From positions 1 to 64,000 of the forward strand of contig QPGO01000034.1 of the NCBI GenBank assembly GCA_008632985.1: 64,000 nucleotides of DNA, read 5' to 3'. The notes beneath the pieces are model-generated. The model ran no database searches, was not told the DNA's origin, and saw only the letters and a list, made by a program, of their open reading frames with translations. Origin of the DNA: Psammoneis japonica (Eukaryota). Both the position numbers and the translations under genes were made by a program. How positions within the stretch are numbered: the first letter of the stretch is position 1; the number at the start of each line of letters is the position of its first letter. This document shows positions 1-64,000 of the stretch, piece by piece.

Positions 1-751
1 GATGGAGAGCATCGTCAACGCCAAATGCGGAGCGTTCATGAAGTGAATACGGGTTGGATCGGCGTACTCGCGACGACAGAGGTCGGGTGTTGAACACAGT
101 CTGTACACGTAGGCAAGACCTGATTGCTCCGACCACAGCGGTAATCCAAAGTATTTCATTCGCAAGGCCAGCATTGACTCAACGAAGTCAGCTTCAGAAG
201 CTGTGTTCCACATGATGGAGTTTCCGGCAAGCCCCATGGCGATACAAAAGCGGTATTCGGTATGCGCACAATAACCGGCGGCATCCTCGCCACATCCGCC
301 ACGCGATNGAATCCTCATTATCTTCGGAGCCATAAATAACCGTGAGTCGAGATTGACTTGTTTCGCCGGTCGTCGCGGGTTCATTTTGTGTTCCTGTGCC
401 TCTGTAGTCCTGTTCGAGACGGCGAGGCACCGATCTAGATGACGCCACAACCGTGATGGTGGGAGAAATCACAGGATTTCCTGACAGAGATAATGTTGAA
501 GAGTTGGTAGGTGAAATGATGTTTCTGTCGGTCGCCGAGGAACACCTATCTTGGCCGCCTTCTACTTCTACAGAGAGTTTTCTGGAGCGGAGTTGTTGGC
601 GTCGGGCCTCGTCAGGTTCTCCAGTCGACTGTTTAGTATTATGAATATTATTTTGCATGGCTTCATTCATTACTGTTATGAAACGTCGGGTAAGTCTTTT
701 TAAATACTTAGCTGTAAGCAGACAAGTTGTCAGTGGTTCTGTTGTGTTCAT
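1..751 (-). CDS. Hypothetical protein, partial (runs off the left edge; probable frameshift near the N at 308)
   Basis: ORF 194..751(-) plus a second minus-strand frame open from about 300 to position 1 (..GNSIMWNTASEADFVESMLALRMKYFGLPLW..). No recognisable domain. Confidence 0.3.
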
Positions 752-956
752 TGCGTTTGCTGCTCATGCGGTTTTCGCGTTTTTTCGCATGGATTTTGGA
801 TTTTGTGTGAGAAGATTCTTCCAAGATCCCGCTCGTCGCGCGCGCGCCGGGCTAATCCGAAATTCCAAAAAGGGGAGGGTGAAAACGCATGCAGTGTATC
901 AAATAGAATTATACATATATTCTATATTTATATATATTGCTTTTTCGCGCCCGCCG

Positions 957-1088
957 AAGACGCAAGAGAAGAAGAAGAGATTATGAGACATGCACGCGAT
1001 TCGACCAAAGCAAAAGACCCGCCAAAGCAAGACGCAAGAGAAGAAGAAGAGATTATGAGAACTGCACGCGATTCGACAAGCAAAAGAC
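957..1088 (+). repeat. Two-copy direct repeat, 72-bp period
   Basis: aagacgcaagagaagaagaagagattatgaga..tgcacgcgattcgac..aagcaaaagac starts at 957 and again at 1029. Confidence 0.85.
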
Positions 1089-1139
1089 TGATGACACCAC
1101 GACGACAGACGAATGGCAATTGACGAAAACACAGTGTGA

Positions 1140-2661
1140 AATCAGCCATTTTTACCGGGCAAGAGTGACGACAGCTGTGCATGACAAAATCACAATCAGC
1201 GCGAGGAGGTCTGGTGGACAGTGGATAGAAGCAATGGAAATGTTGGCCCTGGCGCCACTCACTTTCCTTCAGCGGCGGCAAGTCTCTGGAAAGACACCAC
1301 CGCAACCTGCACATTTTTGGATCTTGCCACACTGCTCCTTTTTCAGTTTTTTTCTTTTTTCCTGAGCCCGGGCACTTTGCACCCCCCCCAGGCTTTTTGA
1401 AAAACACTCTCCTCTGTCATCAAGCCCAGCTGGCGTGGTGGTGAGACACCATCAAAGCTCAGCTCCCAAAGAGAGCTTCTGAGCACCAAAGCATTTGGCT
1501 GCAAGTTCTCTGGCACCACACCACCCTTGCACCCATTTGAAGAAATTCCAGCACTGTCTCCTTGCTCCAACAAAAGCAGCCAAACATGTGGCTGGCAGCT
1601 TGTGCCAACAAGAAGAGACAGGCAGCACCACAGAGAGTGCACACACGCAAGAAGCAAATGCATCTGAAAAGTTTTTGTGGTGCCCGTCATGTCAACCAAC
1701 AGTTTGAGACACTCTCTTGCTTGGGTGAGCTTGGCAGAATTCAGAGCTTTTGTTGCTCTGTGAGCCCCACCAGAGAACAAATCTCCTCTCTGCTCATGGA
1801 AAAGTTTTTGCTGCTTTGAACACCCACCTTGTGTTTGTCATGGCACAAGTGACAGCCCTCGAGTTCATTCATTTCTGCAACAGCTGTGGTCTCTCTCAAA
1901 CAAACAACAGATCGTGCGCAGCATGTCCAGCAAAAGAAGAGACAACATTGCTGTTGCAAGCAATGACAAGATCCAGGTGGCTCTGTTTCTCTTGCTTGCT
2001 GCAGCCATTTGTTCTGGCACCACTCCAGCCTTGCAGCAGAGGAAATTTTTGTCTCGCATGTCGCGCTCTTGCTTTGGCAGCAGAAGCGGCGCACCTGACC
2101 AGTGCTTTCTTGGAAACCCCAGGAGCTGGTGCAGCAAAGGGGGCACAAGTGGATTCTCTCATTGTTGCTCAGCTTTCAAAGGAGCTTCCTCTCCAGTGCG
2201 ACGTGCCGCTGCATGATGACATGCTGTTGCGTGATGGTGCCCCGGCTCAGGGGGGGGTTGAGCAAGCTGTTGCCCCCCCATGGCAGCTCCAAGCTTGCCA
2301 GCAAACATCCAAGTCTTGCCCACTTTGGCACCCTTTTCAACTTGTTTGCTGCTTTTGAGGTGCTGTGCCCCTGACTTGGCTGAGCATCTTGAGCATTATC
2401 TTGCTGTGCTGCGCTGCCGGCCGCTGCAGTAAGTGTCTCTCGCGAGGAAAGCTCCGCGCGCAGATCTTGGATTTGCAATTTGTTGTGTGTTGCGTTGCGT
2501 CGCCTGTTGTGAAGGCTTTCTACCGATATTTTCGCTTTTGTCTTTCGTCGCGTCTGTCGCAAATTCTTCTGCTGTTTAACACAAAAACGACGATCGAAAT
2601 CGCTGGACCTCTGGTGAACTGGTAAGACGAAGGCGACGAAAACGACGGATACGGGACGCAC
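1140..2661 (-). pseudogene. Decayed coding sequence (TpA/CpG-depleted island), probably TE-derived
   Basis: Minus-strand ORFs 2176..2661 and 1741..2148 share a frame broken by TGA. The product is Cys/His-rich and Tyr-free. About 1140-2420 has almost no TA and little CG. Family not identifiable. Confidence 0.45.
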
Positions 2662-2744
2662 TGTTGACTATAACCTCAATACGAATACTATTGGCATCGC
2701 AGCAAACAACGACATACCAGTACGTAAAAAGATAATCGAAAGAG

Positions 2745-3698
2745 ATGAACGCCAGTGCACCAAAGGAGAACGAAAATCCCTTAGTCCACGAGGTTCGAAA
2801 TCAAGACAGAAGAGACCTGAAAAAGGCGCTTGGTTGGTCTCAAGTTGAGCGTTTGAACTTTGTCGGCAGCGACACCTACGACGATGCGAGAGACGGAGGA
2901 CCGATGCAGTTTTCGGCTACACGTTCATTAAACTCTTCCTTCAGTACAGAGGCGCGATCAATCTTTCTCGCTTTAACAGGTGCCGCTTCCACGTCGGGAA
3001 GTGGATCTGTTGCGCTTCTTAGAAACGCGGGCTTTTCGCTCCCGTCTGTGGAAGAGCTTTCGCCGTATCCTCCGCCGTTTCTGCGTCAACCAACTTTTGT
3101 ACCTGCAGCGTTAGCCGAGGAAGCGCCTCACGATCAAGCCCCAGAGCGACTCAGGGACAACTTCGATTCAGAAGAGGTCTTTGAAATCATTCGCAACATT
3201 CAGGATCCAGAACACCCCCTGACGCTCGAGCAACTCAACGTCGTGAACTTGAATCACGTTGAGGTGCACGATGATTTTGACCAAGGTTTCTCTGAGACTG
3301 TATCATCAGATACAGCTCAGCAAAAAACAAAGTTGTCATCTGTTGATGTTCGGTTCACGTGAGTGAGATAGCGATGGTGCTAGTTCCGGCTTGAAAGTGT
3401 CGGTTGAGTTGTTTATCTCACACGTGATCGAATTTTGCACTTTCTCAAATGCAGACCCACCATTCCCCACTGTTCCATGGCAACTCTGATTGGGTTGTGC
3501 ATACGAGTGAAGCTTCTTCGGTCTCTTCCTGCGAGATTCAAGGTGACCGTAAGAATCGAACCAGGTACGCATGCGAGCGAGAATGCGGTGAACAAACAAT
3601 TGGCTGACAAGGAGCGAGTTTGCGCCGCCTTGGAAAACGAGCATCTACTTGGTGTTGTAAATCGTTGTATTGAAAATGGAATGAAAACCAGTGTGTGA
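2745..3698 (+). CDS. CIA2: Cytosolic Fe-S cluster assembly component 2 (MIP18/FAM96 family); exons 2745-3358 and 3455-3698
   Basis: Motifs [51 protein letters not shown] and [30 protein letters not shown] intron at 3359-3454 joins the frames. Confidence 0.95.
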
Positions 3699-3953
3699 TT
3701 GCACATGCGTAATTTAAAACAACATGCAGTCACATAATACTCGTCATCCAAAGATTCGCGCAAAGTCCCATACCTTTGACGATAAACTTCCAAGTGTTGC
3801 TTAGCAGGAAATTGCTATTGGTGTATGTAAGCGACAGACAATCAGTAGCAGATGTTGATGTACGGCATGCTATGCAAAGAAGAAGAAGACATGTCGACTA
3901 CAAACAAGTAATGTTGATGAGGAGCGTTTTCAATCGTGTTTAATTTAGTTCTT

Positions 3954-6588
3954 TCATGATGGATTATCTCGCCATAAATGCAGTCCGCCAAACATTGGTT
4001 TTGGGGAGCATATGTTGGTGTTAATGTCCCCTTGTCCTAATCGACCAGAATTGTCGCCACAAGACAGTACGCTGCCTGAGGCTGTAACAAACACAGAGGA
4101 ATCGTATCCAGCGCAAGCATGCATCACACGAACACTAGATGATTCGGAGCTCGACACCTTTCTCGCGCCCGGTAGGGAATGGCACGAGTCCATTGAAAGT
4201 GCAAGATCGTTCTCTGAAACGGAACGACAATTCCTAATGCTTGAATCCAGCTGGCTTGAAAGTTGTATATCCACAGGTCGAGGCGACCATTCAACAACAT
4301 CATTGACACATGATTGCGCTATATTCTCAGAGGCGGTCTCGTCAGATCGATTTTCTTCGTTCACACATGCTTTCGGGGAACTAGTATATCCCAGCCTGTT
4401 GCCGGAAGCATTGCCCCATGCATAAACCTTTCCGTCTCGTGATAAGGCGACTGCGTGTCGAGCTCCGACACTCACAGATGCGATTTCCATTCACTAAGTC
4501 CGTATGGCCGTCAGGGAACAAAAGGCTCTTGGCTCGGTCGATTTCATAATTGCTGGACCACGCCCAAGTAACCCATCTTCGCTCGTCCCAAACGATAGAC
4601 ATCGTCCCGTTGAAGTTACAATAAAAGTGCACTTTGGTCCTAGCGCTACATGCGACGGATACTCGCCATGCACCTGTTCGTTTGGCGAGTGATAAGGAGC
4701 TGACTTGGCTGACAACGATTCATCTCCACCATCGAGTGATTGTAGCTGCTCCCAATCTTCATTGGAAGGATAAAATGATAGCTTTCGCACGACGCTTGGT
4801 GTACCAACGTTGTGGCTACGACGTGGTTTCGACCCCGTGCCATTCATTTTCGTCTGCTTTCTATTCTCTTTAGTATCAGCAGACGTACTTGTTTTCCTCC
4901 TCGAGTCATCTATCAAAGACATTTCATCGACTAGATTGTGTGGTCCTAGAGCACCATCGCCTGCAAAACCCCATGTGTAAAGTTCAATAGCACCAGTAGC
5001 ACGCCTAACCAACGCAGCCGAATGTTGCTCAGAAGCGCTTATTGCAAAAATTCCCGGTGTAGGCCCTCCTGAGGTTCCAGGCCACACACTGCAGTGAAGT
5101 GCGACACGTCTAGGCAATGGGACATCTTCTTCTTGGTCTTCATTCGCTGCGCATGCGTCTTTCACAACAGGGTTGACCAGTCCAAGTTTCATGCAATTAT
5201 TGCGACCAAAGCCGTACATTTGATGGTGATAAATGAGTTCAGATGGATCGGCAGTGGTTGAACTTGTTGTTGATTGGTCTAAGCTTTCGTCGTCGGTTCC
5301 GATTATTCTGGGAGGTGAAGAAACTACTCGAGACATTTCGACAAAAGAGTCACGCGTTGCGGCGTTTTTGCGCACGCTGCTCATTCGTCTACCGTCAGTG
5401 TTTACAACTACCAAGGAATGGTCCACTCCGGCTGCACATGCAATCGCTTTCCCTCCGTTTTCAAGTAGCGGGGTCACTATTGTTGGCGATGTGACGAATC
5501 CTTGGTTTTCGTCTTGGGATGATGATGTTCGCCCGATGCCAAGTTGGCCGTGATCATTGAGACCAAAAGAAAACAACAACGCCTCCTTTGATATGAGAAG
5601 AACATGAGATCCTAGTGGATGCGCAGAAACCTGTTTGATGGATATTTGCGCCAAAGACGAAAGAAAAGTTGGAACACCGTGTATCACCATCGGAGGAATA
5701 CTGGGGATCCAGCTGGCCGGAGTCTCCCGATCGAACTTGGGACTGGTTCGATATCGCCACCGAAACACATGGGATCTTTCGTATCCCTGCTGGAATCATG
5801 ATCTGGCGACGGTGTTATTGATGCATCCGACCCATCTGGTATGCTTAAATCTGTTCTTTGAGTTTGCGATTCGTTCTTTTCTCCTTCCAGTACAGCAGCC
5901 AGGTACGACGGTGATGCCATTTCTGTCTCTTCTTTTGACCGATTCCGTTCCTCTGAACCGGGTATCATATCGTTTCCGTTGTCCGCAAAGTGAGAGTAGT
6001 CAAAGCTAGGCAAAGGAAAGAGGTTGTCGCTTTTGCCGTCGGGGCCCAGCTGGTCCTGAAATGAATCTCCATCTGCATTAATTGGTGGTTTTGGCGAAAC
6101 GGGGACCGTGGAAGAAAGCGAGTCCGACGCCGATTCTTGTGCTACATTATTTTGTTTGGGTCTAACATCTGATTCTGGTACATCTGACGTCTCTCCTTTT
6201 CCGCCAAGAAGGCCGCCTCGTACATGCCTGTTGGCGACATCGAGTGATGCGTAGTCAGGAGCGCACAGATTCAGTACGGAGCTTTGATTCAAGTTCTCAA
6301 GACCACACCACAATAAATCAGAGTCATTCTCGTTCTTATTTTTCCTCCGTCTTCTTTCTGGCGGGATCATGTATGCCTGTGAAGACTTTCGGCACCGGCT
6401 CACCAGCACGTCGCCTGTCGCAGATAACAACACAGTTTCAACTTTGGACATTGCGACGCCTCCTGAAAGCTTAACGGTGGCGTCAAAGGCTCATCGGAAC
6501 GGGGTGAAAGAGGAGGATGCGGTTGGATTGACGGAGGTATTGCGGTAGTCATCGCGTCGCCAGCAGCTCTCTTTGACTTTACAACCAT
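3954..6588 (-). CDS. RCC1-repeat (beta-propeller) protein, read across several probable assembly frameshifts
   Basis: RCC1 blades FSFGLNDHGQLGIG, ACAAGVDHSLV, VSVGARHAVALSRDGKVYAWG..GNRLG and ACAGYDSSVFVTASGSVLSCGDNSGRLGQG, spread over ORFs 6400..6588, 5684..6451, 4494..5768 and 3954..4490. Confidence 0.85.
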
Positions 6589-7242
6589 AGTGAGACTGAA
6601 GCTTCGCCAAACTTTAATTCAACTCTCTGAGAGCTTTAAAATGAAACGTTGCGGCGGTGGTGGAGCTATTGTGGTTCACTCCCTTTTGGCGCTGGCCTTG
6701 TGTCATTTATCTGAAGCGTGTTGATCTCGTCGACGGCGGCGCTCTTCTTGAGGTCTTCTTGGTTGATGCTGTGGCCCGTTGGCATCACCTTTCATCAGTC
6801 GGCGAAACAATGCTCGGAAAACTTTTCATTCATGAAAATATTATGTTTAGACTAAAAATCGAAGATCTATATCACTTTTTGAACTTAAAGACATCTTATA
6901 TCTTTAATATAAATTATTCAATGAAAGCCGTTGAGATCATTAACTGTTATATGTGCCTTAATAAGGTAAAAAGTGAACATCCGTTAAATATTATATTAGA
7001 TACAAGGTTCATAATAAAAATTTGAAAGGCGAGCTTCACAAGCTGTCGTCACAACATCATCCTTTCCTCTTCGCTTCTGCCGCCCATGCCATCCCTTCTG
7101 TCTCATCATTCTTGCTTGGATCGATAGTGGGTTATGGGTTAGGTGTTACCGTGTAGGTGTCATCCCGCCCCGATGCCGATTGCTAATCACCCTAAATAGT
7201 CTCTGAGGGTTGTTAGAACATCGAACATCAGTCCTGCTTTTG

Positions 7243-8429
7243 ATGAAGTCTTCCATCCACCCAGCATTTTTTGTGCCAGCTTCTCCCTCGCCGCCCGGGC
7301 TGAAGGCTACTCTTCTTTTTTCAGTCCTCTTGCTACTTCGTGTTGCTCTTCCCATCGATGCTTTAGTTTTCCCACAAAGAATCACTTCTTCAACGAGGGG
7401 AGGCCCAGGACCTTCTCACGCCCATCATATTGGGAATCATAGGTTGTGCGGATCAACTCATAATGTAAACCCCGACCGAAATTTTCTGAGAACGTTCTGC
7501 AATCACAGTATCCCAACTGGGAAGGGGACGACATTAGATGGACACGCAAGCTGCGACGACGCTTCAAGAAACTGAACGGGCGGTCGCTTTCAGCACGATC
7601 CATGCTGGTATTTCTGAATGTTACTTTTTTCCTGTATCAGGTGATCAATGCTACGTCAAACATTCGGCGTCGCTATCCACAGTATTGGCCTAGAGATGCC
7701 CTTGCAATTGTTGTCGACGTCATTTCTGGCCGCTCAATTACAGGGCCATTCACAATGGATTTTATTCACTCCACATCTTTGTCAAAGTACCAGCCACATC
7801 GATATCTAACAGCCGGCTTCCTCCACGGTAGCATAATTCACCTTGCCGTGAATCTCAACGTACTGCTCGGACTGCCAATGTGGTTGGAATCAGGATTGGG
7901 CTGGCCTCTCTACTTGACAACTTATCTCATTTCGATCATTGTAGGAAACGCTGTTCATCGAAACCCATCATCGCTTTGTGTTGGAGCAAGTGGGGGAATC
8001 TGTGGCCTCTACGGACTCATGTTTACAGCGCTACAGAAAATGGGAAACAAAACAGGAGTTTCCAGCATCCTCCGAAGTATGATCGTGCTTGTTTTCACTG
8101 GTTTCGTATTTGAGAACATTAGCAATGCGGGACACGTGGGTGGCTTCCTTGCCGGCTTAGCTGTGGGCTATCTCTGTGGGCCTGGATATCGAAAGAGCTA
8201 CAGCATGCGAAGAAAATGGAGTTTGGAGGTGGATGAGGCTCCCGCGGACTATCGTCAGGCCATGGGATTTGGAAATACGCCAACAAAAAGAGCGCTGATT
8301 CCGGTTCAATTCGTTTGGGTTGCAGCCGCCTTTGCAATTCTTTCCCAGCCTAGACTGAGGTCTATTCCAAAGGTGGTGTTGCGGGGCTTTCTGCACCCCG
8401 GGTCGCTTGCTGGTCCGAGATACATTTGA
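7243..8429 (+). CDS. Rhomboid-family intramembrane serine protease with N-terminal targeting sequence
   Basis: HLAVN (HxxxN), GASGG (catalytic Ser) and SNAGHVGGFLAG (catalytic His) in ORF 7602..8429. The hydrophobic N-terminus starts at ATG 7243 and joins via a frameshift near 7500. Confidence 0.88.
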
Positions 8430-8471
8430 AACGCTCGAATTATCCGACTAGCAGCAGAGTAGTCGAAAACC

Positions 8472-8810
8472 TCAAACCCCATCTTCGTCAATGTTACGTC
8501 GTACATGGACCGCTAGCCTGCTCTTTCTTGCTTGTTCCACGGCGTGCTTTGTAAATTGCATCCATGCCGTTGGACGAGGAAGTGATGCCGCTGTTCGTGG
8601 GTTTTGGAGCCATGGTCTTTGACCTCGTCGAGTGTCTCGCGCGGGGGGAGGGTCGTCATCTACGGGAACAGACGTGGCCATGATGATGTTCAATGTACTC
8701 CTCGTAGTAGGATGAACTACAACGGTATTGATCATTTGGCCTGAAGAAAGTAAAGAAACGAAATCTTTTGGGGTGACAGGTGATGGGATCGCCTCGGAAA
8801 CGATCAACAT
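8472..8810 (-). CDS. Short hypothetical protein
   Basis: ATG-initiated 112-aa ORF convergent with the rhomboid gene. No domain recognised. Confidence 0.2.
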   Translation of the reverse strand: MLIVSEAIPSPVTPKDFVSLLSSGQMINTVVVHPTTRSTLNIIMATSVPVDDDPPPARDTRRGQRPWLQNPRTAASLPRPTAWMQFTKHAVEQARKSRLAVHVRRNIDEDGV

Positions 8811-9395
8811 CCACTGTACGTCATGTCGACTGGACGCAAACTATTGGTAGAGCTTCGTAGGCGGAGCGAGAGCGGTCTGATCTTTTTCTTACATGGAGAA
8901 TTCAGGGATATGACATAAATAAGGTACTAGCACTGAAAGCATGAATGAATCTTTTTCATTTTCTCGTTTCACAAGTACTACGCGCATACGGTACCGGTAC
9001 GATTGGCGCCGCCGTTTAGGTGGGAATTAGCTTTCTTGACGAGAATCGGACAGCCATATCCCCTAATCCGTAATTGGTAGTAGCTAGACTATGTGACAGT
9101 CGTCGCACTATTGATAGACGTCTTCTTGAATGTCAAGTCAAAAAGTAACGTCTTCTTTTGCGCATGTTTCCTCTGGAAAATTCATTGTCGTCATGTCTGC
9201 AGGCTTTCGTTGAAATCACCAAGTCCTCATCCAACATCGCGTTCTAGGCTTTTTCTGAGCTGAAAGGTAAACTACTCTACAGATATGCATCGAAGTATAG
9301 AATCATAAAATACACCTACTACATCACTTTCATATTGTCCAATCCACTCATCTGCCACACATGTATACGGTACTAATCTCTGCGGAATTCTCTCT

Positions 9396-9866
9396 CTAGA
9401 TTCCGTATCCACCCGAAATGCGGATCTCGTTCTCTTCTTTCTTGTAGGTAACAGTGACATGATTCCCCTTCAAAACAAGAGTATCGTATCGAATACTGGC
9501 GGTGACGTACGTGCCCAAGATCTCGTCTTGAAAGCGGTCTAGAGGGATCTTTCCTCCTTTGGTCTTGTCCTTGTCCTCGAGGTTCATGAAAGCACGAAAG
9601 GTCGGTTCGTCGCAAATCGAAGTCCAAGAGAAACGCGCGGCACCAGTCTTGCATTTAGGCTTCCACTTCATCTGCTTCTTGATCTGTTGGCTTGCCATGG
9701 TTCGTAGACGAGAAGCCTTTTTCGCAACTTTCTCGGGGTCAATTGACGGTGCCGCCACCTTTGCCTTTTTCAAGGCTTGGATGGTTTCATCACGCTTGGT
9801 GAGCTCAGAAATGAGCTCGGCCTTGGACATGTCATCGTACAGACGTTTGTTCGTAACGTTCTCCAT
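9396..9866 (-). CDS. Hypothetical protein (156 aa, N-terminal coiled coil)
   Basis: ATG at 9866 (MENVTNKRLY...ISGGYGI). Protein-like composition and codon usage. Confidence 0.65.
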   Translation of the reverse strand: MENVTNKRLYDDMSKAELISELTKRDETIQALKKAKVAAPSIDPEKVAKKASRLRTMASQQIKKQMKWKPKCKTGAARFSWTSICDEPTFRAFMNLEDKDKTKGGKIPLDRFQDEILGTYVTASIRYDTLVLKGNHVTVTYKKEENEIRISGGYGI

Positions 9867-10013
9867 CGTAATGCTCTTCTCTCGTGTTTTTGTGGTGTCG
9901 TGTTGATGGAGTTTGGTCAAGGGGTGAAAAGCTGGGCGACGGATGGAAAAGGTCGAAAAAAAATGGCGCGCTCCGTCTGTCCATCGTAGCGATTGCCGCG
10001 CCAGAGAAGATCC

Positions 10014-10247
10014 AGTCACGACTCAACGTCATTCTGGTCGCATCTCACGACTACAACCCAGACTCAGATTTTCTCTTCGAAATAATTAGCTCATCACAAA
10101 ATCGATTCAAACAGAAGCAACGACATTCGTCATAATTTCTAGACAACGACTTTCAACAAGCGTCTGTTTACCTCTGTCGCTATTCATATTGCTGCCAACC
10201 TCCGAGGTCTTGTCCATCCTACTCAGCTGCAGGACTGCATCTCGACT
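10014..10247 (+). repeat. Copia 5' LTR (AGTC...GACT)
   Basis: Direct repeat of 17022-17255 with 6 substitutions. Followed by a PBS candidate, (t)ggttgcagagacc. Confidence 0.95.
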
Positions 10248-10409
10248 GGTTGCAGAGACCAATTTACGCGTTGACGAGAGCTCCTGACCGAGTCATCGTC
10301 ACGGACGCTTTCGGTTTTTGATTTTGAAGCAAACCCGGGAAATGGCTGAGTCTCTCTCGCTTCTCTCGTCTTCACTCTAACAAGAACCTCCCATGCTGCA
10401 CTCTCCATC

Positions 10410-13400
10410 ATGGCTGCCATCGATCCAGCTGTTCTGGCGAAGGCGTTTGCCGATGCAATGGCCACCAACGCCGCGGCGACCGCTCCTCCGGCTCCAACCA
10501 AGCCGTTACGTGGTGGAATTCACCCAACCCACGGGGTTTACATTGGTGGTTCCAAACTCAACAACAACTGCGAACAATCCAACGACAGAACCTGCCGACT
10601 CGCCTCTCAGCGCCGTCATCCCAAGGCTCTCGACTCGATAGAACGATCTCTCCGCGATCAACAAGCTTCCGCAATGACTTCCAAGTTCAACGGTTGACTT
10701 GAGATTTCGGACGGTCCCATCAACGAGCTTGACAAGGACCATTTCGTCAAGACCATTCGAGATCCAGCAGAAGCCCACGGTCAGCAGACGCACTGCCATG
10801 TCAAGGACAGCGACGACAAGGTTCAATGCATCTTCGACCATCTTCACGAGTTTGCTGTGACCGATCTCGTGAACGAGTACACGGTCAGGAAAGCAGCCAC
10901 CGATGATGCCAAGTGCGACGAGATCGAGCTCGACGACATCGGGCTCTCTCAACTTCTCGTTCACTCAAGAATCACCAATGCCTTTCGCGAGAAAATCGAG
11001 ACCAAGTTCAACCATCTTTCGGACTACCAAGACTACCCTGGATCTGTTCTATTCATGATGGCTCTCGACACTTGCAACACCAGTGCTCTAACGGACATTG
11101 AGACGGCTGAGAAGCAGCTAGAAGACCTCAGTTTGGTTGACTGTCCCGGCGAGGATTGCATGGACTTTGCCACCGAAGCTCTTCGCATCGTGAAAATTGT
11201 GCAGACCGACTGCGCGCTTCCGGCGATTACAAGCTCCAAGCCGCTCCACAAGATCTCCTCTGCGTCCTCTGAACACTTCAATCGCCGCGTCTACAACAAG
11301 CTTGACGACGTCAAGGCTGTGGAACACAAGTGCCGCCTCAAGAATCCTGCTGACATCGTGTCCGACAGCGATCACAGAACGCTCGGACCGGTCGGCATCA
11401 TTGCGTGGATTCAAGAGCAACACAATGAACTCGTGAAGGACGGGGAATGGCCTGCATTAGTCGCCAAGCTACCCGAGAGTAATCTTTCGACTACGGATGA
11501 CCCTGGGAAGACGAAGCACTGTTGTGGTTGCGGTCTCGAGGGGTGCACCAAGAAGACGTGTCCGAAGTGCAACGCCAAACCGCCGCGCGACGATCCTCCT
11601 CCCAATCCGCCGCCTGCAGCCGACCCTTCCAAGAAGAAGAGGCGATCCATCGCTGCCTGGCGCACTAAATTTGACGGAGAAACGAAGAAGGACAAGAATG
11701 GCAAGGAATGGAAGTGGTGTGCCACGTGCAAGGCGAAGGGTGCCGACAAACCTGGAATCTGCCAGCAGCACTCTACCGCGGAACATGCCGACGACCGCAG
11801 GCAACCTCCCAAGGAGACCCCAGCAGGGAATTTGTCTTCCGTTGCTGATCCGGACAGTGGCGTGCCCATGGGTCCGCCCGCTCAGACTGCCAAGGAACCA
11901 GAGGGAGACGAATCCGACCCCAACGAGTTGGTTTTCACGGGAATGTGGTGCGCGGCTGCGGATCCCGTTGCCGACCCGGATTTCTGTTCCGCCCCTGTTG
12001 CCACTGCAATTGTTGTTACTCCGGCTTCTTCGGCCGAGAGGGAGAGCGATGCAGTCGTTAGCACTGAGGTGGTTTGCATCGAAACGAGCCCACCTGTGCT
12101 CACCTCAGTCGTGGATCCAGTCGTGTCTCCCATCGTGGTTGAGACTGTCACTCCCGAAGACGCCGATGACTTCTACGAATGCTCCGACGCTTTCTCTACC
12201 TTTGAAAACGAACCACCGGCTATTGAGTTGTTTCCGGCCTCGAAGCTGTACTCTGTCAAGCATCCAGATGAGTTCTTTGACGCTCCCGCACATTTGACGG
12301 ATGTGCTGTCAGACGACACCAAGTTAGATCTCATCCTTGAACACGACGTACACTTTGAAGACGCATGCTACGACTTGCCTCCGTGTGTTACGTATCGTGG
12401 CTTCGATTTCTACGATCCAGAGGTCCTGGATACGGATGATTGTCACGAGGACGTCGAAGACGAGCCCACTTCGCGTCGCTCACTCTTGGGTCGAGTCAAG
12501 CCATTCACATTCTGGCTCGCCGCCATGTTTTGGGAAACGGTGCTACATCTTTGCTTTGCTCCGATCCCATGCATCCCTCGAGCTCTTCGCCGCCAGCGCA
12601 AACTCCCAACTTTGCACGGGTTTCCAGCCTCCTGGATGGTCCCATCCGTTGCAGTGATGGCATGGTCAGCAGTTTGCGCCGGTCAACAGCCCGAGCATCC
12701 ATTCTCGAACGCACCAAGTCGTTTTTCGACCGCTGGCTCTCAAGTCTGCCACATTGTGGAAGAGCTAGATGACCGGATAGTGTTAGATACGGGGTCACTG
12801 TTCGAATGTCACAGGATCAAAGGCACGCAAGTACTCACCGAGTTTGTCGCGCGCCATCCGTCACACGCACTGAGCACTCGTCTCAAGGCCTGCTGGGAGA
12901 GCCTGGAAGTAGCTGAACGGTCTGATGCGATAGACGAATCAGCCTTCTTTGACACCCATGAGGAACTGGAACCTCTCGACGACCAGAAGCATTTCTTTGA
13001 CGCTCTTGAGGACTTCAGCCCGGATTTCTTCCGGTTTGACGAGCTCTGTCTGCCGCATCATGTCGTGGACACTGCCCATTTTCAAGATCCTGTGGAACTG
13101 TTGGAGGAAGCAGGTGTTAGACCAGTCGTCTATAATGCCTCCACCATCCAACTACTCACCGGACAATCACAAGCCGACCTCCTTGCATCCGATCCGCAGG
13201 CACTCATCGGTCTGTCGGACGAGGCTCTCACGGTCGTCATGGATGCTGGTGCCACGTTAGTCATTGCCCCCGACAAAGATGATTTTACGGGGCCTGTGAC
13301 TGTTCCCAAGAAACCCTTGCAGATCAATGGGATTGCCAACGGTCTTGCCATCCAGGGTGCCGGTCCGGTTGCGTGGGTGTTCACAACGCCGAGTGGGGCT

Positions 13401-16400
13401 GCCATCCAACTGAACACCATGGCATGCTACGTCCCTGGAGCCCGTCAGCGCCTGCTGTCGCCTCAACGCCTCTTCAACGAAGAGAAGGGGATACGTGGGA
13501 AGCATGAGGGCGATGAAACCACTTTCCGTTTACACATTGACGGGACAGGCAAGTTGGTCGTGCCATGTCATCCATCAAGCCACTTGCCTGTTGCGTCGAT
13601 GACCAAGGGCGTGTCTGCCGCTCCTCAAGTGAACCTTCAGGTCCTTGACGAGGAGAATCAAAACCTCACGGCAGGCCAAAAGCTTCTTCTCGAAATGCAC
13701 GCCCGTTTTGGCCATTTGAACTTTGGTCGCGTCCAAGCACTTCTCCGTGCAGTTCCGTTCCTTTCGAACCGTTTCAAGTCCACAGCGAAGTGTGACCACC
13801 CAAGATGCGAGGCATGCGAACATGCTAAAGGTCACAGACGCTCTCTTGGATCTACTCACAAGTCGACAGTCCCTGAACGCGACGGGGCCCTTCGAGCTGA
13901 CCATCTTCGACCGGGTCAGGCTGTCAGCGTTGATCATTTTGAGTCGCGCCTTTTAGGCCGCACCTTCGACTCTTATGGCAAAGCCACGTCCAAGCAATTC
14001 AAGGGCGGTTGCATCTTTGTCGACCACGCCTCTGGCTATGTCCAGGTCGAGCACCAACTGGGTTTCTCCGCTGTTGAGACGACATGCGTGAAGCAAGCGT
14101 TTGAGAAACATGCTTTGGACCACGGGGTCATCGTCCAAGAATTTCTTACCGACAGTGGCGCTTTCAAGGCCAACGCTTTTGTACAACACATGCGAGAACA
14201 TGAACAACGTCTCCGTTTTTGTGGAACCAACGCCCATCATCAGAACGGCGTCGCAGAGCGGGGCATCCGCAGCATCTCCAACATGGCGAGAGCGATGTTG
14301 CTTCATGCATCAATCCACTGGAAGGGGGGAATTGACAGCTCCCTATGGCCCATGGCAGTTTCTTGTGCCACGCACATCTACAATGTCACCCCAAATTCCA
14401 AAGGACATTGCCCAGCGGACATTTTCACCGGTTCGACAGTGCCAAGACATCGGTTGCGCGACATTCACACATGGGGATGTCCAGCGTACGTACTTGACCC
14501 GACCCTCGCTTCCGGGAAGAAGCTCCCGCGTTGGGAGCCTCGCACTCGTCGCGCTTTGTTCGTGGGACTCAGTGCCATCCATTCCAGTGAGGTTCCTTTG
14601 GTCCTCAATCTTCAAACTGGAAGTGTTGCACCTTAGCATCATGTGGTCTTTGACAATCTCTTCACTGCCGTGCCATCAATCGAGAGGGAGACGGATCCAC
14701 CTGATCACTGGGAACACTCATGCCTCAACCAATCGACATGCATCCCTCTGGAGAAGGATCAGGCAGTTCATTTACACGATGAGTGGCTTGCCCCTCCAGA
14801 GCGTCAACGCAGAGAACGAGAACCAGCCAGAGCAACACGCATTCGCGGGCATTTTGAGCCCACTCCATCGATTGCTGTGCCGGATTCACCCACTTCTCGC
14901 GACGACGTTGCCGATCGAGTCGCACCTGCGACTCAGCAGCCAACGCCACCAGTCCCACCTGCGACTCAAACTCCTACAGACTCTACGGACTCTACGCCAA
15001 TTCAGCCACCTGAACCTCAAGACAGTGACGGACTTCCGCCACCCGAAGCGCCGACGGAACCAACAGCTCCTCCCCCAGTCGAGACACCTCCTGTGACGAA
15101 TCCAGAGGGAGTGCCAGGGCTGCAACGGTCTTCACGGTCAACCAAGGGACAGCTCAACTCTGCCAAGTTTGTAGATGAGGTCTGCTTCAGCTCCGTCGAG
15201 GAAATGCCGCTGCCGATCGGACACGAGGCTCAACTGGCATATCTGGCGACTCTCGAGACGGATTTGGACAGTGGCACCATCAATGTCGGCGATCCACGAG
15301 CCTACGCAGCTAGCAAGAAAACCAAGGACCCTGACATGCCTTCGTCACACAATGCTCTGAAAGGTCCGGACTCCGACGAATGGATTGAGGTGATGAAAAT
15401 TGAAGTCAACGCACTCATGCATCGTCGAGCCTGGAAAGCAGTCGAGCGTCAGCCGCATGTGAATGTACTTCCAGGCACATGGGCACTAAAGCTCAAGAGA
15501 CTCCCAGATGGAACCCCTCTCAAGCATGAGGCCCGACACTGCGTCCGCGGTGATTTGCAGAAAGAAGGAGTCGACTGCTTCGAAACCTGCGCGCCGGTTG
15601 TGCAATGGTCCAGTGTCCGACTCATGCTCACTACGGTGTTAAAGGAGGGATGGACTGCACGACAGGTGGACTGTGCCACAGCCTTTTGCCAAGCTGATGT
15701 CGCCGAGGAAGTTCACACAACACCGCCGAAGGGATTTGCGCCAAGGTCGGGACTCAATGTGGTTCTCAAACTTTTGAAAGGACTGCACGGCCTAAAACAG
15801 TCTCCCAAGGGCTTCTACGAGAAGTTACGAGCTGGTTTAACCGAGCGCGGATGGGTGCCTTCAGCCATAGATCCCTGTTTGTATTTCAAAGAGGGCATGA
15901 TGTGTGTGGTGCATGTCGACGACACCGTTTTTGCTGGAGCTTCAGCTGAAGCTCTAGAAGCCGAAATTCGCAAGTTAGGAGTCTCCGACGACGAACATCG
16001 CCACGCATTTGAACTTAGAGACGAAGGAGAAGTCGGTGACTTTCTCGGCATCAAGATCGAAAAGCTCTCCGAGGGTCGATTTCTACTCACTCAACCCGGT
16101 CTAATTGACAAGGTCCTGCGCACCGCACAGATGCAGGATTGCAATGGAGCATCTACTCCAGCTCTACCTGCGGCTGTTGGTGCCGACACGGACGGCCTGC
16201 CTTTTGATGAACCCTGCGATTGTCGCTCAGTTGTTGGAATGTTGATGCACTTGGCAGCGAACAGCCGGCCAGACATTGCACATGCCACACATCAAGCAGC
16301 TCGATTCTCGTTTGCGCCCCGAGCATCCCACGCTGCTGCAGTGAAGCGGATGCTCCGACACCTCAAAGCAACTGCTGCTGAAGGTCTCATTCTCAAGCCT

Positions 16401-17000
16401 GCGCAAGATCATCGAGTTGATTGTTGCGTCGATTCTGACTTCGCGGGGTTGTTTGGTGTGGAAGATGGTCAAGACCCAGTTTCTGTCAAGTCCAGGACTG
16501 GACACCTTGTCTGCTACGCCGGCTGCCCGCTTGTCTGGGTGTCCAAGCTACAGACTCTTGTGGCATTGTCGACTGTGGAAGCGGAGTGTGTCGCACTTTC
16601 TCAAGCTGTGCGCGATCTCATCCCCATTCGTGAAGTTCTCAAGGAGCTCAACCACCACGCACTCGGAAAGTCTGGCCGCCAAAACCCAATCACGACTCAC
16701 TCCAAGGCTTTTGAGCTCGCAACCCAAGGCACCGATGACTCGCCTGTAGAGCAGAATGTCCCACCTGCGTCCGTTGTGCACGAAGACAACTCCGCGTGCC
16801 TCAAGTTCGCACGTGTGCCCAAGTTGTCTCCGCGAACCAAACACATCGGCATCCCGCACCACTGGTTTAGGACCAAAGTCGAACAATTGGAGATCGACAT
16901 CCAACCTGTCAGCACTCTAGAGCAACTAGCCGATCAGTTCACGAAGGGACTACGGACCGATGCGTTCCGTACGGCTAGAAAGGCTCTTATGGGCTGGTAA
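10410..17000 (+). pseudogene. Copia gag-pol polyprotein, one frame with two in-frame stops (TGA 10695-10697, TAG 14634-14636) and many Tyr->His/Cys changes
   Basis: Protease VMDAGA; integrase HARFGH..CEAC, VSVDHFES, LTDSG and QNGVAERGIR; RT LHGLKQSP and VVHVDD; RNase H VDSDFAG, EAECVALS, HEDN and LADQFTKGL. Confidence 0.93.
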
Positions 17001-17021
17001 GCTCTCTCGGTTGAGAGGGAG

Positions 17022-17255
17022 AGTCACGACTCAACGTCATTCTGGTCGCATCTCACGACTGCAACCCAGACTCAGATTTTCTCTTCGAAATAATTAGCTC
17101 ATCACAAAATCGATTCAAACAGAAGCAACGACATTCGTCATAATTTCTAGACAACGACTTTCAACAAGCGTCTGTTTACCTCTGTCGCTATTCACATTGC
17201 TACCAACCTCCGAGGTCTTATCCATCCTACTCAGCTGTAGGACTGTATCTCGACT
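17022..17255 (+). repeat. Copia 3' LTR
   Basis: Preceded by the PPT and followed by the TSD GATCC. Confidence 0.95.
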
Positions 17256-17536
17256 GATCCCCACGTGCGTCGATCTTCAACACATGGTGACGTAGCACAG
17301 CCAATCAAAAGGAGTTTACGAAGAACACCATCGACAGGCATCAAAGACATCCGCCGATGCGAGGCACACGATGTGAGAAAGAACAACAACAACCATCACC
17401 CATCACTGCTCTAGACTACTACAGTACCGGTACTTCTTGCCATCAAGGGACCCACATCAAGCGAGGGCCAAAAAACAACCATCGTCTACAACTTGTACAT
17501 TTCCAATTATTTTTTGTGTTGTTATCGTTCTTCATA

Positions 17537-18476
17537 ATGCTCTGCGCTCAAAGAATGCTGCGCTGTTCAACAAGGCGACCTGATGCTGTGAGGTCAAGAG
17601 CGGCGGGTGCGGCTAAAGCACGTCAGCCTCAATGCTCCTTTCGCGGGATCTGTTCGACGTCCGAGCGACAGGTAAGTGCACTCGGAATGTTCTCTGCTCA
17701 GTCAGCAGTCAGCAGCACTCTCCTGTTTGAGTCTCATGATGTTTGCCACTTTCAATGTTCGTCTTCAGAATGGTTCTGTCTCTCAAGCATCGGTTCAAAT
17801 CAGGCATACTGATACTGGTAACGAAGGTGGCGAGAAAGTCTATAAAAAGGCGTTTATGCGGGAATTCGATGAGGTATGTACAGTGGTGTCGTGTGCTTTC
17901 GTCTGATCCGGTTGTAATTCTCATCATGATGTTGTGATCTTCGTTTCCGACTTGTGTTTGCAGAATGAGTCCTTTCGCAACTCCATGGCATACTCTCTCG
18001 CCTTTGCCGATTCAGAAGGCGCTCACCACAAAATGGCTTTTGCGAAACTTCCTACTGATCTCATGCGAGAGCAGCTTAGCATGGCGGCTCTCTTTCAATC
18101 CGAGTTTGATCATCGCGCACTTCCCCACACGTTGGAAGAGGCTCTGCGTCCTTCGAATCGAGCTATTGTCATTACAGAGACCAAGAGGCCTTTCAGAGTT
18201 GTTGATGTAAACGAAGCTTGGGAAGGCTTGTGTGGCTACTCTTTTCTAGAAAGCCAGGGAAAAACCTTGGGCAGTTTGTTGCGTGGACCCGAAACGGATC
18301 CAGCTTCAGTCACTGCTCTCATGTCTCAATTGTTGCGAGGAGAGGAAGCTGGAACAGTTCTCACAAACTACAAAAAAGATGGAACCAAGTTTCAAAACCA
18401 TATTCGTGTAGGTCCACTGATGAACAACGAAGGAATGCTGAGCCATTATGTTGGAGTGTTGCAAGAAATTCATTGA
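17537..18476 (+). CDS. PAS/LOV-like domain protein with Arg-rich presequence; exons about 17537-17671, 17769-17873 and 17964-18476
   Basis: AIVITE..PFRVVDVNEAWEGLCGYS..ESQGKTLGSLLRGPET...LTNYKKDGTKFQNHIRVGPL...HYVGV matches the PAS/LOV pattern. Two phase-0 GT-AG introns. Confidence 0.85.
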
Positions 18477-19081
18477 GCACGATTGTGCGGGAAACCGTGT
18501 TTGGATTTATGTTCTCGCTACTTTACCAGCTATCATACCGGTAGTAGACTATATGAAACGGCGTTATACCTTTTCCACTCTACATGTACGAACACTTAGA
18601 GGGCACGTTGCCTAGTCTAATTAGTTTTTGAGTTTCTTGTAAGGTTACCGGTACAGTACGTAGTTAGAGATCGACTCGTTCCAACGGAACGAAAGAGGGT
18701 ACAATAGCTCTACAGAGACACAGAAGATAGAGCACCCAGCTTCGCCTAATGTTTCATGCATCGACGACGACGAATAGGTACTTAGGACTTAGGGCCCTAG
18801 GCCTTCGCCTTGTATGGTGCCAGAGTTAGTAGAGAGAGGGCTATCAACCATCGTCTAATTCTAAATATGATTTGGCTACAGAGTGAGCTTTGTTTGTGTG
18901 TCGGCATCCATGGAGTGTTGGTGACCGTCCTGACTGACCGACCACCGACAACCCGCCCTGATGTCTGTCTTTGCATCCCGCGCTTCCTATTCGCACTCAT
19001 TCAACATATTCACGCTCTAAAATATGGTATGTTATTCAGCTTGTGCGACCTGACTCAACAATACAGTACGACGCTTCCACC

Positions 19082-20249
19082 ATGGCGGCGAGCAACTATT
19101 CCGATGCAGGTCCCTTGCATGCACCTGATCAGGAACCGTGCTCTTCAGAAATGTCTGATGCCTCTGTTGATTCCGCAGCTGATGCAGTTGACATGGATCG
19201 AACGAGCAAAACCGATGCCGACGGTATGTTGTTTTCGTTGCCTTTTTCGGTGGTTCTGAACGCATTGCTTCTAATTTGTTTTCTTCACTTGCGTCTTTCG
19301 TCACCTATTTCCTGAAGTAAAAACATATGGAACGTCTTATTCAACTCTTGGTACTATTCTCCCATTTACTGGCCTGTTGGTATGGCCGCTCATGATGTTT
19401 CTACCTCTGCTTCTTTCATCGCCCCTGAGCCCGACTTCGTATGCTTCCGTGTTTCCGTCGAGCTGGTATGAATACGACGCGAAAAACCAGGAGGAATGGC
19501 CTCGACCACTTGGTCTTTCCTTGGGAATTCTTGCCGTTGCTATTGGTCAAGTGTTTGTGTTGGCTTACTTTTATCTGCACAAGTATGGCTACCTTTCGCT
19601 GGGTGTGGAGCCAACTCCGATTCAAACCAAAGGAGCGCCGTCGTATCAATTCTCAGAGGGCGTTACAACTCACTTGTCTCAGCCGGAAGGATTTGTTTTG
19701 CTAACCGGCTATCTCACGACCACGTGGATGTTCCATCTCATGCCGGCGACCTACTACAGCTTCGAGGGGAGCATCATGTGGAAAGAGTTGGCTCTGTGTT
19801 TAGTTATTCAGGATGGGGTTCAATTCGTTATGCACCGTCTGGAGCACGTGGTATCTCCTACCTTTTATCAGAAGTCTCACAAACCGCATCACAGATTTAC
19901 AAACCCTCGATTGTTTGATGCCTTCAACGGCAGCCTGGCGGACACCTTTTTCATGATCTTGGTTCCGCTCTACTCGACTGCCAATATCGTCCGCAACTGT
20001 AATGTTTGGACGTATATGGCGTTTGGTTCAACCTATGCCAATTGGCTTACGCTTATTCACGCAGAATATGTGCTACCGTGGGACGGAGTCTTTCGTCGGT
20101 TGGGGTTGGGAACCTCAGGAGACCACCATGTTCACCACAAGTTTTTCAAATACAACTATGGGCACCTCTTTATGTGGTTCGACCAGATTTCTGGGACATA
20201 CCGGAATCCAAAGGAATTTACCAAACGAGCTTTCAATGAAGGCGCGTGA
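19082..20249 (+). CDS. Fatty acid hydroxylase / sterol desaturase family protein; intron 19224-19317
   Basis: His boxes HRLEH, HKPHH and HHVHH, plus YNYG..F.WFD...GT and transmembrane segments. Confidence 0.9.
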
Positions 20250-20697
20250 GCAGGGTTGGGTCTTTTGTTGTTTGAGTGACTCTGCGTGAAGTTCACGGTA
20301 GAGTCGGTGTTAGTAGCGGAGCCCTGCTCTAGAGTGTACTTTTAGAATCATCACTGCATGAAAGTCTTCACTCAATTCATGTCCGTAGGGCTTTTATGAG
20401 CTCGGAGCTCCCTCTAGCCTCTAGCTAGTAGAGAGAGAGACCTTACCAGACGGCACGGTACCACTGTATCGTGAGTGACGAGCTATGGTTCAGTACGCAA
20501 CCGCCGTAGAATTCCACGAAGGGAACGTTCAACGTGCACCGCACTCACACACTTTCAACTTGCGGCCTAATAAGAGCGAGAACTTCGCAGTCCAGTTGTT
20601 GGGTGTTCGTACGTATTGTGTCTCTTCGAAAGTACAATTACTACCGGTGCAGCGGTCCTTGGGGCATTGGAAGTGAGCAGTATACGGCAAGAGAGAA

Positions 20698-22126
20698 ATG
20701 ACAGACCTTACCGTCTATGCAGAGGCGCTGATTGCAACAGTGGCAAGAGCGTTTTACGACGATGATGCCATTTGTTTGATTGATGTTTTATTGAGAGACA
20801 AATTTCTCCGAGACGATGACATGGCACCTCGGTTGTCGCTTCCGGCCAAACAGTTGCGAAGGACGCTCCAATTCTTACAGGAAGAGCACTTGGTGAAGTT
20901 CGAGCTGGTGGATGACTTGAGTTCAGGTGGAAGTCAGGCTACCAAGTTTTGGTACATTGATTATAATCATGCCGTCAACACCATACGATTGCGCATTCAT
21001 CTGTTGCAGAGAAAACTTGAGAAGGATGAAATGGCTGCGCGGTCAAGCAGCTTTTACCTTTGCCCTGGATACAAAGAAAAGCGATGCAATGGACGATACA
21101 CTGAGACCGAAGCGCAGCAGGTAGTGGATCTAGAGACGGGCTTATTTCTGTGTCAGGAGTGTGTCAATGACTACGCCAACAACCCAAGTCCGCCATCAAA
21201 GGAAACGTATACGCTGCGCTTGGTGGATAACACAGCCGCCCTCAAGCTTGCTGTAGATAACATGCGTCGAGTTAAGGTACAGCTTTCGACGAAAATGGTT
21301 GGGAACCACCAGCTTCGAGCCGGTATCTTTGACCTGCTGCAGAAGGTTAGGGTCAAAGGAAAAGGACCTCTTACGTCCAACCTTCCTTCAGAAAACTTTC
21401 AATTGGGTATCGGCTCAAAGCGATTGGCGGGGACGGGACGAACTGCAGGCAATCTGGCAAAGAAATTGGCACAGCAGGGCGTCGTTTCCAGATCGGAATC
21501 GGGCTCAATTTTGGGCGGCGCAAAACGCACAGAAGAGGGGAGCGGCCCGTTGTTTTTGAAGAATGCAATGGGACAGCAAATTCAACTCAAAGTGGAAAAA
21601 GGCGGTGGTGCAAGGGCAAACCTTCTGGCGACCAACCGACGGCGCCGAAGAAAGCTTATGGACGCTGCGGCCACAAGAGCCGGAATCCACGTGCCTCTTT
21701 ACTGGAAAATGAGAGAACAGAAAAAGCGAGAAAGAGAGGAGAAAGACGGAAAAACCGGTGCAAAGAAGGCACGTACAGAATTCGCAACTCTTGACTTTTT
21801 AAAGAATAACATCGGGCGCAAGGATGACTACGAAGAAAGACACGACCTACAAAAGCAAAATATTCAAGAAGAGGTAGTTTGCGACGACTCAGACGAAGAG
21901 ACCGATGCTCTCGTTTTGATTGATGATGTAGACATCTTGCTATCAAAGACAGAGGAAGAGCGCCGAACGATTTTCCAGGCACAGTACAAGCTAGAAGTTG
22001 AGAGGACAGTTGGCATTGCTGCAACCGGAGCTCTACGAGACTACGGAGAACTCCAATCCTCCAACTCTTGTTGCGGACGATGGAGTCGACGAAGATTTCA
22101 TTAATATCCCCTGGGAAGATGCATAG
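20698..22126 (+). CDS. TFA1: Transcription initiation factor IIE alpha subunit
   Basis: N-terminal winged helix (VARAFYDD..ICLIDVLLR..FWYIDYNHAVNTIRLRI) and Zn ribbon (CPG..C....FLCQEC). The acidic C-terminus DFINIPWEDA* (stop at 22126) is reached via a probable frameshift near 22030. Confidence 0.9.
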
Positions 22127-25100
22127 CTGCTATGAATTCAATGGTAGTGATTGTTCGCAATGCAATCCGAACGACGCCTGTGCATTCTGGAACAATGCGC
22201 CATCGTGTCTTCCCCTGGCTCTTGATTGGCCAAGGTGGCCAGTTTGAGAATTTCTTCAACCAGGCGGCTTTGCCCTACTCCTTGGCCTGGTGCAGGTGCA
22301 TTCCAAAAGAAGCTTGGCTCAGTCCATGAAAGCAACTGCCGCCTCGTCTCCGACATGCTTCCGGTGAGACTCGTCTTCTTCAACACGCCCCAAACACTCT
22401 CACACGAAAGACAAGGCGTCTGTAACAGTACTTACGATTCGGTCGCACAGTATGTGCATGGTGATAGTAATCAGATATGTAGTTCCCTTTAGGTTTACCT
22501 ATGTGATGTTGAAGAAAGCCATCTGTAGCTGTCGCTGATGTTGACAACTGTGCGATACATGTGCACCGTTTTTGTCCATAGGATTGCTTTCGTTTTCACA
22601 ACTACGAAACAGTCATGCTTGTGGATGAATCTAGAGTCCCATCTCCAGATCAGGCCAGATGCTGTGTTTAAATTGACCAGGTATGGAGAAACTCTAGCTA
22701 GCTTTGTGTCCATGTTAGAGGCCAAAATCACGTCAACAGAAGGGAACACAGCAAAATACAATGAAGGATGGATGAGGAGGGATTGTGTGACCTTTGGTGA
22801 CATGCACCACAATGACAACGTTTCACATAAATGCCACTTTTGTTCTTCAAAGGCCAGAGCAAATGACACTCTACTGCTCTCCAGCAGAAGCAGCTGCCTG
22901 GTGCTGCAGCACTCTAGAGCAGAGAGCCGATGAAACTCTACTCCAGCAGCCAAGTGAGTGCTGCAGCTTAAGAGTTGTGCATGAGAAAACAGCTTCAGAA
23001 CTGCTGAAGTGCCGTTTCTTTCCTTTCCATTGCAAAACAGTTTGAATTCCCACCACTGGCCTGCAGCCATGATTGCCAGGCAAGCATGAACCAGACCAGA
23101 AAGTTGGGGTTGTGTGAGTGCAGCAGTCAATGACCATTTCGTGTCCGTTGATCACCTTTGCCTGAGCACTTCCTGCATCCTCTCTTGCACGAGTCCTGGT
23201 TTTGACAAATTGATCCTGCAGTTGGACTCATTTGAGGAAAGTGACAATGCAACAAATTTTGTCAACAATGTGCCAATGCTGGCAGGTTGCATCATTGACA
23301 TTGAGTTCTTCAAGAAAAGATTGCTGGGTGGTGCTTCTCGCTGGCATCCCCATCATCCTGCATGCAATCCTCCTGGTGCAGCTTTTCAAGACCCCTTGTC
23401 AAACCCCAGCGAGTGTTTTAGATTTGAGGACAATGGTCATGATGAGAAGTCACTCCATTTCACAGTGGTGAGTGCAACTTTTGCTGTGGGTTTCTGCTTC
23501 CTTGTCATTTTGTGGAAGTTTGCCACTCTTCAGCAGCAGAATCAGATTCAACTCATCTGGCTTTCATGCAATTACACAACAGTCCTTGCTGAGCAGCAAA
23601 GATTGGCAAGCAACCTTCTTGAATCAAAGCCAGTTGACTCCAATGTTTCAAAGTCCCAATTTCATGCATCGTGTGTGGTTTCTGGCCCCTTTTGTCTCAG
23701 CTCTGGACACTGGCCTGCCAATTTGGAGGTCGTCACTTGGGTGTCATTTCCAACACCAACATTGCTGCTCATGTTGCTGGCAAGTCTGTTTTTGTGAACT
23801 GGTTCCTTGACTTTTCTTTCATTGTGTCCACAGCAAGGATGGGCCAAAACAGCAAAAACAACATTGCAGTTCTTGTCCTCATCTTTTCCAGCTTTTGGCC
23901 GCACCTCAAGTTGGTGTCTGGCCTGTGCTGTTCTTTCTGCCACCAACACAACTTGGTGTGTCAAAATGGGAGACAATGACTTTGCTTTGGCTTGATGTTC
24001 TCTCAAAGTTGTCAGTCGTTGACATGTTCTTTGCTGTCCTGCCAGCCATTGCAGTGCTCGACTTGTCATTTGTGCTGGCAGGCCCAACAAAAGGTTTTCA
24101 AACAAAGGCAATCCTTTTCATGTGAATCAGTGGTGGCACCACAGGGTCATTGGAGCTGGACAATGCAGGTGAAATGCTGAAAATGGTGTGCACAGGGATG
24201 GGATCCATCAAGAGTGGTGAGAGTGCAGAGATTCCCAATGGGGCTGCTCTTGTTGCAGCAACTCTGGAGCCATGCACATCCCACAACTGATGTGCACCAC
24301 CAACATGATTCCAAATCCATCACGTCACTTCTGCTTTCACCAGCAGTGTTTGAGGGAAGCATGGTGGTGACATGATTGCAGCCACCCTTGTGAGCAACTT
24401 GCAACAGCATGCTGCATTGGCTGTGTGTGGGGATGAGTGAGAAGAGAGAAGAGTTTTGGGGAGAGTGAAAAGAACAAGAGCAACAATTCACAATGATGAC
24501 AACAACAACAATGACAAACATGACTTGACTGTGGTGGGGACAATCCACTTTCCACTCTAGTGTGGTGGCTTTGACAAGGATGAGGCCCAACACCCAACAG
24601 GCACACTCCTGATGAGCATGCGGCAGGGCCTGGCCAGCTGGATGAGGCCATTGGCAGGTGTTTTTCACCTGTGGGCAGAGCATTTGAAAATGAGAAAGAA
24701 GGATGGGACTTCCCAGAGAATTGTGCACATTTTCCTGTGCAGAATTAGAGAGACCCATCAACCACACATGACTGCCAGCAGACCATTTTCAAATCCTTTT
24801 TTGAATGCCATGCATCCGGGTTTGATTCTGTTTCAGCACCATGTGGAAGCAACAGCAGCAAGGCAAACTGAAAAAGACTCAACTCTTGATTTCAACTTGC
24901 CTTTGGAGCAAAGTCATTTTCATCAATGATCAATGAGATGCGATTGCTCAACAGCAATGCAGCTGCTGCAAGAGTCTTCTGGGGTGGGATCCAGCTGAAG
25001 CTGTTGGGTGCCTTGGGCAAGACACATCATCACAATCAGCACATCAAAACCATGCAGTGTGCTCTCATGCACAAACAATTTGTCCTTGTTGTGGAGTCAA

Positions 25101-25584
25101 GTTCATGCAGTGACTTTCATTTTGCTGGCATCCATGGCTTGCAGGCAATGCCATGGAAATTGCACCAAAATTCAGATTGTTGGTCCTGCAATGTGAGACC
25201 ATGCAAAAGAGCCAAGTGTTTGCAAGTTTGAGAGTGAGAACAAGAGAGAAACAGAGACATTGCACAAAATGCAAAAGTGGCTCACCTTCAATTCATTCTC
25301 AGCCCTCCCCTTCCACACTTCATTTTGCAACTCCCACTGTTGTCATTTTAACACAAACAAACAAGTGCAAAGAAAATGCACAGCACTTGAAATGAGAAGC
25401 ATGCCGCTTCAAATGCTCTTTTCAAATGCTCCATTTTTTCCATTGTGGCAAAGTGCGGAGAGTCTTTCAACTCACCTCCTGGTTCTTGTTGAGTTTTTTT
25501 CAACTCGCCTCATGAACCCATGCTGAAGCACACAAGCCTCTGGCACAGGCAAACTGAGAATTTGCCCCCATTTGAAAGACACGA

Positions 25585-26080
25585 CCTGCCCACAAATCTG
25601 CCACCATCCTGAACTTTCATGAACAGTCTAATTCCACCACCACCCTAAAAATTCAGGACTGCAGCGGCCAGCAGCAACCACCATGGCTTAAGTTCACAAC
25701 TGCAATTCTGTCATGTCACGCAACACTGTGATGGTGTCCAACCACCTGAATTTGCCACCATCCTAAAAATTTGCCACTGGCTTAAATTCATGACTTGCAC
25801 AAATCCGCCACCATTCTAAAAATTCACAACTGACCCTGATTCACAACTGGCATAAATTCGCCACCATCCTGCACAATTTACGACTGGCCTGAATTCACAA
25901 CTGGTCCAACTCCGCCACCTGTCATGTGGCAACAGGACCCTAAATTCATGACTGGCCCAAATCCACCGCCATCCTAAAAAGTTCATGACTGGCCTGAATT
26001 CACAACTGTCCCAACTTCACCACCATCATAAAAAGCTCATGACTGGCCTGAACTCACAACTGCCCAAACTCTGCCACCTG
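25585..26080 (+). repeat. Degenerate array of short repeats (aaattcacaactggc / aattcgccaccatcct), possibly subterminal repeats of a DNA transposon
   Basis: Two short motifs alternate many times over about 500 bp. Confidence 0.75.
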
Positions 26081-27439
26081 TCACTGTGATGGAGGTGGAT
26101 GAGAAGAGGAAGAAAGGACAGAAGCAAGCTTTGGAGATGCAACACAACATTTGCAAGCATTGCTGCAACACAGACATTGTGCCACCAGGTGCATTTGGCG
26201 AAATCCCAATGAGTGTTGTGGGATGTGTTGGAGGTGGCCGTGTGGAGCACTTGACAAATCTGAACCTTTTTGAAACTGCAATGGTGGCACATGCAACAAC
26301 AAAGCATGCCTTGAAAGACAGCAGCATTGACAATGCCGGCAATGCTGCAATGTTGGTGGGTGACTTGGAGCCAGAGGAGGATGGTGCCATGTGTGTTGGA
26401 AATTCAAACAGAACAAAAACTGATGTCTTGTTTCAAATGCAAAGTCAGCATTTGACAGCTCAAAGTGCAAAAATCAGGATCTTGTTTGTGCCTCATTGAC
26501 AGGTGTCATGGATGTGGTGCACTTCTTTTTTGACAGCAGCACTGCAAGAAACTCAGAATCAGAATCATGTGCAGCAGTCACGGCAGCATCTTGATGCAGC
26601 AAGGCTCTTCCAATCACTTGGCAATGTCAATGATGCAAAAAAGGAGATGCAGCTGCATCTCAAAAAGTCTCAAGTTAAGGGCAACAAGAACAAATTGCTG
26701 GATGTGAGTGCCATTGATGTGTGTGCATGTTGTTGTTGTTTTGTCTTCATCAAAATGTTGTTTCTCCTTTTTCTGCCTGTCACGTCTGAAAGGACATGAA
26801 GAGGATCAAAATGCTGATCAAGCAAGGGAGTCATCAAAGAGGATGGTGCAAGGAATGGCAAGTTTTGCCATTGTTGTTTTGTCATCATTGAAATGTTGCT
26901 CACTCCTTTTGCCATCATCTGAAAGGATGCACAAGAGAATCCAGTGGCTGATCAAGCAAGGGGGTCACCAAAGGATGCAGGTCAGGATCCGGGCTCACAA
27001 TTGGTCCGCTGTGGCTTTTGTGATTGCCCCAGGCCTGATGAGCCTGTTGGGACAAGAGATGAGGCAAAACACCATGATTGCAATTGTGGGTTTGGTTTGT
27101 GGTCATCAAACAAGTGCTGGAACTTTGAAAAGTGTCATTGTTGCTTGCACAGTGTTGGGTGCCATGCATGCCTTGACAAGTGCAACATGACATTGTTGAC
27201 TTGCAGCCACCAAGATTGTTGCGGCAATGTGCAACTTCATTTTTGCATCAGAGACTTGCATGATTCACAGGAAGTCCAGATGCATGGACAATGGATGGCA
27301 ATGCACATCACATTAGAAAGCAAGGAGTGACACCAGGAATGGGAACTCTTCCATGAGTGTTTGCATTTGCAGCTGTCCCGCCAGCCCCTGTCAAATTCAC
27401 TCTGCTGCAGGCATTGCTCAAGAAGTGTTTGGACTTGTG

Positions 27440-28330
27440 GGACAATCAATGACAATGACATTGTCTGCAGAATCAGAGCTTTTTTGTGGTGCTGCTTTTG
27501 TTTCCATGGCCCTGGAGAGCAGATCCAAATCCGCACTCAGACATCCAACCAATGCTGCAATTGCGCACCAAAATCCCAATGTGTTTTGCTCAAGTGGGCA
27601 TTGCTCCAGCAATGCTCAGAACAGTGGGACAACAAATGGTGGTGACAACATCTGCAGAACAAGCACTTTCCAATGGTGTCACTTTTCTTTCCATGCCTTG
27701 AGTGCATCCAATTCTGCTTTGAGACATCCAGATGGACCCACATTTGCGGACAACAAATGGCGGTGACAACATCTGCAGAACAAGCATTTTCCAATGGTGT
27801 TGCTCACATTTCCATGCCTGAAGCACATCCAATTCTGCTTTGAGATCTCCAGATGGCCCCGCATTTGCACGCCAAAATCCTGATGCGATTTGCTTAAGTG
27901 GGCATTGCTTTGACAATGCTTGGAATTGTGGGACAACAAATGGCAACAACAACATCTGCAGAATGAGAGCTTTTCAATGGTGTTGCTTGTGTTTCCATGC
28001 CTGCAGCAGATTCAATGCTGCTTTTGAAATCTCCAGATGGCCCCGCATTTGTGCGCCACACAATCCCAGTGCTTTCCAACAGTGTTGCTTTTGTTTTCCA
28101 CACCCAAAGCACATCCAACTCTGCTTTGAGATCTCCACATGGCCCCGCATTTGCGCGCCAAAATCCCAGTGCAATTTGCTTAAGTGGGTGTTGCTTCAGC
28201 AACACTTGGAATTACGGGGCAAAAAATGGCAATGACAACATCTGCAGAATGGGAGCTTTTCAAAGATGTTGCTTGCATTTCCACACCCCATGGATCCAAT
28301 TCTGTTTTGGGGTCTCCAAATGACAACACA
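27440..28330 (-). pseudogene. Decayed tandem-repeat coding sequence, LRR-like
   Basis: tgacaacatctgcagaa and gagatctccagatggccccgcatttg each recur 4-5 times. The minus strand gives pieces such as LKQIALGFWRANAGPSGDLKAELDVL..GMET...LEKLPFCRC. Confidence 0.5.
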
Positions 28331-28799
28331 CTTGTGCACCAAAACCCTCTGGCTGGCCAGCTGGCAGCAGGCATTTTGCTGGCACACCTGCAACATCATG
28401 TCGCGGCTCCCCAGGGAAGCAACACTCTGTGGCACAGGCATTGCTGACACATGCCTGCAACAGCAGGTCTCAGATGGTGACTGCTCCAGATGTTGCAAAG
28501 CCTTGATCTGCGGACACACTGATGACATTGCAATCAAGGGACTTTGGTGCATGATCCCTTGTTTTAATCTGCTGACACAGGGTGCCATTCAGATGCAATT
28601 GCAGGCTTGCAGACGGGCACGCAAACATTCACTCACCCTCACATGCATTGCCCTCACAAAGGTGTGTTGTTGCATTTGTCAAGAAATGCATTGCACGGGT
28701 TTGAGCAAACATGCGATCTGCGCCAATGCCAAGCTTCTTTGCACTTTACATTGTCAGCAGCGGGAACAGCCAGCTGCTTGGGCCATTTGCACATCCAAG

Positions 28800-31200
28800 T
28801 TCAATTGATTCATGGGCACTGCTGTTGAGGTTGTCATTTTCATTTTCCAGTCCAGTTGGCAATTCACAGCCCAATGTCAGAAGAGGTTCATGTCATGTCC
28901 TCACATGCAAAACCAACACCCACTGAACATGAAGTCAGCACATGATGTGAAGACACATCCAAGTCTCTGCAAATGCAAATCACAAATGCAGTTGTCCCAC
29001 TGGCTCCACTGATGCAGAGTCCAATCTTGCTCATGAGCTGATGTGGGGATGCATGTCACCAACATCATGCCACATGGACCACACTGAGACAGCATCTTAA
29101 TGGCATGTGTGTGATGATGCCGGTCATCCCAGATTGAAGATGGATTGCTGCATCACACAGGCCACGTGAAGAGCTTTTGTGCCCCATCATCTGCACTGAC
29201 TGGTCCAGACCCAAGGCGGCAACATTGGCAGACAGAGACATCAGCAAAGGAGCACATGTTGAGCTCCAGTTGTTTGGGCATGCCAAGGTGGTTCCATGAC
29301 ACCTTGTGCCGCATTCCATGTGTTGTTCACATTTTCTCCTTCTTGAGACAGTGGCACATTTTGTCATGGAACATTGGGAAGTGTGGTGCCCACATTGCCA
29401 TTGCTTCTGGCCTGATCAAGCGGCAGAGGAATCTCTCATCCAGATGCATCACAAGAAACCTGCATCCCTTCTCCTGCTCATTCTCAGAACCACCAAAATC
29501 CATTGAATCGGCAAGCTTTTTGCAAGAAAGAGCCATTGACATTTTGGACAGCATGCACATCAAACGCTCTTCTGCAAAATGGCAGAAGCTTCCATTGTGA
29601 TTCTGACCCCTGTTTTGAGGAACTCAGACATCCTTGTCCAACTCAAAATTTTGCAGCAAAGCCTGAAGTTTGTCCTTTGTCAGCCTTGTTGTCTCCTGTT
29701 TGGCTCTGTCGTTGCATTGCAATGCATCAATTGTTTTTTGGAGTTAGATGACCAGACATTGCTCCTTCTTCATCTAAGTCCAGCAAGGCTGAATCCAGCT
29801 CAGCACACACAATTGCCAGACCAAAGCAATTGCGTGCTTTTGCAAGGTGCTGGATGGTGAGCAAAAGTGGGAATGTGATGGACCATGTTGCCAATGAGCT
29901 CCAATTTTTTGCATTGCATTCAGCACACTCTTGCCCATGCCAAGCTGCATCTGATGACTTTGAAGATGCAAAACCAGATCCTTGCTTCTGCACCTGCTTT
30001 GCACTCATGAGCTCTTTGACCTTAGACGACATTGTGGCCTTTTTCTTTCATGGCAAGCTCCACCCAGAAATTTTGTGCCTCCTCCCTGTGACAGGATTGC
30101 ACAAAAAAAGCTTGGTTGATTGTTTCTTTGCAATCGCACTGCATCTTCAAGCCTCTGCTCTCTGCTTCTTGTTTGCAGAAAGGCTGGTGCAAAACCTGTG
30201 GAAAAATCTGGCGCGGGCTCCTTTTCATGAAATGATGGACACGACTGAATGCAAATGACCTCAACGTGCTTCTCATTCCTGAACAACAGCTGCGTTTGCA
30301 TCTTGTGTTGCACATTGGAAACCATCTGCCTCAACACGTCATCATCAGAAAGAACTCAAATGATGTCATCAGTGTGACATCAGGGTTCCTTCTCATGCCA
30401 TCAAATGTCATGCAGTGGCCCTGGGTGCTCTGGAGCAGAGAGTGTGCAGCAGAGAGTGGCTGTCTGCCTTTAGAGGGCACTGCTTGCCAAACATGCTGCC
30501 AGTGCACCCATCATCATTGCAGTGCTGTTGCTCGTGTGCATTGCATTGTGAGTGAGGGGAAAATGTGGCTGCACTCTCTCTCTGCCACCGGTGCGGCACA
30601 GAGATGCCATGCAGAGCATGCAGCGAGAGAGTCAGTTGGAGCATTGGCGCTGCCCACTTTCACCTTGGCACCTTTCACCTGCATGATGCAACTCATCCAG
30701 CTCACCCCAGCTGCCTCTGTTGCCTCCCCTCTTGGACACCAACACCTTGCAATCGACGTCACCACCCCCAAAAACCTCCCCCATCACCTGCTCCTGGCTT
30801 GCCTGCCCCAACGCAGAGTCCCCCACCGGCCCCTCCCTGGACTGCTGAATCCTCCTTCCAACACCCAGCCACCCATGCTGCATGCACTCACGCCCAACTG
30901 TCACCATCTGCCATTCTCCCTGCAGCTGTTGCCGCTTGGCAGAACATGTCCAGCCACTGCGAACTTCGGCCTCACCCAGCCACCACACTTCCACTCCATC
31001 ACAATGGGGCCTTCAAAGCCTGAGCCTGGCAATTGCCAGATCACTCGCTGACCAACTGACCCGATGCTCCACCAAACTACAATCCCAACTCTCCAACCCC
31101 AATCCGAAACCCATCCCTTTTCCTGCCTGCATGACTCAGTCAGTGCAGTGCGCAGGCAGCACTGCAGTTCCACCCTTGCTCCGCGTCTGTCCCACCCCCG
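28800..31200 (-). pseudogene. Decayed long coding sequence, possibly a MULE-type transposase
   Basis: Fragment ICDLH..RLGCVFTSCADFMFSGCWFCM loosely resembles the MULE CDFE...GCxFH segment. Weak resemblance only. Confidence 0.2.
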
Positions 31201-31418
31201 CGCCACTCTCTACTAGGTGACATTGCACGTGAACTCCGCGCGCGTCGCGCGTACTACTACCGTACTTACTACCTATCCATGACTCCAGTCTGCCTGGTCT
31301 GCTTGGTGTTTGGTGTTGTGTGTTGCAATATTATAAGGTGTTGTGTCCGCCATAGCCATTACAAATTACAAGTCCTCGTGTCTCAGCGGTCTGTTGATCC
31401 ATTTAAAAATACGTTAAA

Positions 31419-31931
31419 ATGAGTTATCGCGAAGATGAAGAACTGGAGGGAGAAGAAGAAGAGGCCGTCTCCGTCCCTCAACAGGTTGCCGAGTTGGCTC
31501 AGGCTAGTGTGCCCGATTCAATGAAAGGCATCCGTGCATGCAAGCGTTGCGGTATCCTGAAGACATTAGATCAATTCATCGTTGAAGGGTGTGAGAATTG
31601 TCCCTTTCTCGAAATGGTGCGAAAACTGCTGTTTGTTGCTACCTCGATTTATCTTGTGCGCCTGTGTTCATTGCCGTGTCTGCCTATTACGTTGTGTTAA
31701 CGTGTTGCAGGTGGACAACCCCGAGCGATCCAACATGTGCACTACCGCATTTTTTGAGGGCGGGCCGCTATTATGGATCCCCGTGAGAGCTGGGCTGCAA
31801 AGTGGATTCGTACGGACAACTATCTTCCTGGCGTGTATGCAATATCTGTCACTGGTCAGTTCGACAGGGAAATTGAAGAAGATTTAGAGAATCGTGGCAT
31901 TCGTTGGCGGTGTCGACCAGCGCCAGCCTAA
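31419..31931 (+). CDS. SPT4: Transcription elongation factor SPT4; exons 31419-31616 and 31711-31931
   Basis: RACKRCGILKTLDQF..EGCENCPFL, CTTAFFEG and IMDPRESWAAKWIRTDNYLPGVYAISVTG. One-base frameshift near 31761. Confidence 0.93.
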
Positions 31932-32892
31932 AAAAATTGCTAGTACGGGACCTGTGACTCGGGTTCAGTGTTGCTGGAACTCTAGCGGTTGCTATGCTGC
32001 AATTGAGACCGTATAATATGGCGGCATGACTTGACTTCGTGATGGTGGCGGTGCGATAGGTTCGTCTTTCTCATAAGGAAGGTAGTAACTAACAGGTGTC
32101 TGGATATCAAGTATTGCTTCGGCTCACTAACTAGAGTGCACGCTTGGCCGCGATGAACTTCGCTTTAAGATTGTCGGAATCTGAACGATCCCGTGCAGTC
32201 CTGGTCACAACTACAAGCATTCTACAGCGTAGTGATTGCTCTCGGTCGTTTCTAGTGAACTTATATTTCTGTTTGCTTTCCGAATGGCCCAGACTCGTTG
32301 AGAATGTATTGCATTTTGACCACGTCTACCACGTCAGGAGGGATTCACTTTCTTCCGGCATCAGTGTGACTTTCAATTGTTATTTACCACTCTCGTGGAC
32401 TATGAAATCTACTTTGAACTTGCTTAGGCTGACACACACCGGATGTCGGAGTGGTGGATCTGAGATCTGCGAATGATTTTATGCGTTGCTTTTCTGCCTG
32501 CAGAATTTGCTCTCGCCGGGGCGCCGCTTGCGTGCGAGCGCGCTCATGAGTGTGCGAATTCGGGTTGGCAGGGTTGACTACCAAAAATACCGGGACTGAC
32601 ATAAGAAAAATACCAAATTTGGTACTGTTGGTATGTCAATCCAATAGAGTATCTCTGTCAAGCCGGGCCGGCGCCGGCCGAGCGCGAGAAACGCGCGTCT
32701 GTCGTACGTCCGTCTCGCGCCAATGCCATCTCGCTCTGTTCTCAAGCATCCATCACGAGTTTACCATACGTACCGGTACGGTAGTAGGGCCCTACATGCA
32801 CTGCCACAATATGAGATGAGACACTACACCATAAACCCTCTTGTCAAAAAGAATCCTTTTGCGACGATCATCTGAAGCTACTTCTATCAACA

Positions 32893-33158
32893 ATGCCGAA
32901 GAAATTCGAAAGTGAAGAGGAAAAGAGAGAGTACAATAGGAAATCGAAGGCCAAACAACGCCAAAGGGAAAAGGAAGAGGAGGAAGAGAAACAGGAATTG
33001 GCTGACAAGCAACAAGCCGCGTCATTGGAATAAGTGTGGAGGAATTGCGCAAGCAACGCCAAGAGCAGAAAGAAGCCGAGGCCAAGCGACGCAAAGAAGA
33101 AAGCAAAGCCAAGGCTTTGAAGAAAAGGGCCTGGATCAAGGATCGAGGTCGAGCCTAA
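32893..33158 (+). CDS. Small Lys/Glu-rich coiled-coil protein
   Basis: MPKKFESEEEKREYNRKSKAKQRQREKEEE...ISVEELRKQRQEQKEAEAKRRKEE..RGRA*. Needs one inserted base near 33028. Confidence 0.55.
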
Positions 33159-33352
33159 GTCAAGCGCGGCGGCGCGCGCCGTTTCCCGCCATTATATTAT
33201 ATTCCAGCTTTCCACCACTCAACCGCACACGCACACGACACACGAGGCCTTCAAAATAATTAAACCCCGTCCTAATACTCTCCAGCTCATCGCATGTTGA
33301 CACGGCAAGATAGAGATTGACACGTGGTTAAGCTTGCGCTGTGGGTGAAAGA

Positions 33353-34387
33353 ATGATGACCAGTTTTTCTGTGGTTGTGTCTGCTCTTGCAGCTTGCCAT
33401 GTCGAAGCGTTTTCATGTCTGGATTCGCAAAGGGGTCGAATTGACACGAGAGATTTGAATGTTGGCGATAAATCTGAAATCCCCTCTCGTCGCGACGTGT
33501 TCAAGGAATCAGTTGGGGTGCTAACTGCGAGTGGTCTTGGATATTCGCTATTGCTTCAACCTGCGACTGCCGTGACTGGTGCCCAAGACGGAAATCTCCC
33601 CGATCTTCCTCCGGATGGCGTTCGAAGCTATCTTCAATACCGTGTTGGTTTGCAAATTTCTGCTGATTTCTATTTGTGGGAATTGCAGGATATGTGTGGG
33701 GATACGGACAGGTGGGGAGAGCTGCAACAGATATTTAGTGCCAGCAATAACAGAGGACAAGGCCTCCCTAGTCGTGCCGAGCGTGACTTCTACAATCCCA
33801 TGAGGATTCTGAGCTTGAGCTTTCCACCAGATGTTGGAGATGCGCTGAGGGATGATCAGTTCAAGTTCGAAAAGGCGATGTCAATGGTAACGAAAGCAAC
33901 AGCCGGGATACGCAGAGACCTGCCTGTAGAAATTGACAGGGGAAGTGTCGTCTCTGCCAAAGAAGGATGGGAACTTGGGAGGGTAGCTCTCAATGACTTC
34001 TTCAACACTCTCAATGAAGCGACTGGACTTTCGGAATTGAAAGGGATCCCGCCATCTGGGCCCAATCAGACTAGTGAGTATGGAAGGAGCCAACGCAGAT
34101 ATTTTGAGCTGATGAAGAAACGAAGCTATGCCAGAATAGGGGCGGTCCTACCCTATCTCAGGCATGGGGACAACTGATGGTACGTGAACAAGTGTTGCCT
34201 ATCTTGGAAAAATGTGTTCCTTGACCAAGCACATTTAATGAAGTGTGGTCTTCCTCCTCTCGTGTCACAGGTAAGCGGTTACATGCAAGATTCGTGCGGA
34301 ATCCCTGATTTGGAGAAATATTTCTATCATAGATCGGAGCTCGCCATAGGAGCACGGCACGTTCAGTTTTTCTGGAGCCTCTTTTAA
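33353..34387 (+). CDS. Putative plastid thylakoid-lumen protein of unknown function; intron 34180-34270; 3' end uncertain
   Basis: Signal peptide ending VEA-F (ASAFAP-like), twin-Arg RRDVF, a hydrophobic stretch and PATA. The frame continues as KTKLCQNRGGPTLSQAWGQLM after a homopolymer slip near 34120. Confidence 0.7.
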
Positions 34388-34519
34388 GTCAGAACCAGTG
34401 TCCCTTAAAGGCGATTATATTTAGCCTGCTAAGTCGTCGTGCGTGTATAGTGCTGTCATCACACACATCATGGTGTCCCCACTCTCATGAAATCCGTACA
34501 ATGTTTCGTCCGTCCGACA

Positions 34520-37500
34520 GCCTTGCTGATTCGTTGCTTGCCAAAAAAGAAGCACCACCTTGACCTTCACTGTGTTTGTCACACAGAACGATGACACTGC
34601 CCTTGTTGGAACTCAACAACACAAGGCTTCAAGGATCAATGCGACGTGTCCGATGTGGCAACCAGTGCGATGAGAAATGAAGTCTGCTTTGAGCAGTGCA
34701 ATTCAGCACTGACACCCTGAGAAACCCCTGTGAGATGACAGAACCTCGGCAATGTTTTGGGCAAAGTGCCTTGTGGTTTTGGCTGGCTGCAGTGTTGACA
34801 AACAGCAAAATGACTTGATTGCTTCACCACAAGAAAGTGATTGTGCTGATGCTGTTTGTTGGAACGTCAGGACATTTTTGAGAAAAAGCTGGCAGCAGGC
34901 CTTTTGTGGGCAACAGGTTGAGAAAGGTGGCAGCTTGCCGAGCAGTGCAACAAATCATTTGATCTCAGCAGCAATGTGTTGTTGATTCTTGATGCCAGCC
35001 AGGTGAAAAAAGCAAATGCTCCCCCAGCAGCTGCACCTCCCAGTGGCAGCAGCAAGCGGTCTGCCTCTTTTTCGGGGTTTTTCTCTGGTTGCTGGTGGTT
35101 GGGTGCCAAGTGCCAAAAAACAAGAGGCAGCCTCTTGTGCTCCCCTTGGTGCCTGTGCAGACCAAGCTGTTCTTTCATCCTGTTTTTGCACCTTGATGAA
35201 GTGCTTCTTTTGTGCAAACCAGCAATGTGCCAAGGTCTTTGCTGCTGCTGCTGCTGCTGCTGCTTTTGACTGAGGCATTTTGCCAAGAGAGCAAAGGCTG
35301 TGCTGTGTGGGGCTGGGCAAGCAGCACTGAGACAAAAAATCTCTGCTGCACCTCATCTGCTGCCAGGGAGGCACAGCACTCTGTGCCACAGCTGCTGCCA
35401 GGTGGCAGCTCTTGATGCTTAAAAAAAGAGGGAGCCAGCCCCACACACACACACACAAATATGATGCTCCTTGGGCCACCCGTGCCAAGTGTGGCAACCA
35501 CTGGTGTTTGTGACATCTCAAAGACCCAGGTGCAGATGGAGTTGCAAAGGTTTCACAAAAGCAGCATCATTCATGGCAAAGCACACAGCAAATGCATCAA
35601 AGCACTTTTTTCTCATGGTGTTGCCCCCACACTGGAGAGCTTTTTGTTCTGCCTTGTTTGGCTGTGCTGTGTGGCAAAGAAGAAGCATTGCTGAGCAGAA
35701 ATCCAAAAAGCAAAAAACAAAAGGTGGGGCTCACTTTGCTTCTTGAGCACACATGAAAAATTGGATCCCAAAGAACAAACAACCAGCCCCAGCAGTGAGA
35801 CATGCACCAGTTTGCCCCCAGCCAGACTGCTGCAGAGTTGACAACACTGCCTGTGTGGCTGCATGCCACAAAACATGTCCAGACACAATGCATTTTTGGC
35901 AGAGAGGACACCATGCTTGGATGTAGGTTGCAAATGATGTTGACTGCAATGCATGTCCAAATGTGGCAAACAAAGATTGTTTGCTCATCCTGTTGGAGTG
36001 AGAAGTGTCTCTGCTTCTGGGGCTCAGACTTGTGAAATCACAAGTGTCCTGCAAAATGATGAAGCACATTGTGATTGGTGTCCTCATGGTCAACAATTGC
36101 CCTGGAATGGTGAGCCAGCCCCTTTTGTTGGTTCTCTGCTCTTTCCCTTGGCTTTGCCAATCTTGTCTTTTTTCAAGGTGTCCAGAACATTCTTGTTCTC
36201 ATTGTTCTTGTTCCTTTTTTTGCTGGTCACACCAAATCCATTGGCCAGATTGTTTTCAGCACTGTTTCTGCCTGAATCTGTCTTGTCAAGATCCTGGGTC
36301 ATGGATTCATGCTGGCTGGATCTGCCACCTGCTGTTGGTGGCTTTGCAGCTTCCAGACATGTGTGCTCTTTGTGTTCCAATGCACTCTTGCAACAATGAC
36401 TCAGGTTGTCAACTGGGGCACTCTTGTTGCCCATCATGCTCATGATCTGATTTAGAGTCTCAAAATGATTGGCTGCAACCCTTGGCTGCAATGGCTTGGT
36501 AAAGCAGTCAGCAAGCATGGCATTGGTTGGGCAATGCCCAGCTGCCAAATTGCCCTTCAGAACATGGTTGGCCACAAAAAATGTGGTGACTTGCTTGGTC
36601 CTCTTGCTGCTCAACCATTCTTTGCCAACAAAATGGAGCTCTCATTGTCCTGGCATGTTCTCCTTGATCTTGAATCCTTGTGCTTCCACAAAGTTTCTGG
36701 TGGTCCAGTTTGCTGTGCACGACCCTGACAGGCTCACTTTCAGCAGAGCTGTGCATGTTGCAACTTCTGCTTGGGCAAAGTGCTGCTGATGGCACCCCCC
36801 TCCAGCATTGCTGCGAGTGTCCAGTGTGACCTCTCATGTTGGGCTGTGCTGCACATGCTGAGGCATCAATCTGCCGTCCAACAATCAATTTTGTTCAGGA
36901 ACAAGATGCCTGGTGAGATGACACAAATCCTCTGCCTCAAATGCCTGATGATTTTGTGGAAAATCTGTTCATGTGGAGTGTGAGTGGCAGACCCTTTGTA
37001 AACTGTGGAAGGTGCTTTCTGACTCCCACGCAAGTTTCTTCCGGCTGTCAGACCCAGAGTCACAGATCTGGGTGAATGAGAACAAGAATCTTTTTGCAGT
37101 CTGCAGGTTGGCCTGGTCCTCTGTGACAGGAATGTCATCTTTGCCACAGTCAAGTGGAAAGTTGCCTGGTTGTCATGTTGCCCAGTGTTCCCAGGCTTTC
37201 CTCCTTGCTCATGCCAAACAAACAATTTGCTGCAGGAGCAGGGCTCTCCCTGGACTCTCCCCATCCATTCCTTCCAGCAGTGAGCCAAGGAGTTTGTTTG
37301 TGCATTGGAACATGCTCACTTTGACCCTCCCCTTTGCACTGCAGTTGATGGGCTGGTCAGGCCAAAATGTTCTTGGATGCCTTCTCAGGCAGTGGCAAGC
37401 CCAAAGTGTTTTGCGCATCCCAGCTTGAGGTCTCCAATCAGCTTGATGACTGCATTGTCAGGATCCATCATGCACAATGGCCTTGGGTCATCCACATGCC

Positions 37501-40500
37501 ACAGGATGAAGCATTGTTTCCCACTGTTGATTTTGTTTGCCACACACGTGGCCCTGGCTTTTTCTTCTTTCATGCTGACAATGCTCCTGTCACCATGCTG
37601 CGCAGTGCTTTCTGGAGCTTTGCATGTGGCACCTCTTTTCTGTTCTCACAGACCACACATCTTGTTCCGGCACAGGCTGCATGCCTGGTGCACTCATCAC
37701 ATTTCTTGTCAATGTCCTTTTTGATGTCAGCATTGCCAGCTTGGCTCTTGTTGTCTGGCTTGTCATTGTGGGGGTCATGTTGGCACAGGCTGTCACCTGA
37801 TCCCTGGCATCATCCTTGATTTGGTCCTGTGCATCTGCTGCATCCTGCTTTGTTCCTGTGCTTGTGGCTGCATTGTGCCCCACTCCCACTGTTCTTGCCA
37901 GTGGGGTTCTTGGTCCACTCCTGTGGTTTGAGAGTCATTGTTGGCTGTGCCGGTGTCAATTGCTCTCACATTGAGGCCATCTTGGGAGGTGTCATCCATG
38001 TTCATGTCCAGGGGGGTCTTGTCATCCAAGTGAAGGTGTTCAGCGGGAGTGTTTTGGGTTTCTGCTTGCTCAATGTCTGAGCAAGTTGCAAGCAAAAATG
38101 CCATCACCACAGTGCCAGAGTCTGCAACAGGAGGTCATGGTGGTCACTGTCATCATTGTCAAGAGGTTTTGGAGCTCACATCCTCCTCCCAATTGTTTTG
38201 AGACTTTGCACCCTTGTTGATTGACCCCCACTCTGATCCTAGAAGCTGTTCCCTTTTGGCACCTTTTTGTGCCTGCAATGTGGTGCACCTGGTCAGTTGT
38301 GACATCAGACAATGGGTGGTGGTGCTGTCTAAGCATCATCCTGTTGCAAAGCTTGCAAAGCCACAGAGTGATGGCACCAATCACCAACGGCACTGCTGGC
38401 TGCACTTTTGTCATGGTCCTTGTGTGTCTGTGTGCCTTGCCCCAATTTCATCATGGACAGTGCTTGTTGCAGTCAACCTCAAGACCAGTTGCAACCACTG
38501 ATGGACTGTGCTGACTGGAGATGCCTTCCTTTGCCACAAACCAGTTCAGCCAGAACATGGCTCTCTGCACTTTTTTGATGACCAGCTGGTGTGAGAAATT
38601 GTCTCTTGCCAAAAAATGAGCACCTTGACCTTTGCTGTGTTTGACAGAACCACGGCAATGTTTTGGGCAAAGTGCCTTGTGGTTTTGGCCAGCGGCAGTC
38701 TTGACAAACAGCAACATGACTTTTCAGTGCTTTCCAACACAAGACTGTGATTGTGTTGATGCTGTTTGTTGGAATGTCAGGACAGCATTGACAAAAAGCT
38801 GGTGGCAGGCCTTGTGGAGAACAACAGGTTGAGAAAGGTGGCAGCTTGCTGAGCAGTGCAACAAATCATTTGATCTCAGCAGCAATGTGTTGTTGATTCT
38901 TGATGCCAGCCAGGTGAAAGAAGCAAGTGCCCCCCCCCTCCCCTCAGCGGCTGCACCTCCCAGTGACAGCAGTGGATGGTCCACCCATTTTGCAAGGTTT
39001 TTCTCTGGTTGCTGGTGGTTGGGTGCCAAGTGCCAAAAAACAAGAGGTGGCCTCTTGTGATCCCCTTTGGCACCTGTGCAGACCAGCTGTTCTTTTGTCC
39101 CTTTTTGCACCTTGACAAAGTGCTCTTTTGCAGACCAGCACTGTCAAGGTCTTTGCTGCTGCTGCTTTTGGCTGAGGCATTTTGTCAAGAGCAAAGGTTG
39201 TGCTGTGGGGGCTGGGCAAGCAGCACTGAGACAAAAAACATCTGCTGTCGTGCCTCATCTGCTGCCAGGGAGGCACTGCACTCTGTGCCACAGCTGCTGC
39301 CAGGCCGCCAGGCAGCTCCTTGGGCCACCCAGCACACTTGTTGTTGAGCCATTTTGTTGACCACAGGTGCTGGCACTGCCAAGAGTGGCAACCACCAGCA
39401 AGTGAAATCTCAAAGACCCAGGTGCAGATGGAGCTGCAAAGGTTTCAAAGAAAAGCAGCACCATGGCACAATGCACAGCAAATGCATCAAAGCACTCTTT
39501 TCTCATGGTGTTGCCTCCACCCAGCCACAGAACTTCTTGTTGTGACTTGTTGGGCTGTGCTGTGTGGCAAAGTAGAAGCATTGCCAGGCAGAAAACAAAT
39601 GATGGGGGCTTGCTCTGCTTCTTGAGCATGGGTGGAAAATTGGATGACAAAAAAACAGCCAGCCCAGGAGTGAGGCATGCACCATTTTGCCCAGCCAGAC
39701 TGCTGCACAGTCAACAATGCTGCCTGTGTGGCTGCTCACCACAAAACCTGTCCAGATGCAATGCATCTGTGGCACAGAGGGCCTCATGCTTGGATGCTGG
39801 TTGGAAACAATGTTGACCGTGCAATGCATGTCCAAATGTGGCAAACAAAGATTGTTCGCTCATCCTGTTGGAGCAACTCCTCTGCTTCTGGGGCTTGGAT
39901 TTGTAAAATCACAAGTGTCCCATAAAAAGATGCAGAACACATTGCAATGCATGGGTGTCAGGGTCAACAATGATTGCCCCAAAATGAGCCAGCCTCCTTT
40001 GTTGGTTCTTTGCTCTTTCCCTTTGCCCATCTTGTCTTTCTTCCTGGCATCCGGAACACTTTTGTTCTCGTTGTTCTTTTTTTTCTTGGTGGGCACAACT
40101 CCATGGGGGGCACACCATCTTCAGCACTGTTTCCTCCTGAGTCTGCAGCAACATGACTTTTCAGTGCTTTCCAACACAAGACTGTGATTGTGTTGTGATG
40201 CTGTTTGTTGGAATGTCAGGACAGCATTGACAAAAAGCTGGTGGCAGGCCTTTTGTGGGCAACAGGTTGAGAAAGGTGGCAGCTTGCCAAGCAGTGCAAC
40301 AAATCATTTGATCTCAGCAGCAATGTGTTGTTGATTCTTGATGCCAGCCAGGTGAAAAAAGCAAATGCTCCCCCCAGCAGCTGCACCTCCCAGTGGCAGC
40401 AGCAAGCGGTCTGCCTCTTTTTTGGGGTTTTTCTCTGGTTGCTGGTGGTTGGGTGCCAAGTGCCAAAAAACAAGAGGCAGCCTCTTGTGCTCCCCTTGGT

Positions 40501-43500
40501 GCCTGTGCAGACCAAGCTGTTCTTTCATCCTGTTTTTGCACCTTGATGAAGTGCTTCTTTTGTGCAAACCAGCAATGTGTCAAGGTCTTTGCTGCTGCTG
40601 CTGCTTTTGGCTGAGGCATTTTGCCAAGAGAGCAAAGGCTGTGCTGTGTGGGTCTGGGCAAGCAGCACTGAGACAAAAAATCTCTGCTGCACCTCATCTG
40701 CTGCCAGGGAGGCACAGCACTCTGTGCCAAAGCTGCTGCCAGGTGGCAGCTCTTGATGCTTAACAAAAGAGGGAGCCAGCCCCACACACACACACAAACA
40801 TGATGCTCCTTGGGCCACCCGTGCCAAGTGTGGCAACCACTGGTGTTTGTGACATCTCAAAGACCCATGTGCAGATGGAGTTGCAAAGGTTTCACAAAAG
40901 CAGCATCATTCATGGCAAAGCACACAGCAAATGCATCAAAGCACTTTTTTCTCATGGTGTTGCCCCCACACTGGAGAGCTTTTTGTTCTGCCTTGTTTGG
41001 CTGTGCTGTGTGGCAAAGAAGAAGCATTGCTGAGCAGAAATCCAAAAAGCAAAAAACAAAAGGTGGGGGCTCACTTTGCTTCTTGAGCACACATGAAAAA
41101 TTGGATCCCAAAGAACAAACAACCAGCCCCCAGCAGTGAGACATGCACCAGTTTGCCCCCAGCCAGACTGCTGCAGAGTTGACAACACTGCCTGTGTGGC
41201 TGCATGCCACAAAACATGTCCAGACACAATGCATTTTTGGCAGAGAGGACACCATGCTTGGGTGTGGGTTGCAAATGATGTTGACTGCAATGCATGTCCA
41301 AATGTGGCAAACAAAGATTGTTTGCTCATCCTGTTGGAGTGAGAAGTGTCTCTGCTTCTGGGGCTCAGACTTGTGAAATCACAAGTGTCCTGCAAAATGA
41401 TGAAGCACATTGTGATTGGTGTCCTCGTGGTCAACAATTGCCCTGGAATGGTGAGCCAGCCCCTTTTGTTGGTTCTCTGCTCTTTCCCTTGGCTTTGCCA
41501 ATCTTGTCTTTTTTCAAGGTGTCCAGAACATTCTTGTTCTCATTGTTCTTGTTCCTTTTTTTGCTGGTCACATGAATCCATTGGCCAGATTGTTTTCAGC
41601 ACTGTTTCTGCCTAAATCTGTCTTGTCAAGATCCTGGGTCATGGATTCATGCTGGCTGGATCTGCCACACCTGCTGATGGCAGCTTTGCAGCTTCCAGGC
41701 ATGTGTGCTCTTTGTGCTCCAACACACTCTTTTCTTGCAACAATGACTCAGGTTGTTGACTGGGGTGGCATTCTTGTTGCCCATGCTCATGATCTGGTTC
41801 AGAGTCTCAATGATTGGCTGCAACCCTTGGCTGCTGCAATGGCTTGGTGCAGCAGCAGTCAGCAAGCACGGCATTGGCTGGGCAATGCCCAACCACAAAA
41901 TCGCCAGAAATGCTGTGACATGTTTGGTCCTCTTGCTGCTCAACCATTCTTTGCCAACAAAATGGAGCTCTCATTGTCCTGGCATGGCATGTTCTTCTTG
42001 ATTTTGAATCCTTCCTTGGGCTTCCACGAAGTTTCTGGTTCAGCAGCAGAGTGGGGCAGGCAGTCCACTGTGCATCCCAACTGGCTCCTCACTTTCAGAC
42101 AAGTTCAACTTCTGCTTGGAGGCAAAGTGCTGCTGGGTGCACACATGCGCCTCACATTGCTGCCAGTCCAGTGTGAACTCCAATGTTGGGGTGTGCCATG
42201 CATGCAGAGGCATCAATCCACCATCAAACAATCAATTTTGTTCAGGAACAAGAGGTGTGGGGAGACATCCTCCACCTCAAACACCCAATGATCATGGAAA
42301 ATCTACTCATGTGGAGTGTGAGTGGCAGACCCTTTGTGGATTGCAGCAGTCACTTTCTGACTCATGCAAGACTTTCTTCCAGCTGTCAGACCCAGAGTCT
42401 TGGACAATCAGGGTGCACAAGAGCAAGATTGTTGCAGTCTGCAGGTCAGGCCAGGGACAGCATTTTTGCCACAGTCAAGTTGAAAGTTGTTGCCTGGTCA
42501 TGTCCAGTGTTCCCAGGCTTTTCTCCTCACTCATGTCAAACAAACAATTTGCTGCCAGAGCAGGGCTCTCCCTGGACTCTCTCCATCTGCTCCATCTGTG
42601 GAATGTGCTCATTTTGACCTCCCCCCTTTGCACTGGCTGCAGTTGGTGGGCTGGTCATGCCAAGACATTTTTGGATGTCTCCTCAGGTGGTGGCAAGTCC
42701 AAGAAAGTGTTTTGCATGTTTCAGCTTGAGGTCTTTAATCAGCTTGATGACTGCATCATTGGGACCCATGCACAATTGCTTCAGGTCATCCACATGCCAC
42801 AGGATCATGGTGCATTGTTTCCCAACAACAAGCTTGTTTGCCACACACATGTCATGTGGATTCTGCTCAAAGTCCCCTGGCTTTTCCTTCTTCCATGCTC
42901 CTGAGACAATGCCCCTGTCACCACACTGCTGCTGGAGCTTTGCATGTGGTTTTTTCTGTTCTCACAGACCACACACATTGTGCATTTATCATGAATGAGC
43001 AGAAGGAGCACTTTGATTGTGACTCCTTCCAGTGGGAGAAACATGTCACCTTCCAGGTTACTCTGCATGAAAAATCCTGGCATGTCTGCTGCTGCTTTTT
43101 TTCTTCATGCACATCAACAACAACACTTGACAGCAGAGTTGACTCAGTGCACACAGCAGGGATGTGTGTGTCCTCCTTGAGATGGCACGCATCTTCCATG
43201 GGCATCTGTCTGCACATCCTTGTCCCTTGATGTGGCTGCATCACTTTTGTTTGAGGAACACAAGGTGCTGCAGCAGCGCCCTTTTCTTTTTGGTGGTTGT
43301 CATTGTGCTGGTGCTCATGACTTTCAGTGCTTCCATGATCAATGTTGAGCAAGTTGAAGTGCAGGCAGTCACAAGTTCTTGCACTGGCTTCTTCTGGCAC
43401 TGGCTGCACACCTGGTGCACTCATCATGTTTCTGTCCAAGTCCGTTTTGATGTCAGCATTGCCAGCTTGGCTCTTGTTGTCTGTTTGTCATTGTGGGTCA

Positions 43501-46500
43501 TGTTGGCATGGGCTGTCACCTGATCCCTGGCATCAACCTTGATTTGGTCCTGTGCATCTGCTGCACTCTGCTTCACTCCTGTGCTTGTGGCTGCATTGTG
43601 GCCCACTCCTGCTGTTTTGCCAGTGGGGTTCTTGGTCCACTTCTGTGGTTTGAGAGAGTCATTGTTGGCTGCACTGGGGTCAATTGCTCTCCTGTGGTTT
43701 GAGAGTCATTGTCAGCTGTGCCAGGGTCAATTGCTCCCACATTGAGGCCATTTTGGGAGGTGCCATCCATGTGTCATCAAGGCTGTTGTCATCCAAGTGA
43801 AGGTGTTCAGTGGGAGTGTCTTGGGTTTCTGCTTGCTCAATGTCTGAGCAAGCCCCAAACAGAAATGTCATCATCAGCACCACAATCTTCAACAGGAGGT
43901 TGTCTGCAGTGGTCACTGTCATCAACATTGTTGTTGGGAGGTTTGGAGCTCAAATCCTCCTGCATCTTTGGTGGACTTCCACTCTGATCCTGAAAGCTGG
44001 TGCCTTTTGGTGCCTGCAATGTGGTGCACCTGGTGCTGTCCAAGCATCATCTTGTTGTAAAGCTCACAAAGCCACAGAATGATGGCACCAATCTCCAGCT
44101 GCACCACTGGCCACACTGTTGTCATGGTCCTTTTCCTTTGTGTCCATGTGAGTTGCCCAAATTCCAGTGGGGCGGTGTTTGTTGCAGTCAACCTCAAGAC
44201 AGGTTGCAATCACTCATGGGCTGTGCTGACTGCAGATGCCTTTCTTTGCCACAAAGCAGTTTGCCAACCCCAGAACACAGCTCCAAGCACCATCTTGATG
44301 ACCAGCCAGTGTGGGAAGGGGTGGTTGGTGAGCTCCTTGTTGCAGCCAATTTCCATGAATTGTCTTGCACTTTGCCTGCCAGCAACAGTCTTCTGCATCA
44401 TCATTCTCACAAGCTGCACCTGCTCAAAGGCTTGGGCTGAATGCATGGCTTTGTTCTCAGCAAACGCATCCACCAGGGCACAATTGCTGAGCCCAGTTGT
44501 TGACCCAGCCCAGTGTCACAGCAGCACAGTCCCATTGGCAGCTGTTTGAATTCTCTGGTGCACAATGAATGCATTTGACTTCCAGCTGACATCTGTTGTG
44601 TGTTGCTTTTCTCCTTGACCTTTGCCAGAGATGGAAGTGTCAACATTGGCAACTCTTTTGGGGTGGTGGCACACCACACTCACCCACATCCTGTCAAAGT
44701 GCATTGAAGGTTGGCACTGGCAGTGACACCCACTGCAGCATGGATGTTGAGCCACCAGTTTGACTCATGGATGTCCTTCAACATTTCCCTGTAGAGAAAT
44801 GCATTGCACGTGGGCTGATTGTTGAGTTTAAGCCCACCGTGCTGTTGGGCTGTTTGTGCCAAAAATGCAGCATCATGCCCATGGTTGACTGACCCACATG
44901 CTTTGGTCATTGTGCAGAGTTGGAGCCCACCAATGTTCTTTGTTTTGTTCAACCCACCATTCTCAATTGCTTGTGGTGTGAAGATTGCAGTTGCCTGCTG
45001 AGATTGTTCTCCAACAGCAGCACTCACATGTTCCTGTTCAGCTGACTGCTCATCTGGAGAAATGTTGTTCTCAGGGCAATCGGAGGCACAATGCCCCTTC
45101 TTTTTCCACACTTGAAGCATGCAATGTGCTCTGCAGATCATCCATCTCCATTCTTGCTTGGGTTGCCACTGACAATCACTGCACCATCATTGCCCGCTGG
45201 TGCTGAGCATGGCATCTTGGACTGTTTGTGCCATTTGGATCACATGTTTTGGGGGTGTCCATCATCTCCCATCAGGTGGCCATTTGTTGGAGCTCCAATT
45301 GTTCTGAGTCATCACCTTTAGTCTGCTCCTGGGATGAAGACTGTGGCTGGACATTCTTCTCTGGCTTCTGCCCTGGTGATTTTGTGTTTGGTCACTGCCA
45401 TGACCAGATCTGGCACTGTAATTCCTTGTCAACACAGGCTCTCCTTTTGCAGCAGTGCCCCTCACAATGACCCTCCACTGCACTGACAAATGTCACAACA
45501 TCACCAGATGCTTGGAATTGCTTGTGTCAGGTCTGGGCTAAATCAAATTGTCCTTGGTGGGAGGTGGCACAGAAATTTTGCATTGACTTGTGGGTCACAT
45601 GTGCCACGTGCTTTTCATCCTCAATGTGCTGGTGGGCAATTGTTGACCTGGGACAATCTCTTCAACGGCTCAATTGTCTTGGCTGAAACCCTTCACAGTG
45701 TCCACACAGTCATCACTGACCTCAACTGCTGGTCTCATGGTGTTGCTGCGCTGGCTTCAAATCCACATGCTAGCTTCCTTTGTGTTCTGCTTGCACTTTG
45801 CCTTTGCTCCAACCTTGTGCAGCTCTTGATTTCTTCTGTGACCCCACATCATTTCATCAGTTTCATCTGTGTCTCCACTTGCACCATTTGTTGGGGCTGT
45901 GTGCTCTTCTTCATTGCAGCCCACAGTTGCATGATTGTCACCTTCACACAGCCACCTGAGTCATTGAAATGATGCTGTCCTGTGCAGCTGCTCTGTGGCG
46001 ATTTCTTGCGCACTGCCTCCACCCCATGAAGGCCTCAGATTGTTGCTGCTGCTCACTGCCAGTCTTGTCATGCACAAACTTGTGCAGTTCCTCTGCACAG
46101 CCCTTGACCTTGGTCTGATTCTTCTGTGCCCCCCTCTTGAATGTGCTCTTGTTCCTGAATGTCTTTTTGGCAAGCTGCCGCTGCTTCTTGCAATGCACCC
46201 AGCTTTTCAGCACTGTTGCTTTGTTGGGGGCTGGGCGGATGGCTGCCAATGTTCTCTCCCATCATGGTTGCAGTTTTTCTAAAACAACCATGTTGGAACA
46301 ACTTTCTCTGCTTCCAGGGCTTGGATTCACAAAATCACAAATGTCCCGCAAACAGACACAAGGCACTTGCGCTGATGCTGGGCTGCTGGTGGGTGCCAGA
46401 GCCAAAACAGTTTGCTTGCCTCTCTTTTCTGCCATTCCCCTTTGCCAATCTGGTCTTTCTTCCTGACATCCAGAACACTCTTGTTCTTGTTGTTCTTGTT

Positions 46501-46730
46501 TCTGTTCCCAACTGCAGCTCCATCGTTCGCAACATTTTAAAGCCGCTTCCTTCTGAACAATCCTGCTGCGTTCATTGTTTTGCAGCTTCCTCTCTCTGCG
46601 GCAGGCGCACGTGCTTCCCCCTCATTGTGTGGAGGCAGGTGAGGCAGCACGGTGCAGCGCAGAGATGTCCAGATGGCCTTTCACAGAGGACCACCCGGGC
46701 AAGTGAGACACCAAAGTTTCATTTGTGAGT
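34520..46730 (-). mobile_element. Cluster of heavily decayed Ty1/copia elements of a second family (LTR TGTTGG...CCAACA)
   Basis: RNase H SSKRTK..GHCPTNAMLADCFTKPLQ (about 36.5 kb, again about 41.9 kb), RT GKQCFILWHVDD (about 37.5 kb, again about 42.8 kb), protease LNNQPTCNAF, and Zn knuckle KKGHCASDCP (about 45.1 kb). LTR-like units at about 35992-36380, 39866-40176, 41332-41723 and 46291-46511. Confidence 0.85.
34840..41640. repeat. Three copies of a ~1.4-kb unit (about 34840-36260, 38745-40140 and 40185-41600)
   Basis: Each begins tgattgtg..gatgctgtttgttggaa.gtcaggac. Copies 1 and 3 are near-identical (they give matching ORF translations); copy 2 is more diverged. Confidence 0.88.
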
Positions 46731-46770
46731 GAGTGAGTGAGTGAGTGTGTGAATGAGTGAGTGACTGACT
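46724..46770 (+). repeat. Imperfect (GTGA)n microsatellite
   Basis: gtgagtgagtgagtgagtgagtgtgtgaatgagtgagtgactgact. Confidence 0.85.
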
Positions 46771-47343
46771 GTTGAGTTTGGTCACAGGCATGCATGAGTT
46801 TCTTGTTGCGGAGCACCCGGGTTGCAAGAGGAGTTTGCACGTGCACAACCTGCGATGATTTTACATCGATTTACACAGGAGTCATAAGACGAGTTCGTAC
46901 ACGGATCATCTGGGTTGCAGCAGGAGGTCTTTGTACGTGGGCCCTGTGAGTGAGTTTATGTTGTGATCCTTCATGCACGAACATCATGATGTGTGGCAAC
47001 AGCATTGGCACACACATCAACCGCTGGTCATTTGCATCTTCGTTTCTGTCTGTGTGACGCAATCTTTAAATGACCGTCTGTCACACATGACAAGTCATTG
47101 CCCTTTTGCACTGGTGTTGAGTTAGTTGGCATGCGCATGCGTGCATCTTGCGCAAGGTGGCACGGGTGCAAAAGTGGGCAAGATTCTGCGCATGCAGAGC
47201 TCAGCACATTTTCCACACAAATCGCCAAAGTCATCTCGCCAACTTGAACCCTCTCCTGGACAATGGAAACTTGGACATTTCAATCACATGGCTCATGGTT
47301 TTTTCTCAATGGCACGGTCGGGGTCAATCTCCTGTGCGTGTTG

Positions 47344-47627
47344 AGTCGAGATGCAGTCCTGCAGCTGGGCAGGCTGGGCAGGATGGATGAGACCTCGGAG
47401 GTTGGCAGCAATGTGGATGACAACAGAGCAAACAGACGCTTGGTTCAAAGTCGTTGTCTAAAAATTATGACGAAAGTCGTTGGTTCTGTTTTGAATCAGA
47501 TTGTGTGATGAGCTAAATGTTTTGAAGAAAAGAGCTGAGTCTGGGTTGTGGTCGTGAGATGCGACCAGAATGACGTTGAGTCGTGACTCTCCCTCTCAAC
47601 CGAGAGAGCTCACCAGCCCACAAGAGC
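47344..47627 (-). mobile_element. 3' fragment of the same copia family as 10014-17255 (pol end + PPT + 3' LTR 47344-47588)
   Basis: The reverse complement matches gctcttatgggctggtaagctctctcggttgagagggag-AGTCACGACTC...TCTCGACT, with substitutions and small indels. Confidence 0.92.
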
Positions 47628-48176
47628 AATCTGTCCTACGTGGAGGATGGTCAAGCCAGTCCCAAGAGTCAAATGAGCAGTTATTCGTATCGACAACGAA
47701 CCAAATCCAGTGGTGACTCGTCGTGGAATGATGGATCGTATCTGGCAAACAGCAGCAAGGGCGGAGGCGACTTGACCTATGCCTATTCGCTCGACGACGG
47801 TATTCAAGATGCGGCCACGTATGATCCTGGGTCCATATCGAGTGGAACCACCATGTTGGGTACTACTATCGCCGGTGGTTCCTTGTCGGCACCGTCCTTT
47901 CAAGACGAACACGATATTCCACCCGGCAAGGCACAACGGGATGTCTATGCACCACCGGGTCGACTGGGAATTGTCGTGGATACCACACTCGATGGACCCC
48001 AAGTCATGTCGCTCAAGGACGATAGTCCACTGGTGGGTGTGATTCGGGTAGATGATTTGATTGTTGCCATTGACGATGTTGATACACGCAACATGACGGC
48101 CAATTCCATTGGACAATTAATGGCGAATAGTATGAGTCGAAGACGGAAATTGACATTGTGGAGTGATGTTGAATGA
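47628..48176 (+). CDS. PDZ-domain protein, probably 5'-truncated (first ATG at 47673)
   Basis: C-terminal DVYAPPGRLGIVVDTTLDGPQVMSLKDDSPLVGVIRVDDLIVAIDDVDTRNMTA..RRRKLT is a PDZ domain. The frame runs back directly into the copia fragment. Confidence 0.8.
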   Translation, partial: NLSYVEDGQASPKSQMSSYSYRQRTKSSGDSSWNDGSYLANSSKGGGDLTYAYSLDDGIQDAATYDPGSISSGTTMLGTTIAGGSLSAPSFQDEHDIPPGKAQRDVYAPPGRLGIVVDTTLDGPQVMSLKDDSPLVGVIRVDDLIVAIDDVDTRNMTANSIGQLMANSMSRRRKLTLWSDVE

Positions 48177-49591
48177 TAATGGAAAAGCAACGAATCTATC
48201 CAGTAGAAATTAAAGTGGTGTGGTCCATTCTGGGTTCTTTGGAATTGTGGATTGCGGTGCCGAGAATACGATGATGGAATGTGTGCTGTGGGTCTATGCA
48301 CATACCTAGGCGGATGTGCTGAGTCTGCGTTTGCAATACAGGCGACGTCGACTGGAACAGTACCGACTCTGGGGAATGCAGGAACTATGAAAGACGATAC
48401 CGTTACCAGCACCAGCCTGCTAGCTCTACTCTGTCTCGGTAGATCGATAGCGACAAAATGTGTGTTAGGATTGGTAGTCGAAGCGGCAAACTGTACGGTA
48501 GATAAGCGAACGATAATTGTAATGTTGTACTATACTTTCTGCTCGAATCTAACTAATAACATATATCCCCTCGATGCTAATCGAGACTCACTAACGTCTC
48601 GATTGCATTGCCTCCCAACTGACATTCTAATTTTCCCGGGTACTTAAAAAGCACCGATTCGAAAGGCGAGCCTGATGTGTTTCAATGTCGTGACCCAACT
48701 TCCAATGGCAGGTGCCAGAACCTCAACAACAACATTCTTGGTTTCTTCGCGGGGTTTCAGAAACGGCACAGAATCTTGAAGAACGTTCATCACATGAGTC
48801 GATGTATCTAAAACTCTCGCCCCCCAATATTTGGCTTTCCACTCCATTGTAGAGCGACAGTCAGACAAAATTGGGTGCCGAAAGAGCGACACCTTTTCAA
48901 AAAGCAGGTTCGTCCGAGTCTTTGCAATCTCCAAAACTCTCTTCCCCCATTGTCCAACACTCGATTTGATCTCAGAGAGATGGTTGGACAAGAATGGGTT
49001 CCGAAAAGACACAAAATTATCGCGTTCCTGCAGAACGCGAGCCTGAGTCTGGATTTGCGCGATGACGTCGTTCGAAAATACGTCTACAAGTTTCCACCAA
49101 AGCTGAAACGCTTCCGTCTTGATATCCGAAAAGCTGTCGTACGTGTCCGACAAGAAGGCCGACTGGATCTCCAAAAATATCGTGAACGTATCTTGGAACG
49201 GGACTGCCTTGGTCTGAATCGTGCCGTCGGGAGTAGTGTTGAGAAAAAGTTGCTGGAGGCTGCCGTTGGAGTCGCCATTGTTGTCCGGTACAAAATAGTC
49301 ATAGACACAATACTCGTTAGCATCGTCTTCTGGTACAATCGTGGGCGTGGTATTGCGTAGGAGGTCTTGGACGCGACTCGGAGACTTGTCGCCGTCGTCA
49401 AAATATACGCAAAAGCTGGAAGTGATGATGGCGTTTTCGAAGGGAACAGTGCTGGGAGCAGCGTTGCTGATGATGTCATGGTAGTAGCTGGGGGTAGTAT
49501 CGATATCTGAGTAATTGTTGTTGTCCAAAAACTTGAGTAGGAGCTCTTGGTTGAACGTGGCGATACTGTCGGTCGCCGTGGTAGCCTTGAT

Positions 49592-49882
49592 TGCCAAGTG
49601 GCGCCAAGTAATAGTATAAAGTAGCGTTGTAAAGTTGACTGTTGCTAATATTGTGAGAAGAAATGAAAGAGATTCGGCTACTCCGAAATCTCGTAGAATT
49701 AATACTAAGAAACCGCGTAGAAATATAAAGAAACAATCTTTCGAGAGGCATCGAGATGTATCGAGAAAGGAGAAGAGGTTTCTAGAAAGTGTCATCGTTG
49801 ACATCCTTTTGACACTTTTGACACCAGGTTGACACCCACGAATGAATATACGAATGAATATAGATGACCGTGATATTCGGCA
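49592..49882 (-). repeat. Gypsy 3' LTR
   Basis: Direct repeat of 54201-54491, adjacent to the PPT. Confidence 0.95.
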
Positions 49883-49903
49883 CTCGCTTCCCCAATTGAG
49901 ACG

Positions 49904-52900
49904 TTAGAAGACAGGGTGAAGACGGCGGATATTGATACGTTCAGTGACGTGAGGCGAGCGCTGGATGGTAACGGTTCCATTGGTATGGACACGTACGATA
50001 CGGAAAGGACCATCTTTGGTGTTGAGTTTGCGTTGGATGTCTTTGGTCATAACGAAGACTTGATCGCCGATGTTGTAGTCGTAAGTAAGACGTTTTGCGT
50101 TTTCGCGGAGATTATTGCGTAGGACATCGCGCTTGCGACGGGTATTAATCATTTTCCAGTTCGCAAGATAAGTAGCAGAAATGACCATGTCTCGACCGAA
50201 GACAATTTGTCCGGGAGACGACATAAGGGCAGTATGGTAGGTACTGCGCAAGGCCCATGCAACGGATTGCAAAATTCCATGAATTGTGTCTTCATCATGA
50301 TCGCGAGAAGGGAGATCCATCGCACGGAGAGAATCGGCTATCACTTGATGAATACGTTCAACGAACGCGTTGGCTTGAGGATTCTTGATTGTTGTAGGTT
50401 TCGGTTTAACACCATAACTGTAGAGGAGATCTGTAAACTCGGAAGTGAATTCGGAACCGTTGTCATAAATGACAATTTCTGGTCGCGGATAGCGACAAAA
50501 CCATTCGCGATCGACGATAAGTGAAATGTCTTCGGACGTTTTGAACTTATAGTTCGCGAGTTCGACCCAACGGGTTGCGACATCAATAATTGAAACGGCT
50601 CTGATTTTGCGATCGACACCATTTTTGTCGGTATACGTCCAGGGACCGAAAAGATCGACTTGAGTTGCCTGCCAAGGTTTATAAGTAGTATCTGGAAGAG
50701 GTAATTCGCCATAGTTTGCCGTAGTACGCTTGGATTTGGAACACGTGCGGCACTTACGGACAAAAGTACGGACTTTCGTCTGCATGTCGCGAATGTAAAA
50801 ATGTGATGCCAAAGTTTGGCAGGTGCGATTAGCACCAGGATGGCAGAGAGTTTCATGGTACCACCGTAGAACTGCAGGAAAAAGCGTTGGAGGGAGGACA
50901 ATCTTGTTCTTGTAAAGGATAATCTGTTTTCCGTTGAACAGTTCGGCTGAGTAGGATTCGGACTTGTCGAGTCGTTGCTGAAGAGCAGAATCTTTTTTCT
51001 GATGGTCGGCGATAATATCGAAAGTAACGGGGAATATTGAAGGATCGATTTCCAACGAAGTCATTTCCTCGTAATCGCTTTGATCGACTTGGACAATAGG
51101 ATAGCGACTCAAAAAATCAGCCACGACATTCTCATGGCCTGGTGGGTACTCGAAAGAGCAATCGCATTCCTCGAGAAGTAAACGCCAGCGTTTGACGCGT
51201 TCTGACTTGAATTTGTCAAATGTAAGATTTTTGTGATCGGTAAATAGGTAGCATCGATGACCAAAAAGGATGCTTTTGAAATTTTCGGTCGTTTCCACGA
51301 GCGACAGCAGTTCTTTTTCCATTGTCGTGTAGTTTCGTTGCGCTTGAGATAATTTTCGGCTGTAGAATGCAATTGGCCATTCGCCATCGTCAAAATCTTG
51401 AGTGATCACTGCACCAAGTTGATAATCACTCGCATCCGGATAGATCTTGAAAGGTTGAGAGAAGTCGGGGAATCGGAGGAGGATTTCGCGCGCCATAATT
51501 TTTTTCATCTGATTGAAAGCTTCCGTGTGGACGTCAGTCCACTTGAATTTGACTTTGTCTGATGACAGCGCAGTTAAGGGCGTAAGAGTGTGGCTGCGTC
51601 GGCACCACAATTTCTTGTAATGATTCACGAACCCGATGAAACCACGTAATTGTCGACGGTTTTGAGGGCGAGCGAAGCGAAGTAAGGGTAGGATTTTCTT
51701 TTTCTGAGGCTGAATACCTTTTGTAGTCATGGCACAGCCTAAGTAGTCGACGGTCTTGGCGGCGAGATAGGATTCTTCGACATGTACGTGAAGATTGTTC
51801 GCGAGGAGCCGTTGCAAGACGAGTTCGAGTCGTTGACAGTGATGGTTGAAGTTGTTCTTGGTAAAGAGGATGATATTGTCGATGTAGACTATGATGTCTT
51901 CCATATCATGAAAAATATCTGTCATGTGAGCTTGAAAAATATCGCTTGCCGGTTTGATTCCTTGCGGTAGGCGGTTGTAGCAATACTTGCCCCACGGCAG
52001 GATGATACCGCAGAGTTTTTTTGACTCGTCGTCAAGCACGAAGTGATAGTAGCCTCGGTTGAGGTCCAAACATGTCGCATAGGTAAAGCCGTTCATTTTC
52101 CATACGACGTCGTCGATAATAGGTAGTGGATATGGATGCCGTTCGAGACACTCGTTGAGTTTCCGTAAATCGGATAAGAAACGGATACCACCGCTTTTCT
52201 TCGATCGGAAAAGACAGGGTGCGCCCCAAGGAGAGTGAAGTTTGCGCGTAATAACATCGATTTTTTCCAATTCATCCACTTCTTTGCGAGCCATGGGATA
52301 TAACGCTTGCGGAATAGTGTAAGCTTTCGCACAGTATGGACGCGATCCTGGTTTCAGGGTCAAATGGACGGGTTTACCGGGTACAGCTCCAAGTGTACCA
52401 TCGAATAATTGCGGGTATCGTCCGAAGAGTTCGATGAGTTGGTGCTGTTGATCGTTATCAAGGTGTTTGCAGCGTAGAACCATGTCGCGATAATTGTGCT
52501 TGTCGTACGTATTGCTCGTCATACCTCGAACCTGACGGTTGACGGCATTCTGGAAGAACTTGGGTAATTCAGCATCGCCGGGATGAATTGCATTAACTTC
52601 GACTTGGTCGAAAGAGCCCTTGGATCGCATGGATAGGGTAACATCGTCCCACGTGATTGTTTGATGTCGAAAATCAAAAACGAGTCCCATTTCTGTGGCG
52701 GTTTTTCTTCCGATGATAATATCGTGTTTTCCTACGGCTTTGTCTTCCACATAAGCATCGACGGAAACCTTCTTGGACGATGCGAAGTCTGGGAACTTCA
52801 ATGTCAGCGTCGCAATCTCGTGTAGATTAACGGTACTGTAACGGCCTTTAACGGGAACGTTACATTTACGGATTTTGTGAGGAATCCCGCGAAGGGCTGA

Positions 52901-54127
52901 GCGCTTCACAAAATTGCGATTTGCGCCGGTATCGAGTAAAGCAACACGGAACTTGTGCATTCCAGAATGAGTATCAATCATCTGGACACGCGCTTCCGTG
53001 GTAAGATTGTCTTCTACTTCGGATTCGATGGAATCGTCTAGAAGAGACGTGACGTCTTCAAAAATGTCGTTGATGTCGTCTGACGCGACGCTATCGACAT
53101 CGTTAGAAGCGGAGCGACTGGCTTTGGAGTCCACATTATTGTTTTCGACGTTCCGTGTGCGGCTCCGTGTAGGGTAGCGGTGTGTCGGCTCGTTTCGAGA
53201 GTTATTTTGTTGATTCGGCGCATTCCGATTTGCGCGGTTCCGCTCATAATTTTCACGTTCACGACGGATGACATTGCATTCTTGACCGTTCGGATGTACA
53301 ACGCCATGGATTGGACATGTTTGTTCACGATTGTTTTGATTCCTGTTCCTGGTATCGCGATTTTGGTCGTTATTCTGACCGTGACGCTTATATCGACCGT
53401 TGTTGCGTTGATTCCTATTGTTGTTGCGTCTGTTGTTGTCGGTAGACCCTTTGTCACCACGTCGTTCCATACGTCGGAGAGTCTCGTAGTATTGAGCTTG
53501 GTCGTTCAAGTTTAAGTTGCGAAGACGGGCTTTAGTCTGAGTTTCGGCCCATGATCTTGGTCCACATTTTCGAAGGATTACGGATAATTCCGCTTCCGTG
53601 AATGACGGAACTCTTTCGGCGTCATCTTCGGTTGGCGTAGGCATGATATTAATCAACTTATTAAAGCGACGGATGTCATTAACAAATGACTTGACAGTTT
53701 GGTTCCTGGGTTTCTTAAGGCTTTGAAGCCATTCCTTAGTATCAAGGGCAATTTCTCTATCCATGTATTGGAGTAGAAATTCTTCACGACAAGTGTCGAA
53801 TGTAACTTGGTCGCGGTTTTCGTAATCGTCTACGACGATTTCCCAGTCGTCTTTTGGTGTTCCGGTCATAAGTCTGGTCACGAGCCGGAAACGTGGCTGT
53901 CCTTCAGCCGTACCGAGATCGTTGATAAGTTCATCGAAGTTTGACCAGAAGGTAAGAACATCTTCCGGTTCAGTTGAAGCTAACTTACGTACCTCGATCG
54001 TAGTTTTAAGCCCATCTGGATCGTCAGGATCAATGGGGCTTTCAAAAGACACGAATTGGTCTTTGCGTCGCTCTTCCTCAGAGCGGTCAGGACGTTTAAG
54101 TTCGAATGGGCAGTTTTCTGCTGACAT
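49904..54127 (-). CDS. Gypsy gag-pol polyprotein (1407 aa, uninterrupted)
   Basis: Protease LLDTGA; RT LPQG and YIDN; RNase H DASDYQLGAV, EKELL and TDHKNL; integrase HETLCHPG..CRTC, VDLFGP, YDNGSEF, NAFVERIH and GPF. Confidence 0.95.
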   Translation of the reverse strand: MSAENCPFELKRPDRSEEERRKDQFVSFESPIDPDDPDGLKTTIEVRKLASTEPEDVLTFWSNFDELINDLGTAEGQPRFRLVTRLMTGTPKDDWEIVVDDYENRDQVTFDTCREEFLLQYMDREIALDTKEWLQSLKKPRNQTVKSFVNDIRRFNKLINIMPTPTEDDAERVPSFTEAELSVILRKCGPRSWAETQTKARLRNLNLNDQAQYYETLRRMERRGDKGSTDNNRRNNNRNQRNNGRYKRHGQNNDQNRDTRNRNQNNREQTCPIHGVVHPNGQECNVIRRERENYERNRANRNAPNQQNNSRNEPTHRYPTRSRTRNVENNNVDSKASRSASNDVDSVASDDINDIFEDVTSLLDDSIESEVEDNLTTEARVQMIDTHSGMHKFRVALLDTGANRNFVKRSALRGIPHKIRKCNVPVKGRYSTVNLHEIATLTLKFPDFASSKKVSVDAYVEDKAVGKHDIIIGRKTATEMGLVFDFRHQTITWDDVTLSMRSKGSFDQVEVNAIHPGDAELPKFFQNAVNRQVRGMTSNTYDKHNYRDMVLRCKHLDNDQQHQLIELFGRYPQLFDGTLGAVPGKPVHLTLKPGSRPYCAKAYTIPQALYPMARKEVDELEKIDVITRKLHSPWGAPCLFRSKKSGGIRFLSDLRKLNECLERHPYPLPIIDDVVWKMNGFTYATCLDLNRGYYHFVLDDESKKLCGIILPWGKYCYNRLPQGIKPASDIFQAHMTDIFHDMEDIIVYIDNIILFTKNNFNHHCQRLELVLQRLLANNLHVHVEESYLAAKTVDYLGCAMTTKGIQPQKKKILPLLRFARPQNRRQLRGFIGFVNHYKKLWCRRSHTLTPLTALSSDKVKFKWTDVHTEAFNQMKKIMAREILLRFPDFSQPFKIYPDASDYQLGAVITQDFDDGEWPIAFYSRKLSQAQRNYTTMEKELLSLVETTENFKSILFGHRCYLFTDHKNLTFDKFKSERVKRWRLLLEECDCSFEYPPGHENVVADFLSRYPIVQVDQSDYEEMTSLEIDPSIFPVTFDIIADHQKKDSALQQRLDKSESYSAELFNGKQIILYKNKIVLPPTLFPAVLRWYHETLCHPGANRTCQTLASHFYIRDMQTKVRTFVRKCRTCSKSKRTTANYGELPLPDTTYKPWQATQVDLFGPWTYTDKNGVDRKIRAVSIIDVATRWVELANYKFKTSEDISLIVDREWFCRYPRPEIVIYDNGSEFTSEFTDLLYSYGVKPKPTTIKNPQANAFVERIHQVIADSLRAMDLPSRDHDEDTIHGILQSVAWALRSTYHTALMSSPGQIVFGRDMVISATYLANWKMINTRRKRDVLRNNLRENAKRLTYDYNIGDQVFVMTKDIQRKLNTKDGPFRIVRVHTNGTVTIQRSPHVTERINIRRLHPVF

Positions 54128-54200
54128 GTCTGGTCAGGACAATATGATCGGTAGATATATCTCAAGAGAGATGAATAAGTGTTTGGGAGTAAATTTGCTA

Positions 54201-54491
54201 TGCCAAGTGGCGCCAAGTAATAGCATGAAGTGGCGTTGTAAAGTTGACTGTTGCTAATGTTGTGAGAAGAAATGAAAGAGATTCGGCTACTCCGAAATCT
54301 CGTAGAATTAATACTGAGAAACCGCGTAGAAACACAAAGAAACAATCTTTCGAGAGGCATCGAGATGTATCGAGAAAGGAGAAGAGGTTTCTAGAAAGTG
54401 TCATCGTTGACATCCTTTTGACACTTTTGACACCAGGTTGACACCCACGAATGAACATACGAATGAACATAGATGACCGTGACATTCGGCA
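54201..54491 (-). repeat. Gypsy 5' LTR
   Basis: Direct repeat of 49592-49882 with 10 substitutions. Confidence 0.95.
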
Positions 54492-54899
54492 TTGATCGAC
54501 AAGGCGCTAACGCAGCGCTTTGTCGTATCAACAAACGAGGCAGAGAGAGGGCTGATGATGGCACCAGCGCTCATGGCGGCAATGATGGCAAGGACAAAGT
54601 TCATGATTTTCATGATGGACTGTGAACTGACGAGCAATTCAGAAATTGTGAGAGCACTCGAACGGGAAGAGATTCTGTCTGCAATGGAGGCGCCGTGGTA
54701 CAAGACACGTAGAAATCTAAGTGGCGTGGGCCATTTCTCCGTTGCATTGAAGTTCAGAGAAAGTTTCGCGAAAGTTGTTTCGGCGCAGTTGGCGACCCTA
54801 TCGAGCTTAGATGATCGTGCTATCTACACTACTTTCCAACTTGCTTTTTTTAATGCTTGATGCAGTCACCTTGATGAAACTACTTCCACTGTTGCATAA

Positions 54900-57860
54900 A
54901 ACAACGTGGCGTCAACGACACGTGATAATGCCACCACCGCCAGTTGCTCTAACGCCCCCATTGTTCCAGAGAAAAAGGAGGATGACGTCGAGGGGGTGGG
55001 AGAAGCGATTGGCACATTTTCGACGCATCTTTCATCTTTCGTGATCAACGATGTGTCGATTTTGTGACGGACCTGCATCGTACAAGTGACATTGAATTTG
55101 TAGAAGAAACCGAGGGCATGTGGATTTGTGGAGCAGGTGAATGTAGAGGCTTGCGCCTGCATCTCAAAGCCCGAGCTGTGGAAAAGACAATTCAGCCAAC
55201 GCCGACGGAGGCTTTGCACCTTGATCTGAAACGACAGTGGAACGTGCGCGTGCCAAGCAACAAGACAGGTTATACCCGTTTTACTTGCAAGACCAAGTCT
55301 CTTTGCCCCAGCCTCCATGGAAACAAACAGAACTGACACAGCAACCCGGGCCTGTCATGACTTTTGCCATGCCACTGCAGGATCAAGATCATCACGAGCC
55401 TGTGCCACTGTGACGGAATTGCCACCGAGTGAGCACGTTGCGGTCGAGACCATTGCCACTCTATGGATGTTGTCTTGGATGCGAGCGGGGGATGACAGAA
55501 ATGCACGCTTTTAGCCATCGCATGTCTGTGCAAACGGTTCACAGAAGCAACCAGCGCTGCGACGGCAGTGGCCATGACGTGCGGCATGTTGCTCCTCTCG
55601 GATGACTTGACGAAGCTCACGCTGAGCGCGAACGCATTCTTGGCAAAATCCATCCCATGACGGGCGCCACGGCTGTCCCGCTAGACCTGCACAGCACCAC
55701 CGACGTCTCTCCCAAGATGGTGGTGTGCGGACCGCTACAGACTTTGACATTTGACGACGAAGTTCACGGCAGTCCCATTGAATCGTTTGGCATCCGAGCG
55801 AGATCACAATGCTGCAGCAACCTTCTTCGGGAGGTGTGCCTTGTTCATGCTGATGAGCCTTTGCTGGTGCCGGACGAGAGGAAGCACAATTGCATCTGCG
55901 TTCCTTCAGGCATGGGTGCATGGACGATGCTTTCATTGACGAATGGCCACAATGTGCAGAAAATCATGCAGACTCCTTTGTCTTCCCTGCATCCACTGCC
56001 AGAGAGGGGTTGGGAGGAGGTGTCGCATGATGAAATTGAGCCAACGAAATCTCTGAAACGAAGCACCCATGGCTGCCACGTGTTTGCCTTTTGGTGGTCG
56101 ACCTGCGCTTGGAATCCAGATCAAGATGATCCTGCTGCACATTGCGTGGGTAACGATTTTCACTTTTCCTGTGGATGTCAAGTGAATTCCTTCGAATCAA
56201 CGGTGTCCAGCCTCAACCTGTCGCTGAAGTACGACTGGCGGTGTCCATTTTTTTTTTTACATCTCCCACGTCAAGATGTCAACTCTATTTCCGTTGCTGT
56301 CAACGGTGTTCCCATTGATGGCTTTCATGGATGCTCCGCGAAGTGCTCAACACGGATGCCAAGTGCGGCATTGACACGCATGAGGTGTGTTTCAATCCCA
56401 ATGGCGCATTGCAAAACTCTGGTCGAGACGTTGGCCAATTCGTTGGTCTCCGCGGTGAACTGGGCGGTGAGACATTGGTGGGGTGCTTTCGCCCATTGCC
56501 CGCCCCAATGACATTGGGGTGATTTGTATTTTGTGCCGGACCGACGCCAAAGGGGGGCCAATCACAAAGCTTCTAGATCGTTCACGACCTGGTGTTGTAA
56601 TGCACATGTCTGCATTGGGTGGCTTGCGGCTTGGGTTTGCGGACCAGGGCATTTTCTTTTGAGAAAAGGTGTCAAAGATTGGATTGCCAGTGGGTGGCAC
56701 AGGAATTGCTCTCATTCTGTAAATCATTCGAGCATTCGGGCGAGGCAGAGAGTGGTTTGGCATGCATGAAGGTTCTGGATGATGTGTGGGACTCGGATCC
56801 AAAACATTCCAGATGCCGCGCATTTCTCAATCAGCCTCCGCTTGGCTGGACGGCAAGTCGGTTGCTCCAAATGGTGTTTTTGAATTCCATTGTTCGCTGC
56901 TTCCTTTCTCAATGCTCGCCTCTTTTTCTCTTCCTTCGGTTTCCTTCTGTGATTTAGGAGGGAGTTGGGTCCGTTGAGCCCCAAGGACATCAAGAAGCAC
57001 TTGATCTATCCTCCCGAACCTGGAGATGTCTTTGTAATTGGCGGATCTCCGATTTTTGAAGCAGCGGAGTTGTCAGGAGGGAGTTGGGTCCGTTGAGCCC
57101 CAAGGTATCAAGAAGCACTTGATCTATCCTCCCAAACCTGCAGATGTCTTTGCAATTGGCGGATCTCCGATTTTTGAAGCAGCGGAGTTATCGACGCCAC
57201 TGTGGGAACTTCCCAGGCCATGCAGCCTGCCTCTGAGCAATTGAAAGCCAGCCCAGATGATGACATTGTCTGCTCATTCTAATCCAGAGACAGAAAATGA
57301 TTGTCCATCCGATGAAGAAACTGTTGGTCAGGAGCAGAAATTGACAAAGCAAAAAAGAGTCGGTCTCTGTGGAAGGCTGCATGCTGGTCAGACCTGCCAT
57401 TGAATCGTGAAACAAAAACGACACAGTGGAGCAAGCCTTCTGGCTTTGTCGACCGTGACACTGCAAAAAGGAGCAACGTGGCGATAAAGAAGAAAATGTT
57501 TCAGCTGTTCTCCCCAGAAAGACTTTTGAGTGACGGGAAAGACGGACACAAATGATGCCACTCATGCGGATTCTCTACACGAACATTAAAAAGTCGATCA
57601 AAACTCGCAGGACTTGGGAAGTGCAAGAAGAGGTGATGCTGTCGATCAGTGCCATCCAGAATGACATGATGAGCATCATTGCAGAGACTTCGATCAACAA
57701 TCTACAAGCAGCATTGACCCAATTGGAAGGCGCGAGAAAGTGCCAGCTGTGCTGGTGGCAGAAATGAAAAGAACTGTTTTTACGATGAGGACTGCGCACC
57801 TTTGTCGATGACAAGATGATGGCATGGGCAACGCGATAGAGCGCACCACAATGCGGACGT
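54900..57860 (+). pseudogene. Partly decayed coding region of unknown family (TpA-depleted, CpG largely retained)
   Basis: ORF 55657..56511 and adjacent frames are protein-like but Tyr-poor and Cys/His-rich, with stops and frameshifts. Confidence 0.4.
56956..57192 (+). repeat. Tandem duplication, 119-bp period
   Basis: aggagggagttgggtccgttgagccccaagg...gaagcagcggagtt starts at 56956 and again at 57075. Confidence 0.92.
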
Positions 57861-57862
57861 TT

Positions 57863-59619
57863 TGCAGCATGGATGTTGAGCCACCAGTCTGACTCATGGA
57901 TGTCCTTCAACATTTCCCTGTAGAGAAATGCATTGCATGTGGGCTGATTGTCGAGTTTGGGCCCACCGTGCTGTTGGGCTGTTTGTGCCAAATGCAGCAT
58001 CATGCCCATGGTTGACTGACCCACATTCTTTGGTCATTGTGCAGAGTTGGAGCCCACCAATGTTCTTTGTTTTGTTCAACCCACCATTCTCAATTGCTTC
58101 TGTGAAGATTGCAGTTGCCTGCTGAGATTGTTCTCCAACAGCAGCACTCACATGTTCCTGTTCAGCTGACTGCTCATCTGGAGAAATGTTGTTCTCAGGG
58201 CAATTGGAGGCACAGCGCCCCTTCTTTTTCCACACTTGAAGCATGCAATGTGCTCTGCAGATCATTCATCTCCATTCTTGCTTGGGTTGCCACTGACAAT
58301 CACTGCACCATCATTGCCCGCTGGTGCTGAGCATGGCATCTTGGACCGGTTGTGCCATTTGGATCACATGTTTTGGATGTCCATCATCCCCCGTCAGGTG
58401 GCCATTTGTTGGAGCTCCAATCATTTTGAGTCATTGCCCTCAGCTTGCTCCTGGGATGAAAGCTGTGGCTGGACATCCTTCTCTGGCTTCTGTCCTGGTG
58501 ATTTTGTGTTTGGTTGCTGCCACGACCAGCTCTGGCACTGTGATTCCTTGTCAACACAGGCTCTCCTTTTTCAGTGGTGCCCCTCATGATGGCTCTCCGC
58601 TGCACTGTCAAATGTCACAACATCGCCAGATGCTTGGATTTGCTTGCATCAGGTCTGGGCCAAATCAAATTGTCCTTGGTGGGAGGTGGCACAGAAATTT
58701 TGCATTGGTTTGTGGGTTGCATGTTCCGAGTGCTTTTCGCCATTGTGCTGGTGGGCAATTGACCTGGGGGACAACATCTTCAACAGCTCAGTTGTCTTGG
58801 CTGAAACCCTTCGTGGCACAGCGTCCATGCAGTCATCATTGACTTCAACTGCTGGTCTCATGGTGTCACTGCACTGGCTCCAAATCCACATGCATGGATC
58901 ATGCTTTCCTCATGTTCTGCTTGCACCCAGCACTGCTCCAACCTTGCGCAGCTCTTGATTTCTTCTGTCCCCACATCACTTGGTCAGCTTCATTTGTGTT
59001 TCAACCTGCATTGTTTGTTGAGGCTGTGTGCTCTTCTCCATTAAAACCCACAGTTGTGTGATTGTCGCCTTTGCACAGCCACCCAAGTCATGGAAATGAT
59101 GCTGTCCTGCGCAGCTGGCGATTTCTTGTGCACGAATTGCCTCTGCCCCATGAAGGCCTCAGTTTGTTGCTGCTGCTCACTGCCATTCTTGTCATGCACA
59201 AACCCTCAAACATGGTGTGATTCTTCTGTGCCCCCCCCCCCCCCCCCGAATGTGCTCTTGTTCTTGAGTGTCTTTTTGGCGAGCCGCTGCCTCTTTTTCT
59301 TGCACTCCTGCACCCCTGGTTTTTCGGCACCATTGTTTTGTTGGGGGCTGGGTGGCTGGCCGCCAATGTTCTCTCCCATCATGGCTGCAGTGTTTCTAAA
59401 ACAATCATGTTGGAACAACTTTCTCTGCTTCCAGGGCTTGGATTCACGACATCACAAATGTCCTGCAAACAGACACAGGGCACTCGCTCTGACATGCTGG
59501 GTGCCAGAGCCAAAACAGTTTGCTCACCTCTCTTTTCTGCTCTTTCCCTTTGCCAATCTGGTCTTTCTTCCTGACATCCAGAACATTCCTGTTCTGATCG
59601 TTCTTGTTTTTGTTCCCAA
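57863..59619 (-). mobile_element. Decayed copia 5' fragment (partial LTR, gag, protease), paralogous to 44734-46511
   Basis: Colinear similarity from tgcagcatggatgttgagccaccag to ttgtt..tgttcccaa. Motifs KKGRCASNCP and LDNQPTCNAF. Confidence 0.88.
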
Positions 59620-59939
59620 TTATACCTGGTTCCGTCGTTCGCATCATCTTAGTGCCGCGCTTCCTTTCATGCCGCGTTCGTGGTTTCGTAGCTTCTACTC
59701 TCTCCAGTAGGCGCGCGTGCTCCGGCCTCATCTGGCTGACGCGCGCGCGCTGGCTGGTGGCTTGCTGGCTGGCTGAATGAGCCTGTGTTGTTTGTTGTGT
59801 GGGTGAGGAGTTCGCTCGGTGCTTCGTTATCTTTCTCTCTCGTGTTTCTGTATGTAACCTTACTTCCCCGTCCCTCTTTCTACCGGTACATATTATGCGT
59901 CGCATCAATAATTCTTGGCGGGTTTTGTTGGACTTCAGG

Positions 59940-61019
59940 ATGAGTCAATGGCAGAAACATTCGATCGCCACTGAGACGTCCGCGTTAACAGCGAAACAAA
60001 CTGATCAGGGCAAAGCATCATCGACCATACATCTGTCGCTCCTTGCGGTCTCACTTTATGTGGCTTCGGGTGTGTCACAGCCTCTGCTAGTATCAGTCGC
60101 AAAAGTGAGGGGACTGGCTGATCCACAGTGTCAGTTCTACATGCTGTTCTATTATTTAGGCCCTGCCAGCGTAGGAGTAAGTGCCTTTACTTCCATACGG
60201 CCACCGGTTCATTTGGTCCTCAAGGCAATCGCCATAGCTTGCTTTGATTTGTTGGCGCAGACGATCAACTACACTGGGTCCACTTTTTCGGGTCCTACCA
60301 TTTTCGCAATCATATACTCGTCGGTCACAGTATGGACAGCCATTTTCTCTAGGCTTATCCTGCAACGCCAAATAGATCAGAAGCAATGGTTTGGAGTAAT
60401 TATAGTATTCGGTGGCTTGTCTGTCACAGCTTGGGATGCTGTGTCTTTTGGGCGATCTACTTTGCTGGGTGCCACTATGGTGATGGGAGGTTCTGCGATG
60501 CATGCAATGACTTATGTTCTCAATGAAGCGATTCTGACACGACACGAAGAGAAGCTCAGTGTTAAAATGAATTGTGCGATCCAAGGAATCGCAGCCTTCC
60601 TCATCTTGCTGCTGTGGCAACTCCTTTTCACGCGGAGGCACTTCAATGAATTAATCCGTCAACCCATGGATCAGGCGAATACAACATGGCAAACCGCTTC
60701 TTGGATCTTGATGGGGTTGGCGTTGGCGAATTTGATACATGCCATGTCTTACTTTTACACTCTCAAACACGTAGAGGGTGGAGCAACTTCTGCAGGTGTT
60801 CTCAAAGGATTGCAAGCAGTGCTAGTATTTGTGGTTTCCTCGCTGTTGTTTTGCGGACGGTTTGGTGGTGAAGAAATGTGCTTCTCGAATTGTAAGCTTG
60901 CTTCTTTGATCATTGTAGTAGTTGGAGTTGCCTTGTTTGGAAACGCAACAGAAGAGAAGCGAAAGCGTGAGTCAGTGTCTCGTCAAATCGAAGGTTCTCC
61001 CGGATGCGAAGTGATCTAA
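59940..61019 (+). CDS. EamA/DMT (SLC35-like) multi-pass transporter; start could be 59895
   Basis: About 10 hydrophobic helices. Motifs FDLLAQTINYTG..GPTIFAIIYSSVTVWTAIFSRLIL..QWFGVIIVFGGL and SAGVLKGLQAVLVF. Confidence 0.88.
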   Translation: MSQWQKHSIATETSALTAKQTDQGKASSTIHLSLLAVSLYVASGVSQPLLVSVAKVRGLADPQCQFYMLFYYLGPASVGVSAFTSIRPPVHLVLKAIAIACFDLLAQTINYTGSTFSGPTIFAIIYSSVTVWTAIFSRLILQRQIDQKQWFGVIIVFGGLSVTAWDAVSFGRSTLLGATMVMGGSAMHAMTYVLNEAILTRHEEKLSVKMNCAIQGIAAFLILLLWQLLFTRRHFNELIRQPMDQANTTWQTASWILMGLALANLIHAMSYFYTLKHVEGGATSAGVLKGLQAVLVFVVSSLLFCGRFGGEEMCFSNCKLASLIIVVVGVALFGNATEEKRKRESVSRQIEGSPGCEVI

Positions 61020-61069
61020 AGTACAAGTAGGCCTACCGTAGGAAGAATTACCGGTATGGCGTACTTTTT

Positions 61070-62190
61070 TCATGCTTCAGAGACAAGAGGAATTCCATCA
61101 ACGTAAGCTGCCTCCTCGAAGTCGCTTGGCTGAACGTCCACCACTTCGACTGTACCCGACACCGTTACAACGAAAGCCACCGATGTCGCACCAAACAAAA
61201 TATGATATGATGAAGACGTCGCAGAGCCTCTTTTATTGGACGCCCTTGGGTCTTGCGCCAAAATCTCTTTGAGAGTGTGGCATGCTGCTTCAAACCCACT
61301 ATTGTCATGTGTGTAAAGAGGCGATAATCGCTTTTCCAGCATTAGTCTTCTCAACGAGTCTCTTGCTTCGTCTCTGAATTCAACGTTGGATAATTCGTCA
61401 TCATTGTCTACCCAGCTCGGTACAGACAATGAATTCCCGTCGTAGCGACCTGGAATATCCCATGGCACACACGGCTTGATATCATACACTGGTGTCCCAT
61501 TCACCAAGTCCAGCGCTGAGATATACAGGTGTCCCTTTACCTGGTCAAACTTATCAATTCTCACCAGTGATAATCCAATTGGGTTGGGTCGATGAGGAGA
61601 TCTGGTTGCCAGTTGCCCCACCTTAATTCCTCCGCCTCTTGGAGGTTTTACTTTACTTTTCCTAGATGATACTAGATCCGTGTTGGCATGAAATCCAAAA
61701 ATGATCCACGCGTGGCTGTAATCCTCGATTCCACTCAACGACTCCACGAAAATCGATTCCTTCCGAAGCTCGATGCAACCTCGCGATGATGGGACTAGAG
61801 CACCCTGGCGAGGGGTTCCCATTCTCTTGGTATATGGAGACAAAACTGTTCCGATGCATTTCAAAATCAATGAGTGAGAATCTCTCCTGTTTGACGGTAA
61901 ATTGTTCTCGAACCTCGTTGCCTCCTGCTTTAGCTTCGTCCGAAGCGCTACTTCAGCGCGAATCCTTCATTGTTGAGCATGAATTAGAATCGGAAGAAGG
62001 ATCCATGAAGGACGTGATGAATGAAAAGATAAAGTGGCGCAGGCAAACAATCAACGTACCGTCCTTTGCGTTCAGCCATACGTTTATCTTCCAATTCGGC
62101 TGAGAGATGACGTATCACTCGACGATGATACCACCAAAAGCAAATAGAACTAATTCCAAGAACCGCACCCGCAGATACCGCCTGCGTCAT
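61070..62190 (-). CDS. TRMO: tRNA (adenine(37)-N6)-methyltransferase TrmO/TsaA family; exons 62060-62190 and 61070-61964
   Basis: IGTVLSPY..RMGTPRQG, YSHAWIIFGFH, KVKPPR..GQLATRSPHRPNPIGLS, LDLVNGTPVYDIKP and LAQDPR. GT-AG intron at 61965-62059. Confidence 0.93.
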
Positions 62191-62482
62191 GGTTGTGCGT
62201 TGTGGTTAGACCTACTACTATGTGGGTTGTGGATAGCATGGCGCCGGGCCCGGGGCGCGAAAAAAGCCAGTCTCAAAAATCGCGGAATTCAGGCAAAAAC
62301 GAAAAATCAAAAACTGAACATCAGAAATCCAGAAATCCAAAGAAAGCGGTAATGATTCAGCTTCGTCTCACTTCTTCTTTTTGTCTCTGGGACTACTAGA
62401 GCAACCTATAAAGAAGTATTGTCATTTATTGTACAAGAGATAACACCAGTGTCTGGTATCTGTAGCATTTCCTTTAAAAGTA

Positions 62483-64000
62483 ATGGGTTGTCGCAAAGAG
62501 GCGTTTCTATTGTTCCTGATCCTTTTTGTGGCAGCTTCGTCAGTCGTTGGCGCGAGCGGGGACTCCCTCGTTGACGTGTGTACCTCAGACAGTGACAGCG
62601 ACGATTTGTTGCAGAGAAATCCCGCGTACATGCTAAGCGATCAATCTAGCGATTCAGAATATTCAGACTCGGAATATGACTCAGAAAGTGAAGATGATGA
62701 CTCCAAGACGGCGTTGGCAAAGGCCATGTCAAAATCGAGAAAGGCTCCAGGGCGCACCCTGAAGCTAGTCAAGAAACATCGCGTGAAAATCACAGTTGCC
62801 GTGGGGATGTACGCGTTTCGAAGGGAACTTTGCCTTCTTCTGCTTCATTTTTTTGGAACAAATGTGGTTGACCAACATACGGGAAAGCAAATTCGTCAGC
62901 TCAAGATGAAGCCAACCACCATTCTCAAGGTAGTAATTTTTGTCGAGGTGATGCGGCGACTTCAATCCGGTGAGAGCGCTGCAGGTCCCGGAACGAGCTT
63001 TGCAGCCCTTTTGCTTGGTGGACGGCAAGGCTTGGTGTTCTTGCAAGCTTTTTCTGCGTTGCTGGAGAAAACATCGAATCCTGCATTTATTCCTCCTATT
63101 GAACAGAGGTATACTTTTGAAAGAATGAACCTTCGCTACAAGAAGGACTGCATGGCTTTTAAGAAAGCAATGGAGAACACCCAAAAACCGTTCGGTTCGT
63201 CGACATCGCTCTTCGGATCAAAGTCGACTGCGAGTGCAGAACAGGGAAGAGTTATAATGGCACCGTAATTCTTTTTGATTTGACTGGACTCGACAAAGGC
63301 ATGTCACGAATGGCTGAGTTGAGTGACAAAGTTTCTTTTCTGTTGAATCTACACCGAGCTGAAAGTATCAATAACACCAGTGCTGCAGTGACGAATCATC
63401 GTCCTAATACAACGACGCCTGAGAGTGTGGAACCAACACTAGAGGTTGTCATTACCCTTCAATCACCAGGTGGATCGGCATCAGATTACGGCCTAGCGGC
63501 CCAGCAATTTCTAAGGCTACGTGACGAACCAGGAATCACCCTTACTATCTGTTGCGACAAAATCGCTGCATCTGGTGGATATATGATGGCTTGCACGTCA
63601 AGTCCTGGGCATCTTTTCGCTGCACCCTTTGCTGTTATTGGCTCAATCGGGGTTTTTGGACAAGTTCTGAACGTACATGACACCCTGCAGAATTGGGGTG
63701 TGAAGCCAGTGGTTTTTCGTGGAGGAAAGCACAAAGCACCTCTAGGGTTGATTGGAGAGGTTACAGATGATGCAATTGCAACTGTTCAAGGAATGATAGA
63801 TAAAACGCATGAGGCTTTTAAGAGCCACGTACTGACCTCCCGCCCTCTTGTTGCTCAACACTTGGAGGATGTGTCAACCGGAGAGGTGTGGCTTGGCTCG
63901 GAGGCTATCAAATTTGGACTGGTGGACCGGGTCGTTACAAGCGATGAGTACATAGGGGAACGCATGCGGGAAGGAGCCCGGGTTCTAAAGCTCATCAACT
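62483..64000 (+). CDS. S49-family serine peptidase (SohB/SppA-like), runs off the right edge; probable frameshift near 63245
   Basis: LQSPGGSASDYGLAA, DKIAASGGYMMAC, AAPFAVIGSIGV, GKHK and TGEVWLGSEAIKFGLVD. N-terminal signal-like segment. Confidence 0.9.

Follow-up and report, generated by a model that had tools for sequence, protein, structure and literature searches.

In the genome of the diatom Psammoneis japonica, transposons and other repeats are probably the target of a mutation process that acts on chromosomal DNA and converts TpA into TpG or CpA. The evidence comes from a window of 64,000 nucleotides (contig QPGO01000034.1 of assembly GCA_008632985.1, positions 1 to 64,000), in which the dinucleotide context, its replication in a second element, the targeting of repeats and the saturated end state are documented below. 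A single type of event, A to G 3′ of T, visible on either strand, would account for both products, while host genes and every other dinucleotide would be spared. Acting after insertion, such a process would make the two LTRs of one element diverge at TpA only; building up in transposon lineages, it would turn the tyrosine codons TAY into CAY or TGY; and in old repeats it would reach saturation, leaving hardly any TpA and raising CpA+TpG to roughly double the expectation. A separate, slower decay of CpG to TpG/CpA, presumably through 5mC, would strip CpG from the old repeats. As TAA and TAG would be destroyed and stop codons never created, the mutated elements would retain long “ghost” reading frames even though the encoded proteins were ruined. 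To our knowledge, dinucleotide-specific mutagenesis directed at repeats, as in RIP, was long regarded as peculiar to fungi. The single report to date of a counterpart specific to TpA concerns the rhizarian alga Bigelowiella natans (preprint of Mettrop et al., bioRxiv 10.64898/2026.01.13.699255, dated 2026-04-14).

Table 1 Elements, LTRs and TpA-depleted blocks in the window (o/e, observed/expected)
Feature	Coordinates	Strand	Remarks
E1 5′ LTR	10014-10248	+	TpA lost at 10194, 10212, 10230, 10238 (under the supported polarity)
E1 gag-PR-IN-RT-RH polyprotein frame	10857-17000	+	2048 codons, single in-frame TAG at 14634-14636
E1 3′ LTR	17022-17256	+	TpA lost at 17061, 17195 (under the supported polarity)
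Relic 3′ LTR of a related copia copy, with 39 nt internal	47344-47627	-	86% identical to E1
E2 3′ LTR	49592-49882	-	TG..CA termini; TA retained at all 10 differing sites (49615, 49618, 49623, 49650, 49707, 49724, 49726, 49847, 49859, 49874)
E2 polyprotein frame	49904-54127	-	intact, 1407 codons: weak gag, RVT_1, RNase H, integrase
E2 5′ LTR	54201-54491	-	CA/TG at all 10 differing sites
Block A	1227-2396		0 TpA vs 68 expected; CpG o/e 0.27
Block B	22970-31077		28 TpA vs 551 expected; CpG o/e 0.19; CA+TG o/e 1.86
Block C	34498-46861		26 TpA vs 762 expected; CpG o/e 0.10
Block D	55737-56150		0 TpA vs 24 expected; 414 bp, CpG o/e 0.68
Block E	57922-59396		1 TpA vs 80 expected; repeat of 44734-46625

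The first element, E1, has the organization of Ty1/copia retrotransposons: an LTR pair in direct repeat (235 nt each, 229/235 identical), a 5-bp target-site duplication (GATCC at 10009-10013 and 17256-17260) and an integrase region placed before the reverse transcriptase. A profile search of its frame gave a match to RVT_2 (E = 1.2e-33) and, upstream of it, one to gag_pre-integrs of 22 bits, below the cutoff; the rve domain was not found in the frame by this search, as erosion of the protein might lead one to expect. E1 has homologues among diatom-type copia elements (identity up to 53% over the full query and up to 61% at partial coverage). With its target-site duplication, frame and RVT_2 match, E1 is a bona fide insertion. 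Its LTRs differ at six sites (10053A/17061G, 10187T/17195C, 10194G/17202A, 10212G/17220A, 10230C/17238T and 10238C/17246T), all exactly as listed in an earlier first-pass annotation of this DNA, and at 6/6 of them one copy reads TA where its partner reads TG or CA. Under a random-transition model the chance of all six transitions falling in the CA/TG<->TA class is 1.8e-4.

The annotation had proposed inspecting the spectrum of further LTR pairs, and a second pair, belonging to the element E2, gave the same picture. E2 is recognizable as Ty3/gypsy by its TG..CA LTRs, a 5-bp target-site duplication (TTGAT at 49587-49591 and 54492-54496) and the domain order RVT_1 > RT_RNaseH > Integrase_H2C2 > rve. 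At 10/10 LTR mismatches TA stands against CA/TG (chance P = 1.7e-6), and the 5′ LTR contains 13 TpA vs 23 in the 3′ LTR. Across these two unrelated elements 16/16 LTR mismatches are therefore of the CA/TG<->TA class, all of them transitions with zero transversions (joint chance of a single mismatch class 3.1e-10). The DNA to the right of the mutated E2 LTR is TpA-poor (o/e 0.33-0.59), as against 0.95 beside the other LTR. The interior of this young gypsy element is free of hypermutation, with a TpA o/e of 0.64 and 17/21 conserved tyrosines retained.

No LTR change lies at ApA or TpT, all 16/16 being at TpA; a model of equal hits at WA gives P = 0.0066 for E1 and 0.00038 for E2. Error-prone repair of the Pol-eta type (WA>WG), one of the candidates put forward in the annotation, is disfavoured by these values and was rejected, since neither LTR pair shows a change at ApA. 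Decay of 5mC was rejected as the cause of the LTR differences as well: neither the 13 CpGs of each E1 LTR nor the 15 of each E2 LTR are changed (13+13 and 15+15; 0 of 28 per copy set differ). The statement in the annotation that none of the LTR CpGs differs (0/13 in E1) was thus accurate, but CpG is not immune, as is seen in the old repeats and in private CpG>TpG/CpA changes at nine sites of the E1 copy (relative to other family copies). The E1 interior still has a CpG o/e of 0.96 while its TpA o/e is 0.28; CpG decay is slower than the TpA process in this genome.

Two LTRs alone cannot give the direction of change, and the annotation had assumed it. Polarity was examined by comparing the RT-RH half of E1 with 120 homologues, conserved columns being taken as ancestral states. 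At 15 conserved tyrosine columns E1 has His (7), Cys (5), Trp (1) and Tyr (2), which means that TAY has become CAY/TGY (His/Cys) at 12/15; in the catalytic motif, a column with Tyr in 117/120 homologues holds His in E1, giving HVDD. Other residues of this half are mostly retained (G 23/23, P 29/30, L 37/40, R 23/24), the lowest retention besides Tyr being that of Ile (8/14) and Thr (12/20). E1 is the sole outlier in its His+Cys fraction at tyrosine columns, which is 0.80, whereas among the 120 homologues the median is 0 and no value exceeds 0.29. The N-terminal half retains 1/5 conserved tyrosines (Cys 2, Phe 2). A single TA>CA/TG step accounts for 24 of the 56 changed conserved columns in the RT half, cross-codon T|A cases included, whereas CA/TG>TA explains 0 and CpG decay 4. 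All the TG/CA doublets in this half (3/3) have a TA ancestor (TTA-Leu, GTA-Val and T|ATG-Met). As controls, E2 gave 7 TA>CA/TG, 3 CA/TG>TA and 3 CpG-decay columns among 95 changed ones, and the host gene for TFIIE-alpha, with Tyr retained at 10/12, gave 0, 0 and 3 among 30. The conserved columns, which record ancestral states, show that at the level of the lineage the change runs from TA to TG/CA; we infer the polarity at each single LTR site. The direction assumed in the annotation, TpA>TpG/CpA, is supported by the 24 vs 0 columns, the 3/3 doublets and the TA depletion of the old repeats.

This depletion is concentrated in five blocks of about 23.5 kb, which together contain 55 TpA vs ~1485 expected, have a CA+TG o/e of 1.6-1.9 and boundaries sharp to within 250 bp. 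Their TpA o/e is 0.00-0.05, compared with 0.28 in the E1 interior and 0.58-0.65 in host stretches, and CpG o/e is 0.10-0.27 in the four largest. Block B includes tandem repeats; block C is made up of old repeats, which contain long LTR-like units, and its copies differ mostly by CA-vs-TG doublets; block D sits in a partly depleted stretch (54492-57921, TpA o/e 0.19-0.34); and block E has an abrupt boundary with a normal host gene beginning at 59799. CA-vs-TG is the dominant double difference between repeat copies (29/54, 18/42, 24/59, 23/56 and 15/29), which points to independent decay in place after duplication. Runs of 8 (23001-31000) and 12 (35001-47000) consecutive scanning windows pass both thresholds of the B. 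natans preprint, the o/e used here being assumed equivalent to its Rho formula. Pfam searches of 25 block ORFs gave only two weak matches (E 0.036 and 0.85) and tblastn gave 0 matches outside E1 and E2, so that repetition is the sole ground for regarding the TA-free blocks as transposons. Within this one window the data support the targeting of transposons already put forward in the annotation, with host genes spared: the blocks are depleted, host stretches keep their o/e, and none of the 30 changed TFIIE-alpha columns is a TA loss.

The converse reading, in which C>T at CpA and G>A at TpG create TpA through a RIP-like process or deamination of non-CpG 5mC at CAG/CAH, appears improbable to us. 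It draws on the relic copia LTR: wherever this LTR and E1 show a CA/TG<->TA difference, the relic has CA/TG, and it does so at all six sites at which the E1 LTRs differ; parsimony then favours CA/TG as ancestral at 4/6, and under the TA-loss reading the relic must have lost TA convergently. Two E1 LTR sites show TA, TG and CA in the three copies available, a pattern most parsimoniously derived from ancestral TA. The stop codon of E1 is a proven change of the converse kind, since the TAG at 14634 derives from CAG (Gln in 24/25 long homologues; C in other copies, 2188/2222 depth) and certainly runs opposite to TA loss. Under majority rule, seven single E1 sites have a private TA where nearly all other copies have CA/TG, vs one opposite. 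Polarisation succeeded for a single one of the seven, 16516, where TA is ancestral: the TAC (Tyr) of E1 agrees with the homologues (F51/Y48/C1) and the TGC of other copies is derived. By the same homologue columns, CAC of E1 at 16779 is derived from TAC. The first tests made, outgroup parsimony at 4/6 sites and majority rule over the other copies, seemed opposed to TA>TG/CA. DNMT4 enzymes are related to fungal RID, and DNMT4/RID-like genes of unknown function are reported in 31/60 diatom species, which would suit the converse reading. Against it, however, stand the 0/56 columns fitting CA/TG>TA and the 24 fitting the reverse, and the old repeats are TpA-free and CA/TG-rich, the inverse of the RIP indices (TpA/ApT 0.00-0.18 and (CpA+TpG)/(ApC+GpT) 1.8-2.5 in affected DNA); on these inverted indices, the 0/56 columns and the diatom host, fungal RIP was rejected as the cause. 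Despite their CpA/TpG excess, repeat copies differ at only 7 CA<->TA sites vs 41 at CpT plus CpC. Finally, ten hits in a 291-nt E2 LTR next to a 1407-codon frame with no stop would require strict confinement of the converse process to the LTR.

TpA loss could also arise by APOBEC-like editing of adenines in the cDNA during retrotransposition, so that the LTRs would already differ at insertion and lineages would gain changes at each round. All ten E2 changes are in the 5′ LTR (two-sided chance 0.002), where they form strand-coordinated runs, T>C, then four A>G, then five T>C (P ~0.05 for three or fewer runs), and many losses of the E1 interior are seemingly common to its family. The TpA o/e of this interior (10249-17021) is 0.28 vs ~0.68 for the inferred ancestral LTR, the family is present in high copy number (794/2995 aligned run contigs at least 99% alike), and most interior losses seem to be common to it; either the family multiplied after its reverse transcriptase had lost most of the conserved tyrosines, or the copies converged. 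Reverse-transcription geometry predicts sense A>G among 5′-LTR-specific changes and T>C among 3′-LTR-specific ones, but both E1 LTRs and the E2 5′ LTR carry A>G and T>C alike. The CA-vs-TG doublets, moreover, show that old tandem and dispersed repeat copies underwent independent decay where they lay, and the B. natans process is reported in the preprint to strike integrated DNA during vegetative growth. We give editing of cDNA little credence.

Systematic base-calling or consensus errors at modified A/T (TpA) and 5mC (CpG) in a long-read assembly are an explanation we likewise hold to be quite unlikely. Both lost dinucleotides are palindromic YpR steps, which symmetric DNA modification would mark. 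Contigs of the read runs X1 and X2 were compared with the assembly over E1 and its flank. The X1 contigs (flank depth 53-65, longest contig 315 kb) point to accurate reads in their depth and length. They carry the derived CA/TG states in other copies of E1, and at most listed sites the private letters of E1 occur at about single-copy depth; at the doublets 10829/30, 11373/4 and 15637/8 the remainders are 43-46 vs the flank depth of 53-65. At 14/40 listed sites (doublets counted per position) X1 has no depth for the letter of E1 itself, which would fit an artefact, but zero depth is not evidence of absence because contigs drop rare variants. In X2, which is from the same sample as the likely source of the assembly and is thus independent of the assembly and not of the sample, a contig with the unique 3′ flank of E1 has five mismatches over 10164-10248, identical to the five LTR differences there and hence to 5/6 of all. 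Neither the nearby gypsy element nor the host genes are affected, again contrary to an artefact. That an ordinary transition spectrum landed on CA/TG<->TA sites by chance is a negligible prospect: the original finding comprised only six sites, selected after the fact in a scan of very large extent, but the second pair, with the probabilities given above, effectively refutes it, and the protein and composition evidence agree with a TpA process.

For the TpA-directed process favoured here, the most likely chemistry would be the work of an enzyme that deaminates adenine at TpA in DNA, yielding hypoxanthine, and chromatin or small RNAs may guide it to silenced or foreign chromatin. ADAR and TadA/ADAT prefer an adenine preceded by U or T, ADAR acting on dsRNA, while APOBEC3 acts on cDNA. 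The annotation knew of no comparable process described as genome defence; TpA-only hypermutation of integrated viruses has, however, been shown experimentally and de novo in B. natans (Mettrop et al., bioRxiv 10.64898/2026.01.13.699255). According to the same preprint it arises in culture in some of the lines, ~1000x faster than background, low-TpA coding sequences are enriched in RT and DDE domains, and the candidate enzyme, as yet untested, is ADAT2-like. The signature described there and that of the diatom are identical, with A>G/T>C changes alone, TpA alone, TpG or CpA according to strand and foreign DNA only, and both go against RIP as well as the common GC>AT bias; in this window we likewise found transitions only, TpA only and confinement to foreign or repeated DNA. 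They differ in the host (a diatom, hence a stramenopile, vs a rhizarian chlorarachniophyte), in the targets (LTR retrotransposons and old repeats vs giant-virus and virophage insertions), in the depth of depletion (o/e 0.00-0.05 over 8-12 kb vs the reported 0.45 in an NCLDV region), in the loss of CpG that accompanies TpA loss in the diatom, and in the evidence, sequence comparison here vs de novo observation in B. natans.

The diatom would be the second major lineage with TpA hypermutation and transposons a new class of target, and its case is cleaner and more extreme, with two LTR retrotransposon superfamilies and fully saturated relics. This suggests an old, widespread eukaryotic defence. 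A DNA adenine-deamination defence guided to transposons and integrated viruses, ancestral to SAR or at least shared by stramenopiles and rhizarians, is a tentative idea that we think rather doubtful at present. If true, it would mirror RIP in function, killing elements through the removal of TpA (in codons for Tyr, Ile and Leu and in TATA boxes) and leaving stop-free “ghost” frames, and in this diatom it would outpace 5mC decay and run to completion. In genomes with TpA hypermutation, dating by LTR divergence would be wrong, gene callers would predict long stop-free ORFs in dead elements, and homology searches would miss transposons devoid of Tyr and Ile codons. A natural DNA adenine deaminase acting at TpA would interest the base-editing field.

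Like fungal RIP, the diatom process is directed at repeats and transposons, concerns one dinucleotide, affects both chromosomal strands and can reach saturation. In RIP, however, C>T changes at CpA generate TpA and leave the DNA AT-rich and full of stops, whereas the process described here destroys TpA, keeps GC content at ~0.5 and makes zero stops. Methylated transposons are known in diatoms (Hoguin et al. 2023, PMC9998398), and CpG decay through 5mC resembles the TpA process in its TpG/CpA products and its restriction to silenced repeats; it is evident in the old blocks and at the nine private E1 sites, but leaves the LTR differences unexplained. The restriction systems APOBEC3 and ADAR, which the B. 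natans preprint discusses as well, also deaminate bases and so hypermutate retroelements and other foreign nucleic acids. They act on single-stranded cDNA or RNA and give strand-asymmetric changes, whereas in the diatom both strands of a single LTR are struck and copies resident in the chromosome decay where they are.

The direct repeats flanking E1, a Ty1/copia element, are identical at 229 of 235 positions, and the six sites at which they differ agree exactly with those listed in the first-pass annotation, each pairing TA in one copy with TG or CA in its counterpart, with no difference at the 13 CpG present per LTR. The repeats are accompanied by a target-site duplication and are genuine LTRs of an inserted Ty1/copia element. 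Its frame, interrupted solely by one TAG stop, encodes an RVT_2 domain (1.2e-33) with a weak gag_pre-integrase match upstream of it, and the RT half matches diatom-type copia proteins, one of them from Fragilaria, at no more than 53% identity over the full query and at 61% at best with partial coverage. If transitions are assumed to be random, the probability of all six differences belonging to the CA/TG<->TA class is 1.8e-4. TpA is more depleted in the interior of E1 than in its LTRs. A scan of metagenome contigs for exact matches to a 37-nt invariant stretch of the E1 LTR yielded 0 loci.

Features of the window discussed in the text, with exact TpA counts for the TA-free blocks
Feature	Position	Strand	TpA observed	TpA expected	Remarks
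E1, 5' LTR	10014-10248				235 nt
E1, 3' LTR	17022-17256				235 nt
E1, target-site duplication	10009-10013 and 17256-17260				GATCC, 5 bp
E1, frame	10857-17000				2048 codons
E1, TAG stop	14634-14636
E2	49592-54491	minus			Ty3/gypsy
E2, left (3') LTR	49592-49882				291 nt
E2, right (5') LTR	54201-54491				291 nt
Relic copia LTR	47344-47627	minus			86% identical to E1 LTR
TFIIE-alpha gene	20698-22101
TA-free block A	1227-2396		0	68
TA-free block B	22970-31077		28	551
Tandem arrays in block B	25749-28348				periods ~105-300 nt
TA-free block C	34498-46861		26	762
TA-free block D	55737-56150		0	24	414 bp
TA-free block E	57922-59396		1	80
Nest of old repeats	34736-46625 and 57863-59731
Intermediate stretch	54492-57921
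ORF in the intermediate stretch	55657-56511				284 codons
Single N	308

A comparison of the window with itself revealed a second LTR pair, unrelated to that of E1, which belongs to E2, an intact Ty3/gypsy element with TG..CA termini, a target-site duplication TTGAT and a frame of 1407 codons encoding RVT_1, RNase H and integrase domains. Its LTRs differ at ten sites, all ten of the CA/TG<->TA class, with no transversions and no change at the 15 CpG per LTR (P=1.7e-6, and 3.1e-10 for E1 and E2 jointly, random transitions being assumed). Since an independent pair shows the identical class, the signature is real and belongs to the genome rather than to one element; in the two pairs together 16 of 72 copy-level TpA have changed against 0 of 56 copy-level CpG, and no other position has. 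The interior of E2 is not hypermutated (TpA o/e 0.64) and is rich in CpG (o/e 1.47). The TA state at all ten sites sits in the left LTR, and all the changes lie in the LTR adjoining TpA-poor DNA (right flank, TpA o/e 0.33-0.59); the flank beside the other LTR has a TpA o/e of 0.95, and both flanks were contiguous prior to the insertion. This pattern would fit a process that is confined to a domain or spreads out from one. Tandem 12-nt units at 49847 and 49859 (counterparts 54456 and 54468) are changed at the identical position in the same LTR, which hints that local context has a strong influence or that certain TpA sites are near saturation.

A pair of LTRs by itself cannot show which state is derived, and outgroups were sought. 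The relic LTR has CA/TG at all six E1 sites, and parsimony based on it indicated CpA>TpA at four of the six; it was rejected as an unreliable outgroup because TpA has been lost in the relic itself, which carries CA/TG at every CA/TG<->TA difference from E1. At two of the six sites TA, TG and CA occur across the three copies, a triplet that would derive most simply from a TA ancestor. Variants were also taken from contigs of the public sequencing run X1, the best-supported 40 of 699 variable places being used, none of them in the LTR; they include 26 single sites and six adjacent TG-versus-CA doublets. With the majority state read as ancestral, the single sites comprise nine CpG>TpG/CpA, seven CA/TG>TA, one TA>CA, four other C>T and three other A>G changes and two transversions. 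This majority rule over the E1 family copies (seven TA gains versus one loss) was overturned by homologue columns, as the other copies have derived TpA losses in common. A RIP-like C>T process, favoured after the relic and majority tests, was dropped on composition and protein conservation: it would leave old repeats TpA-rich, which the TpA-poor blocks of the window contradict, and the indices of these blocks are the inverse of RIP. Ordinary C>T mutation occurs too, since the TAG stop of E1 certainly came from CAG, in the direction opposite to the main process: other copies read C at 2188 of 2222 depth, and Gln occupies the position in 24 of 25 long homologues.

The RT-RNaseH half of E1 (787 amino acids) was aligned with 120 homologues, a column being kept if it held 40 or more sequences of which 70% or more agreed. 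At the 15 conserved tyrosine columns E1 has Tyr at two, His at seven, Cys at five and Trp at one, and the codon changes TAY>CAY and TAY>TGY correspond precisely to TpA>CpA and TpA>TpG. The catalytic-motif column, Tyr in 117 of 120 homologues, is His in E1 (HVDD), at what we take to be the position of the YVDD motif. Other conserved residues are far better retained (G 23/23, P 29/30, L 37/40, R 23/24, C 5/5, H 5/6), the lowest retention being that of Ile (8/14) and Thr (12/20). Reversion of a single TA>CA/TG change restores 24 of the 56 changed conserved columns, including cross-codon T/ACN>T/GCN (Thr>Ala) and T/ATG>T/GTG (Met>Val) cases, against none for CA/TG>TA reversion and four for CpG decay. 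In the gag-PR-IN half Tyr is retained at one of five conserved columns (Cys 2, Phe 2). Two controls analysed in the identical way are normal: 17 of 21 conserved tyrosines are kept in E2 and 10 of 12 in host TFIIE-alpha. Of the 95 changed columns in E2, 7, 3 and 3 belong to the TA-loss, TA-gain and CpG-decay classes; of the 30 in TFIIE-alpha, 0, 0 and 3 do. E1 is the sole outlier with respect to its 120 homologues, the His+Cys fraction at Tyr columns being 0.80 (median 0, maximum 0.29), and none of 240 homologous TE proteins of other organisms has a fraction of 0.3 or more at such columns, so that this set yields no evidence of the process in other taxa. P0103, a protein of another organism homologous to the E1 RT half, carries His at 5 of its 17 conserved-Tyr columns and has a low Tyr content (1.7%), a weak hint that a relative elsewhere may experience the same process in mild form.

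Individual sites were polarised in the same manner. At 16516 the window has TAC (Tyr), in line with the homologue residues (F 51, Y 48, C 1), and the derived state is the TGC of the majority; at 16779 the homologue columns indicate that the CAC of the window derived from TAC. Three doublets in the RT half all have a TA ancestor: TTA-Leu became TCA here and TTG elsewhere, GTA-Val became GTG and GCA, and CGT/ATG became CGT/GTG and CGC/ATG; a CpG ancestor (TCG, GCG and C/GTG) was rejected, as the residues found in the homologues are those expected from TTA, GTA and T/ATG. The direction TpA>TpG/CpA, proposed in the first-pass annotation, is supported by the conserved columns and by the almost TpA-free old repeats, and we infer that each of the 16 LTR differences is a TpA loss.

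Dinucleotide composition was scanned in 1-kb windows, and exact TpA counts were compared with expectation for each of five blocks almost free of TpA. Summed, these cover ~23.5 kb of complex sequence with 55 TpA against ~1485 expected; CpA+TpG amounts to 1.6-1.9 times expectation, and CpG o/e lies at 0.10-0.27 in every block except D, where it is 0.68. The host-gene stretches of the window have a TpA o/e of 0.58-0.65. Block edges are sharp, with one TpA in 59251-59500 versus six in 59501-59750, directly ahead of a transporter gene. By their sequence the blocks are most readily regarded as old repeats. CA-versus-TG is by far the commonest double difference between their repeat copies (29/54, 18/42, 24/59, 23/56 and 15/29; other types at most 3), as is expected when, once a repeat has been duplicated, the palindromic YpR step decays independently and either way in every copy. 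TA-free sequence has no TAA or TAG, so the blocks hold many long stop-free ORFs, which gene callers are likely to annotate, and these are nearly devoid of domain matches: a Pfam search with 25 of them gave two weak matches alone (E 0.036 and 0.85), and tblastn of E1, E2 and the 120 homologues against the window gave 128 HSPs, none outside E1 and E2. The intermediate stretch, in which TpA o/e is 0.19-0.34 and CpG is nearly normal at 0.73-0.97, suggests, as does E1, that TpA loss precedes CpG loss; the 284-codon ORF there had no Pfam match. The nest of old repeats is built of LTR-like units of 1.5-1.9 kb with a common 125-nt end motif in five copies, and a copy of the 1.9-kb unit lies on either side of the relic LTR and E2, which suggests nested insertion.

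The best reading of these sequences is a TE- or repeat-directed chromosomal conversion of TpA to TpG or CpA. Within this genome it acts more quickly than CpG decay does, the interior of E1 having a TpA o/e of 0.28 and a CpG o/e of 0.96, and it never creates stop codons, so that the long E1 frame persists despite the ruined protein. Targeting of TEs is upheld within this one window, TFIIE-alpha and host stretches being unaffected. Adenine deamination at TpA, or a miscoding modified base there, would be the most economical chemistry. Error-prone repair of the Pol-eta type (WA>WG), another candidate of the first-pass annotation, is disfavoured, as there was no change at ApA among the 16 LTR events (P=0.0066 for E1 and 0.00038 for E2 if all WA sites were equally likely to be hit). 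RNA editing or editing of single-strand cDNA is likewise disfavoured because both strands were changed within a single LTR (in the 5' LTR of E1 A>G and T>C occur twice each, in that of E2 six and four times), which argues for conversion of resident duplex DNA. The 16 events show a weak preference for flanking bases (3' neighbour T 8, C 5, A 2, G 1; unmutated adenines T 42, C 27, A 24, G 35), and no motif beyond TpA is claimed.

The TFIIE-alpha gene matches diatom proteins (Ditylum, Cylindrotheca, Seminavis, Nitzschia and others) with 83% identity at best. X1 contigs aligned on 9500-16990 numbered 2995, 794 of them at least 99% alike, and their summed depth was 53-65 in the unique flank, 3000-6800 inside E1 and 13187 in the LTR bin, so E1 belongs to a high-copy family. 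Contigs of two other runs, X2 and X3, covered almost nothing; an X2 contig with the unique 3' flank had five mismatches over 10164-10248, as many as the LTR differences of that span. That the TpA signature arose as a base-modification artefact in a long-read assembly is unlikely, as X1 contigs hold the derived states, and also the private letters of the window at single-copy depth at most listed sites. Most TpA losses in the E1 interior seem to be common to the family, which may have multiplied with an eroded RT, perhaps by mobilisation in trans, or its copies may have converged on the same outcomes.

The observation of TpA-specific LTR differences is thus confirmed and replicated, and the earlier interpretation of direction and targeting is supported, with novelty reduced: the suggestion that such a process was undescribed is out of date, as a 2026 preprint on Bigelowiella natans (Mettrop et al., bioRxiv 10.64898/2026.01.13.699255) reports mutation-accumulation lines in which A>G/T>C changes, every one at TpA, make up 230 of the 231 mutations of two integrated viral regions, at a rate of ~6e-7 per site per generation and in some lines only. 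The preprint also describes enrichment of RT and DDE domains among low-TpA coding sequences and proposes an ADAT2-like protein. A full-text literature search did not find a TpA process described in diatoms; RID-related DNMT4 genes, of unknown function, are reported in PMC9998398 for 31 of 60 diatom species. The stramenopile host, the LTR retrotransposon targets and the saturation appear to be new, and the evidence supports the diatom retrotransposon case as a further instance of a very recently recognised genome defence. When the B. natans thresholds given in the preprint (Rho_TpA <=0.43, Rho_CpA+TpG >=1.52, at least three consecutive windows; bioRxiv 10.64898/2026.01.13.699255) are applied here, with our o/e values taken as the equivalent of Rho, runs of 8 and 12 windows pass.

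Follow-up and report, generated by a model that had tools for sequence, protein, structure and literature searches.

Loss of TpA from a copia retrotransposon of the diatom Psammoneis japonica points to a mutation process acting on integrated repeat DNA

RESULTS

A recently inserted copia element

The window analysed here is a 64,000-nt stretch of the Psammoneis japonica genome (assembly GCA_008632985.1, contig QPGO01000034.1, positions 1 to 64,000). Positions 10014-17255 of the window are a Ty1/copia-type LTR retrotransposon in a diatom genome, recently inserted and one copy of a high-copy family. Its LTRs form a direct repeat (10014-10248 versus 17022-17255) with 97.4% identity. The features of the element, all on the forward strand, are:

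10009..10013, + strand: target-site duplication GATCC, left copy; the same 5 bases stand directly after the 3' LTR
10014..10248, + strand: 5' LTR, 234-235 nt; 9 TpA, TA obs/exp 0.50
10698..14633, + strand: gag-protease-integrase open frame, 1312 codons; Tyr 1.14%; aligns to long relatives
13242..13250, + strand: protease active-site motif D-A-G (GAT GCT GGT); D-T/S-G in relatives
14634..14636, + strand: single in-frame stop TAG; CAG (Gln) in 24/25 long relatives
14637..17000, + strand: reverse transcriptase (RT)-RNase H open frame, 787 codons, in frame with the upstream ORF; ends at a natural TAA stop
15429..16166, + strand: RVT_2 copia-type reverse transcriptase domain (Pfam PF07727, E 1.2e-33, ORF residues 265-510)
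17013..17021, + strand: purine run abutting the 3' LTR on its upstream side, a candidate polypurine tract by its position
17022..17255, + strand: 3' LTR; 11 TpA
17256..17260, + strand: target-site duplication GATCC, right copy, matching the left copy

The RVT_2 match scores 117 bits against a cut-off of 31.6. The gag-protease-integrase frame gives weak Pfam matches to gag_pre-integrs (E 1.6e-4) and SH3_retrovirus (E 3e-3), both under their curated cut-offs, and the Pfam search found no match to the integrase family rve at E<=0.01 in the frames of the element. With the D-x-G motif and these two matches lying upstream of RVT_2, and the full length aligning to long relatives, the order of domains is protease, integrase, RT, RNase H. 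At E<=1e-10 the element has 147 relatives, the top ones 53-61% identical; the sole named relative among the best matches comes from the diatom Fragilaria crotonensis (52% identity). CoDi is the name used in PMC2806351 for diatom clades of copia elements. A host gene for TFIIE-alpha elsewhere in the window has diatom relatives that are 61-83% identical.

Family copies, copy number and mutation spectra were taken from the contigs of one DNA run. There 2947 contigs fall on the copia element, with a summed depth of 2800-8000 against about 60-78 on the flank, and the right flank (17263-17500) is identical to a contig of the same run that is free of the element.

Conserved motifs and the loss of tyrosine

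The sequence-only reading had listed a series of copia motifs that appear altered in this element and had taken the alterations to damage its enzymes. On re-reading the sequence, every listed motif was found in its place with the codons given. We scored the motif states on 90 aligned relatives:

15522..15536, + strand: KHEAR (AAG CAT GAG ...); E position in relatives K 76, R 9; H position F 41, Y 23, H 20
15573..15596, + strand: DCFETCAP; the two Cys positions in relatives Y 55/F 32 and Y 80/F 8
15783..15800, + strand: LHGLKQ (CTG CAC ...); His position Tyr in 90/90 relatives
15912..15923, + strand: HVDD (CAT GTC GAC GAC), RT catalytic motif; YVDD in relatives, Y 90/90
16221..16253, + strand: CRSVVGMLMHL; first residue Y in 88 relatives, His position Y 73/F 16
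16569..16589, + strand: STVEAEC, RNase H motif; STMEAEY in relatives, M 85, final Y 89/89
16779..16790, + strand: HEDN; H position in relatives Y 51/H 19/F 15

At the protease active site, 14 of the 15 long relatives aligned there have D-T/S-G and the remaining one DTC; the step from GAT ACT to GAT GCT is a TpA>TpG change that spans the codon border. The proposal that each listed site is a TA>CA/TG change of a conserved residue thus stands for most of them and fails for two, the H of KHEAR and the H of HEDN, which are natively variable (about 20 relatives have His) and so prove nothing by themselves. At HEDN, position 16779 is T in all other family copies of the DNA run (depth 3638.1/3638.1, 21 contigs), giving TAC.

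Tyrosine is lost well beyond these motifs. The RT-RNase H frame covers 19 columns in which at least 60% of relatives have Tyr, and at 14 of them the element has His or Cys (Y 2, H 8, C 6, F 1, W 1, I 1). When the 90 relatives were used as pseudo-queries in the same way, His or Cys was found at no column in 46, at one in 30, at two in 13 and at three in one, and the same conserved-column comparison yielded no H>Y or C>Y change. Composition bears out the suspected systematic stripping of Tyr, which makes up 0.64% and 1.14% of the two ORFs versus 3.48% of the gypsy pol nearby and, on average, 3.34% in relatives; in the RT-RNase H frame, the poorer of the two, His reaches 4.07% and Cys 2.41%. Host ORFs in the window have normal Tyr content, and a frame in the left flank, judged from its translation only, is not stripped (5 Tyr in 208 residues).

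Direction and spectrum of the changes

TA is the ancestral state. Four independent lines agree on this: the residues of relatives, the sister copies, LTR sites that can be compared in three copies, and a net loss of TA.

Where the element shows a product of TA>CA/TG, relatives carry Tyr, Thr, Met, Lys or Ile. At 426 conserved columns the element departs 89 times from its relatives, and changing CA/TG back to TA reverts 33 of these departures, whereas changing CA/TG to CG reverts 4. The share of changes explained by TA>TG/CA, which the earlier reading had left to be counted, is therefore 33/89, with TA>TG (23) and TA>CA (10) as the leading directed models. Within one base change lie 65 of the 89. 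Two points weigh against the reading: 56 of the 89 are not TA-type, and the ancestral state is taken from a distant consensus, the relatives being only 50-60% identical. Departures amount to 21% of the conserved columns, yet there is one stop and no frameshift over 2100 codons.

Relative to 80 metagenomic relatives, the element shows a net loss of TA with a gain of CA/TG. Its RT DNA has a TA obs/exp of 0.33; among the relatives the median is 0.645, and a few lie at 0.35-0.45, with 0.35 the lowest value. A partial signature was found in only one of the 80 (L069, with His or Cys at 4/7 conserved Tyr and TA obs/exp 0.45), and another (L012) has His or Cys at 3/18; mutated copies are under-sampled in this survey, as one of its two search patterns contains Tyr.

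Among family copies in the DNA run, the variable places comprise A>G 63, T>C 66, C>T 48, G>A 50 and 42 transversions. The best 40 of these 269 places gave 34 best-supported events, of which 17 are TA-type, five of them CA/TG doublets. Sister copies from the same organism have TA at several places where the window has CA/TG, and at five CA/TG doublets they show the alternative product. At some TAC sites many copies share the TG state.

That such a process could inactivate elements without making stop codons is correct as logic: TA>CA/TG only destroys TAA and TAG or turns TAA into TGA. The only stop codon (14634-14636) arose by CAG>TAG, a C>T change that creates TpA, opposite to the main process. 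It is private to the window copy, with C at 14634 in all 7 contigs of other copies (depth 2069.5/2069.5); the one long relative of 25 that lacks Gln at this position is misaligned there.

LTR pairs

All six differences between the two LTRs of the copia element are TA versus CA/TG. Set against the 3' LTR, the 5' LTR lacks four TpA, and every one of these losses lies in the final 5 of the 13 TA sites (post hoc p 0.007); the 3' LTR in turn lacks two that the 5' LTR has. Losses fall at 6/26 TA site-copies, with no differences elsewhere in 235 nt. An unrelated gypsy element in the window behaves alike: its LTRs (49592-49882 versus 54201-54491, with 23 versus 13 TpA) differ at ten places, and all ten are TA versus CA/TG. 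The chance that all LTR transitions would be TA-type is 1.2e-4 for the copia pair and 1.7e-6 for the gypsy pair. Within one insertion the LTRs thus differ at TpA and nowhere else, which places the process on DNA that is already integrated.

A third LTR copy (47344-47627), itself nearly TpA-free with 3 TpA kept, polarises only two of the six copia LTR sites. These two read TA, TG and CA in the three copies, so that TA must be ancestral. At the other four the third copy shares the CA/TG state, and naive parsimony there would make TA derived. We read this sharing as parallel loss, because the third copy has so few TpA left and the product in common agrees with the context rule given below. Position 17202, which is TA in the 3' LTR and TG in the 5' LTR and most other copies, likewise shows that a site was hit repeatedly and in parallel, as opposed to being inherited in its changed state.

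Depletion is much weaker in the LTRs than in the interior (TA obs/exp 0.50-0.60 versus 0.22-0.30), and loss at 6/26 LTR site-copies contrasts with loss at 17/20 conserved Tyr codons (p 6.7e-5). Much of the interior loss may be older than this insertion, if a mutated progenitor was mobilised in trans or through recombination; alternatively, the process may be patchy. Transcription-coupled targeting was considered as a general rule and rejected, the gypsy 5' LTR being struck over its full length and the gypsy interior untouched.

Sequence context and spread over the window

The TpA that survive in two otherwise TA-free domains (n=52) comprise 33 in the context YTAR and one in RTAY, versus 124 and 204 for host TpA (n=671; p 1.4e-11 and 5.4e-7). 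Survivors favour YTAR, and the preferred target is thus TAY. A pyrimidine follows the A in 42/49 inferred events, a share partly biased by the detection of coding events; for LTR events alone the figures are 13/16 versus 69/128 unmutated targets, which is suggestive (p 0.058). As to strand bias, survivors in the copia element itself stand at RTAR 10 versus YTAY 45, host coding DNA being similarly skewed. Both strands are hit, with Tyr changed to His at 8 columns and to Cys at 6.

Only transposon or repeat domains are affected by the process. Throughout the genome TpA is scarcer than expected (0.56-0.65), host flanks included (0.56-0.61), but TA obs/exp drops to 0.28-0.30 in the two copia ORFs, and in a per-kb profile repeats fall to 0-4 TpA per kb. 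The loss of TA forms a graded series from 30% to 100%. The most TA-depleted domains are those without recognisable retroelement coding content: none of the 111 frames of at least 110 aa in the domains free of TA and CG contained a transposon Pfam, one edge frame giving weak PDZ matches, and 8 long copia relatives together with the gypsy pol, used as tblastn queries, gave no matches in the window outside the two elements. CpG is normal in the copia element (obs/exp 0.89-0.98); in the oldest domains of the window CG obs/exp is 0.03-0.25.

DISCUSSION

The proposed process

We consider that a diatom copia retrotransposon has here been struck by a TpA>CpA/TpG process that acts on integrated repeat DNA and prefers TAY, and that its enzymes are most likely dead; we put the probability of this reading at roughly 0.8. 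The process converts A:T to G:C at TpA on either strand of integrated genomic DNA. Both Tyr codons start with TA, and A-starting codons that follow T-ending codons are exposed as well. Given this placement of TA within and between codons, the expected changes are Tyr to His or Cys, Thr to Ala, Ile or Met to Val, and Lys to Glu, with no stops created. The outcome is a frame of 2100 codons that still looks open and has lost invariant residues. From the loss of such residues we infer that the protease (DTG>DAG), the RT (YVDD>HVDD, LYGLKQ>LHGLKQ) and the RNase H (STMEAEY>STVEAEC) are most likely dead.

TpA hypermutation as such is already known. In the chlorarachniophyte Bigelowiella natans, TpA>TpG/CpA changes were measured in mutation-accumulation lines, and RT and DDE Pfams are enriched among TpA-poor CDS, according to the main text of a 2026 preprint (bioRxiv 10.64898/2026.01.13.699255). 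As that text describes them, the giant-virus and virophage inserts of B. natans resemble our element in the near exclusiveness of TpA>TpG and TpA>CpA, in action on integrated nuclear DNA, in the restriction to foreign DNA between ordinary flanks, and in a long-term footprint of low TpA with high CpA+TpG. The same almost exclusive A>G/T>C change at TpA is found in all 16 of our 16 LTR-pair differences, in two elements. The hosts and targets differ, B. natans being a rhizarian with viral inserts and ours a stramenopile, a diatom, with LTR retrotransposons and unassigned repeats; de novo mutations were measured there, whereas we compare LTR pairs, relatives and sister copies. The TAY/YTAR bias, the stripping of Tyr with its effects on catalytic motifs, and domains that have lost all their TpA are described here and are absent from the main text of the preprint, whose supplementary tables may hold context data. 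For diatoms, a literature search with subscription journals outside its coverage found no description of TpA hypermutation.

Other known processes are similar in part. RIP of ascomycete fungi is also a hypermutation of repeats and transposons by transitions at one dinucleotide, on both strands and inactivating, but it changes C to T at CpA, making TpA and stops, whereas here A:T becomes G:C at TpA, TpA is removed and no stops are made. APOBEC3 acts on cDNA (G>A/C>T), and ADAR hyper-edits dsRNA, favouring U before the edited A. Both produce clustered transitions that cripple the coding capacity of retroelements, but they act before integration and on one strand and leave LTRs identical, whereas in our element the LTRs are not identical and the changes fall on both strands. 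Decay of CpG in methylated transposons gives the same products, TpG and CpA, and does occur in the oldest domains of the window; it can be separated from the present process by the normal CpG of the copia element at a TpA of 0.28-0.30, and by CG>CA/TG explaining only the 4 departures noted above.

Alternative explanations

The same process could have its chemistry on thymine, with enzymatic oxidation or modification of T in R-T-A yielding T>C in place of deamination of A in T-A-Y. Hydroxymethyl- and formyl-uracil mispair with G. The attacked base of the TpA pair is indistinguishable in our data, TAY on one strand being RTA on the other, and neither ADAR nor fungal ADAT-type mRNA editing, as commonly understood, shares the preference for a pyrimidine after the A. 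We nonetheless regard thymine as the unlikely target, the B. natans preprint (bioRxiv 10.64898/2026.01.13.699255) having proposed adenine deamination with an ADAT2-like candidate, albeit as a proposal made without an assay. Less likely again is editing on RNA or cDNA during retrotransposition, whether A-to-I editing of the ADAR/ADAT kind or deamination of minus-strand cDNA. The interior is much more TA-depleted than the LTRs and many copies have the TG state in common at some TAC sites, which could reflect inheritance via edited transcripts. Yet the two LTRs of one insertion are copied from a single template, and here they differ at six TpA and nowhere else, the gypsy LTRs likewise at ten; the two strands are hit about equally; depletion is highest in domains without recognisable retroelement coding content; and 17202 keeps TA in the 3' LTR while the 5' LTR and most copies have TG.

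Three further explanations seem to us very improbable, the last most of all. If TpA in repeat chromatin carried a modified base that was miscalled as C or G during sequencing or assembly, the systematic error would also leave an open frame in which only Tyr and TA-linked residues are changed; but 55% of the sampled 31-letter words of 13230-17000 have exact matches in an independent DNA run, 800 contigs of that run are at least 99% alike to the element (word depth near 60 on single-copy flank), miscalls would hardly produce three-state sites, CA/TG doublets and a graded loss of TA, and the same signature comes from Illumina reads in the B. natans work (bioRxiv 10.64898/2026.01.13.699255). A native composition, in which this copia lineage would avoid TpA through selection or codon usage and would owe its His and Cys to ordinary decay, would suit the low TpA of the genome at large and the few relatives with similarly low values; against it, invariant catalytic Tyr are replaced, TA lies below that of all 80 relatives, the LTR differences are of the TA type only, and departures at 21% of conserved columns come with a single stop and no frameshift. 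Fungal-type RIP read backwards, with CpA/TpG ancestral and TpA the product of C>T at CpA, would give the same pairs of aligned states, and it is in keeping with the CAG>TAG stop, which is of the RIP type, with the CA/TG of the outgroup LTR at 4/6 sites, and with the relationship of diatom DNMT4 enzymes to fungal RID reported in PMC9998398. RIP would, though, enrich TpA, which the repeats lack almost entirely; the relatives have Tyr at the His/Cys positions, and the three-state sites need TA as the middle state.

Nature and consequences of the process

Deamination of adenine in DNA by an enzymatic defence, as proposed for Bigelowiella natans, is most plausibly what lies behind the TpA>CpA/TpG process. 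Tentatively, and at somewhat less than even odds, we suggest that diatoms have an active defence resembling RIP but directed at adenine, with T-A-Y specificity, aimed at transposon and repeat domains, which would disable elements by missense changes while leaving frames open and would work quickly enough to leave its mark on a still polymorphic insertion. Since the same signature occurs in a rhizarian, the system may be old and widespread in SAR; a comparison of genomes that have TpA-free repeats with genomes that lack them could then lead to the enzyme. Testable handles on enzyme and targeting come from the preference for T-A-Y and from the sharp borders of the affected domains.

If confirmed genome-wide, TpA hypermutation would extend from one chlorarachniophyte to diatoms, major primary producers of the ocean, and its targets would widen from viral inserts to retrotransposons, pointing to a widespread defence without a textbook mechanism. 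Gene callers will tend to predict long pseudo-proteins poor in Tyr and, in TpA-free domains, to find all six phases open. The ratio of Tyr to His+Cys, together with TA versus CA+TG, provides a simple screen for dead elements. LTR divergence will overestimate the age of an insertion: for the copia element it is 2.6%, all of it at TpA, and one contig free of the element exists.

Structure and identity of the copia element

The reading frame at issue belongs to a complete Ty1/copia retrotransposon (the copia element; its translated frame is the query), with the 5-base duplication GATCC on both sides of its LTR pair.

10014-17255, + strand: complete LTR retrotransposon with LTR pair, target duplication and RT domain
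10014-10248 and about 17022-17256: its LTRs, direct repeats of 234-235 nt with 97.4% identity between them
10698-17000: reading frame of 2100 codons, with its natural TAA at the end and one TAG inside (14634-14636)
20677-22101: adjoining host gene TFIIE-alpha, whose best named relatives are diatoms (61-69% identity; another relative 83%), which identifies the window as diatom DNA

The downstream part of the frame contains RVT_2, the copia-type reverse transcriptase (Pfam, E 1.2e-33); the upstream part gave weak, sub-threshold Pfam matches to gag_pre-integrs and SH3_retrovirus, and is alignable end to end with long relatives having protease and integrase. The protein search yielded 147 relatives (E<=1e-10), the best at 53-61% identity, with the diatom Fragilaria crotonensis the sole named source among the best matches; 90 were aligned over RT-RNase H. 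As read from the translation rather than an alignment, the integrase acidic residues are apparently retained. Directly to the right of the element lies an open frame (17907-18476, + strand) whose translation, judged by eye, has the look of a PAS/LOV-type sensor.

Loss of tyrosine from conserved motifs

The sequence-only reading had proposed that change of TpA to CpA or TpG stripped Tyr from this polyprotein, and listed motifs where this could be seen. All of these were found, with codons as stated; the observation is real, and the interpretation placed on it is supported. Every one of the 90 relatives has Tyr at the YVDD and LYGLKQ sites, both now His in the query; the terminal residue of STMEAEY and the first of Y..GMLMY, both now Cys, are Tyr in 89/89 and in 88 relatives, respectively. 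At the remaining His/Cys motif sites the relatives carry Tyr or Tyr/Phe. The Met to Val site is M in 85 relatives and the Lys to Glu site K in 76. The query protease motif reads DAG; of 15 long relatives that could be aligned there, 14 have D-T/S-G and one has DTC. Two listed sites are natively variable and are no stand-alone proof: the His of KHEAR (relatives F 41, Y 23, H 20) and that of HEDN (Y 51, H 19, F 15). In the HEDN case position 16779 is T, giving TAC, in every other family copy of an independent sequencing run of the same organism (the DNA run).

The replacement of Tyr by His or Cys goes far beyond chance. At the 19 columns with Tyr in at least 60% of relatives, the query has Tyr at 2, His at 8, Cys at 6, and Phe, Trp and Ile at one each; when each of the 90 relatives was scored likewise, 46 had no His/Cys, 30 had one, 13 had two and a single relative had three. 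Changes from His or Cys to Tyr in the query numbered none. The proposed stripping is also real: Tyr accounts for 0.64% of residues in RT-RNase H and 1.14% in the upstream frame, against a mean of 3.34% in relatives (minimum 2.45%), 3.48% in the pol of a gypsy element in the window and 1.85-6.48% in six host frames. The query departs from the relatives at 89 of 426 conserved columns, 65 of these departures being within reach of a single base change; one CA/TG to TA reversion undoes 33 and reversion to CG undoes 4. TpA loss thus accounts for 33 of the 89 departures, and the other 56 are ordinary divergence, the relatives being only about half identical.

D-T/S-G and Y-x-D-D motifs matter for activity of retroviral-type enzymes. 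The product of the process is loss of invariant residues from protease, RT and RNase H. The further claim that the enzymes are damaged holds insofar as invariant motif residues are gone; loss of activity in the copia element would be expected from the known roles of D-T/S-G and Y-x-D-D. It was also right that the process makes no stop codons, since TA>CA/TG can only remove TAA or TAG or convert TAA to TGA. The sole in-frame stop is a C>T change in a Gln codon (Gln in 24 of 25 long relatives, the remaining one being misaligned there), and is absent from all other family copies covering the position.

Action on integrated DNA and both strands

A second retrotransposon, unrelated to the copia element, offers another LTR pair.

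49592-54491, - strand: Ty3/gypsy element with RVT_1, RNase H and rve

Both LTRs of an insertion derive from a single template, and any mismatch between them has therefore arisen in the genome. In the copia pair all six differences are TA versus CA/TG, with four losses in the 5' LTR and two in the 3' LTR and zero other changes across 235 nt. In the gypsy pair all ten differences are likewise TA versus CA/TG, all one-directional (23 TpA versus 13). The probability that random transitions would all be of the TA type is 1.2e-4 for the copia LTRs and 1.7e-6 for the gypsy LTRs. On the coding strand Tyr>His is a T>C change and Tyr>Cys an A>G change, and the query has near-equal numbers of them, 8 and 6. 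We conclude that the process works on DNA after integration and hits both strands; transcript editing by itself cannot account for the pattern.

Direction of the change

That TA is the ancestral state, as had been proposed, is supported by four independent lines: protein comparison, TA depletion, three-state LTR sites and sister copies. The relatives' residues at sites changed in the query imply TA before CA/TG. TA observed/expected in the RT-region DNA is 0.33, below all 80 related metagenomic loci (median 0.645, minimum 0.35). The last two lines use further copies of the family, among them a third LTR in the window.

47344-47627, - strand: an older copia-family LTR, the third in the window, 86% identical; about 40 nt of internal sequence adjoin it, and it lies at a TpA-free domain's edge

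When this LTR is aligned with the two copia LTRs, two sites show TA, TG and CA across the three copies; TA is ancestral there because no other state of the three can give rise to each of the remaining two in a single step. Sister copies on DNA-run contigs have TA at CA/TG positions of the window, and the alternative product at five CA/TG doublets.

At four other LTR difference sites the third LTR has the same CA/TG state as one copia LTR, which by simple parsimony would read as TA being derived. However, the third LTR is itself near-depleted (3 TpA left, obs/exp 0.17), the CA/TG products it has in common obey the context rule of A followed by a pyrimidine, and at position 17202 the 3' LTR has TA but most other copies, like the 5' LTR, have TG; on these grounds we take the four sites to be parallel hits on an ancestral TA.

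Regional targeting and sequence context

The loss of TpA goes by region: in addition to the copia element, the window has four TpA-poor domains, and host DNA carries about 40-50 TpA per kb. To the right of the copia element, the flank (17263-17500) matches an element-free contig letter for letter.

951-2550, 22151-31250, 34451-47650 and 54951-59650: TpA-poor domains, 3-8 TpA per kb

In the two most depleted domains, the surviving TpA are Y-TA-R in 33/52 cases and R-TA-Y in 1/52, versus 124/671 and 204/671 in host DNA (p 1.4e-11 and 5.4e-7). Since survivors are mostly Y-TA-R, the preferred target is A then pyrimidine, on either strand. R-TA-Y is scarce in the copia interior too (15/97, p 0.002). 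A pyrimidine follows the A in 42 of 49 inferred events, a count partly biased by detection of coding changes; in the unbiased LTR subset it does so in 13/16 events versus 69/128 (p 0.058).

Decay of CpG forms a second layer, distinct and slower: CpG in the copia element is normal (0.89-0.98) but nearly absent from the oldest domains.

In the TpA-poor domains TpA falls to 0-4 per kb and CpG obs/exp to 0.03-0.25, and CpA and TpG are roughly double the expected level. In three pairs of their internal repeats, aligned CA-versus-TG doublets account for 70/256, 42/205 and 62/246 mismatched bases. Open frames of at least 110 aa occur in all six phases, and no recognisable protein family was found in 111 open frames of these domains. 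Within the first TpA-free domain, 25749-28348 holds direct repeats, tandem or nested, that have diverged to 70-87% identity, each unit being about 100-300 nt long.

The gypsy element looks intact. Its pol frame spans 1409 aa with 3.48% Tyr; TA obs/exp is 0.65 and CpG 1.45. Its TpA loss is limited to the 5' LTR (54201-54491), where 10 of 23 are gone, and its interior is normal, with a sharp border near 54200. Of the two LTRs it is the depleted one that abuts a TpA-poor domain, the last of the four, which lies to the right, and its changes are grouped in strand runs of 1 CA, 4 TG and 5 CA.

Age of the insertion

The copia family is high-copy: 2947 DNA-run contigs fall on the element; their word depths sum to about 2800-8000 versus 60-78 on the flank. 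One contig lacks the element and links the left flank at 10013 with the right flank at 17263 (shorter side 33 letters, 6 letters between the sides, depth 59.6), which suggests that the insertion is not fixed but heterozygous or polymorphic. This contig, together with the zero non-TpA LTR differences, points to a young insertion.

Interior loss nevertheless far exceeds LTR loss: 17 of 20 conserved interior Tyr codons are lost versus 6 of 26 LTR TpA site-copies (p 6.7e-5), and TA observed/expected is 0.22-0.30 in the interior and 0.50-0.60 in the LTRs. Much of the interior damage may therefore have been inherited from a mutated progenitor, copied with trans-supplied proteins or by template switching, or else the process may be patchy and have spared the LTRs; interior TpA counts range from 0 to 8 per 250 nt.

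Comparison with known systems and environmental relatives

TpA hypermutation has been measured in mutation-accumulation lines of the chlorarachniophyte Bigelowiella natans (2026 preprint, 10.64898/2026.01.13.699255). In two integrated viral regions A>G/T>C made up 230/231 new mutations, all of those at TpA, at rates about 1000-fold over background; reverse-transcriptase and DDE domains were enriched among TpA-poor CDS, and the authors proposed adenine deamination via an ADAT2-like enzyme. The signature is the same as in the diatom copia and gypsy elements. In the passages of that preprint examined we found no mention of diatoms, LTR pairs, amino-acid effects or wider sequence context, nor did we find TpA hypermutation in diatoms described in the portions consulted of the literature, including diatom transposon and methylation papers. 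The underlying process is thus not categorically new, and as far as we found neither a diatom nor retrotransposons had shown it before; the diatom case adds evidence on timing (post-integration), context (T-A-Y) and protein-level effect. Fungal RIP is a mirror image, acting on the opposite base in the opposite direction, and APOBEC/ADAR editing of retroelements differs in that the diatom process is post-integration and on both strands.

Among the 80 environmental relatives, only L069 (a sediment metagenome contig, match 141-878) has a partial signature, with 4 of 7 conserved Tyr as His/Cys and TA obs/exp 0.45. The RT match regions of L060, L076, L037 and L017, copia relatives from metagenomes, have strongly depleted CpG (obs/exp 0.09-0.25) with TpA only moderately depleted (0.42-0.51); other hosts thus show CpG decay in which the TpA process has no part.

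What the first reader, a model, noticed from the sequence alone, without database searches (positions are those of the whole stretch)
22560..31200. End-state domain: both TpA and CpG collapsed into CA/TG over about 8.6 kb
Seen: kilobases with almost no TA and little CG, and very high CA/TG. The same holds at 34.5-46.8 and 57.9-59.6 kb. Inference: CpG>TpG/CpA and TpA>TpG/CpA converge on one dinucleotide sink. That would keep GC content roughly balanced, unlike AT-rich RIP blocks, and leave a sequence-only map of long-term heterochromatin.
Basis: partly seen in the sequence, partly recalled or inferred. Interest (0 to 1): 0.75.

Follow-up and report, generated by a model that had tools for sequence, protein, structure and literature searches.

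The report
TA-erasing hypermutation of diatom repeats
In this diatom, repeated DNA first has nearly every TA step rewritten to TG or CA by a fast, locally aimed mutation process known so far from only one other alga, and then slowly loses its CG steps too, which leaves the strange TA-free, CG-poor block seen here.

Summary
Confirmed. The core (22,970-31,200) holds 29 TA against 555 expected and 94 CG against 473, at normal GC (0.48). It is a mosaic of dead repeats and a dead gene copy in a diatom genome. Two processes made it, in order. In 14 young Gypsy copies, 1025 of 2895 TA observations became CA/TG (5 anything else) against 139 of 4912 CG; TA loss runs about 9-78 times faster. It prefers TAY, hits both strands independently, and happens after insertion (LTR pairs). 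One allele lost 11 of 13 TA in apparently single-copy DNA beside a new insertion; the other allele lost none. CpG decay alone cannot give this (simulation; other diatom-like contigs); the measured rates reproduce the end state. In 90 spread-out tiles, 40 were TA-depleted. The closest known case is TpA hypermutation of integrated viral DNA in Bigelowiella natans (2026 preprint). Here it is a second lineage, transposon and gene-copy targets, and genome-wide. The enzyme is unknown; DNA adenine deamination fits best. Heterochromatin was not measured. This scan noted the same process before on other pieces of this genome.

The parts
22970..31200 (.). Core end-state domain: TA and CG collapsed into CA/TG; mosaic of dead repeats and gene-copy fragments
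   Evidence: non-allelic matches cover 7137 of 8641 bases of 22,560-31,200; no Pfam family at its cut-off in 50 stop-to-stop frames
22500..22970 (.). Transition zone with partly depleted TA and CG between the TFIIE-alpha gene region and the core
   Evidence: TA and CG positions
22994..24147 (+). Dead partial copy of a gene whose homologue on C224 is a 926-codon open frame (PqiA domain further downstream, outside the matched part); 24 of 28 TA and 59 of 71 CG of the homologue read CA/TG here
   Evidence: locus L090
24227..25582 (.). Fragments of dispersed repeats with less-mutated copies elsewhere (C80, C4, C116, C118, C78)
25754..26088 (.). 54-bp tandem array, 6 copies; holds several of the surviving TA steps
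27407..28348 (.). Degenerate array of a roughly 183-bp unit; TA-rich copies on C187 lie beside a DDE_Tnp_4 (PIF/Harbinger-type, label recalled) transposase fragment; 42 of 51 homologue TA read CA/TG here
   Evidence: locus L110
28580..30410 (.). Dispersed repeat of unknown class, copies on C74, C51, C26, C44
30821..31254 (.). End of a dispersed element with about 35 listed copies; forms the sharp right edge of the domain
34800..46700 (.). Second, deeper end-state domain with internal duplications (spacings about 3.9, 5.3 and 13.1 kb)
55000..57900 (.). Intermediate state: TA mostly lost, CG mostly kept
57863..59731 (.). Third depleted block, an 85% identical copy of 44,734-46,625
894..990 (.). 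Apparently single-copy AT-rich stretch that keeps 13 TA here; the allele on C202, which carries a 1-kb inverted-repeat element inserted just left of it, has lost 11 of the 13
1001..2300 (.). Small depleted block (TA 0.05, CG 0.41 in 1-2 kb)
10014..17256 (+). Copia LTR retrotransposon, absent from the allelic contig; its two LTRs differ at 6 sites, all TA-class
49592..54491 (-). Ty3/Gypsy LTR retrotransposon at an early stage of the process; its two LTRs differ at 10 sites, all TA-class; used as a reference copy
20677..22104 (+). Host gene, TFIIE alpha subunit; spared; places the genome among diatoms
31420..31931 (+). Spared host gene right of the domain, with an intron at about 31,615-31,710 (Spt4-like: label recalled, from no call)
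   Evidence: GT..AG joint; composition

Best explanation
The block is the end state of two successive mutation processes acting on repeated DNA in a diatom. SHOWN: (1) after a repeat has inserted, A:T pairs in TpA steps are turned into G:C pairs (TA to TG on one strand, TA to CA on the other), almost only as transitions, with preference TAT, TAC > TAG, TAA; (2) hits fall independently on either strand, in patches of a few hundred bases, in the chromosome and not during retrotransposition; (3) the process can run into adjoining, apparently single-copy DNA on one allele only; (4) CpG steps decay to TG/CA roughly ten to twenty times more slowly; (5) the two together give TA about 0.03, CG about 0.2, CA/TG about 1.8 at unchanged GC. 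INFERRED: the CpG half is deamination of 5-methylcytosine; both halves mark silenced chromatin; the TpA half is most likely a host adenine deaminase acting on chromosomal DNA (A to inosine, copied as G), recruited by that chromatin or by guide RNA, that disables mobile elements by missense (mainly Tyr to His or Cys) rather than by stops. I put the two-process history at about 0.93, adenine deamination as its chemistry at about 0.55, and a defensive function at about 0.7.
For: Direction: 145 of 220 hit TA sites became CA in some copies and TG in others; of 49 Tyr codons in the window's Gypsy frame up to 41 read His or Cys in other copies, with 0-1 stops in the 15 young copies. Speed: 1025 of 2895 TA observations to CA/TG and 5 to anything else, against 139 of 4912 CG; transversions 28 of 60,853. 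Context: TAT 0.32, TAC 0.27, TAG 0.13, TAA 0.10, every other A context at most 0.014; 38 of 58 surviving TA in the depleted blocks sit in contexts that are slow on both strands, against 150 of 810 in host DNA. After insertion: 26 LTR pairs differ by 154 TA-class changes plus 37 CA/TG flips, 24 CG-class, 13 other transitions, 5 transversions. Alleles: in the domain 7 of 48 TA sites and 20 of 106 CG sites differ between C35 and C202, against 17 of 663 and 16 of 940 in host DNA; 11 of 13 TA lost on one allele beside a new insertion against 0 of 33 on its other side. Order: among 337 tiles 67 have TA<0.2 with CG>=0.6 and none has CG<0.4 with TA>=0.35; same in 90 spread-out tiles. Simulation with the measured rates reproduces the end state. 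The identical signature was measured in mutation-accumulation lines of Bigelowiella natans. An engineered TadA derivative prefers YAY, so a deaminase can have this 3' taste. The genome has ADAT2-, TadA- and two ADAR/ADAT1-fold genes.
Against: No enzyme was tied to the process; the deaminases found are ordinary or diatom-wide, and 0 of 373 tiles from 54 other diatom-like loci show the depletion (gene-centred short contigs, biased against repeats). Sequence cannot tell A-to-G on one strand from T-to-C on the other. There is no strand coordination (same-type neighbours 0.57 against null 0.55 +/- 0.02), which a processive single-strand deaminase would give. Co-localisation of TA and CG loss is mixed: seen in Gypsy (p=0.001) but not in Copia (p=0.09). 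Averaged over 31 of 46 LTR flanks, spreading is weak (TA 0.50-0.61 within 600 bp against 0.60-0.72 beyond), so the allele case is one example, and a 72-bp tandem lies beside it. Site observations in copies are not independent events because copies share descent. Methylation and chromatin state were not measured.
Confidence: 0.6

Rival explanations
1. Error-prone repair synthesis: repair of T:G mismatches or other lesions in methylated repeats calls in a low-fidelity polymerase that puts G opposite T after a T (the A-to-G at TA/AA habit of polymerase eta is recalled, from no call). TA loss would then be a by-product of methylation, not a dedicated editor.
For: Targeting to CpG-decaying DNA comes for free; patches of a few hundred bases; TA and CG loads rise together across copies (rho 0.72-0.77) and locally in Gypsy; AAC and AAT are the next most mutable A contexts (0.07).
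Against: Only 5 of 1030 TA changes are not transitions; TAY exceeds AAY about twentyfold; no strand coordination as expected within one repair tract; TA hits outnumber CG hits about sevenfold, so deamination events seem too few to drive them; B. natans shows TA hypermutation with almost no GC-to-AT change in the same regions.
Confidence: 0.17
2. A modified thymine at TpA (hydroxymethyl- or formyl-uracil) marks silenced repeats and mispairs with G, giving T-to-C in the context R-T-A.
For: The strand of the lesion cannot be told from sequence; TAY read from the other strand is RTA. Thymine oxidation at repeats is known in dinoflagellates (recalled).
Against: No Tet_JBP match in this genome, but that search had no positive control. 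Near-complete erasure within a few percent of overall divergence needs a very mutagenic lesion.
Confidence: 0.13
3. N6-methyladenine in repeats is deaminated or miscopied.
For: Would give A-to-G transitions only; TAT contains ApT.
Against: Eukaryotic 6mA is at ApT, near active genes and not enriched in transposons, and P. tricornutum has only 5mC (passages). Here AAT, CAT and GAT are cold (0.005-0.014) while TAC is hot (0.27). No MT-A70 match, without positive control.
Confidence: 0.04
4. TA loss is an arithmetic side effect of CpG decay, selection against TA, or a sequencing artefact.
For: TA is mildly under-represented everywhere (0.5-0.67 in host DNA).
Against: CpG decay alone leaves TA at 0.5-0.8 in simulation; CpG-poor blocks in two other diatom-like contigs keep TA at 0.36 and 0.59; TA is lost before CG; paired LTRs and alleles differ at TA sites; contigs of a public run reproduce the block.
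Confidence: 0.02
5. RNA or cDNA editing during retrotransposition.
For: A-to-I editors prefer a 5' U (as stated by Mettrop et al.).
Against: Both directions are mixed in each copy; the two LTRs of one copy and some target-site duplications differ; an inverted-repeat element, a gene copy and single-copy flank are hit as well.
Confidence: 0.02

Closest known systems
TpA hypermutation of integrated viral DNA in Bigelowiella natans (Mettrop et al., bioRxiv 10.64898/2026.01.13.699255; read parts 1-3 of 5 of the text, supplements not seen)
   Same: TpA to TpG/CpA transitions on both strands, local, in chromosomal DNA, sparing host genes; long-term TpA-poor, CpA/TpG-rich clusters; adenine deaminase proposed, unproven.
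   Different: There: a rhizarian, two viral inserts measured directly, 124 clusters, TpA only halved in the large insert; the text never mentions diatoms, CpG, LTR or trinucleotide context. Here: a diatom; LTR elements, an inverted-repeat element, a gene copy and flanking DNA are targets; erasure is near complete over about 40% of sampled tiles; a TAY preference, a slower CpG decay that follows, and allele-specific spreading are seen.
Repeat-induced point mutation (RIP) of filamentous fungi (features recalled; RID/DNMT4 link from PMC9998398, passages)
   Same: Repeat-focused, dinucleotide-specific transition mutagenesis on both strands that can leak into flanks; diatom DNMT4 is related to RID, and a chromodomain-plus-DNMT locus is present here.
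   Different: Opposite polarity: RIP turns CpA into TpA, raises AT and makes stops; this removes TpA, keeps GC level and makes mostly missense changes.
CpG decay by 5-methylcytosine deamination in methylated transposons (diatom DNMT5, PMC9998398, passages)
   Same: Accounts for the CG half: CG to TG/CA in all four 5' contexts; many C5-methyltransferase genes are present.
   Different: Cannot remove TA; here it is the slower, later process.
APOBEC/ADAR editing of retroelements; TadA-derived adenine base editors
   Same: Deaminase-like context preference (5' T, 3' pyrimidine).
   Different: Not strand-biased, not tied to reverse transcription, and natural rather than engineered.

Membership tests
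B. natans-type TpA hypermutation | Changes are almost only TpA to TpG/CpA transitions | tested here: met
   1025 of 1030 TA changes
B. natans-type TpA hypermutation | Confined to foreign or repeated DNA, host genes spared | tested here: met
B. natans-type TpA hypermutation | Acts on DNA already integrated in the chromosome | tested here: met
   LTR pairs, alleles
B. natans-type TpA hypermutation | About 1000-fold raised rate per generation | not testable with these tools
   needs mutation-accumulation lines; only relative rates here
B. natans-type TpA hypermutation | Intermittent activity between lines | tested here: inconclusive
   one allele-specific case and patchy hits
B. natans-type TpA hypermutation | Targets of viral origin | not tested
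   no viral insert was looked for; the targets found are transposons and gene copies
B. natans-type TpA hypermutation | Same enzyme (ADAT2 proposed there) | tested here: inconclusive
   an ADAT2-like gene is present on C26, as expected in any eukaryote
Fungal RIP | C-to-T at CpA, enriching TpA | tested here: not met
   about 5 of 655 CA/TG steps read TA in the domain; TA is depleted
Fungal RIP | AT-rich end state | tested here: not met
   GC 0.48 in end-state tiles
Fungal RIP | Triggered by sequence duplication | tested here: inconclusive
   targets are mostly repeats, but apparently single-copy flank was hit
Fungal RIP | Premeiotic timing, dependence on RID | not testable with these tools
   DNMT4-like architecture present, no tree and no genetics
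5mC-driven CpG decay | CG to TG/CA transitions in repeats | tested here: met
5mC-driven CpG decay | Cytosine methylation shown at these sites | not testable with these tools
   no bisulfite or long-read signal data listed
Editing during retrotransposition (APOBEC/ADAR type) | One-strand bias and identical LTRs at insertion | tested here: not met

The most novel reading that the evidence does not exclude
Diatoms of this lineage have a natural adenine base editor for chromosomal DNA: a host deaminase guided by silencing chromatin or small RNA that rewrites TAY/TAR steps across about 40% of the genome, spreads from new insertions into neighbouring DNA, and is part of an ancient defence shared across the SAR supergroup with Bigelowiella. 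A named candidate is the second, conserved ADAR/ADAT1-fold deaminase on C79 (intact CHAE, PCG and CSDK motifs, 42-66% identical in its best 120 relatives, whose named members are diatoms, distinct from ADAT1), or ADAT2/3.
Probability: 0.4. Interest if true: 0.9.

Novelty: new variant of a known kind. Interest (0 to 1): 0.74.

Why it matters
Repeat-directed mutagenesis was long known only as C-to-T (fungal RIP, APOBEC, CpG decay). A reverse-polarity process on A:T pairs has one prior report, a 2026 preprint on two viral inserts in an unrelated alga. This genome shows it at saturation, on transposons and gene copies, with a readable time series (TA first, CG later), a context rule and an allele-level example of spreading. 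That gives a tractable system in which to find the enzyme; a natural DNA adenine deaminase would be new biochemistry and of use for base editing. It also means that LTR dating, repeat annotation and substitution models fail in this genome, and that TA and CG ratios together give a two-hand clock for how long a region has been targeted.

Tried and rejected
Pfam scan of 121 stop-to-stop frames in the depleted blocks: no family reached its cut-off, so most pieces could be identified only through less-mutated copies. No terminal inverted repeat joins the two ends of the domain: it is a mosaic, not one element. No RNA holder listed; run X2 has spliced joints at neighbouring genes and no cover over 22.7-31.1 kb, which is not evidence of silence. 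Nucleosome-scale periodicity: a dip at 40-80 bp and a hump at 100-180 bp in Gypsy, not clear in Copia: inconclusive. Dependence of a TA site's rate on distance to CG: none. Average spreading into LTR flanks: inconclusive (15 of 46 flanks dropped because they lie in depleted DNA). Tet_JBP and MT-A70 searches were blank without a positive control. A deaminase fused to a 2-oxoglutarate dioxygenase (C79:88.5 kb) gave only dioxygenase look-alikes under 0.8. A search for the RT YxDD motif found no match with my pattern. The family of the 41.9-46.8 kb repeat stayed unidentified. Ten literature searches found no report of this process in a diatom; the library lacks most subscription papers.
Full report
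Observation. The block is real. The core starts near 22,970 and holds 29 TA against 555 expected and 94 CG against 473. The allelic contig C202 carries the same block and contigs of a public run reproduce it with few differences (possibly the source sample).

Setting. The window is the first 64 kb of contig C35 of a 91.4-Mb, 597-contig genome. The named best matches of its TFIIE-alpha gene are diatoms at 59-67% identity. Host genes are spared. The domain is a mosaic: non-allelic matches cover 7137 of its 8641 bases. It includes a dead partial copy of a gene that is a 926-codon open frame on C224, an array whose TA-rich relatives lie beside a DDE_Tnp_4 fragment, and the end of a dispersed element that forms the right edge. 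None of 121 frames from the depleted blocks reached a Pfam cut-off.

Direction in the domain itself. Against less-mutated homologues of seven pieces, 89 of 111 TA and 145 of 189 CG steps read CA or TG in the window; 2 TA are kept and about 5 of 655 CA/TG steps read TA.

Order and speed. The window holds a young Gypsy and a young Copia element, each with many copies. Counting only sites where two real copies agree, 14 further Gypsy copies show 1025 of 2895 TA observations changed to CA/TG and 5 to anything else, against 139 of 4912 CG; the per-copy rate ratio is 9-78, falling to 4-5 in two older copies as TA saturates. These are observations, not independent events, since copies share descent. 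Of 220 TA sites that were hit, 145 became CA in some copies and TG in others, which fixes TA as the starting state. Of 49 Tyr codons up to 41 read His or Cys, with 0-1 stops in young copies. Tiles give the same order: 67 of 337 repeat-biased tiles have TA<0.2 with CG>=0.6 and none has CG<0.4 with TA>=0.35; of 90 tiles from 18 spread-out stretches 25 are end-state, 15 TA-only, 3 intermediate, 47 normal, and none CG-poor with normal TA.

Context. A-to-G per site is TAT 0.32, TAC 0.27, TAG 0.13, TAA 0.10, and at most 0.014 in any other context; transversions are 28 of 60,853. Single-copy changes outside TA keep the 3' pyrimidine taste (87 of 1806 against 36 of 2393). In the depleted blocks 38 of 58 surviving TA are in contexts slow on both strands, against 150 of 810 in host DNA.

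Where and when. In 26 LTR pairs (13 of 16 Gypsy loci and 13 of 15 Copia loci gave two LTRs) the differences are 154 TA-class, 37 CA/TG flips, 24 CG-class, 13 other transitions and 5 transversions, so the changes follow insertion. Between alleles, 7 of 48 TA sites and 20 of 106 CG sites in the domain differ, against 17 of 663 and 16 of 940 in host DNA. At window 894-990, a stretch with no other match in the genome search than its allele, C202 has lost 11 of 13 TA and the window none; C202 alone carries a 1-kb element with inverted ends and a 9-bp target duplication just left of it, and the 33 TA on that element's other side are intact (p about 6e-9). This is one case, and average spreading over 31 of 46 LTR flanks is weak. 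Hits show no strand coordination and cluster over a few hundred bases. TA and CG loss co-localise in Gypsy but not clearly in Copia.

Controls. Simulated CpG decay alone, at 11 or 100 times background, leaves TA at 0.5-0.8 and lowers GC to 0.43-0.45; TpA decay alone raises GC to 0.59; both at the measured rates give TA 0.02-0.03, CG 0.22-0.27, CA/TG 1.8 and GC 0.50-0.52, close to what is seen. In 54 diatom-like metagenome loci 0 of 373 tiles have TA<0.15, against 53 of 126 here; two CpG-poor blocks among them keep TA at 0.36 and 0.59. These loci are short and gene-centred, so they do not show absence in those species.

Mechanism. Shown: two transition processes, their order, context and place. 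Inferred: 5mC deamination for CG, as diatom transposons are CG-methylated by DNMT5 (PMC9998398, passages) and the genome has many C5-methyltransferase loci. For TA, adenine deamination in DNA fits the purity of transitions and the 5' T, 3' pyrimidine rule, which resembles an engineered TadA variant (10.1101/2025.05.14.653640, passages). Error-prone repair synthesis and a modified thymine remain open; ApT-type 6mA does not fit the context (10.1101/2024.10.28.620566, passages). Candidates present: ADAT2-like on C26, TadA-like on C38, ADAT1 on C40, and a second ADAR/ADAT1-fold gene on C79 with intact catalytic motifs that forms its own conserved family with named members in several diatom genera. 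Presence is no evidence of a role, and the wide spread of that family cuts against a lineage-specific job.

Comparison. Mettrop et al. (bioRxiv 10.64898/2026.01.13.699255; parts 1-3 of 5 read, supplements closed) measured the same TpA signature in mutation-accumulation lines of Bigelowiella natans and suggested an extension to transposons; their text does not mention diatoms, CpG, LTR or trinucleotide context. I was led to this paper by earlier notes of this scan. The finding works like RIP but fails its polarity and AT-enrichment tests. Ten searches (listings only except where stated) found no diatom report. The scan has noted the same process many times on other pieces of this genome; those notes are not independent support.

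Verdict. A real, genome-wide, reverse-polarity repeat hypermutation followed by ordinary CpG decay; a new variant of a kind reported once. Interest 0.74.

Noticed in passing
window 30,821-31,254 and loci L007, L011, L018, L019, L020: The element end that bounds the domain closes with GC-rich repeats followed by TAC, and in these five other copies, as in the window, it sits just upstream of a host-gene frame in the same orientation (methyltransferase, NTPase, dioxygenase, desaturase). It may prefer promoters or supply one.
   Followed up: partly
G000 C79:344,200-345,900 (L148, L172): A second ADAR/ADAT1-fold deaminase with intact motifs and a conserved basic N-terminal segment, forming a family separate from ADAT1 and better conserved than it across diatoms; I found no paper on it.
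   Followed up: partly
G000 C297 and C301 (L132-L134, L138, L144); C28 (L141, L145); C10 (L137, L143, L146): Several extra C5-methyltransferase copies, some broken; those on C297 and C301 are TA-depleted with CG kept, that on C28 is end-state. The methyltransferase family seems to be amplified and itself under attack.
   Followed up: partly
G000 C79:87,300-88,800 (L122:313-1785, minus strand): A deaminase domain in one frame with a 2-oxoglutarate dioxygenase domain; function unknown.
   Followed up: partly
window 49,592-54,491: In young Gypsy copies TA loss is highest in the middle of the element (0.5-0.6) and lowest in and near the LTRs (0.15-0.2); the Copia family shows no such gradient.
   Followed up: partly
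window 14,634-14,636: The two long frames of the Copia element are separated by a single in-frame stop.
   Followed up: no
window 877-893 and C202:91,860-92,880: A 1-kb element with 19-bp inverted ends, a 9-bp target duplication and a 180-bp internal repeat, present on one allele only; one more copy seen in L027.
   Followed up: partly
window 6,800-7,100 and 20,250-20,600: Clusters of allelic differences rich in transversions in intergenic DNA, unlike the repeat signature.
   Followed up: no

What the first reader, a model, noticed from the sequence alone, without database searches (positions are those of the whole stretch)
49592..54491. Independent replicate in the gypsy element: 10 of 10 LTR differences are TpA losses, all in the 5' LTR
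Seen (49592 copy > 54201 copy): tagtataaag>tagcatgaag (2), gtagcg>gtggcg, aatatt>aatgtt, actaag>actgag, aaatataaag>aaacacaaag (2), gaatatacg>gaacatacg, gaatatag>gaacatag, gatatt>gacatt. No other change was found in 291 bp. An unrelated TE superfamily gives the same spectrum, which points to a host process rather than RT error. Inference: the one-sidedness suggests local targeting, such as a silenced promoter LTR or spreading from the decayed block to the right, or a processive clustered event.
Basis: partly seen in the sequence, partly recalled or inferred. Interest (0 to 1): 0.85.

Follow-up and report, generated by a model that had tools for sequence, protein, structure and literature searches.

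The report
Patchy TA-erasing mutation in diatom retrotransposon
The two end-repeats of a young jumping gene in a diatom differ only where TA has become CA or TG, the mark of a host process that rewrites transposon DNA in patches, reported in print so far only in one unrelated alga and still without a known enzyme.

Summary
Confirmed: the 291-bp LTRs differ at 10 sites, all TA (3' LTR) versus CA/TG (5' LTR); 10 of 23 TAs hit, 0 of 245 other positions. TA is ancestral: one LTR site is three-state, a clade-conserved palindrome 4 bp from the 5' LTR lost its TA, and conserved Tyr became Cys/His in this gypsy (3 of 33) and the neighbouring copia (12 of 16). RIP in the 3' LTR is rejected. Both strands are hit; related gypsies elsewhere show ordinary spectra, so the cause is a host, DNA-level process. 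10:0 is not chance, but 5'-promoter targeting is not a rule: the copia is 4:2 with its interior most eroded, and hits come in patches. The host is a diatom. The signature matches the 2026 Bigelowiella natans preprint; I found no diatom report. The scan already noted this process in this genome (38 findings). Added here: an ATA/TAT context preference, TA loss preceding CG loss, and the same Tyr-to-Cys/His erosion in copia proteins from other public assemblies, including ENA ones (hosts unnamed). Enzyme unknown; adenine deamination most likely (~45%).

The parts
49592..49882 (-). 3' LTR (TG...CA on the minus strand); keeps all 23 TA steps
54201..54491 (-). 5' LTR; 10 of 23 TA steps changed (CA at 54224, 54333, 54335, 54456, 54468, 54483; TG at 54227, 54232, 54259, 54316)
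49587..49591 (+). left target-site duplication TTGAT
   Evidence: empty-site joint
54492..54496 (+). right target-site duplication TTGAT
54188..54199 (-). 12-bp palindrome at the primer-binding-site position, broken by an 11th TA loss at 54197
   Evidence: 6 X1 contigs at full depth read A at 54197 and the X2 loose end keeps the TA; core GTAAATTTAC in all 6 gag hits from 5 loci
49883..49893 (-). polypurine tract (GGGGAAGCGAG on the element strand)
   Evidence: sequence
49904..54127 (-). single gag-pol ORF, Ty3/gypsy order (RT, RNase H, integrase zinc finger, integrase core), no stop
51160..51736 (-). mid-ORF group of TA losses: Y800C, T801A, Y838H, Y992C (I876M ambiguous)
   Evidence: clustering itself only p=0.08
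48644..49591 (-). 3' part of the multi-copy ORF interrupted by the gypsy; 49001-49591 uneroded (TA O/E 0.72), 48644-49000 TA-poor (0.19)
   Evidence: no Pfam or Atlas hit
55001..56200 (.). TA-eroded but CG-largely-intact zone right of the element (TA O/E 0.16, CG 0.86)
10014..17256 (+). comparison element: Ty1/copia with LTR pair differing at 6 TA sites (4 lost in 5', 2 in 3') and 12 of 16 conserved Tyr columns turned to His/Cys
47344..47627 (-). third copy of the copia LTR; gives two three-state (TA/TG/CA) sites
23001..46000 (.). end-state blocks (about 23001-31000 and 35001-46000): TA O/E about 0.04, CG 0.12, CA/TG 1.9

Best explanation
A host (diatom) mutator acts on transposon DNA after insertion and turns TpA into CpA or TpG, on both strands, in patches of a few hundred bases to kilobases. 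This young gypsy has taken one patch across its 5' LTR and adjoining primer-site palindrome (11 hits in 54197-54483), probably a second mid-ORF, and none in its 3' LTR. The one-sidedness reflects where a patch fell (the end facing other eroded DNA rather than host genes), not a rule for promoter LTRs. SHOWN: direction, TpA purity, both strands, unevenness, absence from related elements elsewhere, ATA/TAT preference, TA loss ahead of CG loss. INFERRED: a silencing mark or non-self chromatin recruits a DNA-modifying enzyme; the likeliest chemistry (about 45%) is deamination of the A in 5'-TA-3' to hypoxanthine in transiently unpaired DNA, read as G at replication. Because TpA is self-complementary, sequence cannot separate an A lesion from a T lesion. 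The change never makes a stop codon (0 of 512 enumerated cases), so it disables elements through Tyr>Cys/His and cis-signal loss while ORFs stay open. A defence role is inferred.
For: LTR spectrum. Polarity: other family copies read CA at 49649 where the 5' LTR has TG, and TG at 49680 where both LTRs keep TA; palindrome broken at 54197; among 44 of 404 conserved ORF columns where the window differs, 5 are unambiguous TA losses, 2 ambiguous, 0 are CA/TG>TA; copia 6 of 6 strongly conserved Tyr lost, 7 His + 5 Cys of 16 columns against 118 homologues, two three-state LTR sites. His and Cys outcomes mean both strands. Control: 0 of 78 metagenome gypsy loci has a 700-bp window below TA O/E 0.26, and their copy pairs show mixed spectra with many transversions. 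Patchiness. Rate at TA at least 18 times that of other sites. AA/TT is not depleted in end-state blocks (O/E 1.21). Same signature measured de novo in B. natans.
Against: Only 1 of the 10 LTR sites was polarised directly; the read-laying table showed 40 of 1500 rows and cannot be repeated. No genome is held, so 5' vs 3' could be counted on 2 elements only; pooled 14:2 still leans 5' (p=0.004), and gypsy vs copia do not differ significantly (p=0.125). Mid-ORF clustering (p=0.08) and strand runs (p=0.11) are not significant. ORF hits could be inherited from the parent copy. No enzyme, methylation or chromatin data. The one natural DNA A-deaminase cited for B. natans, BjADAT2, prefers GAA, not TA (PMC10354150). 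P. tricornutum mutation-accumulation lines show a GC>AT bias and the paper has no mention of TpA (PMC6604790), so the process is not evident in every diatom.
Confidence: 0.72

Rival explanations
1. Same mutator, but aimed at the 5' (promoter) LTR through silencing marks or transcription-start R-loops.
For: 10:0 here, 14:2 pooled; erosion stops sharply inside the 5' UTR (7 TA for 7.2 expected) and 15 of 15 conserved Tyr from 53491 to 51745 are kept (p=2e-4 at the LTR's loss rate).
Against: Copia 4:2, with both LTRs less eroded than its interior; hits mid-ORF in the gypsy; whole blocks are eroded to completion.
Confidence: 0.2
2. Chemistry rival: no deaminase; error-prone patch repair (pol-eta-like) of methylated or damaged TE DNA writes A>G at TA.
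For: Explains patches and both strands; MMR plus pol eta gives A to C/G at WA motifs (PMC4686820 passages); diatom TEs are CG-methylated islands (PMC9998398 passages).
Against: 16 of 16 LTR differences in two elements are transitions at TA; 0 of 55 AA/TT steps hit and no transversion in the gypsy pair; AA O/E 1.21 in end-state blocks; 0 of 15 CG changed, so no sign of initiating C deamination.
Confidence: 0.2
3. Chemistry rival: the lesion is on the T of TpA (an enzymatically oxidised thymine that mispairs with G). Recalled chemistry, no call tested it.
For: TpA symmetry makes T>C and A>G the same event; a palindromic dinucleotide target resembles an epigenetic mark.
Against: No direct evidence; no candidate enzyme could be searched.
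Confidence: 0.15
4. The 5' LTR was copied from a more eroded sibling (gene conversion, intermolecular plus-strand transfer) or is an assembly mosaic; the mutator is real but did not act at this locus one-sidedly.
For: The family is multi-copy and other copies carry TA losses (1222 contigs laid; 6 of 8 multi-contig full-depth ORF rows are TA>CA/TG in the other copies).
Against: Intact TSD and matching empty site; no non-TA difference came along; the hit at 54197 lies outside the LTR and is absent from the 6 X1 contigs covering it; right-hand flank is also TA-poor further out.
Confidence: 0.1
5. RIP-like CpA>TpA / TpG>TpA acted on the 3' LTR.
For: A pair alone cannot give direction; diatoms carry DNMT4 enzymes related to RID (PMC9998398); CA is the majority letter at 49649 in X1 contigs (787 of 1106 depth).
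Against: CA there cannot yield the 5' LTR's TG in one step, TA can; 0 CA/TG>TA changes at conserved ORF columns and no stop in 1409 codons; Tyr>His/Cys polarity; old repeats are TA-poor, the reverse of RIP.
Confidence: 0.03
6. Reverse-transcriptase error or A-to-I editing of the element's RNA.
For: ADAR favours an upstream U (stated in the B. natans preprint).
Against: Both LTRs are copied from the same template (established retroelement biology); RNA editing gives A>G on the sense strand only, yet sense T>C is 4 of 10 here and 7 of 12 Tyr changes in the copia; related RTs show no such spectrum.
Confidence: 0.02

Closest known systems
TpA-specific hypermutation of integrated NCLDV and virophage DNA in Bigelowiella natans (Mettrop et al., bioRxiv 10.64898/2026.01.13.699255; read parts 1-4 of 5 of the text, no supplements)
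   Same: Only TpA>TpG/CpA transitions, both strands, confined to foreign DNA, TpA-poor CpA/TpG-rich clusters, RT and DDE domains enriched among TpA-depleted CDS, enzyme unknown.
   Different: Rhizarian, not a diatom (the words diatom, stramenopile, LTR, CpG do not occur in the paper); measured target is single-copy viral DNA 25-186 kb long with modest long-term depletion (rho 0.45), whereas here multi-copy retrotransposons are hit in sub-kilobase patches and old blocks reach 0.04 with CG also lost; no wider context preference reported there.
Repeat-induced point mutation (RIP) of Pezizomycotina (search listings and abstracts)
   Same: Works like it: transition-only, dinucleotide-specific, both-strand mutation of repeats that spares genes.
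   Different: Opposite direction (RIP makes TpA from CpA), lowers rather than raises AT, creates no stop codons; link to sex, homology pairing or RID/DNMT4 not shown.
Pol-eta (non-canonical AID) A-to-C/G mutation at WA motifs (PMC4686820, passages)
   Same: A:T-targeted, patch-wise, includes TA.
   Different: WA includes AA and gives transversions; neither seen here.
Amphioxus BjADAT2 DNA A/C deaminase (PMC10354150, passages)
   Same: Shows that a natural ADAT2 can deaminate A in DNA.
   Different: Prefers GAA for A and TCG for C; here only TA, no C>T in the young LTR pair.

Membership tests
B. natans-type TpA hypermutation | Changes are almost only A:T>G:C transitions | tested here: met
   10 of 10 (gypsy) and 6 of 6 (copia) LTR differences, polarised to TA ancestral
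B. natans-type TpA hypermutation | Restricted to TpA, giving both TpG and CpA | tested here: met
   6 CA + 4 TG; 0 of 245 non-TA positions
B. natans-type TpA hypermutation | Local: foreign DNA hit, host genes spared | tested here: met
   TA O/E 0.54 in 8 host ORFs, 0.28 copia, 0.04 decayed blocks; a TA-poor stretch of a multi-copy ORF of unknown origin at 48644-49000 is unresolved
B. natans-type TpA hypermutation | Rate far above background (about 1000-fold in MA lines) | tested here: inconclusive
   Lower bound only: at least 18-fold over non-TA sites
B. natans-type TpA hypermutation | Ongoing de novo, on in some lines and off in others | not testable with these tools
   needs mutation-accumulation lines
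B. natans-type TpA hypermutation | Shared enzyme (ADAT2 proposed, unproven there) | not testable with these tools
   no genome held
Fungal RIP | C:G>T:A transitions, CpA>TpA | tested here: not met
   0 CA/TG>TA at conserved gypsy columns; Tyr>His/Cys; TA depleted in old repeats
Fungal RIP | Acts on both copies of a linked duplication by homology | tested here: not met
   One LTR has 10 hits, its twin none
Fungal RIP | RID/DIM-2 dependence, premeiotic timing | not testable with these tools
   no genome or cross
Pol-eta WA mutagenesis | AA hit as well as TA, with transversions | tested here: not met
   0 of 55 AA/TT steps, 0 transversions in the pair; AA O/E 1.21 in end-state blocks
ADAR-type RNA editing fixed by reverse transcription | A>G on the sense strand only | tested here: not met
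   sense T>C 4 of 10 in the LTR; Tyr>His 7 of 12 in the copia
Ty3/gypsy LTR retrotransposon (the element itself) | RT-RNase H-integrase order, TG...CA LTRs, 5-bp TSD, PPT | tested here: met

The most novel reading that the evidence does not exclude
A dedicated, so far unidentified DNA adenine-editing genome defence ('reverse RIP') operates in diatoms as well as in a chlorarachniophyte and may be spread across SAR microalgae in nature; it works in processive patches with an ATA/TAT preference, precedes CpG decay, and leaves a searchable mark: long open, tyrosine-free, Cys/His-rich retrotransposon ORFs (P0432/P0452: 1 Tyr in 2061 aa, 13 of 27 differences Cys vs His).
Probability: 0.4. Interest if true: 0.88.

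Novelty: new member of a known kind. Interest (0 to 1): 0.68.

Why it matters
The kind rests on one 2026 preprint in one rhizarian alga. A second supergroup branch, in a genetically workable group (diatoms), with LTR pairs as built-in before/after assays, makes the enzyme and the targeting rule directly testable; a natural TpA-specific DNA A>G mutator would be of interest for genome defence and base editing. Practical effects: LTR-divergence dating fails here (10/291 reads as about 36 million generations at the P. tricornutum rate, while the B. natans TpA rate would need about 50,000; illustrative), and eroded elements keep open frames and look intact to annotation. This particular LTR pair is one more instance of a process already noted repeatedly in this assembly; its own added value is the evidence on patchiness, context and other samples.

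Tried and rejected
No whole genome is held, so genome-wide 5'/3' counts and an enzyme search were impossible. Sequencing-run search: one DNA holder, no RNA holder listed; this says nothing on expression, and X1 may be the source of the window, X1 and X2 being one sample. Read laying at 80% likeness gave 1500 variant rows of which 40 were shown; nine of the ten LTR sites were not among them. A 26-base LTR pattern found 0 matches in metagenome contigs. Viral contigs: no relatives with P0001, P0432 or A1. P0001 and P0002 are not in the protein collection as exact sequences. No DNA or host name could be had for the eroded copia proteins. With a 60-sequence MAFFT set only 1 unambiguous TA loss among 11 differing of 231 conserved columns was seen, a weaker result than with the 12 closest homologues. 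The copia gag-integrase part gave only 4 conserved Tyr columns (2 Y, 2 F), uninformative. Strand-run test p=0.11 and mid-ORF cluster test p=0.08 are not significant; TA depletion of the immediate right flank 54492-54800 is not significant (p=0.12). Old duplicated blocks in the window do not show TA-dominated differences (72 of 469 context-resolved transitions are at YA), as expected once TA is gone. Atlas and Pfam gave nothing for the interrupted ORF. No tRNA in the window. Literature: 10 searches; none listed a diatom report of TpA loss; the library lacks most subscription papers, and the preprint's supplements were not seen.
Full report
Observation. The two repeats at 49592-49882 and 54201-54491 align without gaps and differ at 10 of 291 positions, every one a TA on the left and CA (6) or TG (4) on the right. 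The element is a minus-strand Ty3/gypsy with one 1409-codon frame (RT, RNase H, integrase), a polypurine tract at 49883-49893 and a TTGAT duplication on both sides; two contigs of run X1 show the empty site. The right copy is therefore the 5' LTR. Ten of 23 TA steps are changed, none of 245 other positions, none of 15 CG and none of 55 AA/TT steps; chance is 1e-8 (2e-6 under a lenient null), and 10:0 has p=0.002 for independent events. The host is a diatom: every species-named hit among the best 120 homologues of the neighbouring TFIIE-alpha gene is a diatom (Ditylum, Cylindrotheca, Seminavis, Nitzschia, Attheya, Mayamaea and others).

Direction. (i) At 49649-50 the 3' LTR has TA, the 5' LTR TG and other copies CA (4 X1 contigs, 787 of 1106 depth, and 1 X2 contig); TA is the only state one step from both. 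At 49680 other copies have TG where both LTRs keep TA. (ii) Four bases inside the 5' LTR boundary, 54197 reads G where 6 X1 contigs at full depth read A; that A completes a palindrome whose core GTAAATTTAC stands after the 5' LTR in all 6 gag hits from 5 related loci at about 45% protein identity. This is an eleventh loss on the 5' side. (iii) Against the 12 closest homologues (56-60%), the window differs at 44 of 404 conserved columns; 5 are unambiguous TA losses (Y800C, T801A, Y838H, Y992C, I1242V), 2 ambiguous, none CA/TG>TA, the rest ordinary lineage changes. Three of 33 conserved Tyr became Cys/His. (iv) In the copia at 10014-17256, 6 of 6 strongly conserved Tyr are lost against 150 distant homologues and 12 of 16 columns are His (7) or Cys (5) against 118 closer ones; a third LTR copy gives two TA/TG/CA sites. 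Only one of the ten LTR sites was read directly in other copies; the other nine are inferred.

Host process, not RT. Sense-strand T>C and A>G both occur, which excludes RNA editing fixed by reverse transcription. Of 78 metagenome loci with related gypsies, none has a 700-bp window below TA O/E 0.26, and copy pairs show all transition contexts plus transversions (e.g. L002 tandem copies 15 YA of 116). In this window TA O/E is 0.54 in eight host ORFs, 0.63 in the gypsy ORF, 0.28 in the copia and 0.04 in decayed blocks, where CG is 0.12 and CA/TG 1.9; CG is still intact in the gypsy (1.45) and copia (0.95), so TA loss runs ahead of CpG decay. AA is not depleted anywhere.

Context. In the LTR, W-TA-W sites are hit 7 of 8 and others 3 of 15 (p=0.006, post hoc; ATAT 5 of 5). 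Independently, in the copia ATAT, ATAC and ATAA survive at 0.07-0.15 of their host-gene level while CTAA and CTAC survive at 1.1 and 0.7, and the TAs left in decayed blocks are mostly CTAA, TTAA and GTAA (ratios). The comparison uses host genes as the baseline and is approximate.

One-sidedness. It is more than chance but is not a 5' rule on present evidence. The copia pair is 4:2, and its interior (12 of 14 Tyr/His/Cys columns) is more eroded than its LTRs (6 of 26; p=2e-4). In the gypsy the 5' UTR keeps its TAs (7 for 7.2 expected), 15 of 15 conserved Tyr from 53491 to 51745 are kept, then 3 of 7 are lost in 51160-51736 (clustering p=0.08), and 9 of the last 10 are kept (1 Phe). Outside, TA O/E runs 0.32 (54492-54800), 0.65 (54801-55000), 0.16 (55001-56200) on the right and 0.72 (49001-49591), 0.19 (48644-49000) on the left. 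This is a patchwork, not a gradient. Against this reading, pooled 14:2 still favours the 5' LTR (p=0.004) and two elements cannot settle it. An earlier scan note (e1-7550005, untested by me on its DNA) describes a gypsy spared only at the end next to a host gene, which fits position dependence.

Beyond this assembly. Among 278 copia homologues scored at 11 conserved Tyr columns, 5 have 25% or more Cys/His and 216 have none: P0432 and P0452 (ENA), P0419 (Logan), P0347 (NCBI), P0372 (ENA). They are 33-36% identical to the window's copia. P0432 and P0452 each hold 1 Tyr in 2061 residues with normal Arg (5.7%); 13 of their 27 differences are Cys versus His, and where homologues are deep and conserved the column is Tyr (e.g. 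260 of 263, 239 of 257, 109 of 124; several other columns are poorly covered or mixed), so the two copies lost the same TA in opposite ways. Five full-length members of the P0372 cluster differ at 26 columns, 13 of them Tyr versus Cys/His; four control gypsy clusters show 0-1 such columns among 20-70. None of 162 gypsy homologues reached 25%. Hosts are unnamed and DNA was not obtained; the Logan and NCBI records could come from the window's own species, so breadth across species is likely but not shown.

Mechanism. Best reading: a host mutator, recruited to transposon DNA after insertion, converts TpA on either strand in patches. A-to-hypoxanthine deamination is the simplest chemistry for a pure transition (about 45%); error-prone patch repair (20%) fits patches but not the absence of AA hits and transversions; a T-centred lesion (15%) cannot be told apart by sequence. 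BjADAT2, the precedent invoked for B. natans, prefers GAA, so an ordinary ADAT2 is not an obvious fit. The change cannot create a stop; its damage is to Tyr residues and cis signals such as the primer-site palindrome.

Relation to what is known. The signature equals that measured in B. natans mutation-accumulation lines: 210 of 211 and 20 of 20 changes A:T>G:C, all at TpA, in integrated viral DNA, with RT and DDE domains enriched in TpA-poor CDS (bioRxiv 10.64898/2026.01.13.699255; parts 1-4 of 5 read; found by my own search). That paper does not mention diatoms, LTRs or CpG. It works like RIP but fails RIP's direction and two-copy tests. P. tricornutum lines show an ordinary GC>AT bias (PMC6604790 passages). 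Ten searches listed no diatom report. The scan has 38 earlier notes on this process in the same genome, including the copia of this window; these are leads, not support.

Verdict. Observation confirmed; host TpA>CpA/TpG hypermutation well supported (about 0.9 for direction and host origin); 5'-specific targeting unproven (about 0.2). New member of a kind known from one preprint. Interest 0.68.

Noticed in passing
window 54188-54199; L001, L002, L004, L029, L030 upstream of gag: This gypsy clade has a 12-14-bp palindrome (core GTAAATTTAC) directly after the 5' LTR instead of a TGG-type tRNA primer site, a candidate self- or cross-priming signal; earlier scan notes describe the same.
   Followed up: partly
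proteins P0432, P0452, P0419, P0347, P0372 cluster; P0319 also Tyr-poor (0.84%): Copia polyproteins from other public assemblies with Tyr replaced by Cys/His; hosts unnamed.
   Followed up: partly
window 48644-49591 and about 54492-54640, minus strand: The gypsy interrupts a multi-copy ORF with a hydrophobic, signal-peptide-like start and no Pfam or Atlas match; many paralogous contigs lie on it.
   Followed up: partly
window 44734-46625 vs 57863-59731: Two decayed copia-like copies; among context-resolved transitions CG>TG/CA is lopsided (24 vs 8), showing CpG decay still running after TA is gone.
   Followed up: no
window 1001-2000, 23001-31000, 35001-46000, 58001-59000: Sharply bounded blocks with TA O/E mostly 0-0.07 and low CG next to normal host genes.
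   Followed up: partly
window 25600-26100 and 27400-28350: Degenerate tandem arrays (about 53-54-bp and 120-300-bp units) inside the TA-free block.
   Followed up: no
L008 3850-4550 and L009 1750-2450: Related gypsies with local CG O/E 0.03-0.10 but ordinary TA (about 0.5): CpG decay without TpA loss in another host.
   Followed up: no
L002 414-9783; L026 2-9435: Head-to-tail tandem gypsy copies in single contigs (97% and 99.95% identical).
   Followed up: no
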